Virus record (IMG/VR): IMGVR_UViG_3300042521_002634
Coordinates: 1-64,000 of that record
From: a virus
DNA length: 64,000 nt
Strand: one strand, 5' to 3'
Part shown: positions 1 through 64,000 of the stretch, in pieces
How positions within the stretch are numbered: the first letter of the stretch is position 1
Layout of the letters: each line of letters begins with the position of its first letter
The notes under the pieces: generated by a model
What the model was told of the DNA's origin: nothing
Seen by the model: only the letters and a program-made list of their open reading frames with translations
Database searches by the model: none
Program-made: the position numbers and the translations under genes

Positions 1-477
1 CTCTGGGTACAAACATGTCTTCCAGTTGTCGTTCAACAAATAGTCAACAGCTGAAAGAAGCTTATTTTTAACTCCAGGACGCGCTGCTTCGAAGTACTCT
101 TTACGTGATGAGTAGAACTGTTTGACAATATTCTCTGGAGCTGTGCTAATTGCGCGCAGACTAGAAAAAATCTGATGCGGAGCCGGAGCGTCGATGAACA
201 TAATCAACTTATCACTGTCTTTAAGCGCGTCTATTACGCTGAGGCCGCCATACGCGTAGTTAGCTGACACGCTTGTGATTGGAGATACACCAGCAACTAC
301 AGCGTCATACTCGTCTAAAAACGCAGCGTCCCATTCAACAGAAGGCGGTTCATGGGTGACGTCGTAGCCTGCTTTCTCAAGGATATCGACAAGAACTCCT
401 GAAAACTGCAGGGTTCTAAGATTAGCGCGAATAGACGACTGCGATGACGTCATTCCCGTAACTAGTACTTTTTTCAT
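1..477 (-). CDS. GT-B (T4 beta-glucosyltransferase-like) glycosyltransferase paralogue, runs off the left edge
   Basis: Not in the ORF track. ATG at 477 overlaps the TGA of the upstream gene (ATGA) and the frame is open to base 1. MKKVLVTGMTSSQ...LEKAGYDV...YDAVVAGVSPITSVSANYAYGGL...MFIDAP aligns by eye with the 474..1679 protein. Confidence 0.6.
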   Translation of the reverse strand, partial: MKKVLVTGMTSSQSSIRANLRTLQFSGVLVDILEKAGYDVTHEPPSVEWDAAFLDEYDAVVAGVSPITSVSANYAYGGLSVIDALKDSDKLIMFIDAPAPHQIFSSLRAISTAPENIVKQFYSSRKEYFEAARPGVKNKLLSAVDYLLNDNWKTCLYPE

Positions 478-1679
478 GCGACTGTGCCGTCTGGGTTGAG
501 TTTAAGTCCTCTATCTTCAGTAGCTGCTCGTGTAACAATTCTGTTGCAGTGCTCGACGAACGATTGGTACGTTGGCATGTGCGGACGAAGCGCCGCCGAC
601 TGTGCGTCGGCTGCTTCTTTGAGTTCGGCGTCGTTCATAGCCTCAACCTGGCGGATAGTTAGTTTATATGGAGCGCCAAGTGGGTCGCCTTCTCCTTTAT
701 CAGTCACAAGAATTGAACCGACGCGAGCGGCGTACATGAATCGGCTACGCCACCAGCCTGACCCAGCGTGCGGGTATGGCGGCGACAAGATTCCCCAGTG
801 ATCATTGTAGAAGCCGAGAACATCAGCTTCAGTCTGAAAGCGCTGACCGCCGTATTTGCGAATAAGTTTTCTACTGCCTACGATTTCAACTGGCCACGCA
901 GGGCTCTTTCTTTCCAACCATGTGTCGTGAGGCATCAACGCGCCAAGAACCCACGAACGCTTTTTTGTAGCCGCGTCAGCAGGTGTGACTGCTTCAAGGG
1001 TGTCATATATCGTTGAGCTCGGATCAAGGGCCTCGATTGGTCCCATAACGCTAGGCATGCGCTTACGAACTAACGTTCTGTTTCCAAATCCATACATTGG
1101 GCACGCTGGCACCATGCCTGCTGCCCATCGCTTTTCTAAGAAGTTTTTTGCAGACTCGACGATCATATTTTCATAAGGTTTTACAGCATCATCAGTGTCA
1201 AGCGAGTAGTACCTGTCGATGTAGATCTTGCCTACTGCGTTTGGATTAAGAGCAATTGCGCGTGCATATGCGGCTTCAGCGTCAGCTCTGCTGAAATAGG
1301 TTGCGCTTTCATCACCGCGTTCTCCAGTAAGAAGATATTTGTAAATCATTTCTGGGTGACGACCCAAAGCTCTGGCACCGTTAAACACCGCGCTGAACTG
1401 CCAGTCATCAAAAAATCCAACGCATGGGCGACCAGAACCAAGCGCGTACAACGAGCCCATAGCGCCTTGACGGCCATTTAACGAGTTTAAAGGAGCAAGA
1501 TTGACCCACACGACGTCATAAATAGAAAGATCTTCTCCTGGTGTAATTTTACGCCAGTCAACTTCGTGGCCAGATTCTCGTAGTGCTTTAACTATTGAGC
1601 CAGGGACGTCAATTTTTTGAATTGTTCGTCGTTCTGTGTTGATCTGTAGCGCGGTAAAACCTGACATTAGGATTTTCAT
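474..1679 (-). CDS. GT-B fold DNA glycosyltransferase, T4 BGT-like
   Basis: MKILMSG N-terminal strand. YDVVWVNLAPLNSLNG...VGFFDDW resembles BGT YDRLIVVNSSINFFGG...YLFTD. WWRSRFMYAARVGSILVTD resembles BGT ITLRVWETMASDAVMLID. Confidence 0.62.
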   Translation of the reverse strand: MKILMSGFTALQINTERRTIQKIDVPGSIVKALRESGHEVDWRKITPGEDLSIYDVVWVNLAPLNSLNGRQGAMGSLYALGSGRPCVGFFDDWQFSAVFNGARALGRHPEMIYKYLLTGERGDESATYFSRADAEAAYARAIALNPNAVGKIYIDRYYSLDTDDAVKPYENMIVESAKNFLEKRWAAGMVPACPMYGFGNRTLVRKRMPSVMGPIEALDPSSTIYDTLEAVTPADAATKKRSWVLGALMPHDTWLERKSPAWPVEIVGSRKLIRKYGGQRFQTEADVLGFYNDHWGILSPPYPHAGSGWWRSRFMYAARVGSILVTDKGEGDPLGAPYKLTIRQVEAMNDAELKEAADAQSAALRPHMPTYQSFVEHCNRIVTRAATEDRGLKLNPDGTVA

Positions 1680-1696
1680 ATGTGATTCCTTTTCTT

Positions 1697-1795
1697 CTAG
1701 TCGTCGTCTTCTACGCCTCTGTCACCGCAGAACGGGTCGACAGGAGCTGGTGACTTACAAGCACACGGATTGTTGCGTTTTCCAATAATTGTCAT
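1697..1795 (-). CDS. 32-aa Cys-containing peptide MTIIGKRNNPCACKSPAPVDPFCGDRGVEDDD
   Basis: ATG at 1795 with an AAGGA SD. Fills the gap between the SSB terminator and the glycosyltransferase. Confidence 0.45.
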   Translation of the reverse strand: MTIIGKRNNPCACKSPAPVDPFCGDRGVEDDD

Positions 1796-1815
1796 AAGTT
1801 CCTTAAGTAGATTAG

Positions 1816-1855
1816 TGTAAGACGCCGCTCCACCGAAGCAGAGCGACGTCTTACG
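1816..1855 (-). terminator. hairpin after the SSB gene
   Basis: GTAAGACG(C)CGCTC...GAGCG(A)CGTCTTAC inverted repeat. Confidence 0.55.
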
Positions 1856-1871
1856 GGCGTTCCAAGTAAAC

Positions 1872-2417
1872 TTAGAACGGTGCGGTTGGCGCTGGCGCCG
1901 GAGCAGCTGCGGCCGCAGCAGCAGGCGCTGCGGCTGGCGCCGGAGCTGGTGCTGGTGCTGGTGCTGGAGCAGGCGCTGGTGCTGGTGCAGCAGCTGCTGC
2001 GGTTGCAGCAGCCTGAACAGCGTAGTACGCCTTAATTTCGTTCTTTTTCTGACCTTGCCATGTTCGTGATCCAATCTGCGCGCGGAACGATCGACCTTTG
2101 AGGATCTGTTCAATCTGAGCGTTTGTAGGACTCTGAGCAAAGTACTCCCGGTTAAGACCAAGAGAATTCATCTTGCGAAAGAAGATTCCAAGTGCTGTCG
2201 GGTTATCGGTTGAAACAACGAGGTTGTCCCAAACAAGGCGCTTTGCGTGCGCTCCAGTCTGGACTTGCGCCTTTACGGCGAACATCGTCTTTCCTGTTTG
2301 TGTTACTTTTGCTACAGCTTCCACGATCTGAAGATCGTAGTCACCGTCCGGAAGCGGGTCGTAATTTCCGGTGTCTGCTGCCTCTTTGACGAGGTCTCCC
2401 CAGTTTAGGGTATTCAT
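1872..2417 (-). CDS. single-stranded DNA-binding protein (DUF669-like)
   Basis: YDPLPDGDYDLQIVEA N-terminus, (AP)n linker, C-terminal PF tip; follows Sak4. Confidence 0.75.
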   Translation of the reverse strand: MNTLNWGDLVKEAADTGNYDPLPDGDYDLQIVEAVAKVTQTGKTMFAVKAQVQTGAHAKRLVWDNLVVSTDNPTALGIFFRKMNSLGLNREYFAQSPTNAQIEQILKGRSFRAQIGSRTWQGQKKNEIKAYYAVQAAATAAAAAPAPAPAPAPAPAPAPAPAAAPAAAAAAAPAPAPTAPF

Positions 2418-2447
2418 TGTCTGTTACCTATCTTTCTGTCTCGTGGT

Positions 2448-3206
2448 TTATTTTTTTGCTTTTGGTTTTTCACCAAACACAATATCAAGCATTCGCTCAA
2501 TACCGAGGTTTTCCTGCTCGACAATTTTGCCGAGTCTACCTTGAACGCGTTCTCCAGCTTCAAACTGGTTAGTTCGCTCAACGTACATACGACGCGCCTT
2601 GTATGGAGGCTGCGTAGGGTCGCCTGTTGAGAATTCTTCAACAGTAATCGCTCCTAAGATGTCGTAGAAATACGGCGCCTGAATTGCAAGTTGACCTTGC
2701 AAGTACGGACGATAACGACCGTCCTGGCTTTGACGTGCCATTGCGGTGAGGACTACAGCCTCGAGCGGAGCAGTCGGGTGCATCGTCAAGTCACGAAGGT
2801 CACGCAATAGCGCTCCCATGTGACGAAGAAGTTCGCCCCATTGCTGCATCTGCATTTGATTTGTACCGGCAATGTTATCCATGCACTTAACTTGTAGTTC
2901 AGACACGGAGTCAATAATCAGTGACTTAAACTGGTGCTTACCCAGCTGCAGCCACTGATACGCCTTAAGCACTGTGTCATACTCTGTCACGTTTACAACG
3001 CATGTATCCCAAGTTCCGTCTGCTACTGGTGGTTCTTCCCGTAGCGGATCCCAGTACTTAACATTGATTGGCAAGAATCTATGTCCGCCTTCAACGTCAA
3101 GCATGAGACGAGGATACGGTGCTGTCACCGCAAATGTTGATTTACCTACCTTAGACTCTCCATAGACCATCATGGTCAAGGAGCGTTGTACTTCACCCAT
3201 TGTCAC
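2448..3206 (-). CDS. sak4: Sak4-like AAA ATPase / ssDNA annealing protein
   Basis: YGESKVGKST Walker A, LDVEGG, IIDSVSE Walker B; Cas4-Sak4-SSB synteny. Confidence 0.8.
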   Translation of the reverse strand: MTMGEVQRSLTMMVYGESKVGKSTFAVTAPYPRLMLDVEGGHRFLPINVKYWDPLREEPPVADGTWDTCVVNVTEYDTVLKAYQWLQLGKHQFKSLIIDSVSELQVKCMDNIAGTNQMQMQQWGELLRHMGALLRDLRDLTMHPTAPLEAVVLTAMARQSQDGRYRPYLQGQLAIQAPYFYDILGAITVEEFSTGDPTQPPYKARRMYVERTNQFEAGERVQGRLGKIVEQENLGIERMLDIVFGEKPKAKK

Positions 3207-4153
3207 TCACTTCCTTTTATGTCTCTTGATTTGTAGTATTCATACGGGTCGGCGACCTCGTACATCTCAGTGATTGCGTTCTCGGCGGCGCTTCCGTCGT
3301 CGATAAGCGGACAAACACTAAAGAACTGACACTTCCATTTGCAGTCACGACTAGGCCGTGGGTATGCAACGAAGTGATGATCGTGGCCTTCATCAAGCGA
3401 CTTTTTTGTCTCCATCAAGTCTTTGATTGTTCCATGAATTCTTGCCCAAAATGATCGCAATGCGAACACATTATGGCGAACTTCCATTTGTTCGTAGAAC
3501 GGTGGCCTTGCGTTTGCTGAACGCTTGACCTTTTTTAGCATTGTAAAGATGCCACCTTCACTTCGTTCTCCTTCCTTATTTTGCGCTGTCTCCAGCATCA
3601 TATAAGTAAGGATCTGCTCATTCATGTGAGCCATTGAGGTGAAGTCTGTGAATGATCCGCCGACTGTCTTAAAGTCACGGAACATACGCACACCGTCACC
3701 GCGACGACGAACACGCATGTCAAGTTTACCTTGAAGTTCGACTGCACCGTCAAACAAAGGCATGCTGATTATTTCTTCAGTTGAGATCATTTCAAGCTCG
3801 GCATCAATACCGTTCTCTTCTACCCATTGAAGATATCCTTCAAGCATGATGCGCCCAAGTTCGGCTTCACTGTCAAGGTCTACAGTGTCACGGTAACTGT
3901 CGATAAGAGCCTGCTTGTCACGGTCTACGAACATCGAGTGCGCCTCAAGCAGCGGAATACCTTGGCCGTAGTACGCGTCAAGCGCGTTGTGAATTCTAGA
4001 ACCAAGCGCCAGCGCGCCGGTCATGTTTTGAGTCTTTGGTTGAAGACGTCGGTAATACGCCAACCACCACTTGCGTCTGCAGTCTTTGTATGTCTGCAGC
4101 TCGCTGTTAGAGAGCTTGTACGGCATGTTTACTTGTGTGACTGTATCTGTCAT
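3203..4153 (-). CDS. Cas4/RecB-like PD-(D/E)XK exonuclease
   Basis: LSNSELQTYKDCRRKW, GSRIH, GKLD...DFKT, and C-terminal C-x3-C-x5-C Fe-S cysteines. Confidence 0.85.
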   Translation of the reverse strand: MTDTVTQVNMPYKLSNSELQTYKDCRRKWWLAYYRRLQPKTQNMTGALALGSRIHNALDAYYGQGIPLLEAHSMFVDRDKQALIDSYRDTVDLDSEAELGRIMLEGYLQWVEENGIDAELEMISTEEIISMPLFDGAVELQGKLDMRVRRRGDGVRMFRDFKTVGGSFTDFTSMAHMNEQILTYMMLETAQNKEGERSEGGIFTMLKKVKRSANARPPFYEQMEVRHNVFALRSFWARIHGTIKDLMETKKSLDEGHDHHFVAYPRPSRDCKWKCQFFSVCPLIDDGSAAENAITEMYEVADPYEYYKSRDIKGSE

Positions 4154-5943
4154 TACGCTTTCTCCGATCGCAACATATCTAGAAGTTGCGCCTTATCTCG
4201 AACGATTTGTTCGAAGTTGTCTGCTTTTGTATCTAGCACTTGAATTACACGCTCTTCAATGGTGTCCTCTGTTACGTAGTCCATAATGACGATGCTGTCA
4301 TGAATTTCACTACCAATGCGGTGTACTCTGTCCATTGCTTGTTTATGATCAATAAGTGACCATGGACGTTGAAGCATGACAAGTCGTCTAGCCGCGGTAA
4401 GAGTGATGCCAACGCCTCCAGCCTGAGCAGTGAACAATATCCATTTAATTTTTCCAGACTGGAAGTCATCAACGGCTTGCTGGCGTTCGTCCTCATTTTG
4501 CGCGCCTGTAATTAACCCGTGAGGTATCTTTTTAGCAGTCATCTGAGCACTTAGTAGTTCAATAAGTTGGCGAGATACTGCGCATACAGCGACAGAATCA
4601 TCACCAAAGTCTCCATTTGATATGTCGTCCATAAGCGCGTCTACCTTGCACGATGGCTCTGCAAGAAGCGCTTTTATTTCACCAGTGTCTTCGTCAATAT
4701 CTAACTGCGCGTACGAGCTGGCAAACTGCAGAAGACGTATAGTCTGAGTTAGCGGACTTGGCGCTGTAAGAGCGTCTCCACCTTCAAGTTCAGCAATCAT
4801 AAGATCACGCATTTGCTGATACGCTTTCTTTTGCTTAGTAGACATCTCAACATCACGACGCTCTGTGACTACTGGCGGAAGCCACTGCAACACCTTAGCT
4901 TTGAGCATTCGACGCATTCTTGGATTTATCGCCGCGTAAAATTCTTCTTCCATATGAGGTTTTACGCCAAGAACCATCATTCCGCCAAACGCATTCAACA
5001 TGGTGTTAATCATGCGATCAACCCAGCGAGTCTTGCTTGGCCATTCTTCAGGCGATAGCCAATGAAGAATCGGCCAAAGATCTAAAACGTTATTGGCGAT
5101 AGGTGTACCTGTAAGAGCAAATCTAAATTTTGCGCTGCCTGTTGCCGCCCAAAGTGCACGCGTCTGTTTTGATTTAGGCTCTTTGGAGCGGTGAATTTCG
5201 TCGGCAATGACTGAGTTAAAGTCAATTTTATTAAGTTCACGAATATGAACTTCACAGCGGTTTTCTGTGACCTTTTCATCATGGCCGCCGCAGTCACGGC
5301 AGCGTGCTAACGATACCGAGCCATAAGAAGCCAGCCGTGAGTGACCTCGAAGAGATTCCCAGTTAATGACAAATACGTCAACATCTTCCTCAAACTGTTT
5401 CCGTCGTTGCATTGCTGAACCTTTGACTACCTGCACTTTTACATCTGGCCACCATCTGGCGAATTCTCTTTCCCAGTTCTTTTTAAGCGTGTTTGGGCAA
5501 ACAACAAGCGCGGGGAACACTTTTTCACCGCGGCTGCGAAGTTCTTTAAGCGCCGTTATTGCTTGTGCTGTTTTCCCAAGACCAGGCTCATCAGCAAGAA
5601 GTGCCCTGTGTGCCGTAGCAAGAAACTGAACACCAGCGCGTTGGTGAGGAAACAGCGTGTCTTCACCGTCAATTGCTTCAACAGAACGAAGAGCGTTAGC
5701 AGGCGCAACGCGTGTCAATAGCTCATTTGTCGCCCAGTCAGTTAACCGCTGGCCAATGACAAGTTCTGACTTAAAAGTTGATCGCAACGCTAGACACGTT
5801 GCCCAGCCGACAGGTGTTTTCCACGTTTGCTCGCTAGACGACCACGTAGCGCCTGGGATACTCTTGCACAGCTCTTTGTAACGCCATTCAGCGTTAATAA
5901 TTATGTATCTACCCGTGCTATCGAGTTCTGCTTGTACTGTCAC
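4153..5943 (-). CDS. SNF2-family helicase
   Basis: LADEPGLGKT, DEIH, TGTP, QAMDRVHRIG; CxxC insertion. Confidence 0.9.
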   Translation of the reverse strand: MTVQAELDSTGRYIIINAEWRYKELCKSIPGATWSSSEQTWKTPVGWATCLALRSTFKSELVIGQRLTDWATNELLTRVAPANALRSVEAIDGEDTLFPHQRAGVQFLATAHRALLADEPGLGKTAQAITALKELRSRGEKVFPALVVCPNTLKKNWEREFARWWPDVKVQVVKGSAMQRRKQFEEDVDVFVINWESLRGHSRLASYGSVSLARCRDCGGHDEKVTENRCEVHIRELNKIDFNSVIADEIHRSKEPKSKQTRALWAATGSAKFRFALTGTPIANNVLDLWPILHWLSPEEWPSKTRWVDRMINTMLNAFGGMMVLGVKPHMEEEFYAAINPRMRRMLKAKVLQWLPPVVTERRDVEMSTKQKKAYQQMRDLMIAELEGGDALTAPSPLTQTIRLLQFASSYAQLDIDEDTGEIKALLAEPSCKVDALMDDISNGDFGDDSVAVCAVSRQLIELLSAQMTAKKIPHGLITGAQNEDERQQAVDDFQSGKIKWILFTAQAGGVGITLTAARRLVMLQRPWSLIDHKQAMDRVHRIGSEIHDSIVIMDYVTEDTIEERVIQVLDTKADNFEQIVRDKAQLLDMLRSEKA

Positions 5944-6033
5944 CTACACAATCCTTCCGTCATTTCGTATGTCTATATTACCATATACTAAGACACTTTA
6001 CTGCAAGTTTGCAGATATTTTCTTAGTATATGG

Positions 6034-6504
6034 CTATCTAAGCAATTTCATTGGTTTCCAACCAGTCTTTACTAAGCGAAGAAGCCCGTGTCTTATTGCG
6101 TCAAGAGCGTGACCTTCTCCACCTCTATGCCAGTACTCTAGCTTTTTAAGAGCGTCGTTAGAGAACATCTTCTTCGCGTCTGATGGAGATTGAAAAATCA
6201 ATTCATCAGGGTCAATTCCGTTGTCAAGCATAATGTACTTCAAAATACCAATCTGCTCCAAACTATACGGAGCTTGCGAGTTCCTTACTGTCTGCGCATT
6301 TATAATAAACCTCTCGCATACGATCTCTACTTTAGAGTCTGTTGCTTTAGCATATTTAAGCGTTTCGTAGATAGGCAAGTGGTACTCTTTCATTTGGTAC
6401 TCACCAGACTTCTCAAGCACAGGCTCTCCGCCTGGCGTAATTGAGAAAGTGCAGATACCGCTTGCTTTACCCGGATCTACTGAAAGAATAATTCTGTCGC
6501 CCAT
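6034..6504 (-). CDS. RuvC-like Holliday junction resolvase
   Basis: ILSVDPGKASG, VCERF, HALDAIRH; start overlaps the pol stop (TAATG). Confidence 0.75.
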   Translation of the reverse strand: MGDRIILSVDPGKASGICTFSITPGGEPVLEKSGEYQMKEYHLPIYETLKYAKATDSKVEIVCERFIINAQTVRNSQAPYSLEQIGILKYIMLDNGIDPDELIFQSPSDAKKMFSNDALKKLEYWHRGGEGHALDAIRHGLLRLVKTGWKPMKLLR

Positions 6505-8327
6505 TAGTACTTTTCTCCCCATGTTTCAAGTGGACCATCAATACCTGCAGTTAGCGGAACTGCCCAGCCGTCTGAAGTTGTCATGCACTGCTTTACAATT
6601 CTTTTTATTTCTTCAGCGTCTTTTCGCGGCGCGTTTAGCACGATTTCGTCGTGCACTGGAACGATCAACAGTTCTGTCAAGTCTGCTTGGTCGAGTTTCA
6701 CAAGATTTGATTTGAACACTTCAGCAGCTCCACCTTGAATAAGGTAATTGACAAGAGTGTATACACGATCTTCGTCGCACGGCAGTCGACGGCCTGTCCA
6801 TGTGTAGACATAACCTTGACCTTCGTCGCGGAGCCGACGCATTCCGGCGTCTTCAACTTGCTTTTGAAAGTACGACATTCCAGGAAAACGCAGGTCAAAA
6901 GCGTCAGATACAGCGCGCATTTGCGGTTCTGCAACGCCTGCTGTAATCGCCTGTTTTGCAACTCCAGCGCCATAGAGTCTTCCGTAGACCGTGCCTTTTA
7001 TCAGTCCACGACGCTTGTCTGAGCGTTCCATTGTCGGGTCTGCATATATTTCACGACCAATCTCAGTAAAGGGGTCAGACCCGATTGAGTCAGCGCGGTT
7101 AAACAGATCAATCAAATTGTTGTCATTTGAAAGACTTGCGAACATTCTAAATTCGACTTGGTCTAAGTCTGATGTAACAATTACGTGATTTTCATCTTTT
7201 GGAAGAAACGCCCTGCGCACTACATCGTCGCCTTTTGGCAGTGTCTGCAGCGCCGGGTTTTGTATTGACATGCGTGAAGTTCTAGCACCTAGAGTCTTCA
7301 CAGACGGGTGAACAAACCCATTGACATTTTCGCTTAAAAAGTTAGAAAAATAGGTATTGGCAAGTTTGTCGGCCTTGCGCTGTTTTAGAACTATGTCAGC
7401 AAGTTGCTTGACTTCATCGTTGCCGTTGATTTTAAGAATCTTCAATTGGTCTTTAGTGCACGATTTCTGCCCTGTTGGCGTAAACTCTGTGATCTCTGCT
7501 CCGATACTCTCGAACAAGCGAACTAGTTGTTGATTGCTAGTGATTGACGCGCCACCGTACGTCTGCTTGGCCCAGGTTTTTACTGACTCGGTGTACGTCG
7601 TAAGTTCTTCGTATTTCTTTTTTGAGTACTCAAGATCTACTCGTGCGCCATTCAGCTCCATACGAGTGACGATGCGACGAGTCTGCATTTCAAGTTCATA
7701 AGGCTTGTGGTACGGCCCATCTGGACCACACTGCTTATAGAACATTTCCCACAGCCGTGTAGTTAGCACGCAGTCTAGCGCGCCGTACGACCAGTAAGGT
7801 TTGAAGTCTACTGGAACTGTTCCCCAAGTCCAGCCGTTCTTAGCAAGTTCTTCATCAAGTGTGTTTTGTAGAGTTACAGCGCGGCCATCGACGTGCAAAG
7901 CTGCAAGTCGTTTAAGCGCTCCTGAGCCTAGTGGATCGATGATGTGCGCCATAATCATCGTGTCGTGTGCGCGGTGCCACGGCATCTTCCAACGCGATTG
8001 AACATCAAACCAACGAGCTTCAAACGCAATGTTGTGACAGATCAGCGGTCCGTCAAATTTATCCATTGCTTCATAGAAAACACCTGCCCATTCTCCCCAT
8101 GGAATTGACCAACCTTGTTCTCCATCACCAACCTGCACTAAGCGCAGTCGACCATGCCATGGCGAGAACGCGTGCTCTCTAGGATTGCCAGGCAGTTCGC
8201 CAGTTTCTGTGTCTACAGACAGCGCGTCGTATGGGCGACGCTGGCTAAGCCAGTGTATGAAATCACTTGCCTTTTGTGAGCTATCAACCAAATGAAGCTG
8301 CACGTTTGCAAGATTATCAGTCGACAT
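6504..8327 (-). CDS. polA: family A DNA polymerase with 3'-5' exonuclease
   Basis: Exo motifs DTET, HNIAFE, YGALD; motif A DLDQVEFR; motif B RRGLIKGTVYGRLYG; motif C VHDE. Confidence 0.95.
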   Translation of the reverse strand: MSTDNLANVQLHLVDSSQKASDFIHWLSQRRPYDALSVDTETGELPGNPREHAFSPWHGRLRLVQVGDGEQGWSIPWGEWAGVFYEAMDKFDGPLICHNIAFEARWFDVQSRWKMPWHRAHDTMIMAHIIDPLGSGALKRLAALHVDGRAVTLQNTLDEELAKNGWTWGTVPVDFKPYWSYGALDCVLTTRLWEMFYKQCGPDGPYHKPYELEMQTRRIVTRMELNGARVDLEYSKKKYEELTTYTESVKTWAKQTYGGASITSNQQLVRLFESIGAEITEFTPTGQKSCTKDQLKILKINGNDEVKQLADIVLKQRKADKLANTYFSNFLSENVNGFVHPSVKTLGARTSRMSIQNPALQTLPKGDDVVRRAFLPKDENHVIVTSDLDQVEFRMFASLSNDNNLIDLFNRADSIGSDPFTEIGREIYADPTMERSDKRRGLIKGTVYGRLYGAGVAKQAITAGVAEPQMRAVSDAFDLRFPGMSYFQKQVEDAGMRRLRDEGQGYVYTWTGRRLPCDEDRVYTLVNYLIQGGAAEVFKSNLVKLDQADLTELLIVPVHDEIVLNAPRKDAEEIKRIVKQCMTTSDGWAVPLTAGIDGPLETWGEKY

Positions 8328-8799
8328 CTTTATCCTTGACTAGCGTGACAACTAAACTGCACTTTTCCATAAACGCGACGACATCATATGGTCTACGATG
8401 CATGTCAGCCTTGCGCAGTCTAGACACTACTCTGCGTATTCCTGAGTTTGAAATAAGCTTAGCGCACTGCATGCACGGCACACTTGTTATGTAGATAGTT
8501 CCATTCTCGCTTCGTGATCTATCAACGTACAGAAGCGCGTTTGCCTCTGCGTGAACAGCAGGGCAAGCATCATATAAGTTGTCAAGTGGGCTTAAACCTT
8601 TAGCGCGATCGCACCAGTTGATGCAGTCGCCTGACTCTGGCCAACTAGCGGCTGGTCCATTGTACCCAGTGGCAACAATGTGTTGATCATGAGAAACGAT
8701 CACTGCGCCCATCTGCGCCCGCGTGCATCGAGATCGCGCAGACACGATGTCAGCGACGGACAACCATGTATCGTCCCAAGACAACCTTTTAAGCGTCAT
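8317..8799 (-). CDS. dCMP deaminase
   Basis: ATGYNG, HAEANA, PCMQC zinc-deaminase motifs. Confidence 0.92.
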   Translation of the reverse strand: MTLKRLSWDDTWLSVADIVSARSRCTRAQMGAVIVSHDQHIVATGYNGPAASWPESGDCINWCDRAKGLSPLDNLYDACPAVHAEANALLYVDRSRSENGTIYITSVPCMQCAKLISNSGIRRVVSRLRKADMHRRPYDVVAFMEKCSLVVTLVKDKDVD

Positions 8800-8979
8800 T
8801 TACTCTTCTTCCTTGTTGTTTTCTTCGATTATAGAGCCAACTGTGCCGGTCAGTATTTTTGCAACAAGTTCTAACGCCTCTTTGCGACTGAATCCTGCAC
8901 GTCTAAACTCTGAAAACACTTCATGCATCTGTACAGCAACGCTTCTAAGTGGGCTTGGATAGTCGTCGTCTTCTTTCAC
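8800..8979 (-). CDS. 59-aa hypothetical protein (..EFRRAGFSRKEALELV..)
   Basis: Not in the ORF track. GTG start overlaps the upstream TGA and the ORF exactly fills the gap. Confidence 0.6.
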   Translation of the reverse strand: MKEDDDYPSPLRSVAVQMHEVFSEFRRAGFSRKEALELVAKILTGTVGSIIEENNKEEE

Positions 8980-9839
8980 TTGCTCTCCTTTTTGAAGTTC
9001 TTCTCTATAGCCGAAATCATCGCGTCAGTGTACCACTTTTGATCTGGAGTTAGCCGTTGACGGATGTACTCATCAAACACCGCGTCAAGCGCATGACGGG
9101 CTTTTGCCTCTACTTGCGTCCATGAAGACCCAGTTATTGGCGGTATCGATTCAATAGAGCTTCGCTCTACATGATGTAGATCTTCAGCTACTTCGTAGTG
9201 CTGCTCGTACAAATGCAACGAGCCGACATGATGTCCGTACGTCCCTGGCTCAATTCCAAGTATAGACGCCATGGCGATTTGTACTCTAGTAAACTGAAAA
9301 AAGTCATATGCAGCGCCAAGCCAGACGTCATTGGATCTCATGTAGACGCTCATGTTAAGTCTGTTATTGCGAATTCTAAACTGATGAAGAATAGTGCAAG
9401 GGTAGTCGCGTTTGTTTGATTGCAAGTCTAATTCTGGGTCCCAGATAGTTACAACTGCTTGCCGCGTACTAGGATCGTTTTTAAGTCTGTCTAGCGCCTT
9501 AGCGTACTGTGTGTGCGTGCGTAGACCGTACGCGCCGTGAAACAGTCCGTTGTCTTCTGCAAAATTTTTGAACTGCGGACCGACGGCTATGACTGTCTTT
9601 GGATAGCTTACGCCAGCAATTAGCTGACAAGCTTCGACTGCGCCAATGCCAGGCACCGCGCCGCGGCTGACGCCAACAGGCAGAGTATTATAGACGTTAT
9701 CAATGAAGACAGTGGCATCTTCAATTTCTTTAGTTTGCTGCCCGCGCGGAGCAACTTCTTTGCCATACTTAAGAACCCAGTTAACAAGATCGACGTAGCC
9801 GTTCACTCCGTCTTCAACACGAATTACCGTAGTGTCCAT
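8976..9839 (-). CDS. thymidylate synthase-family enzyme of dCMP type (dCMP hydroxymethylase-like)
   Basis: RQAV, YPC catalytic Cys, MRSNDVWLGAAYD with Asp at the ThyA Asn177 position, GSLHLYE. Confidence 0.8.
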   Translation of the reverse strand: MDTTVIRVEDGVNGYVDLVNWVLKYGKEVAPRGQQTKEIEDATVFIDNVYNTLPVGVSRGAVPGIGAVEACQLIAGVSYPKTVIAVGPQFKNFAEDNGLFHGAYGLRTHTQYAKALDRLKNDPSTRQAVVTIWDPELDLQSNKRDYPCTILHQFRIRNNRLNMSVYMRSNDVWLGAAYDFFQFTRVQIAMASILGIEPGTYGHHVGSLHLYEQHYEVAEDLHHVERSSIESIPPITGSSWTQVEAKARHALDAVFDEYIRQRLTPDQKWYTDAMISAIEKNFKKESK

Positions 9840-10834
9840 GACTCTTCTGCTCTCCCTTCAGCCGCTGCTGCTATAGCAGCGCCATACGCTTTTTTGTCGT
9901 AGTGATGAAATCTTTTGACATACTGCGGATGCGGCATGACTGTCATGTTTCTGGATTCAATTCCAGACAGCAGCAGTCCTTTTTCTGCCATGCGCCCTAG
10001 AGCTACTATTCTCGGGCGGCCTAAGGCTTCCCATAAACTGAACAGACGTGAGCCGTAGAACTCGTTCGCGTTTACTATGCCGTATTGTTTCCAAACTGTA
10101 TGCGGAATGCTACTAAGTAAAAAGTCACCAGAGTTACTGTTCACTGGCATAAAAGGAAGAATAGTCTCATTTCCATACTTTAAAGTTACGTTGCGCTGAT
10201 CACCTACTATAAGCGCAGTAGGGTTTGGAGCTCCTATATATTCCGGGTACTCAGCAAGTTTTGCTGAAGCCTCAGCGATGCGTTCAGCCTTGTTGATTAT
10301 CTCCGTAGCAATCTCACCTACGTCATTAAAATTATATGGATGCGGTTGAATTTTACCAGCAAGGCGCGCGGTAGCGCCAGCTCCAAACGAATAGTATTCA
10401 AGAACTTGTGCCAGCTCATCTGTGTTGACAAAATCATCGCCGCGAGAATTGATTCTTTCAATTAGCACTTCTAGTGGCTGATACAGCCAAAATTGTGCAA
10501 CTCCACGTGACATAAGAAATAGCTCTACCCAGCGCCAACCAGATCGACCGAGAAGCCCGTACGAGTCGTTGCACGTATGAGGGCGCTTGATAGGTGCGTA
10601 GGTAACTTCTCCCCAGTGCCATCGGTCTGCAATCGCAAGACGGGACGTCCAGTCTTGCTTTTCAATTGAAATCGCGTATTCATTTAGCACCCAACGGAGC
10701 GTCTCTTCTTCTGGCTTACCTTTATGAAATTCCGTGACGCTTCTCTCAGGGAATCTTGCCTGAATCTGCGACTTAATTTCAGCAATAAGTGACGACTTAC
10801 CAGAGCCGTCAGCGCCTTCAATCACTATAAACAT
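9824..10834 (-). CDS. dNMP kinase fused to a C-terminal uracil-DNA-glycosylase-superfamily domain
   Basis: N-term IEGADGSGKS, DRW, RINSRGD. C-term G-x-P-N-P-x-ALIVGDQ...PF...SGDFL...VNA...PRIVALGRMAE...PHPQY. Confidence 0.72.
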   Translation of the reverse strand: MFIVIEGADGSGKSSLIAEIKSQIQARFPERSVTEFHKGKPEEETLRWVLNEYAISIEKQDWTSRLAIADRWHWGEVTYAPIKRPHTCNDSYGLLGRSGWRWVELFLMSRGVAQFWLYQPLEVLIERINSRGDDFVNTDELAQVLEYYSFGAGATARLAGKIQPHPYNFNDVGEIATEIINKAERIAEASAKLAEYPEYIGAPNPTALIVGDQRNVTLKYGNETILPFMPVNSNSGDFLLSSIPHTVWKQYGIVNANEFYGSRLFSLWEALGRPRIVALGRMAEKGLLLSGIESRNMTVMPHPQYVKRFHHYDKKAYGAAIAAAAEGRAEESWTLR

Positions 10835-10880
10835 TTTTTATCTTTCGTCTTGTGTCATTAGATAGTATCAAATAAAGTGT

Positions 10881-11351
10881 CTAAGGAATGACTTCTACCT
10901 TATAAATCTTTTCTATTCCTTTGTCTAGAGAGGCTGCGTCATCCAATAGACGCTGAGCAACGTTTGTTAAATAGCGAGCACCGCCGTTATCGTATTTGTA
11001 CAATGCTTCAAGAACAGCGTTAGGATCTTCGCTAACTTGAGCCCAGTATCTGTCTTTTTCTGGAAATATAAGGCCTGCTTCAAATGATGGACGACAGTCT
11101 TCACAGGGTATCATTCCGTCTTTAGCGTGCTCAGGTTTTAGCTCCTGTAAACCGTATCGTTTGACTAAATGACAAGCAGCGCCGTGGTACACAACGGATA
11201 CTCCAATTCGAGAAAGAACATAAGAGCCGTTCTCAGTTTTGTAAAGCGCGAACTCAATCCAACGTGTTGAACCGCTTCTCCACGAGGAAGATTTGCCTAA
11301 GAGCGTACCACTAAACTGAAGTGTTCTTGAGCCGTCTTTTACTTGAATCAT
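10881..11351 (-). CDS. hypothetical protein with a putative Zn-binding H/C motif
   Basis: 156-aa ORF with its own -10-like element upstream; H..C...CEDC. Confidence 0.7.
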   Translation of the reverse strand: MIQVKDGSRTLQFSGTLLGKSSSWRSGSTRWIEFALYKTENGSYVLSRIGVSVVYHGAACHLVKRYGLQELKPEHAKDGMIPCEDCRPSFEAGLIFPEKDRYWAQVSEDPNAVLEALYKYDNGGARYLTNVAQRLLDDAASLDKGIEKIYKVEVIP

Positions 11352-11457
11352 TTAAGGTCTTTTCTTTATCACTATGTGCTTGTGTAAATAATATCAAATG
11401 GATTAGCTGCTGTTGACGCTTATCAAGCAGTTTGACTGCTATATCTTACAGATGCTG

Positions 11458-12828
11458 CTATGTTCCGTTTTTTGTGCCGCCTAGGTGGTTGTACCACTTT
11501 ACGGCGGCGTATCGCATTCCGCTCGCTACCGGCTCGACACAGTGCATGTTCTCAAAGCCCGAGCTAAACACGACAATCTTGCCAGCGCCGCGAGTAATCC
11601 TGACGTTTTTATGAGTAAACACTAAATCTCCACCAGTGTAGCCGTCATTTAGAAAAGCAGAGACAGAGACAACTCTAGGAAACTCTAAGCAGTCATCAAC
11701 GTGATTATGGAAAGAGCCACCGCGCTCGTATCTTGTAAGCTGCCAGTTTGTCGACTGCAGCTCTCGTATGCTGTACATTTTTCTAAAGTCTTTGATGATT
11801 GGAGCCATGCCAGCTTCAAGACTTTCGTATAGTCTACGTATTGGGTCATGAACATGACACGACAGCTGGGTACTATTGATAAACTTAACGTAGCAGGTTC
11901 TAGCTTGGTAGTTAACAGTCGGATCTCGCTCCTCACTAAGCACCTGGGCAGGCTTCCAAAGCTTGTAGCACGAATTCTGCGCAAGACCCTTAAGAGTTTG
12001 AGCAGACTGTTTTGATATTTGGTATTGCACTATTCCTGGAGCAATCACAGTCTTTTCTTCAACAGACATGTCAACAAGTTCTGGCTCGTCGTCTGTGTAC
12101 TCTCCAAGAATTTTGTCGTAAAGTGACAAAACGCCAGAGTAGTCATGACACGAGCAGACAGGTTGATTGATCGGTGCGTCGGGCATTGGAATGTACCGGT
12201 TTCTGTTAAAAAACCTAATGTCGCCGTCACTTCCATACCGCCCTATGTCATTTCCTCGAGTTTTCTTTTGAATCCAATGATCAGGCCGAGTAAAATGCAT
12301 AAACACCACAGTAGTGTGCACATCAGAGCGCCTAGAAGGATATGCAGGACGCGCGTGCGTATGCTGCTGCCCTGCAAAGATTATTCCTTCATTTTCATTT
12401 TGCTCGTATTCTTTTTCTTCTACAATTAGGTTCCACTTTGCGGTATTTTCAATTGTTAAATCAACTGTTGTCTGTGTTCCATTTTGATCTACGTGCTCCC
12501 ATAAGTGCGGAATACAGCCATTGATTGACTGATACCTGACAACAAAGAAATACGCTTTAAGCAAGGTGTCATCATTGAATACTTCTCTAGCTTTTTTCAA
12601 AGAAAATTCTTCAATGTCCTTAGAAAAACTGATTGGAGATTCCCATCGTCCCAGCATCGTATGGTAGTAGCTAGGGCCGTCTGGTCCGAGATTGAGGTCG
12701 TTTACGCTTTTCTTAACACGAGAAAACATTTCGTCTGGGAAGAATGATTTAATTACTACAGGTTCGCTGATTAGCGGATTTGGAAGCTCAAATTCAATTT
12801 TTCCATTTCGCATATCACCACTTGCCAA
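11458..12828 (-). CDS. tandem 2OG-Fe(II) oxygenase (C-terminal prolyl-4-hydroxylase-like domain)
   Basis: Domain 1: LWEHVD...IIFAGQQHTHAR. Domain 2: RYERGGSFHNHVD..RVVSVSAFLNDGYTGGDLVF..MHCVEPVASGMRY. Confidence 0.85.
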   Translation of the reverse strand: MASGDMRNGKIEFELPNPLISEPVVIKSFFPDEMFSRVKKSVNDLNLGPDGPSYYHTMLGRWESPISFSKDIEEFSLKKAREVFNDDTLLKAYFFVVRYQSINGCIPHLWEHVDQNGTQTTVDLTIENTAKWNLIVEEKEYEQNENEGIIFAGQQHTHARPAYPSRRSDVHTTVVFMHFTRPDHWIQKKTRGNDIGRYGSDGDIRFFNRNRYIPMPDAPINQPVCSCHDYSGVLSLYDKILGEYTDDEPELVDMSVEEKTVIAPGIVQYQISKQSAQTLKGLAQNSCYKLWKPAQVLSEERDPTVNYQARTCYVKFINSTQLSCHVHDPIRRLYESLEAGMAPIIKDFRKMYSIRELQSTNWQLTRYERGGSFHNHVDDCLEFPRVVSVSAFLNDGYTGGDLVFTHKNVRITRGAGKIVVFSSGFENMHCVEPVASGMRYAAVKWYNHLGGTKNGT

Positions 12829-13051
12829 GCGGGCACTTTGCGTTTAGTAGTCGTGTTTTTAGATTCATAAAACAACCGCACTCAAGACACTGCTTAGTGA
12901 CGCTTAAAAAGCGCTCGCAGCCTTGACACGTAGTGTATCGTGCTGCTGCAAGCTCTTCGCTAGATCTGGGAGCGTTTCGATTGATTAAATCTAGTGGAGT
13001 AACTCCGCCATTTTTTTCTTTAAACAGTTGCCAAGGAGTTTTTTCAGACAT
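12815..13051 (-). CDS. small Cys-rich protein (DUF6171-like)
   Basis: R...CxxC...QCLECGCF..KT....KCPLGKW. Confidence 0.7.
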   Translation of the reverse strand: MSEKTPWQLFKEKNGGVTPLDLINRNAPRSSEELAAARYTTCQGCERFLSVTKQCLECGCFMNLKTRLLNAKCPLGKW

Positions 13052-13436
13052 ATTGTCCACTTCCTGCGTATCTAACTGTTTCTCCGTTGCGAATTGTGGT
13101 TACGTAAAATCCGTATTCGTCGTGGCGCCAGCCAGCACCAACGTGTTTTCCATTTTCAAGCGTAAGTTTAATGATTAACGGACTGCTCAGTAGTATTGCC
13201 GCAAGCATCTCACTTACAGTAGCCTCAACTGCACCAGCAGAAGAAGTAATTACAACAGCGCCAGGCTGGTCAACTGACGCTACGATGCTGGGCGAGTTTA
13301 GCAAATAGTTTTCGGCAAAAGACGGCTGAAAAGACTTTGTATACACAACTTCATTGTCAATCACAAATGCAATTGCAATGCCAGGATAGCCATCTCTTTC
13401 GGGGCTAAATGTAATGTCTGTTTCGGTTAAAATCAT
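13044..13436 (-). CDS. hypothetical tail-fibre-associated protein
   Basis: 130-aa ORF coupled to its neighbours; C-terminal VGAGWRHD..GF. Confidence 0.65.
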   Translation of the reverse strand: MILTETDITFSPERDGYPGIAIAFVIDNEVVYTKSFQPSFAENYLLNSPSIVASVDQPGAVVITSSAGAVEATVSEMLAAILLSSPLIIKLTLENGKHVGAGWRHDEYGFYVTTIRNGETVRYAGSGQYV

Positions 13437-13438
13437 AT

Positions 13439-13912
13439 TTATGCTCCGCCCGAACCGCTTATCAACTTAGATTTTGCGTATTTATTTGCAAATCCTGCAC
13501 TTGCTGGAGTCATTTCAATATTGGTCCAAGCATCTTGATATGGGAAGCCTTGTCCAATCTCTTCTTCTCGTTGACTTGTAATAAAATCTGCCAACCTTGT
13601 CGCATATCCTTGACGTTGATAATTTGGGTGAGTAATAATAAACCACGGACGCTGTACGCCATTTTCATCCACGTAGCCTGCGTGTAAACAAATTAAATAG
13701 CCATTGTCATCTCTGAACAATGTGTATCTAACTGATTTGATGGTTTCTGAATTGCCCCACTTAGGCGACCTTACTTCTTTAATCCGCTGCGAATAACCCT
13801 TGTTGTTGAGGTCGATTTCGCCAAATAAATTGACCATATCATCCCATAGTGTTGTAACCAATTCTTCGCTGACAATTGGGGCTATATCTGACCACGCATC
13901 ATTTGTTGTCAT
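13439..13912 (-). CDS. GNAT-family acetyltransferase
   Basis: FIITHPNYQRQGYATRL acetyl-CoA motif A; AGGAG SD before the ATG at 13912. Confidence 0.7.
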   Translation of the reverse strand: MTTNDAWSDIAPIVSEELVTTLWDDMVNLFGEIDLNNKGYSQRIKEVRSPKWGNSETIKSVRYTLFRDDNGYLICLHAGYVDENGVQRPWFIITHPNYQRQGYATRLADFITSQREEEIGQGFPYQDAWTNIEMTPASAGFANKYAKSKLISGSGGA

Positions 13913-13999
13913 CGTAAGCACTCCTTTTTTCTTCAACTAATTCAAGGCTTACCCAATTATAACTAAACAACCACTCATCCAAGGCAATTATCGATGGTT

Positions 14000-15286
14000 C
14001 TACTGACACGAGTACACACCCTTCACGCCAACGCAAACGCCACAACATGGACCAATGTCGCCACAATCTGGACAAGGAGGTGTAACTGGTGGAGTAACAG
14101 GAGGTGTGACTGGAGGTGTGACTGGAGGTGTAACTGGTGGAGTAACAGGAGGTGTGACTGGAGGTGTGACTGGAGGTGTGACTGGAGGTGTGCATATCGC
14201 GCCCCAACCTGGTTCAATACATTGACCTGTTGTTACACAGCCATCTTCACCAAGTGAAACTTGTAGTTCCGAGCAATATCTGTACTCGCCGGGAATATCC
14301 GGTGGAACCACAGGTGGTGTCACAGGTGGTGTCACAGGTGGTGTCACAGGTGGTGTCACAGGTGGTGTCACAGGTGGTGTGCTAGATCCGCAGCCGGCGA
14401 TGCAGTACTTTATCGTCTCAGACTCACCGTACATATAAGCGAATAAGGTGCCGTCATCCGATCCAGTCGTGTCAGTCGGGTCAAAGTAAAATGAGATAGC
14501 GTACGGAGTGCCGGTCTGGCTTTCTTCAACGATAAACGGACGAAAATAGTATATGCCCTTTGAGTCAGTGCTGGCGTTGTCGGCGGGATCGCGTACTTCT
14601 ATGTTCTGCGCAACTACTTCGCCGTTTCCAATATTAACTCCTGCCGCAGATATTGCGCCGGTCCCGTCATTTCCTGACGGGTCTAAGATCATCGCTTGGT
14701 CGCCAGGATTGGTAGGAACAGTTCGAAGACTGCCGTCACCGTACACCGGGTCGAACACCCAGTCGCCAATCTGACCGGTAGTGGCGATCACTTCAATGCC
14801 GTTAAGTATACCTACGGTAATGTTGCCCGCGTCAAGGTTAGACACTGTGATCACACTTGCATCAATTGTTCCGGCTGTTATCTTGTTAGCGCTAATGCTA
14901 GCAAGTGCGTTGTCTCCTAGTTCAAATCCACCCCACGCGCTGCCTGTCCATCGATAAAACCTATTGTCATCATCAGTATCAAACCACAGGTCGCCGGTAG
15001 TGTGACTTGATCCCGATGGAGCTGTTGTTTGACGATATACCTTATTTTTTCCGTCGGCTGTAGTCTGCGCCGCGTCGGCCGCGTCCTGTGCGTCCTCAAT
15101 TGATCCTGAAACCTCAGTGCTGAGAATTGAAACTGTTACAGCGCCTTCTTCTAGTTTAGGTTCTCCTACGCTTCTGTCAGCGACTTTTCTAACAGACGGG
15201 CGTCGCGCCATACCGCGAACTCGACGATCAAGCCGGCTAACGTAGTTGCCAAGTCTGCGAAGACTTCTACGACGGTTACTCGCCAC
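14000..15286 (-). CDS. tail fibre / receptor-binding protein with TPPV repeats and Cys-rich tip
   Basis: AQTTADGKNKVY, GDLWFDTDD, ISANKITAGTIDA tail-fibre motifs; GTG at 15286 with a GGAGG SD. Confidence 0.75.
   Translation of the reverse strand: MASNRRRSLRRLGNYVSRLDRRVRGMARRPSVRKVADRSVGEPKLEEGAVTVSILSTEVSGSIEDAQDAADAAQTTADGKNKVYRQTTAPSGSSHTTGDLWFDTDDDNRFYRWTGSAWGGFELGDNALASISANKITAGTIDASVITVSNLDAGNITVGILNGIEVIATTGQIGDWVFDPVYGDGSLRTVPTNPGDQAMILDPSGNDGTGAISAAGVNIGNGEVVAQNIEVRDPADNASTDSKGIYYFRPFIVEESQTGTPYAISFYFDPTDTTGSDDGTLFAYMYGESETIKYCIAGCGSSTPPVTPPVTPPVTPPVTPPVTPPVVPPDIPGEYRYCSELQVSLGEDGCVTTGQCIEPGWGAICTPPVTPPVTPPVTPPVTPPVTPPVTPPVTPPVTPPVTPPCPDCGDIGPCCGVCVGVKGVYSCQ
14075..14191. repeat. 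degenerate 12-bp tandem array encoding (TPPV)9-TPP
   Basis: Units aactggtggagt / aacaggaggtgt / gactggaggtgt arranged ABCC-ABCCC. Confidence 0.95.
14309..14380. repeat. six perfect 12-bp repeats cacaggtggtgt encoding (TPPV)6
   Basis: Read directly from the sequence. Confidence 0.95.
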
Positions 15287-17261
15287 GACGATCAACCTCC
15301 CACTCTGTGACAAGCTCTAGGCTAACTTGCTCTGGAAAAGAAGGGGTATCTGGCACGCTTACCTTGATTGAATCGATTTTTCTAACAAGAACAGTGTCGC
15401 GCACCTCAAGGTCACTTGATAAGCGTTGACGAATAAACTCGTCGTTGGCGATGATCGAGCACCAGTCACCTGGAAAGTACGTTCCGACGACAGGGTTAAG
15501 CGAGCCGTTCACAGATATAGTTATATCTGCAACAGGCGGACGAAACTCGTTTAAGTAACGCGCAGCATGATCGTACAAAATCTGCTCGTCGCTTATGTCT
15601 TGTTTTTCTTCTTCTTGATCTAATAGCGGCCAGCCTGCTGCAAGAAGATCCGTAGCTGATGCCGCAGCGTACGGCTGGCTAATATCATCACCAAGATCCG
15701 GAATATTGCCGACTACAAAAAATCTTGTGGCTGCATTTTCTGAAGACTCTTTGACGTCTATGTCGTTTATATTTCCTGGAAACTCAAATACAAGTTGGTC
15801 AGCGCCAAATCTGCTAATCGGCGAGACCTCGCCTGGCGCAGGAGGATTTGGAAAGTTGATTGGAATAAACACAAGTGTGCGTGTAAAAGATCCGGTAGTC
15901 GGGTCGTAGTCGCAGTCAACACGGTACTCAAAACCGTCAATTGAGTCGGAATATTCGTCTAGTTCTTCACCAACTGACTTAAGCAAATACCCACGGTACG
16001 TCGCGTTTTCTAGGTTTTTGTCGGCGTACCCTAAATCTGAGTAGTCAAGCCCAATATCAGCATTTGCTGGAAATTCTCCATAAGTACTTGACACAGCTGC
16101 TCTAACAATAGTTGCAGTTCCACTTGCCGCTACAGACGCAATTTTGTTAAGAGCGTACGTACTATATGTAAACGTAGTAGCGGTCGGAACTGAAGCAACG
16201 CTATACATGCCGTTAAAAGTAATTTCATTCGCGCTAGTGCTGTCAACTCCAGCTACTGTGACGACGTTACCGACAGCTAGCCCGTGCGACGCAGAAGTTG
16301 TAAGAGTGGCTATTCCGGCAGTGTATGCTTTGTTAGTCACAGATAGAGTCACGTTAGACACTGCTGTTGAAGCAATGTTTGTTCCAGTAAGATCGTACGT
16401 AAACGACGTTGACGTAGGTATTGAAGATACTTCGTATGTGCCGTCTAACGTCGAGTCGACGTTTTCTACTTGAACTGTCTGGCCTATGATTAAATTATGC
16501 GCCGTAGACGTGGTTAACGTCACTACGTTGGACGACAATTGCTTGTTTGTGACAGTGTACCTGGTCGCAGTTGCAGGTTCAATTTCATCATTAGGGAACT
16601 CTATGTTTGTAAAATCAACAAGTGCGCTGTCGATTAGCTGTCGCATGTAGTCGTACGCATCGCTGCGCACGTACAGTGTGGTAAGAGTGTACGTTCCGTT
16701 TGGTATAGACGGAGCTGATACGTAAAAAACAGTGTCAGTAGGCGCTGGACTTGCTGCTACAACATAATAGCCATTGTACACAAAGTTGCCGACTTCATAA
16801 AATATAAGCCGAATGCTTGAGCCAACTGGGACTTCGTAGTTTCCATTTTCAATAGTTACCTGCGCAACTCCGCTCGTAACTACAACTGTCACTTCAAAGT
16901 CATGGGTGTACGTTTTCCAAATATTGCGATGGTAGAAGTAACTCGTCCACTCTGATCCATTTATTGTCATCACACGCTGTTTTGCGTTGTACGACCGACT
17001 CCAGATGATTCCACCCCAGACGCACACATTGTTTCTAACGACGTATATTGCAGTCTTGCCTGGCATCGTGCTCTCGTAAAGATTCAACGCCGCGTTGCCG
17101 TCAATTACTGGAATCTTGCCACTAAAATCTCCAGCGCCTTTGATGGCTCGTTCGTAGCTTACGCTTTTAAGAGGTATTTCAGCAATTACCGAATTACTTA
17201 AGATGTCAGCGGTGAAGTATCGGTATACCGCTACGTTCTCATCGTAAAGTGGAGTTGCCAT
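15276..17261 (-). CDS. minor tail protein (Tal/hub-like) with inserted beta-repeat domains
   Basis: VWGGIIWSR hub motif; position after Dit; TLTT.AH.L..G..V.V repeats. Confidence 0.75.
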   Translation of the reverse strand: MATPLYDENVAVYRYFTADILSNSVIAEIPLKSVSYERAIKGAGDFSGKIPVIDGNAALNLYESTMPGKTAIYVVRNNVCVWGGIIWSRSYNAKQRVMTINGSEWTSYFYHRNIWKTYTHDFEVTVVVTSGVAQVTIENGNYEVPVGSSIRLIFYEVGNFVYNGYYVVAASPAPTDTVFYVSAPSIPNGTYTLTTLYVRSDAYDYMRQLIDSALVDFTNIEFPNDEIEPATATRYTVTNKQLSSNVVTLTTSTAHNLIIGQTVQVENVDSTLDGTYEVSSIPTSTSFTYDLTGTNIASTAVSNVTLSVTNKAYTAGIATLTTSASHGLAVGNVVTVAGVDSTSANEITFNGMYSVASVPTATTFTYSTYALNKIASVAASGTATIVRAAVSSTYGEFPANADIGLDYSDLGYADKNLENATYRGYLLKSVGEELDEYSDSIDGFEYRVDCDYDPTTGSFTRTLVFIPINFPNPPAPGEVSPISRFGADQLVFEFPGNINDIDVKESSENAATRFFVVGNIPDLGDDISQPYAAASATDLLAAGWPLLDQEEEKQDISDEQILYDHAARYLNEFRPPVADITISVNGSLNPVVGTYFPGDWCSIIANDEFIRQRLSSDLEVRDTVLVRKIDSIKVSVPDTPSFPEQVSLELVTEWEVDRRGE

Positions 17262-17282
17262 ACGTCGCCCATCGCATTGTCA

Positions 17283-18920
17283 TTAACCTATCCAGCCTGA
17301 TCGATAATAAACTACCATAGAGGCCGTGCCATTCGCTGCACCAGCGTCTTCAAACGTAATTTCATTTTGACCTGGTGCAAGAACAATCCAATCGACTAAA
17401 GTATCAATCATTGACCGTGTGCTATCGGTGCTTCCGTTAAACGCGACTTCTTGATTGTAAGTGTCGATTTCAAGAACATCAACGGGTATTGAAGCCGTGC
17501 CACTTTCTGCTGAAGAGCCAACGTTGGCGTTCGTCTTAGCATAGGTAAACGTTGTAGTTGTAGGAACGGTCAAGATAGTGTGCGTGCCGTCGTACACAGC
17601 GTCGCTGATGCTGACGGTCACGATATCGCCGGATAAGAAGCCGTGCGCAGCGCTGGTAGTAAGAGTTGCGACGTTGCCAGTCAGAGACGAGTTAGTTACG
17701 GAGCGAGAAGTTGCTGCACGAAGCGGTTGAACAATTGTAAGAAGCTCATCTGTAGCAGCGTTGTATATTTCACCAGGACCAGTCAGTGGTCCTGTTATCT
17801 CAAAGACGACAGTTACGTTAGTATTTCCATTGTTCGTGATCGTACGCGTTCCTGTCTCGACGGTTGAAGCATTTGATGCGGGAATAGTCGTCGTTGTATA
17901 TCCGTCCTCCTGCTCCCAGTTCCACTCATACTTGATTGGGTCCGCCGCACGAAGCCCGATGCTAAACTCAGTGCGTCCACGAGCGTTAGTAGTTTCAATA
18001 TTTGGTTTTCCGCTTAAGCGAACTCGAGAAGCTTTAGTTGGGTTCTCATTGACATACAGCCACGCGTTGCTGTATACGAGGCTCGTAGCTCTAATCAACT
18101 TGTCTCGAGCTGCTGGCACTAGCGAAGGATCAGGAGTCAAGAACACTCCGTCGAGCTCAATTTGCCTAGCCTTCCAACGCCCACGAACATCGTATGAACC
18201 GTCTCCCCAACCGCGCTCGATGTCAGAAACTTCTGGGTCCGGGTGTTCCCACCAGCCTTTTAGATCTGTAAGAACCCAAACAACATTGTTTTCATCTATC
18301 GTGCTAAGAATTAAGCCGTTTAGTTGAACGTCTGCGTTGAGTTTCATTCCCGTGATCCACGGGCGTGGCAGCGCTGTCAACGAGCGATTGACTACTGTTG
18401 TTTCGGTGGCCTGTGTCGGCTCGTCGATGTATAAATTGATGCTTGATGCTTGTTCAAACAGAACTGCGTCAACTAAGAACCTGTCTCCAGCAGTTCCAGC
18501 AGTTGGCTGAATGATGCTGATCATTACACCTGCTGCGGTTGCTGGCGCAGTCGCTAACTTAGCAAGACGGACCCACGAAGACCCAGCAGTCACCGCAGTT
18601 AAGGTGCTTGTAGTAGACGAGATAGAAGTTCCACCTGTAGTTGCGGTAAACCACTCGAGTTTAATCTGAAGGCTTCCGTCGTTGTACGCTTGAGGAATTT
18701 TTACGTACGCTGCTACGGCGTAGCTTAGGTTTTGAGTAACGGCGATACGGCTTGCTAACGCGACACCAGAATTTGACGCTGCAGCCTTAGTGACTTCAAG
18801 AGATGAACTACCAAAGTAGTAATCTGATGTTATGCGTGCAATTGTCGCGCTGCCAGCTGCAGACCAGCCAGTCGTGTTGGTTACGAATGACGGATTAGTT
18901 ACTAAGTTTACTCGACTCAT
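17283..18920 (-). CDS. distal tail protein (Dit) with an N-terminal carbohydrate-binding-like domain
   Basis: NLVTNPSF...GW CBM-like start; AADPIKY, NNGN, LAPGQNEI, YRSGW Dit motifs; directly after the TMP. Confidence 0.78.
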   Translation of the reverse strand: MSRVNLVTNPSFVTNTTGWSAAGSATIARITSDYYFGSSSLEVTKAAASNSGVALASRIAVTQNLSYAVAAYVKIPQAYNDGSLQIKLEWFTATTGGTSISSTTSTLTAVTAGSSWVRLAKLATAPATAAGVMISIIQPTAGTAGDRFLVDAVLFEQASSINLYIDEPTQATETTVVNRSLTALPRPWITGMKLNADVQLNGLILSTIDENNVVWVLTDLKGWWEHPDPEVSDIERGWGDGSYDVRGRWKARQIELDGVFLTPDPSLVPAARDKLIRATSLVYSNAWLYVNENPTKASRVRLSGKPNIETTNARGRTEFSIGLRAADPIKYEWNWEQEDGYTTTTIPASNASTVETGTRTITNNGNTNVTVVFEITGPLTGPGEIYNAATDELLTIVQPLRAATSRSVTNSSLTGNVATLTTSAAHGFLSGDIVTVSISDAVYDGTHTILTVPTTTTFTYAKTNANVGSSAESGTASIPVDVLEIDTYNQEVAFNGSTDSTRSMIDTLVDWIVLAPGQNEITFEDAGAANGTASMVVYYRSGWIG

Positions 18921-21900
18921 ATTGAACCTGCTCTAAGTTGAAACGCCAGTTGACGTGAAACCAACGCGGCAAGTTCGGCTTCGTCCATCTTCGGCGCTGG
19001 ATAGATGTTGAACGTCTGACCGCCAGCACTTCCGCCTGACATTAACTTTATCATCGCAATGTCACGCTTTGAGAGACCAGCATCGTTCAATGGCTCAATT
19101 CTTTCAGGCCGCCCTGCTTCGGCAACACGAACAAGCGAGCCTCCAGACGAAGGATAGACTGTTCCACCTAAGGCCATTCTGCGTACATTGCCAGCTGCAA
19201 CATCTGGAGCAACATACGCGTCGTTCTGACCCCAAAGTTTGATCTTTGGTATTCCAAATGTTTTTCCACCAATCCCATAAACCCAATCTGGGACTTTAAA
19301 TTGCATCTCGCCAACAGTGGCGTTCCATATTCGCGCGACCATGTTAAACGCTTGCTTAAACGGCGAGACGATAAGGTCAAAAACTCCACCAAAAATTTTC
19401 TTTATGCCGTTGAACATCGCTATAAACGCGTCACCAAAGTGTTTTTTAACGCCGTCTATGTCTCCACGAAGCAAGGCAAATATACCTTTAATAAAGCTCC
19501 AGACTGCCTTGAAGATGTCGATGATGCCGGCGACGATCTTAATAAATCCAACAATGGTGTCAGCGACTCGCTCAATCGCGCCAACAAGAACAATTTGAAG
19601 AATTGGAATAAAGTACGCGGCTAAGAAGTCACCAATATCTTTGAACACATCGCCAAATGACTGAACACCTGGCATTACCGTTTGGATTGCGCTAAGTATC
19701 TGGTCAAATGCCTGCTTAAGTTCGCCCATCAAAACTTGCCCCATACGAGCTATTGCGTCTCGAAGCTTTTCGCTTTTTAGATACGCGAGAACAAAGACTG
19801 CAACGAGCGCAGCGATGATGAGGACTGTAGGCGTAAGGGCCGCCGTCAGCGGAAGTAAAGCAGCTTTAAATCCAGCAAGTCCGCCGCCAGCTGTTGTGAA
19901 TGCGCTACCCATTGCTTTAGTAAGAGTGCTTACACCTGGTAGTAGGCTTACAATCTTCCCAAGCTTTACAAAATATCCACCAAAAATTAGAGCGGTAGTT
20001 TGGACAATGTTACCAATTAGAGTGAAACCTTTAAGAACTCCAAGAAATACTGCAATCTTCATTGTAAAGTCTTGAACTCTTGGATCTGAAAAGATTACGA
20101 TAAGACGATCAAGACCATCGATTAGAACGCCAAAAAACGCCTGTATTGATCCGCTTTCAGCGAAGAGACCTAAGAACTGAGTGAACTTCTCGAGGAAAGT
20201 TCCAAATGCCGGTAGCGCTCCGCTAGACGCTGACAGCGCAGTTCCGATGTTTCGTACTGCTATCGTCAAAGAGTCGATGAACTTAGCAGTTCCTTCTCCC
20301 TTGCCTATAGCAAAGATTTGTTTAAAGACCTCTACGATAAGACGCCCGGTTGCTTCAACACCAGGCACTGCCTTCATAAAGTAGTCTCCAAGTGCGCCGC
20401 TCTTTTCAGCTTCACCTGTAAATTCTTTGAATTTTTCAGTAGCGTTCTTAAACGAATTTAGAAGAGCTTCACCTGCACTACCAGGACCAGCCGCGGCTTT
20501 TCCTATGTTTCTAAGAGCGCCAAAGATGTTGCCAAGTATATCACCCAGCGTTGCAGCGACATCTCCCGCGTAGCTGAACGTTTCGCCGAGTTCTCCTGTG
20601 GCTTCTTTGGCCTTTGCAGTTTCTTTCCAACTGCCGGTGATGACTGCGAGCCAGTCAGCAAATCTAGTGATCAATGGACCTGCTGCATCCAGCAGAATAA
20701 TGAATATTTCTGCTAAGTTTTCAGCTGCTTTTCCAAGACTTTTTACGACGTCGCTGTTTCTACCAAAGATAGAAGTTATTCGATCTAGATTTTCTGGAGT
20801 AGTGAGCATCTCCGAGAAGCTAAGAGCCACTGCTCCGATTGAGGCACCCATCTCTGTAAGCAGCGGCTTAAGCCTTGGCACCAACTTATCTACAAGATTT
20901 TGAATGGCAGACTCTAGAGGACCAAATAGCTCTTTCCCAGCTGCAGCCCTTAGATCTAGCAACACTGGCTTTAGACCAGCGATATACTCAGCAAATTTTC
21001 GAGCTTCTGGTGACAGATCCTTCATCGCGTCAGCAATGGCGTTTACTCCACCAGCACCTTCTTTAGCTTCTTTTTTAGCTTCTCTTAGCGCTTCTTTGGC
21101 GTCTTCTAGCGCGCGGTTAGCGTCGCGTTCGTCTCGCTGCAGTTGGGTTGCAGCGTCGCTCCTCGCGCGAGTCGCGTCGAGAACTTGCTCAGAGCCTTCA
21201 ACTCCAGCTTTGTTTTGTTTTTCTGTTTCCTTAGTTAGATCAGCGTTCGCGTCTCTTGCTCGACGCAAATTAAGATCTGCTTCAGCAAACGCCAGTTCAG
21301 CTTCTCTTCGCGCACGGCTGTTCGGTGGCAAATCTTGAACACGGGCTAGTGTTTCACGAGCTTTTTCTAGCTCAATTGCAGCTTTCTTTTCATTGATCGC
21401 AGCGTCTTCAGCGTCAAAGTTAAGCTGCTGAAGACTTTCAGCCGCTTCGTCGCGCGCCTTTGTTAGAGCATTTTCTGCGTCAACAAGATTTCGTGCAGAA
21501 CGCTCGAGTCTCTCTTGATTATCCTCAACAGTTAGTGCAAGACGCTTTTCAGCATCAGTGATTCTTTTTAGCGCGTCTTCAGCACTTTTGCCGCCGCCTT
21601 TTGATCCTTTGACGAGCGCACTTATAGCTTTGCCAACTCCGCCAAATGCTAGTTTCGCGGTAAGCGCGGCCTGACCGATCGCCGCAAGAATTCCAGGAAG
21701 AACGATCAGTGACGGAAGCGCTGCGCCAATCTGAAACGCCATAGCGCCAAGCCCAGCCGCCAGCTGGGCGATAGCGCCGATAACTCCAGTAATCGCTGGT
21801 GTAACAAAATAGCTAGTAGTGACTAGTCGTCTAAACGCTTCATTAGCGTTAATAGCATCACGCTTAAACTTACTAAAAGCTTTTGAAGATCCGCCTAGTT

Positions 21901-22051
21901 GTCTAGTAAACCCAGTGCTAAATTGCTGTCCTGCACGTTGCCCTGCCTGAGCGGTATTGACCTGACTGAGCGCTCTATTGACTTGTCCTTGAAAGCCTGT
22001 AGTGACAGCTCTAACGACGATATACGCATCACCTACAACAGCCAATGTCAC
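18917..22051 (-). CDS. tape measure protein
   Basis: 1044 aa, Ala/Gly-rich helical protein with hydrophobic segments; VVGDAYIVVRA start, VAEAGRPE end; follows the tail assembly chaperones. Confidence 0.9.
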   Translation of the reverse strand: MTLAVVGDAYIVVRAVTTGFQGQVNRALSQVNTAQAGQRAGQQFSTGFTRQLGGSSKAFSKFKRDAINANEAFRRLVTTSYFVTPAITGVIGAIAQLAAGLGAMAFQIGAALPSLIVLPGILAAIGQAALTAKLAFGGVGKAISALVKGSKGGGKSAEDALKRITDAEKRLALTVEDNQERLERSARNLVDAENALTKARDEAAESLQQLNFDAEDAAINEKKAAIELEKARETLARVQDLPPNSRARREAELAFAEADLNLRRARDANADLTKETEKQNKAGVEGSEQVLDATRARSDAATQLQRDERDANRALEDAKEALREAKKEAKEGAGGVNAIADAMKDLSPEARKFAEYIAGLKPVLLDLRAAAGKELFGPLESAIQNLVDKLVPRLKPLLTEMGASIGAVALSFSEMLTTPENLDRITSIFGRNSDVVKSLGKAAENLAEIFIILLDAAGPLITRFADWLAVITGSWKETAKAKEATGELGETFSYAGDVAATLGDILGNIFGALRNIGKAAAGPGSAGEALLNSFKNATEKFKEFTGEAEKSGALGDYFMKAVPGVEATGRLIVEVFKQIFAIGKGEGTAKFIDSLTIAVRNIGTALSASSGALPAFGTFLEKFTQFLGLFAESGSIQAFFGVLIDGLDRLIVIFSDPRVQDFTMKIAVFLGVLKGFTLIGNIVQTTALIFGGYFVKLGKIVSLLPGVSTLTKAMGSAFTTAGGGLAGFKAALLPLTAALTPTVLIIAALVAVFVLAYLKSEKLRDAIARMGQVLMGELKQAFDQILSAIQTVMPGVQSFGDVFKDIGDFLAAYFIPILQIVLVGAIERVADTIVGFIKIVAGIIDIFKAVWSFIKGIFALLRGDIDGVKKHFGDAFIAMFNGIKKIFGGVFDLIVSPFKQAFNMVARIWNATVGEMQFKVPDWVYGIGGKTFGIPKIKLWGQNDAYVAPDVAAGNVRRMALGGTVYPSSGGSLVRVAEAGRPERIEPLNDAGLSKRDIAMIKLMSGGSAGGQTFNIYPAPKMDEAELAALVSRQLAFQLRAGSI

Positions 22052-22083
22052 TCACCTCCTTCAGACAATTATTTATTACTATT

Positions 22084-22512
22084 TTAATGGCTCAAAGGAG
22101 CGTCGATAATGCTCCCAAAGGGCATGCTTGAATCTGCATCAACCTTAGTTGGTTGCACAAACGGCTTAATCGGCGCGTCAAAAGCTTGAACCTTAGACGC
22201 TCGCTCCGTGTCAGCGGAGGCAGGGTCGTCAAAGTCCTTGTAGGTTCTGTAGCTCTTTTCTTCGAATACTGCGTACTTGTAGTCGATATCGTACAGTTCT
22301 TTGTACATCGAGAATCGAACTTTATCCCTTGACTCTCCTTGTTCTTTAGTTGAATGATAAAGATCTTCTTCAAAAAAGTAATGAAGAACGTCTACCATGT
22401 CTCCAACGAGCAAGGTTGGCAGTTCAATGTGATTTACAATCGCCTTGCCATTAATGTACGGCCAGAGATCTACGCACCAGGTGGCGAGACTTCTGGCCGC
22501 TGCGTAGGGCGG
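22084..22512 (-). CDS. tail assembly chaperone, frameshifted C-terminal part (gpGT-like)
   Basis: The -1 frame is open from 22512 (PYAAARSLATWCVDLWPYINGKA...) into ORF 22084..22413; no convincing start of its own. Confidence 0.6.
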   Translation of the reverse strand, partial: PPYAAARSLATWCVDLWPYINGKAIVNHIELPTLLVGDMVDVLHYFFEEDLYHSTKEQGESRDKVRFSMYKELYDIDYKYAVFEEKSYRTYKDFDDPASADTERASKVQAFDAPIKPFVQPTKVDADSSMPFGSIIDAPLSH

Positions 22513-22820
22513 TCAGAGTACGCCTCCACTAGCCAACCGGTGATCTCGCCGAGTGTCTCCATTGAGACGATTCGGTCTGGATCCTGAGTCAACGCGTCGA
22601 AACGTGCGTAGCTTTCTGGCATTAGAACAGTCTTGAAGAACTCATCAATTACTTGAGCAGATTCTGCTGGATTTTCTCCGCCAGACTTTGCTATTAAGTT
22701 TAGAAGAACCTTGCCTTGCATTTCTTGACGGCAATTGAACTCTTCTTCGTGAATCTTAAAGGATATGTTCTCTTTTCCTTCTGTCTTGCTACCAGCGCCA
22801 AAGTCCTTGAACTTGGTCAT
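22470..22820 (-). CDS. tail assembly chaperone (gpG-like)
   Basis: Position before the TMP; ends WLVEAYSDRPT...; GGAGG SD. Confidence 0.75.
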   Translation of the reverse strand: MTKFKDFGAGSKTEGKENISFKIHEEEFNCRQEMQGKVLLNLIAKSGGENPAESAQVIDEFFKTVLMPESYARFDALTQDPDRIVSMETLGEITGWLVEAYSDRPTQRPEVSPPGA

Positions 22821-22876
22821 TTTTCTTCCTCCGTTTATGTCTGTGTTGTCGTTGAAAGCAGTTGCTTTCGCTATCT

Positions 22877-23272
22877 CTACAATATCATGTATAAGTTGTC
22901 CGCTAGATATTTATTCGGACGTGTTCCCGGGTGAAGTACTGTTCGTGCGTACACTACTCTACCTTTTGAGGTAAACCTAAGCATCTTCGCGTTCTTAGGG
23001 GTTATGACATGTGGTCGGCTGCCTTCATGATGAACAAGAGCGTAGCTCAGAGGCGAGCCAATCGTTAGCATCTGGCCAAACACCGTTCTTTCATGAATTA
23101 GCTTAATAGAAGCTTTAAGTGCACCTGTTTGTATACCAGCCTGCGCTTTAGCGGCAGACTGAATCATAGTTCCGCGCTTGCGCAGCCATCTGCCAACTTC
23201 TCCTTGAGGTTGCTTGAGCATTACATCAAGCGGAATCTGCCGCCATACAATATGCGCTTTTACAGAAGCCAT
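22877..23272 (-). CDS. HK97 gp10-like tail completion/neck protein
   Basis: TGALKASI, YALVHHEG, HPGTRPNKYL. Confidence 0.75.
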   Translation of the reverse strand: MASVKAHIVWRQIPLDVMLKQPQGEVGRWLRKRGTMIQSAAKAQAGIQTGALKASIKLIHERTVFGQMLTIGSPLSYALVHHEGSRPHVITPKNAKMLRFTSKGRVVYARTVLHPGTRPNKYLADNLYMIL

Positions 23273-23775
23273 TATGGCACTGCCATAGTAATTTGCATAT
23301 TCACAACTTGAAATCCACCTTCTGATGAAGGAGCGTCAACTGTTGCAATTACACCAACGCCGTATCCGCCTTCTTCCCACATGTCAAAAAGATTTACTGA
23401 CTCCATGAGAACCCAAGCATCTACAGCCGAGATCTCAGCAGCTTGTTGAATCTTGCTGGGCTCAGGCGGACGTCCGTTTTGCCCGACGACTGGCACTTCT
23501 CTTGCAAGTGATATCGTCATCACCGCAGTGCGTGGCATGTTGCACCGTTGAGGAGTTGACGCCTGATCTCCTGGAGGACCTAGATACATTTGAATGAACG
23601 AAACAACCAACTGTTCGCAGTCTATCGCAGGCTGGCCCATCGACCAATACTGCCTATTTGGAAGAGGCACGTTGTACGACGCAAAGATCGTAGCAACTCT
23701 TGCTAGAACTCCCTCAAGTAGTTCTTTAAGATTTAGCCCGTCTTCTGATACGTTTGTAACGTCGATAATTGGCAT
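23272..23775 (-). CDS. putative tail terminator / neck protein
   Basis: Synteny; DCEQLVV and EGG motifs seen in actinophage neck proteins. Confidence 0.55.
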   Translation of the reverse strand: MPIIDVTNVSEDGLNLKELLEGVLARVATIFASYNVPLPNRQYWSMGQPAIDCEQLVVSFIQMYLGPPGDQASTPQRCNMPRTAVMTISLAREVPVVGQNGRPPEPSKIQQAAEISAVDAWVLMESVNLFDMWEEGGYGVGVIATVDAPSSEGGFQVVNMQITMAVP

Positions 23776-23891
23776 GGTCTAGAGTCACTCTCCCGTTTGT
23801 GGTGGTTTTACAACGACTAGAGCTACCGGTGCCTTAGAAGTGATCTGAGTGCCTAATAAGACGGAATTACGCATAGTATGTCTCTAGTTTC

Positions 23892-25031
23892 CTAAGAACC
23901 TATTGTATACACTGGAATTGCAGAAGCGCCTAGGTTCATTGAAAGATTAAAGGCACCAATGAAAACGGTCTCAGTCTGCCCGGCAACCAGCGTGCTCGGC
24001 CGATTCGCGTACAGTTCAAAAGTCCCTGGGTCGTACATTCCAAGAACACCAAGCGCTTCTTGATAAGAAACTTCAATGCGCATTACGGTGTCAAGTTCTG
24101 TAAACGTAACAGCATTAGTGTTTAGCACGAGTGACTTTGAGTTAGAAGTATTGTAGATCGTCACCTCTGGCACCCAGCCAGAGTTGTCCGTCAAGAACTC
24201 TGCGTTGAGCCACTGAAGTGTAGCGGAGGCAGCACCGCCAGCAGAGCTATTGACATTTATGTCAAAGTCTGTCGCGGCGTACTTACCCGATTTTGGCGTA
24301 TAGCGTCTTGCACGTGCCACATCAGGGCTAAAGACTCGTGCTCGAGAACGAGCCTTATCTGGATTGACTGACTTAAGAAACAAGTCTATTGAGTAGATGC
24401 CTGTTCGCATGTCGTCAAGGAAGTCTTGACTGTCAAGAATAGTGTAAGACACTCCTTGACGACTAACTGAAGTTACTCGTTGCGGCAGTGCGCAGTCCTC
24501 ACCAGACCAAAGTTTAATAAACTCAAGTGCAAGAATTCGTGCAGCTTGTTTTCCCATAGCTGGTGGCTCAACTCCATAAGAGTAGGTAACCTCAACATCG
24601 CACGGTGTCCATGGCGCTCCACGCACTGACTGTATTGTTGAATGATCAACAAGATAATAAAAGCTTGGATCAATAATTTGACCGTCCCTGTTTCGCATTT
24701 GCTGCACTAGATGCACTGGACGCCCACGAAGACGAAGTCTTGCAGCTGGAGACAGACCGTCAGTAGTCATGTCTTCAAAATAGTCAAATGTCGCTGATGG
24801 AATGTTGTAGACCTGGCCGCTAATTAGCTCTGCGCTATAGGTTGTAGTGGCAGCGCCATATCTGTACGTACGTGAAGCGCAGATGTAGCGCTCTGTTACT
24901 GTTGTTAGCCCGGTGTACTTGCGACCAGACAACGCCCAAAGAATATTTGAAGCCGATTTTGCCGCGTCGTACGCGTAGTCGGAGTCAGAGTATACCCCCA
25001 GTTCACTTGTCTGTATCCAAAGGCTTGACAT
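23892..25031 (-). CDS. head-to-tail adaptor protein
   Basis: AS.ILWALSGRKY, VTYSYG..PP, CALPQRVTSVSRQGVS, TGI..IDLFL..VNP. Confidence 0.75.
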   Translation of the reverse strand: MSSLWIQTSELGVYSDSDYAYDAAKSASNILWALSGRKYTGLTTVTERYICASRTYRYGAATTTYSAELISGQVYNIPSATFDYFEDMTTDGLSPAARLRLRGRPVHLVQQMRNRDGQIIDPSFYYLVDHSTIQSVRGAPWTPCDVEVTYSYGVEPPAMGKQAARILALEFIKLWSGEDCALPQRVTSVSRQGVSYTILDSQDFLDDMRTGIYSIDLFLKSVNPDKARSRARVFSPDVARARRYTPKSGKYAATDFDINVNSSAGGAASATLQWLNAEFLTDNSGWVPEVTIYNTSNSKSLVLNTNAVTFTELDTVMRIEVSYQEALGVLGMYDPGTFELYANRPSTLVAGQTETVFIGAFNLSMNLGASAIPVYTIGS

Positions 25032-25066
25032 CTATTGTTCCTCACGTCTCTTATATGAAAAGCGCA

Positions 25067-25111
25067 AAAGCGGCGCGCTTGTATAAATTGTATACTGAGC
25101 GCGCCGCCTTT
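25067..25111 (-). terminator. terminator after the major tail gene
   Basis: GCGGCGCGCT-GTATA...TATAC-AGCGCGCCGC inverted repeat followed by a U-run on the minus strand. Confidence 0.7.
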
Positions 25112-25121
25112 ACAATTGCGA

Positions 25122-26171
25122 CTACGACGTTGGGTCCTCCGTTGAAGCGATGATGAAGTCAATTGAGTCATCTTCGTTGTAGTCAACGTTACCAGGCACG
25201 TTGTACGACGTTGTTGAGCCCTGCGACGTAAAGTCTGTAACATCCCAGCTATTTGCCAAGCATACAACTGTGCCGGTATCGGCTGCAGATGTAATTGTAC
25301 CGCTTGTTGACGTAGTATAGGTGAGTGTTGTTGTTGTAGGAACTGTGGCAATTGTATATGTACCATGAAGAGCTGAGTTGCCGTTTGTTCCCGCAACTGT
25401 GATTTCGTCACCTACGCGGAGACTGTGAGCTGCTGACGTTGTGAGCGTAGCTGTTGAACCAGTACGTGCACTGTTTGTGATTGTCGAAGTGAGGTCACCG
25501 TGCCATTCGTAGAAGCCCTTGCGACCTGTCGGTGCCCAAGAATCACGAGCGTACGAGTACGGACGCTCTGTTGCTGTTGCGAACTCCCAACGATCGTCAA
25601 GGCCATTGCCGAACAACGAGTTGCCGATGCTGTAGCCTTCGAATGTGCTTGCAAGCATTCCGTTTTCAATCACACGGTCACCCGACTGGCGCATGCGACA
25701 GTATGGGAACACCCAGTGGAAGTACGGAAGTGTTGCTGCTCGCTTACCGTCCTTGACGGCGAACGACCAGCACTCGATAGCGACACCGTTACCGGCTGGA
25801 TCATCGCCGACGTTCGGTGACGACCAACCAATGCTTGAGCGGTTAGGCGCTGCGAATGTGCCGAGGTTTTTGCGAAGCAAAAGACCGCCGGACATTAAGT
25901 TTGTTAATTCAGGATCTGGCTCGCAGATAGCGAGCTCAAGCGTCACGCGCTTGAGCGTGTCTGGCGCTTTGTACGACACACAGATCGTACCGTTTGCTGA
26001 CTTTTCTACGACTTCATCGCCTTCTTCGTATTCAGGCGTGAATGACAAACGCATAAAAGCGCTCGTTGTGTAGCTGTCTCCTGGGTTGTTAAGCAAGTTG
26101 CCAGCTGCGTCGAGACGTGTTACACGGACCGATACACCTTGAATGCTTGCTGCGTAATCTTGTGTTGACAT
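25122..26171 (-). CDS. major tail protein with an inserted decoration domain
   Basis: RVTRLDAAG, PEYEEGDE..EKSANGTICV, YFHWVFP; highly expressed codon usage; downstream terminator. Confidence 0.8.
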   Translation of the reverse strand: MSTQDYAASIQGVSVRVTRLDAAGNLLNNPGDSYTTSAFMRLSFTPEYEEGDEVVEKSANGTICVSYKAPDTLKRVTLELAICEPDPELTNLMSGGLLLRKNLGTFAAPNRSSIGWSSPNVGDDPAGNGVAIECWSFAVKDGKRAATLPYFHWVFPYCRMRQSGDRVIENGMLASTFEGYSIGNSLFGNGLDDRWEFATATERPYSYARDSWAPTGRKGFYEWHGDLTSTITNSARTGSTATLTTSAAHSLRVGDEITVAGTNGNSALHGTYTIATVPTTTTLTYTTSTSGTITSAADTGTVVCLANSWDVTDFTSQGSTTSYNVPGNVDYNEDDSIDFIIASTEDPTS

Positions 26172-26192
26172 TGCTGTTGTTCTCCTTAGTGA

Positions 26193-27068
26193 TTAGGTTG
26201 TCAGGTCTACTCTGACTGCTAGATGAATTGTTCTATCAAAGTAAACCGCCGCTGGGCGAATTGCCTTGAGCTTCATGTCATTTTGGTTTCCGCTGACATC
26301 ATACGCCTGGCCGTTGTTGTCGTTTACAACATCAACGTTTCCGACGTATACCTGCACTGATCCAGTGCCATATATCCATTTGTTTCCGTCGGTTGCGGTT
26401 GCGCCAGTGACACCAGTCGGCCCAGTGCCCGAATATCCAGATCCAATGATTATTGGCGTTCCAGATATTGTCTCAAGACGGCCATCAGCAGTGTGATAGA
26501 GCACGTCGTTGTTAGCTAAAAGCGAGGCGATGTCGCGTGTCATGTGAATAACGCCCTGTTCTCCACAAGGAGATGTTGATCCAATCTTAAAGTCAAGAAG
26601 CGCAAGTGCTCTAGCCACGTTAAGTGCTGTCCCACTGTTTAAGACTGTTGCTGTGGCGGCGGATAGCGCGAGATTGTCGTGTGACGCTCCTTCACGGACT
26701 GCTCCGTCCCAAAGTTCTTGCTCAATTGCCTTTTGTGTAATTCCTTCAATTTGTCGTGAAATTCTTTCAAAGCGATCAAGCGCTGTGTAACCAAATGTTG
26801 AGATCTGTTCTTCTACTTCAATAAAAAATGGCTTGATCTGTGTGTGGCGTATTGGCGTACCGTTTGACGCGATAGACGCTGAAGTTGTGTCAGTGTCGTC
26901 CCAGTTCTTCGCTGAGTAGATGCTTGTGTTCCATTCTTGGGCAAAGGTGCGGATCCACCGGTCCTCATCGGCCAAGGCAGTCGCTTCAGGCTTGGCTACT
27001 GAAAATAGACCAAAGTCTGCTGGCTCAATTGCAGGTGCGACTACAACTCCATCTTTTGGAAATGCCAT
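26193..27068 (-). CDS. second capsid protein (probable pentamer-type, as in cluster-B-like actinophages)
   Basis: Directly after the MCP; AIEQELWDG, GVIHM, GTPIIIGSGY, WIYGTG. Confidence 0.55.
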   Translation of the reverse strand: MAFPKDGVVVAPAIEPADFGLFSVAKPEATALADEDRWIRTFAQEWNTSIYSAKNWDDTDTTSASIASNGTPIRHTQIKPFFIEVEEQISTFGYTALDRFERISRQIEGITQKAIEQELWDGAVREGASHDNLALSAATATVLNSGTALNVARALALLDFKIGSTSPCGEQGVIHMTRDIASLLANNDVLYHTADGRLETISGTPIIIGSGYSGTGPTGVTGATATDGNKWIYGTGSVQVYVGNVDVVNDNNGQAYDVSGNQNDMKLKAIRPAAVYFDRTIHLAVRVDLTT

Positions 27069-27114
27069 TTTCTCTTCCTAACGTAAGTTTCGCGTGCTTT
27101 ACTTCTAATTCGTC

Positions 27115-27145
27115 TAGGGGGACGCTCATTTCTGAGCGCCCCCTC
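27115..27145 (-). terminator. hairpin after the major capsid gene
   Basis: AGGGGG(A)CGCTCA-tttc-TGAGCGCCCCCT. Confidence 0.6.
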
Positions 27146-27170
27146 AAACGATATCAGCTTACAAGTTTAT

Positions 27171-29057
27171 TTAGAACTCGATTGCTGCTGCTGTTGCACC
27201 ACCAGTTGTGTCACGGAGAGCTGCTGCTGTACCGTTGACTGCAATTGTTGATGTAACTGCGAGTGACTCAACTCCGACAAACGCGATTCCTTCGAAGGTT
27301 TCAACGAACATCTTGTAGTCGTTGGTTCCTACGAGTGTGGAGTCACGGATGATGCCGAGGTCCAAGGTGCCACCGTCAAGGAAGAGGAACGAACCCTCTG
27401 CGAAGATGTACCATGTGAATGAATCTGTGAATTCAACAAGTGCTGCTGATCCGCCTTGTGCACCAATTACGTTCTGGTCAGGTGTGAACGTAATGTTTAC
27501 ATTACGAGACGCCATCCAACCATCAATTTCACCGGCTGCTGCAAGATTGCTGTCACCAGGCATGTTCATCGCGAGGTCAGCGACCATTGCGTCTTTTACC
27601 CACGATGGAGCAATTACGCGAAGTGGTGCGTCTGACGCCATACGATGACGGCTACGGTAACCCATCGAAGCGCGACCAAGTTGCACCAAGAAGTCACGTG
27701 CGAAGCCCAAGAGCGACGATGTTGTGACTGCTGTTGATGCAGAGCTGATCTTGCCAAGCAAGTACTGTTCTGCCTCGCGAGCGTGCTGAATCAGACCCAA
27801 CTCGTTGTGACGAGCGATGAGTTCTGGGTAAGCACGTGTCATGAGGTTACCGAACTGCAATTGCAGAGTGACTGCGTCAGTGGCAACTGTGTTTTCTGTT
27901 GCTGCTGATACTGTCAGGCTGGTCTTGGTGTCGGTGCCAGGATTTGTGTCTGTTGCGTTAGTCCACGTGCCAACTGCGTTTGCATAGCTCGAGAGCACCG
28001 GAGGCGTGATGAAGCGGATACCGCCACGGTCAGCCTGGAACTTCGGCAATGAATCGCGTACTGGACGCTCTGTTGTGCCTACGCCAAAGATGTCATACTT
28101 GATGGCGAAAGGTGTTGAATGACCACCCGATGCAACGAGTGCTTCTGGACCGCTAACGGCCTGCACTTTTGCCCAGTTGGCTTCAGCATCTTGCGTCAGT
28201 TGACGTGACTCAGGGTAGCCTGTTGAGAAAGAAGCGACGATGTGTTGTTCTCCATCGCCACCGTTGACTCGGCGAAGACCATGCAAACGCTTGGCCATTG
28301 CTTCAGCAACTTCTTTCATGTCCTTAATTTCGCTGCCTGCAGTGTAACCAGGGATATCTGCGCCGGCAGTAATTGCTACTGGTGCGAACTCCTCAGTTGT
28401 TGCTGTCAGACTGCGGTCTGCTGGAGCTTGGAATTCTACTTCCACGCTCTCATTTGATGCGGCGGCGCTCATTGATGCCTCCTGCTCTTTCTGCTCTTCT
28501 TGAGCTGGTTCTTGAATTGTTGTTGTTGTTGCTGCTTCTGCTTCAACGATTACTTCTGCAACAGCTTCTGTTGCGACAACAGCGGCTTCTGCTTGCGCAG
28601 GCACCTCTGCTACCACTTCAGCAACTGCAGCTTCAGCTACGTGAGCTTCTGCATTTTCTGCTGTCTCAATCGAAAGTGTAGTCTGTGCTTCCTCAGTAAT
28701 TGATGCTTCTTCCATTGGTTTCATTTCTTCCTCTTCTTCGACTGCTTTAGGAGCTTCAGGAGCTTCTTCTGCTTCGATTTCTGGGGTTTCCATGTCACCT
28801 TCTGCTTCACCCTTAACACGCATGGCGGCTTCAGCAGCGCGTGCAGCAAGCTCTTGTGCTTGTGCTTCACGACGCTTAGCTTCACCACGCACTGTGTCGA
28901 GCATGTCGGCAAGTGTGGTCATAGCTTCAACTGTCTGAGGAGTTGGATCTTCTTTTTCGACCGATTCAAACTCGCTGACGATAGCACCTTGCAGATCGAC
29001 GATTTGATCGTCGGTCAGCTCAGTGATAGTGTCAAGCATTTGTTTAATTTGGTCCAC
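27171..29057 (-). CDS. major capsid protein with a fused N-terminal scaffold
   Basis: GTG at 29057 after GGAGGAGG; acidic coiled-coil N-terminus; ALVASGG, RPVRDSLPKFQADRGG, GGTLDLGIIRDS..NDYKMFVETFEG. Confidence 0.85.
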   Translation of the reverse strand: MDQIKQMLDTITELTDDQIVDLQGAIVSEFESVEKEDPTPQTVEAMTTLADMLDTVRGEAKRREAQAQELAARAAEAAMRVKGEAEGDMETPEIEAEEAPEAPKAVEEEEEMKPMEEASITEEAQTTLSIETAENAEAHVAEAAVAEVVAEVPAQAEAAVVATEAVAEVIVEAEAATTTTIQEPAQEEQKEQEASMSAAASNESVEVEFQAPADRSLTATTEEFAPVAITAGADIPGYTAGSEIKDMKEVAEAMAKRLHGLRRVNGGDGEQHIVASFSTGYPESRQLTQDAEANWAKVQAVSGPEALVASGGHSTPFAIKYDIFGVGTTERPVRDSLPKFQADRGGIRFITPPVLSSYANAVGTWTNATDTNPGTDTKTSLTVSAATENTVATDAVTLQLQFGNLMTRAYPELIARHNELGLIQHAREAEQYLLGKISSASTAVTTSSLLGFARDFLVQLGRASMGYRSRHRMASDAPLRVIAPSWVKDAMVADLAMNMPGDSNLAAAGEIDGWMASRNVNITFTPDQNVIGAQGGSAALVEFTDSFTWYIFAEGSFLFLDGGTLDLGIIRDSTLVGTNDYKMFVETFEGIAFVGVESLAVTSTIAVNGTAAALRDTTGGATAAAIEF

Positions 29058-29174
29058 TGTCCCTCCTCCGGGCCAGTCATGATGGTTGCTCGGATTGCTT
29101 CCATCTCGGTTTTCTGTCCAAGGCGGGGGACTCAGCGCAACAAGCGAAGAGGCACTCACCTACGATAGATATTA

Positions 29175-29987
29175 CTACGTCAATAACCTTAAGAGTTTAC
29201 TCATCTCAGAGGATACCTCTCCTTGAGAGTAAACGTCTCCACCGGACTTATACGATCGTAGACTTTTTGTGGCAACATTAGCGTCGTCTTTTCCAATCTT
29301 CTTTTCTACCTTTGCCATCATGTCTTCGATAAGATCTCGAAGAGCCGGAGGTAGATCACTAAATCTGACTTTCTGTGCGTCCTTGCCAAATGGCAATGGA
29401 AGATTGGCTATAACAAGCCCTAACTGTTTAGACGAAGACCTAATGTTTTCAAGGGCTTCAGCATTGAGTGCCCCTGAGTCAAGACGATCAATAATGCCGA
29501 TTAGATCATCAGCAGATTCAACCGCTTTTCCATAGTTTCCAGCATCGTCAAAGTTTTCGGCTTCCTCTACTTTTTGAATAACGTTATCAAGACCAGACTT
29601 ACCAGCGTCAAGTTTAATACGTGCAAGAACTTGACGAAATTGCCCAGACGCGTCTCTAGGCTGGTTAATGCCTGAAATGTATTTATCACTAGAGTTATCT
29701 GCAAAAACTGCTTCTACACCTGCCGTTTCTACCGTAACAACACCGTCTGGGATCACTGCAAACCTGCATTTGCCCATTGGTTCAACCTCTAATGAAATAA
29801 TTTTGCATGAAGATCCGCCTTCGTACAGAAGGCAGTTAGCGCAGGTTACTCCAATATCAGCCACGTCGTTTTCAGCCGCAGGAGTGTACCCTGCCCAAAT
29901 GCCTGTCTTATCTTCGTTAAACTTGCCATACTTTTCAGCAAGTTGAATAAGGGCTTCCGCTAGATCTCTCTCTTCAGGTACGATCAT
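29175..29987 (-). CDS. head-module protein with a HiPIP-like Cys4 motif and an RDxxGxF motif
   Basis: CANC..Y....C......P.GKC; QPRDASGQF. Confidence 0.6.
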   Translation of the reverse strand: MIVPEERDLAEALIQLAEKYGKFNEDKTGIWAGYTPAAENDVADIGVTCANCLLYEGGSSCKIISLEVEPMGKCRFAVIPDGVVTVETAGVEAVFADNSSDKYISGINQPRDASGQFRQVLARIKLDAGKSGLDNVIQKVEEAENFDDAGNYGKAVESADDLIGIIDRLDSGALNAEALENIRSSSKQLGLVIANLPLPFGKDAQKVRFSDLPPALRDLIEDMMAKVEKKIGKDDANVATKSLRSYKSGGDVYSQGEVSSEMSKLLRLLT

Positions 29988-29996
29988 TAGCGGCTA

Positions 29997-32900
29997 TTAC
30001 TTCTGCGTTTCTTCGTCAGTAGCCTTGAGTGAAGCGACGCGGGCTTGAATGTCGTTGATAACGTCATCATCAGTCAGGCTGGCTGCTTTCCATTTTTCTG
30101 GAACTACGTCGCTCTTCTTGAGGCGACGAGCGCTCTTGATGATGTGACGGCGAACGGCTGCTCGCTTGCTTGGCTTAGCACGACCGTACGCTTGAATGGC
30201 GTTCTTAAGCTCCTCAACGCTACGAATAGGGAACGATCCGTCTGGAAGAGCTTTGCCTTCTCCAGCCAGTTTTTCACGAACTTGTCGTGATATGTACCCA
30301 AGAGTGTCGTACTCAAATGAAGACCTAACTTTGTCTGACAGTTCTTCAGCTTTAGCCGCCAATTCTGCTTTCTTCTCTGCTCGAACTTGATTTACGATTG
30401 TCGAAGCAGCTTGAATTTTTGCAAGAAGTTCTGCTTTTTCAAGCGTCTCAATTCTCTCAACGCGGGCGTTAAGTTCTGCTATTGGATCAGACTTAAGTCT
30501 TGCAAGAGTAGCTGCGCCTGCAGCAACAAGAGCGTAAACTTGACCGCCAGCGACACGTGCACGGGCGATTGGGAAGCCAGGAACGTTCACCTGACAAACA
30601 GCGACGAGCTCAAGGTGACCCTTGATTGGGCGCCAGTCTCCAGATGGAGCAGAAGCACGAAGCGCGCGGATCTGCTCTGGCCTAGCGTCTGGACGCAGAG
30701 AACCTGCTACCCAGATGCCATGAGCGTCTTCACCAGCGTGTACGTCAGCAATTGCTGATGCAGTGTCGTCGTAGTGACGTACCGCTTCGGCGGCACTGGC
30801 CTCAAGCGAGGCATGACCGCCGGCTAGTGTTAGTTGCCCTACTGGCGCATCACTGCCGTCATCTGTGCGAACTACTCCTGTGTGGAAGTACGAGTACTTA
30901 CTGCGTGAACGAGGAGGCTTTGTGCCAAATGACATTCCGATGTGGTCTACGTGCCATGCGGCAATGTGACCAAACACGCGCCCTTCGTCGGTAACTGTCA
31001 AAGGAGTTGCCTCTTTTAACTTAGGATCTGCGAACCACGTCGCCGGTGGGACAACTGGGATTGAACTTGCGATCATGCCGCAGGCGACAAGCGCCGCTGC
31101 GTCTAGTTCATTTGCATCATCCGTGTAGATTCCGTCTGAAACCACTTCTGCCTCCTGATTTTGACTTTCGTCAGTATTTTCTTCTATGTAGATCTTGCAT
31201 TGTTGAAACGCAGGCTTAGGGACCATTGTAACTGCCATTACTCTAGCCTTAGTTATCTTAATCTTGCTTCCACCGATCTTTTTATCGGTAGAATCTCCTG
31301 CTTCATCGTTAATTTCTTCGCTTGCTTCAAACATGTCAAGGTCTGCAGACACTCCACTAATGAATCCTTCACTAACCATTCTTTCTGCTTCACGTCCGTA
31401 TGGGCTTGAATCAAAGACACCGCGGCAGTTGCCGATACCGCCATCTACTCGCTCCATTTGATCGATACGACCGACAACAACTGAGCCATCGTGCCCTGCG
31501 CCTGTCTTTATCTGCCACAGCAAAGGCAAAGGCAGCTCACGCATAGAAATTGCTTCTTTTTCAAACATTCTGCCGTCGCCAGATTCTTTTTCTTCTGGAA
31601 TTACAAGAGGAATGTAGAACGTTGCGCCACTGTGCATGTCGCCACCTGCTGTCAAGACACGTAAACGAGCGTCATCAGCCTGCGCTGAAAGAATCGCCGC
31701 GTTGACGTATTCTTCGCTCGAGACGATATCGTCTGCGGCAAGTGCTCCACGATTTTTTCTTCCGTACAGTTGACGGTGAAGCTTGTCACCAGTCCATAGT
31801 CCGGTTACTTCCTTATGACGCAATGCGCAGTATCCTTTTGCACGAGGACCCATATACTTAGCAAGTTGACGATAGCAACGAGTCCAGTCGCCAGGAGTTC
31901 CCCAGCGAATTTTTAGAGCGCCTTTGCCGACAGTCCAGTAGCGGCGAAGTCGTTCTGCGTTTCCACGGTTACGGTCCAGACCACCTTGCGCAAACTCAAG
32001 GCCTGCAGTCATCGCGCCGTCTACTTGCTGCAGCACGTCTTTGTACACGTCAGTGTCGAGCGGAACTACTGGAGGCGGTGTTGGCGAATTGAGATCTGCA
32101 AGAATCTGCGCGTCTTCAACCCACTGGCCATTGACTCGCTTAAAGGTCATCGGCGAGGTTGACGTCGTGCTTGCAGGAATCACGGCCACAAGGTCGAGCA
32201 CAGCGCGAGGATCATCTGGTGAAACGATAGCAACGTACATTGGATCTACGTCTGAGGTTTCTGGCGTTAGTTGTTTTCCAGGCTTGTTAGGAGTAACTTT
32301 GACTTCTTCTTTTTCAGCCTCGGCTGCAGAAATTAGCGGTTGGTACCAAAGATTGTTTTTCTTTTTCTTAAAGAAATCTTGAAGCAGCGGATGATTCTTC
32401 GCGCTGCCAGTGTAGAGTTCGACACCTGTCTGCTTTTCTAGTTCTTTTAGATACTCAGACTTTTCGTAGACGCGTGGACGAGGTCCAGTCTGTGGCGTCT
32501 CTATCTTCGCCGGTTGCTGCTTGTCTCGCTGCTCTTTAACCCAAGCAGGGAAATCTGCAATTATAGTTTTAAGATCACGAGATGTTAGTCCAGGCAGTCC
32601 GCCGGGAATAACTGCGTTCGGACGATCGATTGGAGCTCGTGGTTGAGCAAGAATTCCGGAAGTGTCGATAGGCGAAGGCGCGATTCCATCAGCCTCGGCG
32701 GCTTCTTGTTTAATTATTGCGCCTTCTTTTTCAGTTTGAGTAGCTGGAACTGTGACGCTTTCACCAGAGTCAAGTTTAACTACAACGTTTTTAGATGCGC
32801 CGTCAATGCCTGTAATGTACCCACGACCATTGACTGCGTCTCCACCGACAATTACTCTTGAGCCTGCAGAAGCAAATCTTCCAGTTCTGTCACGAACTTG

Positions 32901-33983
32901 TGAACGAGCTTTTTGCGAGCGCTCTTCTGGAGTGTATTGCCCTGGTGTTATGTCAGTAGAACTTGGAGTTTCGCCAGCAGCGACAACTGCACGGTCTACT
33001 AATTCCCAGTCAATTTCATCAGCCGCAAGAAGAACCATCTGTGCTTCTTCTGAGTTCAGACTGCGAACTGAGACAGGAGTGTAAGGCGACTGCTGCAGAT
33101 GAGCAGAAATAATCAACGCTGAGTCTACGTCAAGAAGAATATGTTGCTTTTCAACGTCATCACTTTCTTCATCTAGCTCCGCGTCATAAATTAAAAAGTC
33201 ACCATCGATTTCTCCAAGATCGTCCCAACGTCCGCCGTCCCACACCGACACAGTGCCGTCGATGTCAACTCTGTACAAGCGATCGATGCCACTGCCGTCC
33301 ATACGAGTTCTTCCTACAAACTCTGGGCCATTTCCTTCTCCAAGTTCGTACGCTTGCTTAAACGCGTCGATATCTCCATCGTAGTCTGCTACAGCACTGT
33401 ACAGCGCAAAGTCATCGCTGCCAGCCGCACGCATTGCTTTCTTATTTTCACGTTCTACGATCGCACGAGCCCAGCGCCATGCAGAGTCTCCACCCCAAAG
33501 AGCCCACGCTATTCTTCCGTTAGATGGAAAGCCGTCTTGACCTGGCTTGTAGCCTTTGGCTTTTTTGTCAACTTCATGACGTGGAAAGTACTTTGCGATA
33601 TGACGAACTTTTTTAATTCCAATTTGACCGCCTGCAGCAAGTCTGCGAGCAGTATTCATTCCAACTGGAGTCCCTGCGCGATCGTATTCTTTTCTCCAGT
33701 TAAGGCCGCGTTTGGCTTCTTCTTGAACTGCCTTGGGTATCGTGTACATTCTGCTTGAGGCTACGAGCACCTCAACGCGAAGATCTGCTAGAGAACCGTG
33801 TGCTAGATCTACCACGGAGTTTGAAGCGGTTTCTGTGGAAGCACTCCAGTCCATCGCTGAAGAAAGCAGTTGAAATGACCCGACTTCAACAACTAAGTTC
33901 GCGTCTTGGTCAATAATGACTGCGTTGCTGTCATCGTCGCTAAACAAAAGGTAGTTGCCATTTTGGCCGTGAAGTGTGGTCAT
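29997..33983 (-). CDS. multidomain capsid maturation protease polyprotein
   Basis: SGDGRMF...LPLPLLWQ...HDGSVVVGRI...GVSADLD protease domain; second GRVFGHIA...SGDWR...VNVPGF domain; C-terminal DGSFPI...AIQAYGRA module. Confidence 0.8.
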   Translation of the reverse strand: MTTLHGQNGNYLLFSDDDSNAVIIDQDANLVVEVGSFQLLSSAMDWSASTETASNSVVDLAHGSLADLRVEVLVASSRMYTIPKAVQEEAKRGLNWRKEYDRAGTPVGMNTARRLAAGGQIGIKKVRHIAKYFPRHEVDKKAKGYKPGQDGFPSNGRIAWALWGGDSAWRWARAIVERENKKAMRAAGSDDFALYSAVADYDGDIDAFKQAYELGEGNGPEFVGRTRMDGSGIDRLYRVDIDGTVSVWDGGRWDDLGEIDGDFLIYDAELDEESDDVEKQHILLDVDSALIISAHLQQSPYTPVSVRSLNSEEAQMVLLAADEIDWELVDRAVVAAGETPSSTDITPGQYTPEERSQKARSQVRDRTGRFASAGSRVIVGGDAVNGRGYITGIDGASKNVVVKLDSGESVTVPATQTEKEGAIIKQEAAEADGIAPSPIDTSGILAQPRAPIDRPNAVIPGGLPGLTSRDLKTIIADFPAWVKEQRDKQQPAKIETPQTGPRPRVYEKSEYLKELEKQTGVELYTGSAKNHPLLQDFFKKKKNNLWYQPLISAAEAEKEEVKVTPNKPGKQLTPETSDVDPMYVAIVSPDDPRAVLDLVAVIPASTTSTSPMTFKRVNGQWVEDAQILADLNSPTPPPVVPLDTDVYKDVLQQVDGAMTAGLEFAQGGLDRNRGNAERLRRYWTVGKGALKIRWGTPGDWTRCYRQLAKYMGPRAKGYCALRHKEVTGLWTGDKLHRQLYGRKNRGALAADDIVSSEEYVNAAILSAQADDARLRVLTAGGDMHSGATFYIPLVIPEEKESGDGRMFEKEAISMRELPLPLLWQIKTGAGHDGSVVVGRIDQMERVDGGIGNCRGVFDSSPYGREAERMVSEGFISGVSADLDMFEASEEINDEAGDSTDKKIGGSKIKITKARVMAVTMVPKPAFQQCKIYIEENTDESQNQEAEVVSDGIYTDDANELDAAALVACGMIASSIPVVPPATWFADPKLKEATPLTVTDEGRVFGHIAAWHVDHIGMSFGTKPPRSRSKYSYFHTGVVRTDDGSDAPVGQLTLAGGHASLEASAAEAVRHYDDTASAIADVHAGEDAHGIWVAGSLRPDARPEQIRALRASAPSGDWRPIKGHLELVAVCQVNVPGFPIARARVAGGQVYALVAAGAATLARLKSDPIAELNARVERIETLEKAELLAKIQAASTIVNQVRAEKKAELAAKAEELSDKVRSSFEYDTLGYISRQVREKLAGEGKALPDGSFPIRSVEELKNAIQAYGRAKPSKRAAVRRHIIKSARRLKKSDVVPEKWKAASLTDDDVINDIQARVASLKATDEETQK

Positions 33984-34705
33984 CGATATTCGCTTTCTTC
34001 TTTAACAGTATCAGCAACTGGACCACCGGCAATCCACGCATCGCACGTACGAGAGGCGGCGCATTTGAAGTCAAGAGCCTCGCAATAGCCAAGTTCAGCA
34101 GCTTCGTCGATCGCGTCCCAGTTGCTGTAGTTGTAGGCGACGTTACTTTGCCCACTCTCAAGACCTTGTTGTATGCATTCTTTCATCTGTGTTGTTACGA
34201 TAAACACGGCGCAGTTGCCGCATCTTGACGTTTGTGCCTCTTCGATGGTGACGTTCCAGCGGTCAGCTTTTTTCTGCCAAAATTCTTCGTTCGGCTCGGC
34301 TGGGTTAAGTGGCCCGTAGCCGACGTTGTCGATCGCGTTCTGACGGTTAGTAAGATTCAACGAGATATCTTGAGTTGCTGGCGGGCAGTCGCCGGCAGCA
34401 GCCGTCATTGGGCGCTTAGTCGCGTAGGCGTCAGCGTCTGCGGAAGTTAAGGTCGTGCCAGCTGCCTCTGCTTTATCGTACACTGGAATAAATTCTAAAG
34501 TTACTTGATATACCTCAAGATCATTGAGGATGTCGGAGTCGTCGATCATAATCGGCAGCCAAGTACCGTCTGCACGCACGTACATTTTCTTTTTTTCTTG
34601 GCTTGAAAACACGAGGTAGGTGATATTTGCGCTCTCAGCGTCGACACCAGCGAAGAGAATCTCATTCTCTTTAATCTCTGTTGGCCATTGTTTAGCAACG
34701 TTCAT
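33980..34705 (-). CDS. head-module protein with a Cys-rich C-terminal domain
   Basis: CPPATQD..LNLTNR..YGPLNP..CGNC..GYC...FKCAASRTCDAW. Confidence 0.7.
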   Translation of the reverse strand: MNVAKQWPTEIKENEILFAGVDAESANITYLVFSSQEKKKMYVRADGTWLPIMIDDSDILNDLEVYQVTLEFIPVYDKAEAAGTTLTSADADAYATKRPMTAAAGDCPPATQDISLNLTNRQNAIDNVGYGPLNPAEPNEEFWQKKADRWNVTIEEAQTSRCGNCAVFIVTTQMKECIQQGLESGQSNVAYNYSNWDAIDEAAELGYCEALDFKCAASRTCDAWIAGGPVADTVKEESEYR

Positions 34706-35086
34706 TTAGTACCTGCCGTCTATTGATTCTTTAAACATTTTTTCCATTTGTTCAGCTGACGCCGTTTTCTTCTTAGAACCTGACAAAAACCAAGACCTGT
34801 CAGAATCTTGAAAAGCGCGGATAGTATACTGAGCACCGCGCGATGTAAACTTTATTATTCCTTCTTTTTCGTTTATATCAAGATCCTCATCAGATTGTAA
34901 CGGGTACTCGGATGTACGAGAGTACATAGGGCACATAACTGCAGTTCCTCTAAGACGCACTGAGAACACAGGGCGCGATCCAGCAGGCTTGCCATCTATA
35001 GACGTATCTAAAACTGCAACACCTTCCACAAGAAGATACATAGTTTCTGACGACTTATAGTCTGCTATTTTTAGTTTTCTGGCCAT
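34706..35086 (-). CDS. hypothetical protein
   Basis: 126-aa ORF tightly packed in the operon. Confidence 0.7.
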   Translation of the reverse strand: MARKLKIADYKSSETMYLLVEGVAVLDTSIDGKPAGSRPVFSVRLRGTAVMCPMYSRTSEYPLQSDEDLDINEKEGIIKFTSRGAQYTIRAFQDSDRSWFLSGSKKKTASAEQMEKMFKESIDGRY

Positions 35087-35089
35087 AAG

Positions 35090-38000
35090 TTAGTTAGATC
35101 CTTTGCTTTGTTCATCTGAAGTAAGATACGTCCACCCTGGGAAATCGTTTTCAATTTCTTGATACTCATAGGTAAACGGTGCGCCAATAGCTCCCGTGTA
35201 CCTGGTGTACGAAAGATACGCGCCGTTAGTAAGACGAACGATGACTCTTTCTTGTTTTTCATTGTTCAGGTCTTTGACTGCAACAATGACCGCGTTTTCA
35301 TCTACTGGCGGAGCGTATTCTTTTGCCCGTCCTGATGGATCTTCATTTAGCCAGTCTTTGTACTTTTTCGCGCCACCAAAATCTTCTCCAAACCTGGTTT
35401 TAAGATTTTCATCTAGTTTTGTTTGGAACTTCTTAACTGCGCCTTCTTTTTCCATAACTACACCTTGACCGCCAACTGTCACAACTTCGTCAACAGACCT
35501 TCCGTTTATTTCAGTTATTCCGCGGTTCTTGAGTTCTTCAATCAAAAATGGAACTACTCTTGTGTGAACAACGATGTCTTTTAGCATATCAGTGCTAACT
35601 CTGTCCTTGAACATCAGCTCATAGCCGCCAGGAGCAGCGTTCTTAAGATTGTCGTTTTCTTCAGATCTAGCGCCATAAGTATCGACGTAGTTGGCATAGA
35701 AATCAAGTCGCGTGAACAGATCAACCGCGTCAAATGTCACTGTAGCGTCACTGGCGTCACTGACGCCGTAGCCGATACTTGAGGTTACAGTCATGTCTTT
35801 AGGCGAGAAGAATACGTAGTCTGCACCGCCCGTGGCCATGTCAGTTTCTGAAGACTGACCCGAGCCGCCGACGCCTTCGGTCCATCTTGCCAACGTCGAC
35901 ATAAGTGCTCTGTTTGGCCCAACGATAATGTCTGCTATCTTTTTGGCCGCAAGTTCTGGGTCAGGGCGGTACCCAGCAGACACAGTTAAATTATGCTCTG
36001 CAATTTCAATTTTAGCTTCTTTTGCCAAAGCTGCTGCTTTTTCTTTAGAAACTCGCATCTCGATACGGCCATTGGCGCCAACACCAACGTAGACGTCTTC
36101 AACTCCAATACCGTATTTAGTTTTTACTTCAGAGAGAATCTCTTGTCTGACTTCTGGTCTAGCTTCATTTCTTGACGCATTTGTTTTTCCACCAAGCACG
36201 CTCATAAGCCGATTTTCAATAAGAACGCGAAAATCTTGCTCTACCGATGGGCGTGGGTCAACAACGCCAGCAATATTAAATGCTGAGCGCACGCTGTCTG
36301 GCGACACGCCGTCTGGGACATCTATGATTACATAGTTGTTTAAGGCATTAACTACTTCATCGTAGTCCTCAACGCTTCGTGAAAAGACATGGTCTGTGTA
36401 AGAGCCTTGCGCTCCACGGAAAAATTGAATTTTTACGCCGTTAGGTAGTGTTGCTTCATATGTTGTTCCGTGGCGCCAATTGTTATAAACATTTGTATCT
36501 GGCTTTAAAGCTGGGACTGCAGCATCTTTTCGACTAATCTCTTTGAGTGCTACTCCATTAGTTATTGTGTACTCGTTGCGTTTAAGATCTTGTACATCTT
36601 TATACAATTGTTCACCAGCCCAAGCTGTGAGCTTGTATCTCATTCGAGTTATTTGCTCAGACGTCTCAAGAGAGCGTAGTCTAGTTACACGAACTGACAT
36701 GTCTTCTATGTCAGTCGAGTCTATCGCCGCGTAAGAACCAATAATTGCTGCATTCGGCTCGTCTGAAGCTACAAACGCAAACGCATCTGCAAGAGACGGC
36801 GTGCCAGGTATTCCTGAAGAAGTGTATGGTAACGCTTCTTCAATAATTACTGGCTCAACGCCTGGTCCAACTACTCCCTGCTGTTTATCTTTTTTACTTT
36901 TTGGAGGTTCAGGCGCTCTAGGAGCTAGAGGCATGTTGTCTGGAAACGGAACTTCAGGAGCTTTGGGAGCCCCTTTCGGGGCTTCAGCTTTTGGGAGTTC
37001 AGGTCCAGACGGTTCCGGTGCTGTAGGCGTGCCACCGCCGCCACCTTCTCCACCAACAATTTCAAGAGTCTTAGTTGACTTAATTTTTTCCTTGCTACCG
37101 TCTGTTGGCTTGACGTAGACGTAGTTCCAGTTAGATGGATCATAGCGATGAACAACGTACGTCACACCGTCTTTAGACTTAACTGTCATTCCTGGTTTTA
37201 CCAGTGTGACTTTGTCTTTTGAAAGTCCTAGTCCGCTACCAGGCGGTGGAAGATCTTTGTCGATGACGACAACAGGATCGTAGATCGTGCCATCTAAGTT
37301 CTTGATTATATGATCAATCGCTTCAGCTGTGGCTTCTTTTGCAACTGGCTCACCGCCGCTTGCTGAAATTTCATCACGAAGAGCGGCGAGTTCAGCTGCT
37401 GCCTCTTCACGAGTTATTTCACCGGCGTCGTAGCGCTCGCGAATATCTTCAATCTTTGCACGAGTCTTCTTGTACTTAGACTTATCACTGCCTTCAAGAC
37501 CCCAGTCGCTAGAAAGATACGTTTCAATATCGTCAAAGATGACGTCAAACGCATTGCTAACTTCTTCATCGCTTGGTAGTTGCCGTACTTTTGGCTCAGC
37601 AAGTTCAGCGTCTGTCGGTGTTGCTTCTGCGATTAGCTCGTTTACAGAAGGCAGATCGCATGGATTAGTTGCTGCAGACGTTAGTCCGCCTTCGCAATTC
37701 CAACCTTTAGCGATTGCTTTGTCCATCGCAAAACGAGCAAGTTCATCTTTAAATGCTTCGATAGACTCAGGACTCTTGTCTGCTGGAGCTGTCGGCCGCT
37801 GAGCAACTTCTGGCATATTTAGTACAGAGTCTTCAATGTCAAATCTGTCTAGAACGTCAGCACGACGCTTCTTTAACCGATCTTTGAGACCTTCAGCCAT
37901 GCCAGGATCTGTGACGATTGAATCAACTATTTGATCAATTCTTTGAGGAGTGATGTCCAGCAGTTTTTGAGCTGACGCTTTGCGCTGTTCTTCAGTCATT

Positions 38001-41000
38001 CCACCAAAGACTCTAGATGCTGATGGGTTGATGTCCGGATCTGTAAGAGTATCAATCTCGCCTACGCTGTCGCCAAACATGTCGCCTTTTTCAGCGCCAC
38101 GAGCACGGAACAGCAGTGCGCCACCCGGATCTACACGAAGAGGATTTCCATCGTTATCTACAACTATGTTGTCGTACACGAGGCCAGCGACATCGTAGTT
38201 ACCGAGCCACGCGTCAATTGCAAAATCTTCGCGGATCTTATCAATGAACTCACCGTCATTTAGTCGATCAGCAAGAGTTTCACCAGTTGTTGAAACAATA
38301 GGTGACACTGTACGTGGTGCGCCGTCTGCTTCACCTACGCGAACGTCTACAGCGTTTACGCCTAGTTCTTTGTAGAATGCAGACGCAAGAGCTTCGTTCT
38401 CTGCGTGCTTGAGAGACTTAGATTCTTTTACGTAGTAGATGTCACCATCTGGGTCTTCGTACGTTCCGCCGAGGTTTGAACCGAGTTGCGGTCCAACTTT
38501 GTCCCAGCTTGCGACGTTTGGCTTGGCTGGTGTGTCAACTGCTGCGTCGTCACCTGGTCCAAAAATATCTGAGTCAGCTGCACCACCGTCAGCGTCAACG
38601 CCAGAAGCTGAAACTTGGCGCAAACTCACGACAGTCAAGTCTGTTCGTCCACCCATTTCAACTCTGCGAGTGCTGTCTACTTCGTAATTACCCCAAGCAA
38701 TATGCTCTGCTTCTCCTGAAAACCAAGACACAGACGCGAACGAGATTGAAGTACCCTCATTTGGCTGTATCTCAAACACAATATGCGTTGTCTCGCTGTT
38801 TGGAGGATACTTCAGCAGCGACACGATATCCTCAGCTGCTTCATCTTTAGTTGTAAATGAGCGAGCGTCAATAGGCAGAACTACGCCAGGAGTTAGGTAC
38901 TGCTGAAGTGCCGGGTCATCTTTTCTCACGTCGATGTAACGATGAAGGCGAACATCATTCTTTTCAGCGGACGCGGCCATCAAACGGAAAAACGCTCCAG
39001 CTGAAGATTGATCTGAGAATATGTCAGCATCTCCGTCAGAGATAGCTTCTTTTCCTGTAGTCCACTCCGGGTACCCGCCGTACTCACTAATCAGCCTGTC
39101 GTACTCTGCTAGCGCGACTTCTTCATCTCCGCCGCTTTGACGTTTAACAGACTCATAGACTGCGCGACGGAAGCCGCTAGTGCTTTGTACTGGTCGCTTG
39201 TCGTCCATATCGTTTGTTGATCCACCGTCGATACTCATCAGCATTCCCCAGAAACCTCTAAAAGCTTCTCGTTCATCAGCTGAGTCACTAAACGACCACG
39301 GCATATAGCTGTCTAATACATTTCCAAGATTTTCAGCGCTGTACTCGTTTAAGTTTGGATCATTTTGACGGTTAATAAGATCGTCTGCAACTTCTTTAAT
39401 GCTTGGATTCTTTTCTTCATTCTTCGCAGCGTCTGTCATCTGCGCCACAGCAAGCGCTGCGCGTTGCGGAGTTGCTAGCTCGCCATTACGCTTGATCGCT
39501 TGCTTGATTTCCCAATCGCGTGCAGTATTGATGTCAGCCGGGTTAAAGTCTTCTCCACCGATCTTGTCAAGGTCGTCTCGCTGCATAGTGATGCGCTCAA
39601 CGTTTGTTTCACTGCCTTCAGGTAACGCGGAGTCGTAGATGCCAGCGACAACAATGTCGGAGTCGATTCCAGCAAAATCAAGTGATTCATACAAAGCTTC
39701 TGCTGGAACTGCTTCATCGCCACCGTCAAATGGCAAATAGCCAAGTCCGATCGCAACGTCACCATCGCTAGACGGTACCAACGCTTGACGAAGAGCTTTC
39801 TGTAGATTTTCTGCAGTAAAACTATTCGCTAAAATCTGAGGATCATCAGTGTAGTCTGTGCTGTCTTGGTCTACACGTCCGCGTGGGTTGTATTGCTCGA
39901 ACACATTTAGTTTGTACGAATCGTCAGAAGTGATAAACGTTTCATCGAACAATGATTGATCTACTGGATCGTTAGTCTCAGGCGTACTAGGAGCTTTTTC
40001 TGCAGTAAGGTACGGCACTGCTCCTTCTTCACTGGCTAACTTTCTAATAGATTTCTCGGCGTTGGACTTAGCTTTTTCTATAGAGAAACCACGAAGCTCG
40101 ACGTTTTCTATTTGCTTTTTCAGACTGTTATAGATTTGATCGTTGTTTGGCACGTCGTCAATAGCTACGCCAAGTAGATCTAAAACTTCGCTTGCATCGA
40201 CAGCTCCACTGTTATAAGAGTCGAATAACGCTTTTACTTCGCTAACTACACCGTCTAGCGCCGAAGGCTCAGCAGCGACTTCAAGTTCTGCACGCCTACC
40301 ACTAAAATCAATAGTTGGAAGAGAGAGATACTCATCAACTGCTTCCTTGAGCACAGAACCGGCGTCTTGCATGTCTGCATTAGTCGCGTTAGAGAGAAGT
40401 TCTGCCATTTCTCCAAGGTCAGCGCGAGCTTGATCGAAGTAAATATCGTTAAGCTGCGAGCCCTCTGGGTCTATGTTGTCTAGCGCGTCTCTAGCAGAGT
40501 CCGACAGCTTATTGATTTTTTCAAGAATGTTCGCATCGTCGTCGTCTAAGTCATCGAGATCTGCATCATCAATGTCTGTAAGAATTCCTTCCGCTGTAAG
40601 TGCGCCTTCGTCAAGAATGTCTCGAGCAGCTTCTGGTGATGTAAACGGTGGCTCGCCTGGGCCGGCAGTTGGCAGATCAAGCTCGTCTCCCCATCTATCT
40701 ACAAATGCATTAACAGCATCTTCTACAGACGTTTCGCCATTTTCTATTTGCGAAGCTTGATCGTTTAGATAATCAAGCACATCGTCTGTTAGACTATCAA
40801 CGTCTACGCCTTTTTCTTCTAACGCTTCTGTTAGCTTGCTTACAATCTCTTGAGATTTGCCGTAGTCGTCTGGCTCGTCTGGACCGCCTGTAGGTGGCTT
40901 GCCTGGGGCGCCGGCTGGTGGCTCGCCCGGGCCTTCGGTTGTTCCGCCAAACGCACGCGCAATTTCTTCGTCGTCGTAGCCGAGTATGTCAGCGATTTTT

Positions 41001-42850
41001 GCAAAATAGTCATTTGCAATTTTTTCCATCGCCTCGTCTTGATCATCAGAATCTTCAATTTCTTTAGCCGCGTCCATTTTGTCTTGCCGCTCTTCAAAAG
41101 CGTTGACAATAGCTTTCTTTTCAGAACGATTAAACGAATCATTATCATCAATGTTTCTAATGAGGTCTTCGTACTCGTCGCCATCAATGTTGCCAATGTT
41201 GTATCCACTTGTGTTTCTTAGGAACTCGTCACGCTCGGGGCTACCAGGACCTCCGCCTGTGGGTGGCTCGCCTGGGGCGCCAGTTGGTGGCTCGCCTGGA
41301 GCGCCTTTAGTGAGTTCGTCAAACAGCTCTTCACGCTCGGAGCCTTCGCTGTCGTCTTCAAACCTAGCGTCGAATGCTCCGTCGCGCCCTGGGCCGCCAA
41401 GGAACGCATTAGCCTCTGCTGGTGTAAGACGCGGCTTATTGAACGTGACAACTATTGCATCTGCGCCTTCTAGAGTTGGTGTTGTGTCAATTTCTACGAA
41501 TCCGCCAAGATCATTAGCTCTCTTAACTTGATCAGCAAAAGTCTCTAAATCATATTCGTACTCAGCAAGTGGGAACGAGATACTTACTCCGTTACCCTTT
41601 GGAATTGTGTTCGGTACAGCGAATGGTGGCTCGTCTGCTGGTGTTGACAGAGCTTCAAGATCTTGCTTGTAGTCGTCTTGATCAGCAAGAACAGCTTTTT
41701 GAACCTCGCTCCATGAGCGCATTACTTTTTTATCTTTTGCAAACGGATCAGTGTCAGTCGCTTCCATTCGTCGCACTGAGTAGCCGTAGTCAACGCCTGT
41801 GCCAGCCGCGTTAGGTCGTGCTTCGCGCTTTACTGTATAGCCGTCATCGCTTGTGTATTCAGAATAAGACGTGCGGCCCACTTGTCGCGTTTTGCCTAAT
41901 TGCTTCCAACCGCTAGGAGCATCCTTGCGCGTGAGAGTTGCTGAGTCTACATAGACATCGTCCATAGCATCATCACGGTCTGGAAGTTCTTCTACAGCTT
42001 TTGTAGGAAGAACAGCTTTAACTGACTCACCCTTTGCAGATGGCATAGTGTAGACGCCGTCGTCAAGATCTTTGCTTCCAGTTACCTCGATCTCAATTGC
42101 GTCAGTACCTGAAGCGCCAACAACACGACCCGACACCGTCTTGAACAGTCCGTCAGGCAGACGTAACTTGAACGACCAGCCGCCGCCCATTTCAGCAAAA
42201 CGGCCTTTGCGGTCGCGACGTTGAAGCTTGGCACGAAGACTTCTAGCAGCGTCTGAGTTTCCACCGAGACCAAGAACTGCAATGATAGGTGTCAACTGTA
42301 AATCAGCGTCGATTCTAATGTCGCGTGGAATAGCGCCTACTGGAAGTACTGATATTCGTGTAAACGCATGGCGATGTTCGACAGAACCTGGAGTCTGCGA
42401 GTACGCTGCTGCGACAAGATTTCGTAAGTTATCGTCAATTCGTGGATCAGCGGCAAGCCACTGTGCACGCGCAGCGCGTAGTGACGCTTCATTCATCGTG
42501 TGTGAACGAGTAGAAAGCGGATGCGCGACTGGCAAAAGATCTGTGTTAGACAGACGCTCTACACCAGGCTTTCCAGTTCGTGAAAGGTTTATAAATGAAT
42601 TTACAGCTCGTATAGCCGCAAAAACTCGTGCAGCAGGCTTAGCACTTGAAGACGATGTTTGAAGAGATCGTGAAGCTGCTATTACAGCAGAGTACGGTGA
42701 AATCTGACGATGTGTTTGCAGCTCTGAGTTTGCACTGACGACCATATCCATGATCGCACCCTTTAGAGCTTTTTGATATGTCAATGGCAGGTCAGCAAAC
42801 GCGTGACTATACTGATAGCTGCGTTTCTTTTGTTTATTGTGCTTAGTCAC
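35090..42850 (-). CDS. 2586-aa polyvalent head-associated protein: R-S-E ADP-ribosyltransferase + HipA/PI3K-like kinase + second ART-like domain
   Basis: LHR...SFTT...EAE (about 38.63-39.03 kb). GSN.GG.Y...YYVK...ENEALA...DAWLGNYD...DNI...RVDPGG (about 37.85-38.51 kb). H...LMST..R...GGADYVF...ELMFK (about 35.5-36.0 kb). Confidence 0.72.
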   Translation of the reverse strand: MTKHNKQKKRSYQYSHAFADLPLTYQKALKGAIMDMVVSANSELQTHRQISPYSAVIAASRSLQTSSSSAKPAARVFAAIRAVNSFINLSRTGKPGVERLSNTDLLPVAHPLSTRSHTMNEASLRAARAQWLAADPRIDDNLRNLVAAAYSQTPGSVEHRHAFTRISVLPVGAIPRDIRIDADLQLTPIIAVLGLGGNSDAARSLRAKLQRRDRKGRFAEMGGGWSFKLRLPDGLFKTVSGRVVGASGTDAIEIEVTGSKDLDDGVYTMPSAKGESVKAVLPTKAVEELPDRDDAMDDVYVDSATLTRKDAPSGWKQLGKTRQVGRTSYSEYTSDDGYTVKREARPNAAGTGVDYGYSVRRMEATDTDPFAKDKKVMRSWSEVQKAVLADQDDYKQDLEALSTPADEPPFAVPNTIPKGNGVSISFPLAEYEYDLETFADQVKRANDLGGFVEIDTTPTLEGADAIVVTFNKPRLTPAEANAFLGGPGRDGAFDARFEDDSEGSEREELFDELTKGAPGEPPTGAPGEPPTGGGPGSPERDEFLRNTSGYNIGNIDGDEYEDLIRNIDDNDSFNRSEKKAIVNAFEERQDKMDAAKEIEDSDDQDEAMEKIANDYFAKIADILGYDDEEIARAFGGTTEGPGEPPAGAPGKPPTGGPDEPDDYGKSQEIVSKLTEALEEKGVDVDSLTDDVLDYLNDQASQIENGETSVEDAVNAFVDRWGDELDLPTAGPGEPPFTSPEAARDILDEGALTAEGILTDIDDADLDDLDDDDANILEKINKLSDSARDALDNIDPEGSQLNDIYFDQARADLGEMAELLSNATNADMQDAGSVLKEAVDEYLSLPTIDFSGRRAELEVAAEPSALDGVVSEVKALFDSYNSGAVDASEVLDLLGVAIDDVPNNDQIYNSLKKQIENVELRGFSIEKAKSNAEKSIRKLASEEGAVPYLTAEKAPSTPETNDPVDQSLFDETFITSDDSYKLNVFEQYNPRGRVDQDSTDYTDDPQILANSFTAENLQKALRQALVPSSDGDVAIGLGYLPFDGGDEAVPAEALYESLDFAGIDSDIVVAGIYDSALPEGSETNVERITMQRDDLDKIGGEDFNPADINTARDWEIKQAIKRNGELATPQRAALAVAQMTDAAKNEEKNPSIKEVADDLINRQNDPNLNEYSAENLGNVLDSYMPWSFSDSADEREAFRGFWGMLMSIDGGSTNDMDDKRPVQSTSGFRRAVYESVKRQSGGDEEVALAEYDRLISEYGGYPEWTTGKEAISDGDADIFSDQSSAGAFFRLMAASAEKNDVRLHRYIDVRKDDPALQQYLTPGVVLPIDARSFTTKDEAAEDIVSLLKYPPNSETTHIVFEIQPNEGTSISFASVSWFSGEAEHIAWGNYEVDSTRRVEMGGRTDLTVVSLRQVSASGVDADGGAADSDIFGPGDDAAVDTPAKPNVASWDKVGPQLGSNLGGTYEDPDGDIYYVKESKSLKHAENEALASAFYKELGVNAVDVRVGEADGAPRTVSPIVSTTGETLADRLNDGEFIDKIREDFAIDAWLGNYDVAGLVYDNIVVDNDGNPLRVDPGGALLFRARGAEKGDMFGDSVGEIDTLTDPDINPSASRVFGGMTEEQRKASAQKLLDITPQRIDQIVDSIVTDPGMAEGLKDRLKKRRADVLDRFDIEDSVLNMPEVAQRPTAPADKSPESIEAFKDELARFAMDKAIAKGWNCEGGLTSAATNPCDLPSVNELIAEATPTDAELAEPKVRQLPSDEEVSNAFDVIFDDIETYLSSDWGLEGSDKSKYKKTRAKIEDIRERYDAGEITREEAAAELAALRDEISASGGEPVAKEATAEAIDHIIKNLDGTIYDPVVVIDKDLPPPGSGLGLSKDKVTLVKPGMTVKSKDGVTYVVHRYDPSNWNYVYVKPTDGSKEKIKSTKTLEIVGGEGGGGGTPTAPEPSGPELPKAEAPKGAPKAPEVPFPDNMPLAPRAPEPPKSKKDKQQGVVGPGVEPVIIEEALPYTSSGIPGTPSLADAFAFVASDEPNAAIIGSYAAIDSTDIEDMSVRVTRLRSLETSEQITRMRYKLTAWAGEQLYKDVQDLKRNEYTITNGVALKEISRKDAAVPALKPDTNVYNNWRHGTTYEATLPNGVKIQFFRGAQGSYTDHVFSRSVEDYDEVVNALNNYVIIDVPDGVSPDSVRSAFNIAGVVDPRPSVEQDFRVLIENRLMSVLGGKTNASRNEARPEVRQEILSEVKTKYGIGVEDVYVGVGANGRIEMRVSKEKAAALAKEAKIEIAEHNLTVSAGYRPDPELAAKKIADIIVGPNRALMSTLARWTEGVGGSGQSSETDMATGGADYVFFSPKDMTVTSSIGYGVSDASDATVTFDAVDLFTRLDFYANYVDTYGARSEENDNLKNAAPGGYELMFKDRVSTDMLKDIVVHTRVVPFLIEELKNRGITEINGRSVDEVVTVGGQGVVMEKEGAVKKFQTKLDENLKTRFGEDFGGAKKYKDWLNEDPSGRAKEYAPPVDENAVIVAVKDLNNEKQERVIVRLTNGAYLSYTRYTGAIGAPFTYEYQEIENDFPGWTYLTSDEQSKGSN

Positions 42851-42861
42851 GTTTACCTACT

Positions 42862-43644
42862 TTATCTCTTCTTTGGTAACAGGTCTGAGTCAATACTGCT
42901 GTACAAGTCAACAGCAAGTCTTTTAGCTCTTATGTACGGACTTTCGTCTGCTCGCACAGCACGAACCCACGCGGCGCGAAGCGCCGGGATAATTTCGTAG
43001 CCTTGACCAGAAAATTCAGCAAAAGCTAATATCGCATCTTCTGGTGTAGCGTAATCTGCTTCATCTTTGATCTCGACGTCAAGAAGTCCAGAAGCCGTGA
43101 TTGATGTCTTACTTCGTGATGATTTAGGGTGACCGCTTGGCAGAATATCGTTGTCTTGCTTGTAGTTTGGATTAGCTGGTCGTCCAGATCTTAAAAGTCG
43201 AAGATACGCGTTTACACGAGCCATTGCCCAGCGGTCTCTTGTCATGCCTGGACGATGCGAACTTGAAAATGCTCCAGCGCCGCGACGATAGACTGCCTTA
43301 AGTTGCGCCATCGTTGCTCTTCGGCCATTTGGAGCTTTTTCATTGTGCTCTTTGACTTTGTTGCGTAGCGCCGTTTCTGTCTTAGCAGAGAACGTAATCT
43401 TTTTGCCACCTGCTGCCGAGCCTGGCTTGTTCTTCTTAGAACCGTAGATACGATCTTTCTTAGGAGCTCGACGAGACTTTGCAAATTCTTGAGATGTAGC
43501 TGCGTCTTTAGGCACACAGTTTGGGACCATCTTGCCATTTTTCTTTTTCATTCCAACTTGAACATAGCCGTCCCAACAAGGACCGCGCCCTGCGGCGGTA
43601 ACTGGTTGATACGAATCTAAAAGATCAATTGGCTCAGTTGACAT
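42862..43644 (-). CDS. basic head-module protein
   Basis: PCWDGYVQVGMKKKNGKMVPNCVP and LKAVYRRGAGAF..SHRP..WAMARVN modules, common in phage head proteins. Confidence 0.7.
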   Translation of the reverse strand: MSTEPIDLLDSYQPVTAAGRGPCWDGYVQVGMKKKNGKMVPNCVPKDAATSQEFAKSRRAPKKDRIYGSKKNKPGSAAGGKKITFSAKTETALRNKVKEHNEKAPNGRRATMAQLKAVYRRGAGAFSSSHRPGMTRDRWAMARVNAYLRLLRSGRPANPNYKQDNDILPSGHPKSSRSKTSITASGLLDVEIKDEADYATPEDAILAFAEFSGQGYEIIPALRAAWVRAVRADESPYIRAKRLAVDLYSSIDSDLLPKKR

Positions 43645-43646
43645 TG

Positions 43647-45374
43647 TTACACCTCTGTTGTTGGCGTCGGCTCTGTCGTCTTTTCTGGTGTCGGCGTCTC
43701 TACTGGCGATTCGGCAGCACTCGGCTGCGCTGTCTCTGTCTCTGGCGCGCCCTGCAAAATCTGCTGTAGTGCAGACGGCACAGGCGCGACGCTCGTAGCT
43801 TGCTGTGCGCTTCTTGCAGCGTCCATGACGTCAGGCGCGATCGCCGTCAGCACAGCTTGAGTAAGTTCAGGAGAGATTACGCCCTTGTCGATTATCATAC
43901 GAAGAGCGACTTCCTTAGCTGTTGGTGCGTCGGCCTCGCTAAATCCATGAGCACGGCGCCAAGTATCGTATGAAACTGCACCACGGTCAAATCCACTGTC
44001 AGCGTCTGCAGCGCGGTCATTACGAGTTGATACCTGCGATGGGTCGTACCAAGCGACAATTCGTGAAACTTCCGTTGGATCAAATCCATTAGCAATCAAG
44101 TATGGACGCAGATAGACAACTGTCAGCGCGTCGGCGATAAGCAGCATCAACGGTTCGATGTGAGCCTTATACAACGACTCATCAATTTGAAGTGCGTTGC
44201 TATACTTTACGTTTGCCATTCCGGTAACAACATCTTTTGGAATGTCGATGCCTTGAAGAATACGCTCAAGAACACGGTCAGCTCGCTGAGCAAGTGACGG
44301 GTCGAACGAACGCTCGAACTTGAACTGCTTAATCTTGTCACCAAGCTCTGCTGGGCCGCGAATGATCAACGGTACAACAGCGCTTGCTGAGTCCTCGTCG
44401 CGGATCGGCGTCGTCATAGCATCGATCAGCGCGTCTTCAAATTCGTCTTGTTGCTCTTCAGGCGTCGGCATTGACTCAAAATCTGAGCCCGTGTCGTAAG
44501 GATAGTCAGGATCTGGATTAGCAGCGACGCTAAGTCCGTCTGGCAAATACAAAGCTCCTGCGTTTAATCGTGACCGCGCAGTTGCACGGAACGTGCGATT
44601 CAAAAGCATAAGTTCAGCGCAGAGATCTAACAGTCCACGAAGCGATGAATCTGCTTCGTCGCTGTAGCGAGGATGCGCGCGCCAGATGCGGCCAACAAAC
44701 GCACTTCCTGGAACTTTAATTCCGCCTTTGCGTGTAGCGTCCTGACCAGACAACTCTCGTCGAGGCGAGATGACGTAGTTACCGCGCGTGTCAAGCGACA
44801 CTTCGTCTACTGAGCGAATGTCCCATGACTCTGGAATACTGTGCCCGGGACGCGCTGGCATCTGCACGAGATAGCACTCGCCTGCAACGCTAAGATTCAA
44901 CGCTGCGTCTCGAAGCATTCCAGCTTGGCCGCCGTAAGCAGAGTCAAGACGCGATAGCGCGCGTTCTGCTGCCGCGGCTAGTGCAGCGTCCACCTTAGTG
45001 GCTGAACGAACGTTGACAGGCATCTCTGCTGGGTTCTCAACAACTGCTGCGTGCAAACGAATTCGTGACACGACTGAGCCAACTAAGTTAAAAGCGTATT
45101 TAATTTCTCCAATAGCGTCGTAGTACTCCCAGGCTTCAGACTGCCATTGGCTAGAACCAGCAGAGCGACGTTGCCTGAACATCTCTGCTTCATTCTTATT
45201 GTTTACGCTTACCTGTGCGGCAGCCGCTGTAAGACCGCGCGGCGCGTTATATGGAACTGAAATAGCTGGTGAGTATCCAGAAGGCACGATAAGCGAAGAT
45301 GACAATACCTGCGGATTAGTAGCGTTTGTGCGACGTGTTCGTGCTATTGATTGATTGCGCCTGAAGACGCCCAT
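43647..45374 (-). CDS. portal protein
   Basis: WQSEAWEYYDAIGE, LSVAGECY, RIWRAHPR..EADS, SRLNAG, SASAVVPLII. Confidence 0.85.
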   Translation of the reverse strand: MGVFRRNQSIARTRRTNATNPQVLSSSLIVPSGYSPAISVPYNAPRGLTAAAAQVSVNNKNEAEMFRQRRSAGSSQWQSEAWEYYDAIGEIKYAFNLVGSVVSRIRLHAAVVENPAEMPVNVRSATKVDAALAAAAERALSRLDSAYGGQAGMLRDAALNLSVAGECYLVQMPARPGHSIPESWDIRSVDEVSLDTRGNYVISPRRELSGQDATRKGGIKVPGSAFVGRIWRAHPRYSDEADSSLRGLLDLCAELMLLNRTFRATARSRLNAGALYLPDGLSVAANPDPDYPYDTGSDFESMPTPEEQQDEFEDALIDAMTTPIRDEDSASAVVPLIIRGPAELGDKIKQFKFERSFDPSLAQRADRVLERILQGIDIPKDVVTGMANVKYSNALQIDESLYKAHIEPLMLLIADALTVVYLRPYLIANGFDPTEVSRIVAWYDPSQVSTRNDRAADADSGFDRGAVSYDTWRRAHGFSEADAPTAKEVALRMIIDKGVISPELTQAVLTAIAPDVMDAARSAQQATSVAPVPSALQQILQGAPETETAQPSAAESPVETPTPEKTTEPTPTTEV

Positions 45375-45410
45375 CAGTTTCTCCTCGTCATCAACGGAGC
45401 GTGTTTACGA

Positions 45411-45701
45411 TCAAACACGCGCGGCTACTAGTCCTGTGATCGCGGACAGCGCTAAAACACACGCTACCGCAAACACTATGTTAGGTATCATAATATACAT
45501 AACTACAGTCATTGATGATGTCCAAACACTAGTGCACCAGTCACAGGTAATCAGGTAGCCGATGCCGCCTTGTTCGGGCGGATACTTTTTCCAGAGTCTT
45601 GTCCGTGCGCGATCAAGCAGTACATCGGTAGTAACAAGCCTAGTCAGGCGGTAAACGCCAAGAGCAAGCACGACGAAGTGAAATACTGAGATATCGGTCA
45701 T
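45411..45701 (-). CDS. DUF1360-like membrane protein
   Basis: YRLTRLVTTD, LITCDWCTSVW, transmembrane helices. Confidence 0.75.
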   Translation of the reverse strand: MTDISVFHFVVLALGVYRLTRLVTTDVLLDRARTRLWKKYPPEQGGIGYLITCDWCTSVWTSSMTVVMYIMIPNIVFAVACVLALSAITGLVAARV

Positions 45702-46072
45702 TCAGTTGGGTCCTTACTCGAGTGTAGTGTATTATACGGATTCCAGCTTCGTAATCTGCTTCCGCAACCGCAGCTATCGTCACGAACGAAGATAATCGTC
45801 TTACCCGTAGAGGTAGTTAGTGATGATTCGGTACGGGCGCTTCCGCTCCAGTTCAACTGTTCAATCGGCTCGGAGAAGATCGTCACAGGTCCTTTGTGTG
45901 AGTCCGCCGCGATCAAAACCCGAGAATCCGTAATCAGCACGCGAACCGCCTCAACAAGCCTCGTCGGTGGTTGCGGCTGGCTGGTCTTCGTCGTCAACTG
46001 CTCAAGCGAGATGCCGTGATTCTGCGGAGCAACAAGAACTCGAGCCGGAAAGATATCGTGAAGAACCTTCAT
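45698..46072 (-). CDS. hypothetical protein (C-terminal CGCGSRL)
   Basis: ORF coupled to its neighbours. Confidence 0.65.
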   Translation of the reverse strand: MKVLHDIFPARVLVAPQNHGISLEQLTTKTSQPQPPTRLVEAVRVLITDSRVLIAADSHKGPVTIFSEPIEQLNWSGSARTESSLTTSTGKTIIFVRDDSCGCGSRLRSWNPYNTLHSSKDPTE

Positions 46073-46602
46073 CTTGTAATTCTCCTATTTATCGCGCGAT
46101 AGGTAACTTCTGCAGCCGCGGCGATCTCTCTAACCGTAACGCCTCTCGAGTACAGCGTGTTCACTAACTGCGTGAAATCCGCGTTCGCTTTTCCATAGGC
46201 GGAGGAGGTAGAAGAGGTAGATCTATATCTACTTGCGAGTTGCGCTAAAGCCTTGATACTACTCTTGTCAACTTCAGTGAGCCCCGGTGAAGCGTGCGGC
46301 ATAACGTTCTTGCGCTTCGGCGCGTATCTATCCTTCTTGGCGGGGGCGGTAGGAACGGGGTGAACTGAGTGAACTAAATTAAAGCTTGAGTTTTTCACCG
46401 CGGATATTGTTGAATCGGAAGAAGAAGAGGGAGAGATCCAAGATCTTATTGTAGATCGGGAGCGGGGCGGCGCACAGGCCTTGCCCACGGCTGACATCGA
46501 CCAACCTGCGGCGACGAGCTCGCGAACACGGGCCTTTAACTCGTTACCCGACAATGCGCCGAGGAGGCGGTGCTCACTCTCAGGTAACTGCGCTCTCTCC
46601 AT
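46069..46602 (-). CDS. DNA-binding protein with two HTH-like segments
   Basis: GWSMSAVG..SRSTIRSW and GVTVREIAAAAEVTYRAI. Confidence 0.6.
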   Translation of the reverse strand: MERAQLPESEHRLLGALSGNELKARVRELVAAGWSMSAVGKACAPPRSRSTIRSWISPSSSSDSTISAVKNSSFNLVHSVHPVPTAPAKKDRYAPKRKNVMPHASPGLTEVDKSSIKALAQLASRYRSTSSTSSAYGKANADFTQLVNTLYSRGVTVREIAAAAEVTYRAINRRITR

Positions 46603-46954
46603 TGCACTATTGTATCATACTTAATTGTGTACATCGCTGCCTTGTTTGACGAACACGACAATACCTGCGGCGGAAAAATCACACCCTGCTTGCGCTGCTC
46701 TGCGTGCGTGCCGAAGGCACGCCGCGTCTTCTGCTAGTGTCATTCACCGCGGCGGAAGACTATGTACAAGGGGAAGTATAGTACCTTGCCATAATTGCCT
46801 TGGACGTGAGAGAGGGATATGGATAGAAATACAGAAAGTGTAAAGTGTCTCCAACTTTTTTAGAAAAATATTTTTTTCTTTGCGAAAAGTTGAGCGCGAG
46901 CGAAGAAAAAAGTTGCTCTACTTTTTTAGATTCCAAAGTTTTTATAATGATGAC

Positions 46955-47314
46955 ATGATGAAAAGAAAAAACATTGTGAGTGTGCTACAAAGTTTGAGTG
47001 AGAAAAGCGCGCGTGCAAAGAGCTTGCCTCCTCTCACTCGAGCAGAGATGAGCAAGTGGCGAGATCCATTTGGCAGAGAGATGTTGACTAGCGCCTCTGC
47101 GTTCGCTCAACAGAAAGAGAAAGCAGAAAAGAAAAAGCGATTTGTTGTTGTTCGACACAGCGATGGAAAAGCTTGGTCAGGTCCATGGCTTAACGATGGA
47201 AAGCGATTCTCCTCAGTAGAAAGCAAGTGGCACTACTTCTTGCGAGAAGAAGACGCGGAGCAAGCTGTAGAGCGCGAAGGCTTCGACTATAGAGTTGATG
47301 TGTTTGAAATGTAG
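46955..47314 (+). CDS. hypothetical basic protein, leaderless, inverted relative to its neighbours
   Basis: TCCAAAG-N4-TATAAT-N6-ATG. Confidence 0.6.
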   Translation: MMKRKNIVSVLQSLSEKSARAKSLPPLTRAEMSKWRDPFGREMLTSASAFAQQKEKAEKKKRFVVVRHSDGKAWSGPWLNDGKRFSSVESKWHYFLREEDAEQAVEREGFDYRVDVFEM

Positions 47315-47327
47315 AGCGTGACTATGC

Positions 47328-47771
47328 TTAGACGATGACGTTGATGAATGGTTCATCAGCGAACAAAGCTACAAGCATGTCCGCATCGACAGTGCCGGTT
47401 ACCGCACGGTTGTTGGCCGCTTGATATTGCTCTACCGCACGCTTAGTTGCGTCTGCATACCAGCCGTCTTTGTCAGTGCCTGCTTCATTGAACCCGCATT
47501 CGACTAAACGACGTTGAAGGTGATGTACTGACAACGACTTGCGTGTTGCTGGGTTTTTGTAGATGCACATGTCAAGCCGCACGTCATCGCTGTCCGCACC
47601 GCTTGCGACAATTCCTACGCCAGACTTGACCGCACGCTTACGCGGCGCAGGTTCAGGTGTTGGTTCAGGTGTTGGTTCAGGAGCAGGCGCTACTGGCTGC
47701 TCTTCGACAACTACCGCAGCCTCTGCCACGACTGGAGTCTCTTCAACTGCTGGGGTTTCTTCGTTGCTCAT
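47328..47771 (-). CDS. peptidoglycan-binding domain protein
   Basis: LQRRL..GF..DGWY...T..AVEQYQ.....VTG.VD; PEPT linker. Confidence 0.8.
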   Translation of the reverse strand: MSNEETPAVEETPVVAEAAVVVEEQPVAPAPEPTPEPTPEPAPRKRAVKSGVGIVASGADSDDVRLDMCIYKNPATRKSLSVHHLQRRLVECGFNEAGTDKDGWYADATKRAVEQYQAANNRAVTGTVDADMLVALFADEPFINVIV

Positions 47772-47821
47772 TTGTTTACCGTACTTTCTTTAAAGACTTG
47801 ATGTGTAATTGTATACCCGCA

Positions 47822-49237
47822 CTAGCGAGGCGAGAACACACGGCCACCGCCGCGGCCATTGCCGTTCCTAAAGCTTGGCAAGCGTCTGTGCGCCAACGAC
47901 TTGGCTGTGATAGTTCCTCCGAGGAAGCCCGCAGGTGGCTTGATTAGCAAAGCAGTAAGTGCGTGAACTAAGGCGTCAACTCTGTCTGGTGACTTGCCTT
48001 CACCTGGAATCCATGCGCACATCTGCGACTCGAGGTCCGCAAGATAATTGACGTGATGCACGCGGTTTTGCTCGTAGGCAAGTGTGATTGGTTCAGCACG
48101 CAAGGCTTTGCCGACCTTTGAATGAACCTCAAATACTTTGATCGTTGGGTCGATTGTGTTGATGGCATTCCGCACTAGTGCGCCGCCTTGGTTTACTTCT
48201 GCTACAACAGGGCACGACCACTTGCGCGCCATTTGAACTACCGTATTGGCCCAGCGGTCTGGCGCGCCAAGAAGTGACGCGTCCTCGAGAACCCATGAAT
48301 GACGCTTGTACAAGTCACGTTCGCCTGTGGAAGCAACAACAACAATCCCGCATTCGTCGCGCGGATTCTCGGCTACGGACGGGTCGACGCCGATGCAGCG
48401 CAATGGCGCGCCAAGCGGCAGTTGTTTTTCCCGGGCGCGTTCAATCAGCTCGATAGTCCACAGCGCGCCTTCGATGTCACTAAGCATTTCACCGTAGAGC
48501 TCTTGAGCTGCCAACCGAGTGCCCTCGTAAACGCCTGTGATTGCGTCAAGATAGGTGCTTGAAAGGTTGCCCGCATTGTCAAGTGTCGAACCTCGTGACA
48601 CGACAACGCGCCCAGTTTTTTCTGCCTCGTTCAGCAAGCCGTACAGCATTGGCACACGCTTTGGCGTTGTAGTGCAGATGATTTGTGGATTGGCGCCAAG
48701 ACGAGTTGCAACTCGAACGTTGTCCCACGACGTCATGCCCGCAGCGTCTGGCGACTGACGCCACGCCGCAATCTCGTCGCACCAGGCGTAGTGAAACTGA
48801 GGACCGCGAAGGCCGTCGGGTTCGTCAGCAGTAAAGCAAGTAGCCGTATTTCCGTTGGGCCAAGTCAGACGGCGCTTCGATGGCTCGTATAGTGGGCGCT
48901 CGCTTGGCGGCGAAACAGAAATGATACCAGATTCGCCTTCAACAATTACGTCACGAACGTCGGCTGCAGTACGAGCGACAAGGGCAAAGCGAAGTTGGCC
49001 CATGTTTGTGACCTTAGCTCTATCACGAACCCACTCCGCAGCTGACCGCGTCTTACCAGCACCGCGGCCAGCGAGGTACATCCATATTGACCAGTCATCT
49101 CCCGGCGGTGGCACTTGTTCCGGCCTTGCCCAGAGTTTCCAGTCCCACACAAGAAGCTCTGGGTCGATTCCGTCGAGAACTTTGTCACGCTCTTCGCGCG
49201 GCAACTTAGCAAGCTCTTCCATGATGCTCTTGGCCAT
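47822..49237 (-). CDS. terL: terminase large subunit
   Basis: AGRGAGKT, LRGPQF, WCDE, TTTPK, GVDP, EVNQGG, SPDRVDALV. Confidence 0.95.
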   Translation of the reverse strand: MAKSIMEELAKLPREERDKVLDGIDPELLVWDWKLWARPEQVPPPGDDWSIWMYLAGRGAGKTRSAAEWVRDRAKVTNMGQLRFALVARTAADVRDVIVEGESGIISVSPPSERPLYEPSKRRLTWPNGNTATCFTADEPDGLRGPQFHYAWCDEIAAWRQSPDAAGMTSWDNVRVATRLGANPQIICTTTPKRVPMLYGLLNEAEKTGRVVVSRGSTLDNAGNLSSTYLDAITGVYEGTRLAAQELYGEMLSDIEGALWTIELIERAREKQLPLGAPLRCIGVDPSVAENPRDECGIVVVASTGERDLYKRHSWVLEDASLLGAPDRWANTVVQMARKWSCPVVAEVNQGGALVRNAINTIDPTIKVFEVHSKVGKALRAEPITLAYEQNRVHHVNYLADLESQMCAWIPGEGKSPDRVDALVHALTALLIKPPAGFLGGTITAKSLAHRRLPSFRNGNGRGGGRVFSPR

Positions 49238-49249
49238 GGAGCTATTGTA

Positions 49250-49477
49250 CTACGAAGCAGCAGCCTTGTAGCCGCAAGGGCAGTGTTTTGAAAGCATTGG
49301 CATCATCCTTGCGCCACACCTCGGGCAGGGCTCTTCAACTGCCCTGCGCGAGTGATCACGGTCGTCGTAGTGTTTGTACGAAGTTACGTCCGCATGCTTT
49401 TTGACAACATGAATCATCGCATCGTTCGCGCTGTCGTGTCTGGCATCGCAGAACTTGCACTTATGTTTGCCTGCCAC
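49250..49477 (-). CDS. small zinc-finger protein (C2H2 + ribbon)
   Basis: CKFC...H....H and CPRC...CPC; GTG start overlaps the upstream stop. Confidence 0.55.
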   Translation of the reverse strand: MAGKHKCKFCDARHDSANDAMIHVVKKHADVTSYKHYDDRDHSRRAVEEPCPRCGARMMPMLSKHCPCGYKAAAS

Positions 49478-50004
49478 TAAAGACTCCAGTGACCAAGACC
49501 ACCGTTGTTGTACAGATACTTTGCAACAGCGATGTTGCACTCGACAGCGAACAGAACGTCCAAGTGCCCAAACGGCTGTCCGCAGATCTGCATAGTCACT
49601 GTTTTCCAAGTTGAGTTGATCTGCAGCAGCCCGTAGTCTCTTGACTTGTCTCTGTTGAGAGTGCTGTTGTACGCAGTTGGAGTGCATCTTGACTCGCGCC
49701 AAGCGATGAATGAAAACTGTTCAACTGGCAAACCTGCCTCAGCAAACAGCGGCTCAAATTCCGGGCAGCGTCTACTTGACTCTACTGACAGCGCCTTTAT
49801 CGAGCTTTCTGCAACTGAAGTGCTAGTAACTGGCGCCGCATCAATCTCGACAGCAGGCGCCACGCTTGAAGGCGTAGTTTCTGTTGCGATTTCTACACGA
49901 ACTGGCTGCAGATCCGCAGGCTCACCAAATGTCACGCTTAAACTAAAAGAAGTCAAAGAGTAGCAAACGGCAGCACCAATTGTCACCTTGGTAGACGTCC
50001 GCAT
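49477..50004 (-). CDS. secreted lytic transglycosylase (SLT / lysozyme-like)
   Basis: N-terminal hydrophobic segment; RESRC, DYGLLQIN, NIAVAKYLY..GLGHW. Confidence 0.8.
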   Translation of the reverse strand: MRTSTKVTIGAAVCYSLTSFSLSVTFGEPADLQPVRVEIATETTPSSVAPAVEIDAAPVTSTSVAESSIKALSVESSRRCPEFEPLFAEAGLPVEQFSFIAWRESRCTPTAYNSTLNRDKSRDYGLLQINSTWKTVTMQICGQPFGHLDVLFAVECNIAVAKYLYNNGGLGHWSL

Positions 50005-50005
50005 G

Positions 50006-50347
50006 TTAGCGTCTCGAGTTTACGTCAAGGTCTTCTGTTCTAAGCATTACTGACCACACGCTGGACAGCGCGTTGCAGAATCTGTCATCACGCAGATGAT
50101 GCATTCTGTTTTTGTAGTTGTCGTAGTCAAGTTCTTCAACCGCATTGAGCAAGAACTTTTGCCAAGACTCGTCTTTGATGAAGACACGATACGGGTAGTC
50201 TGAACCTGCATGCGTGATGATGTCAGCTTCTGCAAAGTCTGCAATTGCCTGAATCGACTCGAGATCTCGAGCACGCACTACGAGCGCGTCTGCATCTTCG
50301 CGGTGGCGAACCGCACTTAAAAAGCCTGTCTGTGTAAATACCCACAT
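50006..50347 (-). CDS. conserved phage hypothetical protein
   Basis: MWVFTQTGFLSAV..LVVRAR..DYPYR..LDYDNYK; AGGAG SD. Confidence 0.7.
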   Translation of the reverse strand: MWVFTQTGFLSAVRHREDADALVVRARDLESIQAIADFAEADIITHAGSDYPYRVFIKDESWQKFLLNAVEELDYDNYKNRMHHLRDDRFCNALSSVWSVMLRTEDLDVNSRR

Positions 50348-50414
50348 TATTATTTCTCCTTGTCATTTTGTCTTTTTGCGTAGCGGGATTGCTACGACTT
50401 TATTCAGCGCGATG

Positions 50415-50600
50415 CTAGATGTTGGTTTCTTCCATCGCTTGAATTTCTTCAAGTGACGCAGACTCTACCGTAACCGAGCTGCCGTACTCTTCTCTCATTG
50501 AACGAGCGTATGAAACGCGACGCTCAGGAGTGACATACGCGACGATGGACTTACCATCACGCGTGATTGTCGTAACCTTGTACATTTCTGGTTCTTTCAT
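50415..50600 (-). CDS. small hypothetical protein
   Basis: AAGGAG SD; upstream promoter variant. Confidence 0.6.
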   Translation of the reverse strand: MKEPEMYKVTTITRDGKSIVAYVTPERRVSYARSMREEYGSSVTVESASLEEIQAMEETNI

Positions 50601-50634
50601 TTCTGTCTCCTTTGTTAGTTCATTATACACTGCT

Positions 50635-51201
50635 TTAGAATCCAAACTTTTTTCGACACTCAGGTCCAAGTTGCAACTCACGAGAGCGAACATCTGTGAG
50701 CTCAGCTCCACATGAACCGCAGCACGAGTAGTGCTTGCCGAAGAGTTGCGTGTACTTGTACGGATCAACCGAGAGAATTGCGACGACTTCTTTAGTCTGC
50801 TCCGCTGTAAGCTTGCCGCGGTTAAACGCGCCCGGAGCTCCATGGAGCGTGCGAATGTAGAGAGTGTTCATGTACTCTTTGATCTCAACAAAAAGCAAGT
50901 CATTTGCTACTTTGACTGACGACAGCTCGAGTTCGTCCGCAGGGATTGCGTACTTTGATTTCGGCACGCTTGCGAGAAGTGTCTGCATTCCGCCGGTCGC
51001 TTTCACGCGCTTAGGCAGCGCCAGAAACGAGCTGATGTCCGAGCTTGCGTGCGACTTTGTGTAGTGGCCAGCAGAGATCGTGTCTTCAATGTGCTCCGCA
51101 GTATCCGCGTCAACCTCTCGGGTTGCGAGCAAGTCGCGGACAAAGCTGATCTGCTTTGGAGTCGCCATGTGGCGAAGTGTGTCTACGGCAGTAATTGTCA
51201 T
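50635..51201 (-). CDS. DUF6011-like zinc-ribbon protein
   Basis: ATPKQI N-terminus; CGSCGAELTD..S....LGPEC. Confidence 0.75.
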   Translation of the reverse strand: MTITAVDTLRHMATPKQISFVRDLLATREVDADTAEHIEDTISAGHYTKSHASSDISSFLALPKRVKATGGMQTLLASVPKSKYAIPADELELSSVKVANDLLFVEIKEYMNTLYIRTLHGAPGAFNRGKLTAEQTKEVVAILSVDPYKYTQLFGKHYSCCGSCGAELTDVRSRELQLGPECRKKFGF

Positions 51202-51299
51202 AACGTCCTTCAGTCGGGCCAAGCGGGTTTGCTTGACAATTAAATTATATAAACTCTGGAAAATGCTCAACTAAACTCGAGTTGAGAAGACTGCTTGAA

Positions 51300-51325
51300 G
51301 AGCCGGGCCCCAACCGGCCCGGCTC
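51300..51325. terminator. GC-rich hairpin
   Basis: GAGCCGGGCC-ccaacc-GGCCCGGCTC. Confidence 0.65.
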
Positions 51326-51336
51326 CTCGAATTCAA

Positions 51337-51642
51337 TTAGAATTCGTAGCAGTAGTATTCGTGGCGCTCGCCGACGTAGAGCTTGAGGCCGCCTCTCATC
51401 GAGGATCCTTGCAGTACGTACTGGCCATTCGCGCGAAGCGTGAACGTCATTGTTTCGCCTTGTGGATTTGGTGTGATAATCCACTGATTGCTCATTGGCG
51501 CACCGGTTGCAACAGCGTTGTCGCGTTGGGCGACCACTGTTTTGTTGTTTTCACTGACCGCGATAACAGTCATCGCAATCGTGTCGGCGCAGAATGAGAC
51601 GGATGCTCCCATTCCAATTTCTGGTTTAATCATGGTTTTCAT
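51337..51642 (-). CDS. hypothetical early protein
   Basis: AAAGGA SD and promoter repeat; PEIGMGAS...YYCYEF. Confidence 0.7.
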   Translation of the reverse strand: MKTMIKPEIGMGASVSFCADTIAMTVIAVSENNKTVVAQRDNAVATGAPMSNQWIITPNPQGETMTFTLRANGQYVLQGSSMRGGLKLYVGERHEYYCYEF

Positions 51643-51710
51643 TTTTGTCCTTTCGTCGTTGTCAGGCTTGTTTGCTTGACAAGATAAATATATCATCTCT
51701 GGAACTCGAG

Positions 51711-51735
51711 TGGCCGGCCAGTTTGTGGCCGGCCG
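51711..51735. terminator. hairpin bracketed by two CTCGAG sites
   Basis: TGGCCGGCCA-gtttg-TGGCCGGCCG between CTCGAG at 51705 and 51743. Confidence 0.65.
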
Positions 51736-51749
51736 GCCGAACCTCGAGT

Positions 51750-52118
51750 TTAGCGGTTTGGGTAGAAGGGAATGTTAAGCAGTTTGCAGTGAGCGTCGAT
51801 GAAGTCGATGATTGGTTTGCCGAATGCCGATATGCAGTCGTCGAAGTCGTCGCAGAAGTCTGAACCGGCGTAGTCGTAGCGTACGCCGTAGTTAAGTGTT
51901 TCGTCGGCTGAAAAGCCGATATTGACGAAGTCGAAGACGTTGCCGTTGTAGTCGTGGCTGAAGTTGTTGAAAAACTCAGTGGTTTCGGTTGGGTCGTCGA
52001 TGCCGGACTTAGTTGTAAGTAAGTAGGCGAGTGACAGTTTTGCGTCGAAGCTGACAGTTTCGTTGTCGATGTCGGTAAGCGTGATTTCGTAGGTGTCAGT
52101 TTTGAGTTGCGTTTTCAT
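51750..52118 (-). CDS. acidic hypothetical early protein
   Basis: Promoter repeat and SD; strong NNC codon bias. Confidence 0.75.
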   Translation of the reverse strand: MKTQLKTDTYEITLTDIDNETVSFDAKLSLAYLLTTKSGIDDPTETTEFFNNFSHDYNGNVFDFVNIGFSADETLNYGVRYDYAGSDFCDDFDDCISAFGKPIIDFIDAHCKLLNIPFYPNR

Positions 52119-52173
52119 TTTTGTCCTTTTGTCGTTGTTGGTATATACATTATACAAACTCTGGAACTCGAGT

Positions 52174-52335
52174 CTACTGATCGTTCAACCGTACAGCAAT
52201 CAGTCCAGCCAACCCAAAGGCTATCGGCACAGGTGTGTTGGCGCCGGCAATGGCAGAAACGACTGAGACTACTCCGCAGCCTGCTGCCACTACCGACGTC
52301 CAAATAACGTCACGAAAACGTGAACGCCAGTTCAT
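52174..52335 (-). CDS. 53-aa membrane protein
   Basis: Not in the ORF track. MNWRSRFRDVIWTSVVAAGCGVVSVVSAIAG...; TAATG coupling to the HTH gene; its TAG abuts the repeat. Confidence 0.6.
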   Translation of the reverse strand: MNWRSRFRDVIWTSVVAAGCGVVSVVSAIAGANTPVPIAFGLAGLIAVRLNDQ

Positions 52336-52514
52336 TAGGCCTTGCGGCGAGTGCGACCCTTGAGACGCGACGAAGCATCGCGAACTGGAGTGCCTGCTTC
52401 ATTGATAAGTTTACGGGCCTTGCCGTAGGTTACGCCCAAAGCTTGAGCTACTTCTACAATTGGCTTTCCTTCTGCGTAAAGCTGCGCTGCAGCTTGTGGA
52501 GTTGGAGTTGACAT
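52335..52514 (-). CDS. small HTH DNA-binding protein
   Basis: LYAEGKPIVEVAQALGVTYGKARKLINEAG..R; GAGG SD at the ATG 52514. Confidence 0.75.
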   Translation of the reverse strand: MSTPTPQAAAQLYAEGKPIVEVAQALGVTYGKARKLINEAGTPVRDASSRLKGRTRRKA

Positions 52515-52771
52515 TATTCCTCGTTTCGTTGTTTGTTGTTTGTGCCGCACTGGCTCGTCAGTTGGCGTCATTGCCAACTGAGCTCGGGAGCGTGCGATAA
52601 GCTCCTCCGCCTCGACGAGTAGCATTTCGCTACTCACGATCAAACTCATTAGTTCGCTCGATAAGGCTGAAGTCATTTAGTTTCTTTCTCAGCAACGCGT
52701 TCTCTATTTCTAGCTCCGCGTTTCGTCTTTGTAAGTAACTCATTGACCATTCTTCTTCCTTTGTCATAGCG

Positions 52772-53053
52772 TCAGATCGATGGTATATCATTTTCGTCAT
52801 AAAGTACACCTTGATCCGCATCTTTTTTAGGAGCTACTACTCCAAGTAAGGTTTTTGAATCTTTTTGCGCAAAACGCTTGACAGACCACACAGTTGCGAA
52901 GTGCACCGCTGGCAGCAGCAGCCCAAGGCTCGTGATGAAGACGATGCCGGCTGCGAGACTTGTTTCTCCAACAAACGGAATAACAATCAGTGGAATAGCA
53001 ATTGCTAAACTTAAAAAGATAGCCGCAAACGTTCCTGGTTGATTTTTTGTCAC
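52772..53053 (-). CDS. two-TM membrane protein
   Basis: Two hydrophobic helices; GAGG SD before the GTG. Confidence 0.6.
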   Translation of the reverse strand: MTKNQPGTFAAIFLSLAIAIPLIVIPFVGETSLAAGIVFITSLGLLLPAVHFATVWSVKRFAQKDSKTLLGVVAPKKDADQGVLYDENDIPSI

Positions 53054-53185
53054 TTGTTCCTCACTTTCAATTTTAATATACCACAATTGCAACCGCTCAG
53101 ATCATTTACACGACCTCAGCCAGCCACTTTTCAATTCCAGCCGGCGAAGTGACTCACAAACGCAGTGCGTGCCTGTGCAGACAGT

Positions 53186-53443
53186 CTAGCCCTGGGTTGG
53201 CAGCTGAATTTCTTGCCCAGGGTAGATTGTAGACGTGCCAAGGTTTAGAACTAAGTCGTCCATGGCATTTACAACGTTGCCTGAGCAATTTGCCTGAGCG
53301 ATGCCGTGTAGCGTCTGGCCTTCCTGCACTGTCACGGCCGGCGAGTTGCAAGTGTACTTGCCACTCTCTTGCGCGACCTTGACTAAGCCTACAGCCGCAA
53401 CTGCTGCCAGGGCAACAAAAAACATTTTACGTGCTTTCGTCAT
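53186..53443 (-). CDS. membrane-anchored LysM protein
   Basis: N-terminal TM; VTVQEGQTLHGIA...IYPGQEIQLP. Confidence 0.8.
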   Translation of the reverse strand: MTKARKMFFVALAAVAAVGLVKVAQESGKYTCNSPAVTVQEGQTLHGIAQANCSGNVVNAMDDLVLNLGTSTIYPGQEIQLPTQG

Positions 53444-53552
53444 TTAAGTCTCCTTCGTCATTGTAGTTGATAGTACTATTTTAACTTCTTTGGAACTGAG
53501 TTCCCTAAAGCTTAGCAGCCCGGGCGACGATTCCCGGGCGCCAGCGATCTAA

Positions 53553-53777
53553 CTAATAAGCGTACGAGTTTGAGTGACCCCAGACACGTTGATGTACCGC
53601 CGCGATGTCCGCAGCCTGCTCGTTGCTTTCGCATTCCATCTTTAAAATGACGGAATCGCTCGAGTCACCAGTCGGGCTTGCGAACCAAAGTTCAAGGGTT
53701 TTGCCGTAGAGCATGTAACCTCTGAACGCGCCTTTGCTCTCTCGAACAGTCGAGAGTGCTTCGTCTGTCATTGCCAT
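53553..53777 (-). CDS. hypothetical early protein
   Basis: SD and promoter repeat. Confidence 0.65.
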   Translation of the reverse strand: MAMTDEALSTVRESKGAFRGYMLYGKTLELWFASPTGDSSDSVILKMECESNEQAADIAAVHQRVWGHSNSYAY

Positions 53778-53842
53778 TTCATTTCGTCCTTTCGTAAGTG
53801 CCAACCATTTTGGCTGACAGAATTATATTAACTTCTCTGGAA

Positions 53843-54013
53843 TCAATGCCCGTAGCGTCGAAGCAGCTCGCACGCGATTGTCATCGGATACGATGACGCG
53901 ACATTGCGAACTACCTCCGCAACGATGTCGTCTTCGCCCAGATCCGGGTAATCGGCTTTCGCGTCTTGGATACCGATCTGTACCTCGACGAGAGCGTCAT
54001 TTAACGTTCTCAT
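53843..54013 (-). CDS. 56-aa acidic hypothetical protein
   Basis: Not in the ORF track. MRTLNDALVEVQIGIQDAKADYPDLGEDD...; SD present; its TGA abuts the next repeat. Confidence 0.65.
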   Translation of the reverse strand: MRTLNDALVEVQIGIQDAKADYPDLGEDDIVAEVVRNVASSYPMTIACELLRRYGH

Positions 54014-54155
54014 GCTCATCCTTTCGTCGTTGATAGATACAATGTATCATCTCCGGAACTGAAGTCGTAGGCCGGCTTAGTCAGAGTCCGCTCTAGTTCC
54101 GGAGATGATATATTTATCTCATCAGCACAACGCTGGTAACGACGAAAGGACGAAA

Positions 54156-54404
54156 ATGAAAAAATGGTGCTTGCTTAAAGGAAGCGACATCGGCCCAATG
54201 GGACGAGGTCAGAATGGCAAGAAGAAAGTCTACGAGGTAATCGCAGATGGTTCAGTGTTGCGTTGCTCGTGGGGCATGGCAGAGAAGATCAACCGCCAGT
54301 CAAGCGTGCAAGTGTATCACTCAGGCCAAGCAGCAATGTCAGCCGCGTACGAAAAAGTGTACGCAAAGCGAGACAAGGGATACGCTCTAGCTTACGAAGT
54401 TTAA
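54156..54404 (+). CDS. stand-alone WGR-like domain protein
   Basis: KKVYEV...LRCSWG...Q......A....K....K..KGY. Confidence 0.65.
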   Translation: MKKWCLLKGSDIGPMGRGQNGKKKVYEVIADGSVLRCSWGMAEKINRQSSVQVYHSGQAAMSAAYEKVYAKRDKGYALAYEV

Positions 54405-54424
54405 TCTTCGTAAATGGTAAGTCA

Positions 54425-54449
54425 GCCAGCCGGCCAAACCGGCTGGCTA
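54425..54449. terminator. hairpin preceding a promoter repeat
   Basis: AGCCAGCCGG-ccaaa-CCGGCTGGCT; a related hairpin lies at about 54748-54772. Confidence 0.65.
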
Positions 54450-54481
54450 ACTCCAGTTTCCAGAGTTGTTATATTGATTAC

Positions 54482-54733
54482 ATGACAAACATACAAACAC
54501 ACCAAATAATCAACATCCATCACGAACCTGAATACTTGACTACTGTCACGTTTAACTACTACGGCGACCCGTACGCCATATCGCACATCGGCAACCTAAA
54601 CGGCATCGACAGCTACTGCGTAAACAGCGTCAACAGCAACGAGTACTACGAATACCTCGCTGCCAACTGCGACTTCATCGTCGACTTGCTCAAAAATAAT
54701 CCGCGCATCGACGCCGCGCTTCACAGCAAATAA
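54482..54733 (+). CDS. leaderless Asn/Tyr/Ile-rich hypothetical protein
   Basis: TCCAGAG-N4-TATATT-N6-ATG; flanked by two similar hairpins. Confidence 0.7.
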   Translation: MTNIQTHQIINIHHEPEYLTTVTFNYYGDPYAISHIGNLNGIDSYCVNSVNSNEYYEYLAANCDFIVDLLKNNPRIDAALHSK

Positions 54734-54779
54734 CAAATAAATAATCGGCCAGCCGACTAAAAACCGGCTGGCTATTTAT

Positions 54780-54965
54780 TTACACCGCGCCAAAGTTGCG
54801 TTCAGTCCGCACGCGCTCGAGTTCTTGATTTAGGCTTTCAACTTTAGTCCGCAGCATTTGTATCTCTTCAGCTGCGTTTCTCATCACAGGCGCGGACGGA
54901 CCAAGTCCATTGCGTTCTGCCAGCGCAAGAAGACGCCATACAACATCGATTGAACCATCGATCAC
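54780..54965 (-). CDS. small coiled-coil hypothetical protein
   Basis: DVVWRL..AAEEIQMLR. Confidence 0.55.
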   Translation of the reverse strand: MIDGSIDVVWRLLALAERNGLGPSAPVMRNAAEEIQMLRTKVESLNQELERVRTERNFGAV

Positions 54966-55162
54966 TTAACTAGTTCCATGGCCACTCCAGTTGACGTGTG
55001 CTCTTTCGGATTGTGGCACACTGGCGGCTCAGATACTTTCACATGAAGAATGACAGTCTCGCCACACTTTGGGCATTTCCATTTATCTTTTCGTTTTGGC
55101 AAGCGCTCGTTGCGATCTGTAGCGCCACCGCTTTCCTCTTCTTCTGCGGCTGCTTCGTTCAT
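54962..55162 (-). CDS. small Zn-ribbon protein
   Basis: WKCPKCG...PVC....H; AGGAG SD. Confidence 0.6.
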   Translation of the reverse strand: MNEAAAEEEESGGATDRNERLPKRKDKWKCPKCGETVILHVKVSEPPVCHNPKEHTSTGVAMELVK

Positions 55163-55230
55163 TGGTACTCCTTTTAGACAATAGTAGTTGTTAAGTATAC
55201 CACGTTCTCCAGATAGATTCTGCGACTGAC

Positions 55231-55470
55231 TTAACGAGTTCGGCGTGCAGTGCGCCGCAGCCTACGCCGCTCATTACCAGTAAGTCCGCCCCAGACGCCG
55301 ATCTGTTCGTTGTCTAGCGCGTAGTCCAAACACTCCTGCCTGACTAAGCACCCAGCGCAGACGACCTTGGCCTGCCGCGTGACTATACGCGATTTCTCGT
55401 TATGGAACAAATCTCCTTTGCCGGCGCACGCCGCATGCTGCATCCAATGCTGCTGCTTAGCGATGCGCAT
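55231..55470 (-). CDS. whiB: WhiB-family transcription factor
   Basis: W...AAC..DLF..AKVVCAGC.VRQECL.YAL..GVWGGLT..ER. Confidence 0.95.
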   Translation of the reverse strand: MRIAKQQHWMQHAACAGKGDLFHNEKSRIVTRQAKVVCAGCLVRQECLDYALDNEQIGVWGGLTGNERRRLRRTARRTR

Positions 55471-55874
55471 TACTTCACCCCTACTGGGGTGAAGTAACGC
55501 TTGACTGATTCTTGGAAGAATGAATGCTTCCCAGTCGCAACCTCACGTACGTAAATTGGGTACTTCGACCGCGAAGCCGCGATACCCGCAAACGCATACT
55601 CTTTTCCATTGACTGAGAAAGTCTTTCCAAGAAGACCTTCCGGCAAGTCGTACATCGAACCAAAACGAATGTAATCTGTCGCTTCTACTGAAGCGAGATT
55701 GACTCCATTTGGTCCAGTCTCGACTGGCTGAGCTTCAATCTTGAGTGAGTAAAGTTGTCCGTACTTTATGGAGACTTTGCCTCGCTCGAGACCATGTTTT
55801 GCGAAGATTGCCACTGCAGCTTTTTCAAGCTCGTTAGTAATTTCCTGCGCAAGTGATCTGCTTACTGCTGTCAT
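55470..55874 (-). CDS. hypothetical early protein
   Basis: Promoter repeat and SD; LGKTF..G...SRSKYPI. Confidence 0.7.
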   Translation of the reverse strand: MTAVSRSLAQEITNELEKAAVAIFAKHGLERGKVSIKYGQLYSLKIEAQPVETGPNGVNLASVEATDYIRFGSMYDLPEGLLGKTFSVNGKEYAFAGIAASRSKYPIYVREVATGKHSFFQESVKRYFTPVGVK

Positions 55875-56043
55875 TTGTTTGTCCTTTCGTAGTTGACAAG
55901 TTAATTATAACAAACTCTGGAAACTTAAACAAGTGATTACTTTATGTAAAACCACCACAGATCTTCTTCTTTTTCTTCTTCTAGCCTCGCTCGAGGCGCC
56001 GGCTGCCACAGCCACAGCATTGCGCGTTTGACAGCCGCGAGCA

Positions 56044-57288
56044 CTATCCAACTGCAATCGAGCTGTACGGCGCTCCACCTACAAGTACGATTACATTATA
56101 CCCACTTAGGTTTCTAGTCGTCGTGAACTTTACCGCACCGCTGGCTGAAGAAGTCTTCGTCCAAGTAAAGGATGACTTAGCTTTTGCTAGTGCGCTAATT
56201 TGCATCTTTGTTCCGGGGAGCGAAGATTCAACTGCGATCTCGTAGCCTTCTGAAGTTTTCGTCACCGCAACTGTTACAGAAGTAGACGACGGCACTTCAG
56301 TCCCATTGTCGATCTCTTTGACAATTGTTGTTGAAGTTGTTGTTGTCACCGCAGGCGCAGAACTAGACCCAGACAATGGAGCGTACAGCAACTTGTTTGG
56401 AGAACCCACGCCAGCGTCAGTAATCGCATCGCTGGTGGCAGAACTCACAATCAACGAAGTAACGTCAGTTACAGACAGCGCTGGACTATTCTGTAGCGCT
56501 AACGCCGCGACGCCGGTGACGTGTGGCGCCGCGTGTGACGTACCTTTAAGAGTTTTAGACGCTGTTGGCGACGTAGCCCACGCTGACAGCACGTTTGCGC
56601 CTGGAGCAAATATGTCAACACACTTGCCGTAGTTAGCCCATGACCACCTAGCGTCGTTTTCATCACTCGCCGCAACGTTGATCGCGCTTGGAGTAGACCC
56701 CGGCGAGTAACTGCACGCGTCCTTATTGTTGTTGCCGGCTGCAGTAACTACTACAATTCCATCTGCAATCGCGCGATCGACCGCAGCATTTACTTTTGAT
56801 GACAAGTTTCCACTCATGCTGATATTCATGACTGCAGGCTCGCCAGTCTTGTGATCTGCTACTGCCCAGTCGATGCCCGCGATCATGTCAGACGTCCAAC
56901 CATTACCACTACAGTCTGTGACCCGCACAGGGACAAGAGTCACCTTTGGCGCTACGCCGTAGGTTGACCCGCCGACTACGCCGGCGACATGAGTGCCATG
57001 TCCGTAGCAGTCCTCAGTTCCTCGCCCATCAAGAATTTTAGTGAAACCCGCACGAATTCTGCCTGTAAACTCTTCATGCGACGAGAGTATGCCACTGTCA
57101 ACTACGTAGACAGTGACGCCTTGACCATTAAGCGCCAGCGAAACGTCTTTGTTCAACGGCAGTGAGCGTTGATCAATGCGATCAATATTCCACTGAGCTG
57201 TAGCAACGGCTTCCGCATTTCCATAGATTAAGGCGATTACGACGGCAACTATCGCCGCCACAATTGCAAACTTATTTTTTACTTTCAT
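56044..57288 (-). CDS. exported subtilisin-like S8 serine protease (aqualysin/proteinase K type)
   Basis: Signal/TM segment; WNIDRIDQR, VVDSGI, HGTHVAG, AAGN, GTSHAAPHV. Confidence 0.92.
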   Translation of the reverse strand: MKVKNKFAIVAAIVAVVIALIYGNAEAVATAQWNIDRIDQRSLPLNKDVSLALNGQGVTVYVVDSGILSSHEEFTGRIRAGFTKILDGRGTEDCYGHGTHVAGVVGGSTYGVAPKVTLVPVRVTDCSGNGWTSDMIAGIDWAVADHKTGEPAVMNISMSGNLSSKVNAAVDRAIADGIVVVTAAGNNNKDACSYSPGSTPSAINVAASDENDARWSWANYGKCVDIFAPGANVLSAWATSPTASKTLKGTSHAAPHVTGVAALALQNSPALSVTDVTSLIVSSATSDAITDAGVGSPNKLLYAPLSGSSSAPAVTTTTSTTIVKEIDNGTEVPSSTSVTVAVTKTSEGYEIAVESSLPGTKMQISALAKAKSSFTWTKTSSASGAVKFTTTRNLSGYNVIVLVGGAPYSSIAVG

Positions 57289-57494
57289 CGTGAGCTCCTG
57301 TATGATTCGTCAGTTGCACGCATGATACTTTCCCATGATGCTTTTCTGTCGTCAGCCTCTGAGCTTCTGACTATTACGCGATCGCCGTACTTAGCACGAC
57401 GATTTAGTTCACCGCGTTCTTTCCACAGAGACCAGCCAGCTACCGCGAAGAAGCTCGCAATGATAGCTTGAAACATAGCTTGAACAACTCTCAT
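57285..57494 (-). CDS. small membrane protein
   Basis: One hydrophobic helix; start position uncertain. Confidence 0.45.
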   Translation of the reverse strand: MRVVQAMFQAIIASFFAVAGWSLWKERGELNRRAKYGDRVIVRSSEADDRKASWESIMRATDESYRSSR

Positions 57495-57664
57495 TATCGA
57501 CCACGCTTGCGCGATATCGACATACCGGCGATTAAGAACACCGCGACTGCCCAAGCAACCGCAGCGGCAGTATTGTAGAACTCTATATCTATTCTCATCA
57601 TTTTCTCCTTTGTAGTTTGTATTGTGTCTTACTTTTCTTATTTTATATATTACATTCTCTGGAA

Positions 57665-58255
57665 CTAAACCGGCCCGCTCTGAACTTGTATGTTGAACGG
57701 CGCGCTCGTGTTTGCGTCCAACCTTGCCGCAACAGTAAGCGCAGTCTTGACCGCAGCCTTAGCTTTATCTATGTTGTCCGCACCTTCTGGAAGAAGAGCG
57801 TACAGCACACCGAGCGCGTATGGACTTCCAGTGCCAAGGCCGTAGATGCCACTTGTGTCTTTAACCCACGAGTAGTCTTCTCCGATGACGTACACCGCAC
57901 CATTGACTGCAGCCAGTATTATTGATCCAGACTCATCTGAATGATCTTTGTTGGGTGAAGGCGCTGTGTAACCTTGCTCGTTAAAGCACGCACGCAGTGA
58001 CGGAACAAAGTCGCTCGTTATGAATTTGTCAAGTCGGGTGCCGACAAAATTCTTAGCGTCAGGCGGACGGAATGCGTATTGCAAGATGTTGATCGCGCGC
58101 ACGTCGCCTGCAGCGCCAAGCAGATACGCACGATTCCGCGCGACCTTGGCTGAACCTTTAGGTAGAACGTAGACGCGCCCATCTTCTTCAGTGACACGCG
58201 AATCAGACCCAACTACAGTCCAGCCACTGCCAGTTACTGCAACTATCGTTGTCAT
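57665..58255 (-). CDS. proteasome beta-subunit / HslV-like threonine protease
   Basis: N-terminal (M)TTIVAV nucleophile, GSDSRVT, K, GAAGD, GTGSPYALG. Confidence 0.85.
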   Translation of the reverse strand: MTTIVAVTGSGWTVVGSDSRVTEEDGRVYVLPKGSAKVARNRAYLLGAAGDVRAINILQYAFRPPDAKNFVGTRLDKFITSDFVPSLRACFNEQGYTAPSPNKDHSDESGSIILAAVNGAVYVIGEDYSWVKDTSGIYGLGTGSPYALGVLYALLPEGADNIDKAKAAVKTALTVAARLDANTSAPFNIQVQSGPV

Positions 58256-58263
58256 GCAGTCAA

Positions 58264-58566
58264 CTATACCTTTTTGTCGAGTACGACAGGTGACATCGCA
58301 TAACGGAACTCTTTTCCATCAAGCTTGCCTTCGACTATCAATGATCTAGGCCACTTAGCCGCAACAACGCACTCGGCGCCGCGCAGGGCTTCGTACCCGC
58401 ATAGGTCATTTACAACAACTAGGTCTCCAGTCTCGTAGTCGGCGACTGAGCGCTTAGCGCGGATCTTCTGCGCATGGCGCGTCACCGCAGTCTCTATCGA
58501 GAACGCGACGTCGTCGTAGACTCCACTTTGCAGATCTGACAAAAACCTCTCAGCTTTTACCTTCAT
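58264..58566 (-). CDS. hypothetical protein (SH3-like C-terminus)
   Basis: ORF overlapping the upstream gene. Confidence 0.55.
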   Translation of the reverse strand: MKVKAERFLSDLQSGVYDDVAFSIETAVTRHAQKIRAKRSVADYETGDLVVVNDLCGYEALRGAECVVAAKWPRSLIVEGKLDGKEFRYAMSPVVLDKKV

Positions 58567-58759
58567 TGCTTAACTCCTCTACCGCACGCTTAATTTTCAG
58601 AATATCGGAGTTCTTCGACGTTGTCGGGTCAGTGACAAAGCGATTAACTTTCCTCGCTGTAGTGCCAGCCGACTCTGCAATTTTCTCAATGCCAATTTTC
58701 TTTACGGCATGCGCCAACTCGAGCATTTTCTCGATGTGACTTTCTAGTATGACTCCCAT
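58550..58759 (-). CDS. small HTH-like protein
   Basis: GIEKIAESAGTTARKVNRFV; SD and promoter repeat. Confidence 0.55.
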   Translation of the reverse strand: MGVILESHIEKMLELAHAVKKIGIEKIAESAGTTARKVNRFVTDPTTSKNSDILKIKRAVEELSNEGKS

Positions 58760-58888
58760 GTCTTCTCCTTTGTCGTTTCTTATACCTGATTGTAGATACC
58801 ATTATACATTCTCTGGATAGCAAGAAGTAGAGCCGATCAAAGTCTCAGCGATTGATTATCGGCGCTACTCTACTCGCTATGGCAGCGA

Positions 58889-59161
58889 CTATACAGCTAG
58901 AGTGACCTCACCCTTAGCGACCTGTGACATCAGCCGGCACGCTTGTTTCGTGTCGTCTACTTTGACTGACGTGCCTGTCATGATGTCGAATACGAGATAG
59001 TGAGTACGATCATCCGCTCGCAACACCGCAAGCTTCTTTCGGCGACGAAAGTACGCTGCTGAGTACCCAGCCGGCAAACTTATGCCCGCTGCAAGTTCTG
59101 GGAGCTCTTCAGTCCGCGAACCTGGCTTAGCTCTATTTTTTGTTTCTGTTTCTGTTGTCAT
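58889..59161 (-). CDS. hypothetical protein
   Basis: AAGGAG SD. Confidence 0.65.
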   Translation of the reverse strand: MTTETETKNRAKPGSRTEELPELAAGISLPAGYSAAYFRRRKKLAVLRADDRTHYLVFDIMTGTSVKVDDTKQACRLMSQVAKGEVTLAV

Positions 59162-59191
59162 TATGTCTCCTTTTGTTTTTGTTGTTATTAC

Positions 59192-59668
59192 TTAATAAAT
59201 GCTGAATCCGCCGGACTCAACTAAGAAGTCTGCGAACTCGCGAATATCGTCTACGTCAAGACTGTAGTGCGCTTCCCAAGGGCGAACCTTGCCTTTGCTA
59301 TCGCATGCATTGCACGTCTTCTTTTTGTCCATGCCCATGCTGACGCCGACCGTATCCGTTCGGATACCTGTTGCGTCACAGTACTTGCATGGCTCGTCCG
59401 GCAACGCAGCAATAGCCGCATCACGTTCTGAGACGTAGCGAGCAGCGATACCATCTGCAATGTCGTTGTAGAGCTTCAGACCGAGCGCGTAAGCGTCATC
59501 TTCGTTCAGCCCATCACCATCGTTAGTCTGAGCATTCTTCACCTTTGATGCGGTGTCTACGTGCATATCTTCTACGTAGATCCACAGCGGGCGCCAGCCC
59601 CAAACGTTGCGTCGGAAGTATTCGCCCATTTCACTTTTGGCGTTTCTTCCCATTACGTCCATTCCCAT
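59192..59668 (-). CDS. conserved phage protein with a DnaJ-like CxxCxxxG zinc finger
   Basis: YFRRNVWGWRPLW, CKYCDATG, CNACDSKG, FL.ESGGF.I. Confidence 0.7.
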   Translation of the reverse strand: MGMDVMGRNAKSEMGEYFRRNVWGWRPLWIYVEDMHVDTASKVKNAQTNDGDGLNEDDAYALGLKLYNDIADGIAARYVSERDAAIAALPDEPCKYCDATGIRTDTVGVSMGMDKKKTCNACDSKGKVRPWEAHYSLDVDDIREFADFLVESGGFSIY

Positions 59669-59719
59669 TATTGTTCTCCTTTTGTAGTGTGTCGTTTTAG
59701 TTTTGAAAGAAGCAGAACT

Positions 59720-59857
59720 TTAGAAGTCCCACTTCTTTACGCGGCAAGCCTGACGATTCGCAAGCTTGCGCTTGTTAGGAATCTGCTGAGCTCTGAGGAT
59801 ATTTCTATCCGCAAAGGCTTGGCGACTTTCCGCGTTCCATTTGGTTGATGTTTTCAT
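59720..59857 (-). CDS. 45-aa basic leaderless protein
   Basis: TATAAT-GAATAT-ATG; MKTSTKWNAESRQAFADRNILRAQQIPNKRKLANRQACR... Confidence 0.65.
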   Translation of the reverse strand: MKTSTKWNAESRQAFADRNILRAQQIPNKRKLANRQACRVKKWDF

Positions 59858-59888
59858 ATATTCATTATACAATCTCTGGAAACTCGAG

Positions 59889-60137
59889 TTAAAGACTGAA
59901 GATCGAAGTTTGTGAATCAAAGAACTCCATGTCGTCCTCTTGACCCAACCACTCAGCGAGAGTTTCCGAGTCGGATTCGTTGAAAACGATGTCGATATTT
60001 GGCCAGCCGGTGGATTCGGTGGCAATGTCGACGACGCGGACAAACGAGTCCGGAATAGTGTTTTTTAGGTCGATAATGGCGTCGAGAAGGTTTTCGGTGG
60101 CCAAGTCGACGTTGATGATTTTTGTGTGGTTGTTCAT
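59889..60137 (-). CDS. 82-aa acidic leaderless protein
   Basis: Same promoter repeat; its stop overlaps the next repeat. Confidence 0.7.
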   Translation of the reverse strand: MNNHTKIINVDLATENLLDAIIDLKNTIPDSFVRVVDIATESTGWPNIDIVFNESDSETLAEWLGQEDDMEFFDSQTSIFSL

Positions 60138-60169
60138 ATATTCATTATACAATCTCTGGAAACTCAAGT

Positions 60170-60472
60170 TTAGTAGGGACTTTGGCCGTTGTCGAAGCGG
60201 CTGTCAGTCGCGATGAGGGCCAGAAGGACATCGTAGTTGAAAACTTGTTCGATTTCAGATTCGTCGAAGAGTGGGGCCTCGAACGAGAACGTGGCGGCGT
60301 CGTTGCCGAGATTAATGAATGGCTGATTGTCGACGAAGTGAATTGTGAATATCGGGTCGAGGCCAAGTTCGTTGAAGTCGATTGTTGCGTTGTTGCAGTT
60401 AGCGTAGAAGTAGTCGATGTCGAAGTCGATTGTAACTGCGTTGTCTGTTTTTGTGATCGTGTAGGTTTTCAT
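60170..60472 (-). CDS. 100-aa acidic protein
   Basis: Promoter repeat and AAAGGA SD. Confidence 0.7.
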   Translation of the reverse strand: MKTYTITKTDNAVTIDFDIDYFYANCNNATIDFNELGLDPIFTIHFVDNQPFINLGNDAATFSFEAPLFDESEIEQVFNYDVLLALIATDSRFDNGQSPY

Positions 60473-60532
60473 GATTTTTCCTTTGTCGTTGTGTATATAA
60501 ACATTATACAAACTCTGGAAACTCGAGTTGCT

Positions 60533-60739
60533 CTATCCGAACATCTCGGCCCAGCACTCTGGGTGCGTGCCTGAAACAAGCTGCTCACGAAGACCTCTGC
60601 TTAGATCAGGGAACGCGTTCTGTATCAACGCGCCCGCACTGCGTCGTGCAAGGCCTGAGTTCGGTACTTCTACCTCACCCTTGTATCCGCAATGAACGCA
60701 CCGCGGCGTCTCGACTACTGAGTAAAACTCTGTCCGCAT
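60533..60739 (-). CDS. small Zn-binding protein
   Basis: CVHCG...IQNAFPDLS...REQLVSGTHPECW. Confidence 0.7.
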   Translation of the reverse strand: MRTEFYSVVETPRCVHCGYKGEVEVPNSGLARRSAGALIQNAFPDLSRGLREQLVSGTHPECWAEMFG

Positions 60740-60749
60740 GCTCTGCTCC

Positions 60750-60917
60750 TTAATCCCACAGAGGTTCGCGCGGTGTGAGTGCCGCAATGATGAGACATAC
60801 GCCCGAGATGCCGAGCTTGAACTGTGTCGACGTTCTCACGCCGAGGTGCTCTACACCAAGCAACCGCTCGAGTTCATTGATTGCGAGTTCGAATTCATTC
60901 TCTGTGTTTACTGCCAT
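60750..60917 (-). CDS. small hypothetical protein
   Basis: AGGAG SD. Confidence 0.5.
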   Translation of the reverse strand: MAVNTENEFELAINELERLLGVEHLGVRTSTQFKLGISGVCLIIAALTPREPLWD

Positions 60918-60964
60918 GTTGTTCTCCTGTGTCATGTTGATAGTTTAATTATATAAACTCTGGA

Positions 60965-61258
60965 CTAGTACTCTGACATCATTCTGTCGTAGCGAATCTC
61001 TTCCGCAACCGCGTCGTCGTCGTACTTCTCGAGAGCGACCATCGCCTCATCGACGTTGGTGAACTCTTGTTCGTGAATGCAATCTACGTCTGCCGGCTCC
61101 CAGTACGTCGCTGGAATTGTCTTCCAAACTGTCCCGACGATGAGTCCGCTAGTCTGCACTTGCACTTCAAGCCCGAACAAGTCGCCTATCGCGAAGTACT
61201 CCGCAATGACGCCTTCAAACGGCTCTCTTGTTCCCCATTGTTTCTTCGTGTATTTCAT
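60965..61258 (-). CDS. acidic hypothetical protein
   Basis: Promoter repeat and SD; PATYWEPA. Confidence 0.7.
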   Translation of the reverse strand: MKYTKKQWGTREPFEGVIAEYFAIGDLFGLEVQVQTSGLIVGTVWKTIPATYWEPADVDCIHEQEFTNVDEAMVALEKYDDDAVAEEIRYDRMMSEY

Positions 61259-61310
61259 ATTGCGTCCTTTCGTTGTTATATATGCATTATATAAACTCTG
61301 GAACTCGAGT

Positions 61311-61457
61311 TTACTTCTTATTTTGCTTTTCGATGCACCTGACTAAGTCTTCAGCTATTTCTTTCTTTCTGAAGTACCTAACTCCAGACGGAGTTATTAC
61401 GTTCCAAGTGTGAATGCTTCTCTCAATACGTACCTGTTGTTTCGTCGTTGTAGTCAT
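61311..61457 (-). CDS. 48-aa leaderless protein
   Basis: Not in the ORF track. TATAAT-GGTTGC-ATG; MTTTTKQQVRIERSIHTWNVITPSGVRYFRKKE...; its stop abuts a repeat. Confidence 0.6.
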   Translation of the reverse strand: MTTTTKQQVRIERSIHTWNVITPSGVRYFRKKEIAEDLVRCIEKQNKK

Positions 61458-61488
61458 GCAACCATTATATAAACTCTGGAACTCGAGT

Positions 61489-61659
61489 CTATATCGAGAT
61501 CGGGCAACTCAGGTTCGCATCGTTTGAGTGGAATCGAAGTTCCTGCTTGCAAACTGCGCAGATTTCGTCTAAGTCTAGACCAACAACGCTGTCGTTGTAG
61601 TCACGCATAGCTCGTCGTTTACCTGCTCGATAAGCGATGTACAGTCCTAAGATTCCCAT
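61489..61659 (-). CDS. 56-aa leaderless protein with a CxxC..H..C motif
   Basis: TATAAT-GTAGTT-ATG. Confidence 0.6.
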   Translation of the reverse strand: MGILGLYIAYRAGKRRAMRDYNDSVVGLDLDEICAVCKQELRFHSNDANLSCPISI

Positions 61660-61691
61660 AACTACATTATAACAGCTCTGGATGTCCAAAG

Positions 61692-61780
61692 TGGCAGCGG
61701 TCTTGCCTTGCAGCCTCCCGCCAGGCCGATGCTTGAAATTGGCAGCGGTCTTGCCTCTGCAGCCTTCCACCAGGCCGATG
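61692..61780. repeat. intergenic tandem duplication of a ~40-bp GC-rich unit (48-bp period)
   Basis: tggcagcggtcttgcct-tgcagcctcccgccaggccgatg versus tggcagcggtcttgcctctgcagccttccaccaggccgatg. Confidence 0.9.
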
Positions 61781-61782
61781 TC

Positions 61783-61986
61783 TCAATCGCGTTTAGGGAA
61801 CGCAATGATCTTAGCATCAGGCGGTTCAGGCAGCACCTCGATGTCGAGGATGTCAACCATCTCTGCGTCTTCTATTCCCTGCGAGACAGCTGCGAATACC
61901 TCACCGTCTATCTCTGTGTATGCGTCAGGCCCGCGCCTCACGCACAGCCGGACCACTACTGAGTAGAGGACCGTGCCTTCACTCAT
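61783..61986 (-). CDS. small acidic hypothetical protein
   Basis: ATGA coupling to the upstream gene. Confidence 0.55.
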   Translation of the reverse strand: MSEGTVLYSVVVRLCVRRGPDAYTEIDGEVFAAVSQGIEDAEMVDILDIEVLPEPPDAKIIAFPKRD

Positions 61987-62201
61987 GATTGTGCGGCGTC
62001 AGGGAACACCAACGGCAGCGCTAACTGCGCCGTCGGTTTCATCTTGCCGCCTGACAACTGCAGCGCGATACTTCCACGCTCGCCTTCAGGCGCGTTGTCG
62101 ACGTCTTCCCACTCGTCCTCGGTCCAGTCTGATGTGTCGACGACGACTAATTGACGAGCATTGCCGTAGTTTCCATCGGCAGCGAAATAGTGAATTGTCA
62201 T
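61983..62201 (-). CDS. small acidic hypothetical protein
   Basis: YFAADGNYG..DTSDWTEDEW; promoter repeat and SD. Confidence 0.65.
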   Translation of the reverse strand: MTIHYFAADGNYGNARQLVVVDTSDWTEDEWEDVDNAPEGERGSIALQLSGGKMKPTAQLALPLVFPDAAQS

Positions 62202-62314
62202 TAGGTTATCCTTTCGTTGTTGTTACGTACATTATATAAACTCTGGAAGAATGAACCAACCCGGGAGGAACACTAAAGGACAAGTAAAGTGTGTCCACCC
62301 CGGGCCGGCGATCT

Positions 62315-64000
62315 TTAGCGTTGAACTGACTCCAGCGCTCTTGCTGCTGCAGATCCTATCTGCGTCGCTACGTCTGCGGCACTTGTAATCTTCTCGACGA
62401 GCTGCACTGACTTGGTGCTCGAGCTATTGAGAAGTCGACGAGCGTCGTCACTCGCTAACGGAGACACAACCATGACTCCGACACCAAGTCTTTCGCACTC
62501 ATCTAACCAGCGTCGTGCGTTCTTCGTCTCTTCGTGAGTGTAACACAGATCGCTAACGATGACGAGCAATCGCGCGCCTACGCCATTGAGCAAGTTCAAC
62601 GAACCATCAAGCGCTTTGAATGCTTTCTCAAAGCGTTCAGTTCCATCTGGCGCCGAGTACACTGTCACCTCTGACAAGTGCTGCCCGGGCTTCAATGTTG
62701 GGAACACCCCAGTGCCGTAGTAAACCATCGCCGCACGGCCTTGAACTCTCCGCACCGCTTCGCTCATGACCCACGCTGTCACTGCCATCGGCTCCATCGC
62801 CGAGGACATTGAACCGCTGATGTCGACCATTACGCCGACAGTGAGAGTTGGGTCGTCAGTGTGCGTGCGCTTAGTCCGGCGCCATGGCTCTACTTGCGTC
62901 ATGATGCCCTTCGACTTAAACGCTGCTCCCTGCACCATAGCGCGCGTGCGCAACCGGCCAGGAGGAACGATCGACTTAATCTCAGTCTCGTCACGCTCAC
63001 GATACTTAGCTTTCTCAAGCATCTGCGCTACCTTGACTGCTGCTGCTCGTTCATCACCACGTGGAGCGCGCTTTTCAACTAGACGACTGTTTGTCTCAGA
63101 AGAAGATTCTGGCCCAGTGCCTCTACCGAATACTTTGTCCGCAGCGTCCTTGTGTTCTTTCTGCTGCTTCGCTGCACCGCTTCGACTTTTAACTTCACGC
63201 TCCCATTCTTCTTGCGTCTGTTGATCTGCTGCATCGGCTGAACCACCGACAGCTGCGTTGCCAGCTGCTTCCTCGAGTGCTTCCTCGAGTGCTTCCCCGA
63301 ACTCGCCAAGCTCGCCTAGCCCTGATTCACCTTGACCAGGCTCTGGCTCACCAGCTTCAGCTGCTGCCTCTTTAACTAATCTTGCCCACTCACGGGCGAC
63401 AGGGTAGAGACCTTCAATTGAACTGTGTGAAGTGTAGTCCTGAGCTTGCAGCCATAGGTTGCGAAGCTTAGTGAAGAGCTCTACACCAAGCTTATTGATT
63501 AGAACTTCCTCTACAGTCTCGATGTCTGACAGCTCGAGTGAACCCGCATCTACGCGTGCTGACGTGAGTGCCGCCATGTGCGCTGCTGTCCACATGCTGC
63601 TGGTGTCTACACCGGTGACATTGAGGTCAGCCATCACTATCTCGAGCGCGCAAGCGCGGAGAAACCCGGAGTTACCTGGCATCAAGGTGACGCCTAAGTT
63701 CTCGATACGACCTTCTTCAAGAAGCACGAGTGCTTTGAACTCAAGAGACTCGAGGTCCTTCTGCGCTTTAATGAGATCCCAGCGAGAGAACCGAGCGTGG
63801 AGAGCTTCATGGAATATGACACCAGAAGCTTTAGGCCAGTCGAACTGAACGCTGCGTTGCGTCATGTCGCCGATCGACGCCGGCGTTATTGACTTGCCAA
63901 ACGCTCTCGTCACATCTACTTCGATCTCTGCAAGCATTGGGTTGTAGCACGCTGGTGCCACGCCGCCACCGGCGCCTGGGCCGACGTACGCGATAACATC
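62315..64000 (-). CDS. HExxH metallopeptidase-like + VWA domain protein, 5' end beyond the window
   Basis: FHEALH..S, LLEEGRIE; MIDAS DISGS, IVSD; frame open to the window end. Confidence 0.8.
   Translation of the reverse strand, partial: DVIAYVGPGAGGGVAPACYNPMLAEIEVDVTRAFGKSITPASIGDMTQRSVQFDWPKASGVIFHEALHARFSRWDLIKAQKDLESLEFKALVLLEEGRIENLGVTLMPGNSGFLRACALEIVMADLNVTGVDTSSMWTAAHMAALTSARVDAGSLELSDIETVEEVLINKLGVELFTKLRNLWLQAQDYTSHSSIEGLYPVAREWARLVKEAAAEAGEPEPGQGESGLGELGEFGEALEEALEEAAGNAAVGGSADAADQQTQEEWEREVKSRSGAAKQQKEHKDAADKVFGRGTGPESSSETNSRLVEKRAPRGDERAAAVKVAQMLEKAKYRERDETEIKSIVPPGRLRTRAMVQGAAFKSKGIMTQVEPWRRTKRTHTDDPTLTVGVMVDISGSMSSAMEPMAVTAWVMSEAVRRVQGRAAMVYYGTGVFPTLKPGQHLSEVTVYSAPDGTERFEKAFKALDGSLNLLNGVGARLLVIVSDLCYTHEETKNARRWLDECERLGVGVMVVSPLASDDARRLLNSSSTKSVQLVEKITSAADVATQIGSAAARALESVQR

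Follow-up and report, generated by a model that had tools for sequence, protein, structure and literature searches.

Promoter-like repeats and the variable gene units they delimit in the genome of a putative freshwater actinophage

Virus record and unit map

The window (the whole 64,000-nt stretch of DNA analysed here) is part of a 98,426-bp virus record that is 74% complete. Because its TerL is 84% identical to that of the Actinomycetia phage DSL-LC01 (Microbacterium and Gordonia phages being also among its closest matches) and a WhiB protein is encoded, the virus is placed by gene content among freshwater actinophages, with Actinomycetia as the predicted host clade. Between 51 and 62 kb, small genes are arranged in units that each open with a copy of a short repeat, made of a TCCAGAG box and a TATAAT-type −10 element. 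In the following, the repeat copies are called promoters, their coordinates run from box to −10, and units lie on the minus strand unless marked otherwise.

The unit at 62247–61683 (promoter 62231–62247) carries ORFs 61983–62201 and 61783–61986, after which comes a GC-rich tandem repeat (~61693–61790). W12 (61481–61682; promoter 61666–61682) holds a leaderless ORF (61489–61659, 56 aa) with its ATG 6 nt past the −10, and W13 (61303–61480; promoter 61464–61480, CTCGAG directly upstream) another (61311–61457, 48 aa), with an exact direct repeat of 26 nt, common to the next promoter, on either side. W14 (60965–61302; promoter 61286–61302) contains ORF 60965–61258, W15 (60520–60964; promoter 60948–60964) ORFs 60750–60917 and 60533–60739, and W16 (60161–60519; promoter 60503–60519) ORF 60170–60472. 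The leaderless ORF 59889–60137 of W17 (59881–60160; promoter 60144–60160) is flanked by a 38-nt direct repeat with one mismatch; as an earlier note on this DNA had already seen and the sequence confirms, these copies (59853–59890 and 60133–60170) have a single difference in 38 bases and are spaced by 280 bp. Longer units follow: W18 (58818–59880; promoter 59864–59880) begins with leaderless ORF 59720–59857 and continues with 59192–59668 and 58889–59161; W19 (57664–58817; promoter 58801–58817) contains ORFs 58550–58759, 58264–58566 and 57665–58255 (HslV-like peptidase); W20 (55922–57663; promoter 57647–57663) contains ORFs 57494–57601, 57285–57476 and 56044–57288 (subtilase S8); and W21 (54780–55921; promoter 55904–55921, 5-nt spacer) contains ORFs 55470–55874, 55231–55470 (WhiB), 54962–55162 and 54780–54965.

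An inverted segment of two plus-strand units occupies 54098–54775, the first with promoter 54098–54114, ORF 54156–54404 and a hairpin at ~54424–54449, the second with promoter 54459–54475, leaderless ORF 54482–54733 and a bidirectional terminator (54748–54772). The minus-strand unit 53843–54057, with ORF 53843–54013, has a promoter (54041–54057, TCCGGAG variant) that forms a back-to-back pair with the plus-strand one at 54098. Beyond this unit lie W22 (53495–53841; promoter 53825–53841; ORF 53553–53777; GC hairpin ~53515–53545), W23 (52166–53494; promoter 53478–53494, TCCAAAG variant), whose five ORFs include a LysM protein (53186–53443) and an HTH protein (52335–52514), W24 (51704–52165; promoter 52149–52165; ORF 51750–52118), W25 (51261–51703; promoter 51687–51703; ORF 51337–51642; terminator hairpin 51300–51325) and W26 (50635–51260; promoter 51244–51260; ORF 50635–51201, DUF6011). 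An outlying plus-strand copy (46932–46948, TCCAAAG variant) precedes leaderless ORF 46955–47314. Most cargo proteins had no Pfam or PHROG hit, and four ORFans are strongly acidic, with net charges of −12 (W14, 97 aa) and −14 (W16, 100 aa; W17, 82 aa; W24, 122 aa).

Every stop/repeat junction quoted in the earlier note could be read back in the sequence: TAA-CTCGAG (59889), TAA-ACTTGAG (60170), TAA-ACTCGAG (61311, 51750), TAG-ACTCGAG (61489, 52174), TAG-AGCA-ACTCGAG (60533), TGA-T-box (53843), TAG-T-box (57665) and TAG-box (60965). The GC hairpin bracketed by two CTCGAG sites was likewise found, in W24 (hairpin 51711–51742; sites 51705–51710 and 51743–51748). The description of a single-gene array holds for about half of the units, which have one ORF, but not for the others, which have 2–5 (those starting at 53494, 55921, 57663, 58817, 59880, 60964 and 62247). 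The Sak4-like and Cas4-like functions that had been invoked have candidate genes on the minus strand (2448–4153), for an AAA_24 protein (2448–3206) and a PD-(D/E)XK nuclease (3203–4153), both above the Pfam cut-off. A Pfam search found no SSB.

The repeat as a probable compact promoter

The pattern TCCAGAG-N4-TATAAT (≤ 2 mismatches) has 18 matches in the window where 0.96 would be expected, a count reached by none of 100 shuffles, which confirms the repeated motif reported before. The whole record has 30–31 copies, every one of which lies within 46,932–69,198 and points the same way as the ORF downstream, and the distance from box to −10 is 4 nt in all copies but one (5 nt). In seven of 30 copies an ATG lies 6–7 nt past the −10, a leaderless geometry, while most of the others are followed by a Shine-Dalgarno leader of the ACGAAAGGA type. 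The stop codon of the upstream ORF is 0–17 nt from the box in 15/30 copies; about 10/30 are preceded within 60 nt by a stable hairpin (fold energy ≤ −20 kcal/mol), and at those that lack one the stop codon adjoins the box directly.

A sequence-level check found no canonical −35 at the motif copies, and neither a phage sigma factor nor a T7-type polymerase was found in the record. Given the fixed spacing between box and TATAAT, the strict co-orientation, and start codons placed either at leaderless distance or behind a Shine-Dalgarno leader, the repeats are interpreted as about 30 near-identical early promoters, their activity being predicted from this arrangement. The box/−10 geometry agrees with that of actinobacterial promoters, in which TANNNT lies 7–12 nt before the start site, a −35 is lacking and 26% of the genes are leaderless (PMC3898074). 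In relatives the same architecture is kept while the box changes from lineage to lineage: DSL-LC01 has TCTAAAG, and others have ACTAAGG and ACTCAGG. The motif also resembles the stoperators of Cluster A mycobacteriophages in being short, asymmetric, present in many copies of an actinophage genome, co-oriented with transcription and often placed beside stop codons, but stoperators, as sites bound by a repressor, stand at no set distance from a −10. As the box keeps its 4 nt (once 5 nt) from the −10 in all copies here, with starts at leaderless distance, a stoperator system appears improbable.

Unit-level differences among relatives

The closest relative (contigs L090 and L083) has ~88% nucleotide identity to the window and, when both are cut at the box, its units align with those of the window end to end. 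Thus the unit at 62247–61683 is kept in L090 as R09 (92.5%), and W12 aligns with R10 over its whole length. Others have changed: L090 has R04+R05 as an insertion between W07 and W08; R12+R13 stand in the place of W14; W15 follows W16 in L090 instead of preceding it (R15, 444/444 nt aligned at 95.7%, and R14, end-to-end alignment at 92%); W17 is replaced in L090 by an allele that is 45% identical at the protein level and 84% identical to the gene of DSL-LC01; and in L083/L090 an unrelated leaderless 76-aa ORF takes the place of W24. At every junction of replaced, inserted and permuted units the left flank tracks the upstream unit and everything past the box tracks the downstream one, with crossovers placed only to within the shared stretch (7–27 nt), since look-alike promoters let the alignments run on. 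Among the eight events that separate the window from L090/L083, five, the neighbour swap included, are bounded by boxes on both sides, and the other three lie at terminator hairpins, in a leader, or with one end at a gene end. The second plus-strand unit (promoter 54459–54475) is missing from L083/L090 through a deletion between two similar hairpins (alignments overlap by 26–27 nt), and the 3' tail of W20 (55929–56060) differs from L090 by an indel that spans from a gene end to a point 8 nt upstream of a box. L083/L090 also carry a 686-bp insert at the unit 53843–54057. The gene shuffling at the repeat that the earlier note had proposed is therefore supported, as gene content and order, which it had named as the refutation test, differ among relatives, and the rearranged units of the closest one start and end at the repeat.

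All compared sequences are metagenome assemblies, and short-read assemblers could have mis-joined co-occurring strains at repeated promoters. The end of contig L091 falls no more than 2 nt from the 59889 junction and that of L083 inside the variable stretch, as is typical of graph branching at repeats, and L090 is the only contig that shows the swap. Nevertheless, we consider such chimeras very unlikely as the cause, because the repeats (17–45 bp) are below usual final k-mers and reads, the L090-type structure of 47.8–60.2 kb is reproduced in the independent assembly L083 (a different sample, 99.9% agreement over 11.4 kb, three events included), and more distant full contigs differ in gene order; even chimeric joins would require cassette variants coexisting in nature.

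A reading to which we give some weight, while still holding it unlikely, is that these are just compact promoters: illegitimate recombination would strike anywhere and selection would keep the intergenic indels, which in a packed array come to lie beside promoters. Across 14 related pairs, 36–38% of the boundaries are near a −10 against 29% of random non-coding positions, so that clade-wide the link to promoters is only slightly stronger than the statement that indels are intergenic, and this speaks for that reading, as do the three of eight events without a box at both ends and the contigs L036/L039, where the left breakpoints fall past the −10 or within the leader and those on the right at unique terminators. 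It accounts poorly for the changed units of the closest relative, which align scarlessly from first to last base between boxes, and for the neighbour swap, which requires at least two precise events. Furthermore, rearrangement follows the length of junction homology, with 6/7 junctions of longer CTCGAG+box homology rearranged vs. 3/15 of the others (Fisher p = 0.0066), and the longest direct repeats enclose single variable ORFs: among 378 promoter pairs the longest exact matches (33 and 26 nt) both join adjacent promoters around a single ORF, and the variable W17 is one of these two units. Neighbouring promoters also resemble each other more than randomly paired ones do (p = 0.011). Against exchange at the promoters, raw alignment ends fell inside a 27-nt promoter window in only 6/16 cases, vs. 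13% expected for non-coding positions (p = 0.013). In distant relatives the order of early genes is scrambled, with HslV-like and 54156-family genes relocated and cassettes duplicated.

Proposed recombination at promoter modules and known systems

Taken as a whole, the best explanation, which we regard as probable, is that the 46.9–69.2 kb stretch is an early, hyperplastic genome part with ~30 autonomous transcription units, whose promoter/leader modules act as short-homology recombination sites (about 8–45 bp) that shuffle whole units. Each unit would open with the compact promoter (TCCAGAG, 4 nt, TATAAT, no conserved −35), most likely recognised by host RNA polymerase with sigma-A, possibly aided by the phage WhiB or another factor, continue with a conserved Shine-Dalgarno leader or a leaderless ATG and one to few small ORFs, mostly ORFans, and end in a stop codon or GC hairpin adjoining the next promoter. 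Being near-identical direct repeats of 17–45 bp, the modules would be substrates for short-homology recombination by the phage Sak4-like/Cas4-like functions or by host enzymes, which may delete, insert, replace and permute whole units, possibly by way of circular intermediates, while each gene stays expressed.

The closest analogue is the PeSL (promoter-early stem-loop) regulatory cassettes described in T4-like phages (Arbiol et al. 2010, PMC2839356; Comeau et al. 2014, PMC4122927). There too, copies of an early-promoter module cluster in a hyperplastic region, ahead of ORFans, and bound the indels and replacements between close relatives, and homologous recombination between modules is the proposed mechanism. 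The T4-type modules are often linked with a stem-loop and with the stop codon before them, as part of the copies are here, and mini-circles of cassettes formed by recombination between motifs are a further trait of that system. The present array belongs to an unrelated lineage, an actinophage and not a T4-like myovirus, and would be an analogue rather than a member by descent; its promoter has no −35, carries the box 4 nt from the −10 and is often leaderless, the shared homology is ~17–45 bp vs. ~100 bp, and a hairpin stands at only about one third of the copies.

Morons, autonomous promoter-gene-terminator units of lambdoid and other phages that carry accessory genes of unknown function, are similar as self-contained transcription units with accessory cargo inserted between neighbours, but here one promoter family forms a long contiguous array and exchange points coincide with shared sequence. 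With integrons the array has in common the tandem small exchangeable units, the short conserved junction sequence and a content that varies among relatives.

The earlier note had thought of an integron-like array or site-specific exchange at CTCGAG, and a dedicated system acting through an unrecognised recombinase at this palindrome or at the TCCAGAG core would suit crossover intervals that shrink to the 7–8 nt box, reminiscent of a core site, the excess of CTCGAG (60 occurrences vs. 22 expected) and the palindrome AACTCGAGTT, which adjoins seven junctions, six of them rearranged. We see hardly any probability in it, since neither a tyrosine (PF00589) nor a serine (PF00239) recombinase was matched in the 74%-complete record, the distance from box to −10 is fixed at stable promoters as well, the box varies by lineage together with the promoter, and an insertion at 65785 lies at boxes without CTCGAG. 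Nor does the integron-like reading fit the three indels at hairpins, leader or gene end. An integron proper was rejected, as no match to an IntI-type integrase was found in the 74%-complete record and every unit has its own promoter, which is the junction repeat itself, in place of one Pc; cassettes are thus not promoterless, attC hairpin sites or attC-like folds are absent, and many units are operons or, in some cases, inverted. A conjecture that we rate as improbable is that the 7-nt box, accompanied by AACTCGAGTT where units are most mobile, has a role beyond the promoter and would form the core of a dedicated actinophage cassette exchange, in which single-promoter single-gene circles would integrate and excise at any copy, via an unrecognised recombinase or sequence-tuned Sak4 annealing; if true, the array would be a phage "integron analogue" in the full sense, trading acidic, possibly anti-defence, ORFans between phages.

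Returning to short-homology recombination between promoter modules, our results suggest that promoter-mediated modular shuffling, so far reported only from T4-like phages with Gram-negative hosts, also operates in freshwater actinophages, in a group that is unrelated to the T4-like phages and widespread (278 TerL relatives in IMG/VR). From this would follow a simple rule to predict at which points these genomes gain and lose accessory genes. Most of the cargo that is exchanged consists of small ORFans, and four of these are strongly acidic, which marks them as candidate proteins of anti-defence or early host takeover. With its box and −10, often in leaderless form, the promoter family may also prove useful as a compact element for expression in Actinobacteria, provided that its activity is confirmed.

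The phage record and its predicted repeated promoter

The record is linear, 98,426 bp long and 74% complete (CheckV), and the window is its initial 64 kb. Its large terminase (TerL; 47822-49237, minus strand) shares 84% identity with the one of DSL-LC01, an uncultured Actinomycetia phage, ~60% with Microbacterium phage terminases and ~49% with Gordonia phage ones, and further TerL relatives (n = 278) were present in IMG/VR. Based on these relatives together with the genes for a WhiB protein (55231-55470), an HslV-like peptidase and a subtilase in the studied region, the record is a freshwater actinophage. A 597-aa protein without a Pfam match (window 62315-64108) adjoins an AAA_5 ATPase (record 64227-65219; PHROG label 'porphyrin biosynthesis'/CobS-like), a pair similar to the CobT/CobS-like ones annotated in DSL-LC01.

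The repeat-bounded array described by the earlier note at 51270-61500 is real. The repeat, a TCCAGAG box placed 4 nt before TATAAT, has 18 copies in the window (0.96 expected), while the whole record carries ~30 box copies, confined to 46.9-69.2 kb and each co-oriented with the next ORF. All quoted junctions between stop codons and repeats were confirmed by re-reading the sequence, as were the 38-nt copies at 59853 and 60133, which differ by one mismatch and lie 280 bp apart. Of 30 copies, 15 have the upstream stop codon at a distance of 0-17 nt, and ~10 others (about a third of the set) have a stable hairpin within 60 nt upstream. The description as a 'single-gene' array holds for only about half of the units (the stretches from one box-promoter to the next), the rest having two to five ORFs.

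The hexamer following the box is a perfect or near-perfect -10 element, an ATG lies exactly 6-7 nt past it in seven copies, and most of the remaining copies have a conserved ACGAAAGGA-type leader of 20-45 nt. In Mycobacterium tuberculosis 26% of the genes are leaderless, and actinobacterial promoters have TANNNT 7-12 nt before the start site and no conserved -35 (PMC3898074). As its geometry matches these actinobacterial promoters and leaderless mRNAs, the repeat is a predicted promoter. Classical sigma-70 -35/-10 promoters were rejected, the consensus scan being passed by only four copies, and solely through the upstream stop codon plus ACT, which read TAGACT or TTAACT. Since no sigma factor or T7-type/single-subunit polymerase was found in the record by Pfam, the promoters would likely be read by the host RNA polymerase.

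The dense architecture is kept in relatives, each lineage having a box of its own (TCTAAAG in DSL-LC01; ACTAAGG and ACTCAGG elsewhere). In the first 10-14 kb of four related contigs (L007, L028, L067 and L101, the last being DSL-LC01), the box 4 nt before the -10 varied by lineage and was uniform inside each genome; in L067, the upstream motif is longer and different. Such a pattern points to concerted evolution or to a co-evolving recognition factor. No mention of promoters or repeats is made in the paper describing DSL-LC01.

Three further features of the region were recorded. CTCGAG occurs at 60 sites in the record (22 expected from base composition), and these are concentrated at 45-73 kb, some of them intragenic, which is unusual for a phage palindrome of 6 bp. 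Two ~48-bp copies make up a GC-rich, imperfect tandem repeat (61693-61790), possibly a double terminator or a small RNA; it lies between the promoter at 61666-61682 and the ORF that ends at 61783. Two promoters of the TCCGGAG variant, placed back to back at 54041-54114, make an inverted repeat on the border of the array's only plus-strand segment, a possible inversion boundary.

Exchange of units among relatives

Close relatives were searched with the HslV-like protein (viral and metagenome contigs), junction/promoter DNA patterns and cassette proteins, which recovered only one IMG/VR contig, one 26-kb metagenome contig and two short pieces; megablast against GenBank phages gave a single 113-bp match. 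Two independent assemblies, L083/L087 (18 kb) and L090 (26 kb), share ~88% nucleotide identity with the window and 99.9% with each other. All data are metagenome assemblies. For the comparison of units, the window and L090 were both cut at every box and the resulting units were aligned.

Between window and L090, end-to-end alignment was obtained for 19 units. The differences include an insertion of two L090 units (R04 and R05) between the units starting at 66295 and 65784, and the replacement of the 61302-60965 unit by R12 and R13, the latter a second member of the 54156 gene family; the ortholog of 54156 itself is found on the other strand of L090. The order of the units 60964-60520 and 60519-60161 is reversed in L090, a swap known from this one contig only. 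In place of 60160-59881, L090 carries an allele with 45% protein identity to that of the window and 84% to the DSL-LC01 gene, and where the window has the 52165-51704 unit, the relative has a leaderless ORF unrelated to it. In all these junctions the flank to the left of the box matches the upstream unit, and everything past the box matches the downstream unit. Three further differences do not have a box at both ends. The first, a deletion of 54448-54745, lies between two terminator hairpins that resemble each other; the second is an insert of 686 bp within a leader at ~54032; the third is a variable tail at 55929-56060, running from the end of the subtilase gene (56060) to 8 nt upstream of a box (55929).

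The 54156-54404 family is present twice in L090 (6797-7033 and 13423-13668, on opposite strands) and twice, at different places, in DSL-LC01 (2818-3099 and 13288-13551). L090 also has two 'empty' units (1639-1774 and 6655-6745), made of a promoter and a hairpin-forming stretch without a convincing ORF, which look like either solo regulatory cassettes or the footprints of excision. A 4,970-bp metagenome contig (SXGQ01355029.1) has one end ≤2 nt from the variable junction 59889, and its other end is 45 nt away from junction 54745; the end at 59889 is compatible with heterogeneity among strains or with an assembly that broke at a repeat.

Distant relatives (TerL ~80-85% identical) have in common the early genes for the HslV-like, WhiB, zinc-ribbon, HTH and DUF6011 proteins and the 50006 gene. 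Homologues of 54156, 53553, 51337 and 53186 are relocated or strand-switched in them, and in L028 the HslV-like gene too sits elsewhere or on the other strand. DSL-LC01 has yet another order for the homologues of units 60964-60520, 60160-59881 and 52165-51704. Gene content and order were thus found to differ among relatives, and the shuffling proposed by the earlier note finds support in this comparative evidence.

Proposed recombination at promoters and comparison with known systems

Short-homology recombination between directly repeated promoter/leader modules is the best-supported reading, in which we infer the recombination step and any circular intermediate. Such recombination would lead to deletion, insertion or replacement of self-expressing units, and a permutation would take two steps. 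Junctions with the longer homology (CTCGAG plus box) were rearranged in 6 of 7 cases and the remaining ones in 3 of 15 (p = 0.0066), and promoters next to each other are more similar than those paired at random (p = 0.011). Among the 378 promoter pairs, the two longest identical stretches (33 and 26 nt) are both shared by neighbours around a single ORF, the structure expected if a one-promoter circle had integrated at another copy. Raw alignment ends fell inside the 27-nt promoter window in 6 of 16 cases (13% for non-coding positions; p = 0.013), which we count as a limit, and clade-wide (14 related pairs) the enrichment is weak, with 36-38% of breakpoints at promoters vs. 29% of random non-coding positions. 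A further limit is that in the lineage of contigs L036 and L039 the exchanged pieces span from just past the -10 to a terminator. As all promoters resemble one another, crossovers are resolvable only to the shared 7-27 nt.

The record codes for a Sak4-like AAA_24 protein and a Cas4-like nuclease; no SSB was detectable by Pfam. Site-specific, integron-like exchange, the other part of the earlier proposal, found no support, as no tyrosine or serine recombinase was found in the record (74% complete) and CTCGAG, rejected as an obligatory recombination site, is missing at the 65785 insertion. The array likewise lacks the defining features of an integron. Paralogous cassettes were also rejected, since all-against-all BLASTP detected none; what is repeated is thus regulatory sequence only. 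Stoperators were discarded because the box of the array is locked to the -10.

The closest system in its working is that of the PeSL cassettes of T4-like phages (PMC2839356; PMC4122927), with which the array shares repeated early promoters, many of them next to a stop codon and some of them to a stem-loop, hyperplastic regions ahead of ORFans, and indels between close relatives bounded by modules. However, the array is not PeSL by descent, since it sits in a different phage lineage, its promoters have a different box, no -35 and frequent leaderless starts, its shared homology is shorter, and hairpins are found at only about a third of the copies. It is a further case of an already known type of system.

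Cargo of the exchanged units

Most of the cargo overall gave nothing from PHROGs or Pfam. Small and strongly acidic ORFans are the genes exchanged most frequently: the four single-gene units replaced or permuted in the relative encode proteins (51750-52118, 59889-60137, 60170-60472 and 60965-61258) with net charges of -12 to -14 and a pI of ~4.1. These had no Pfam or PHROG match, and the protein atlas, queried with two of them, gave no lead. They could be DNA-mimic or anti-defence proteins, and are candidates for an early anti-defence role.
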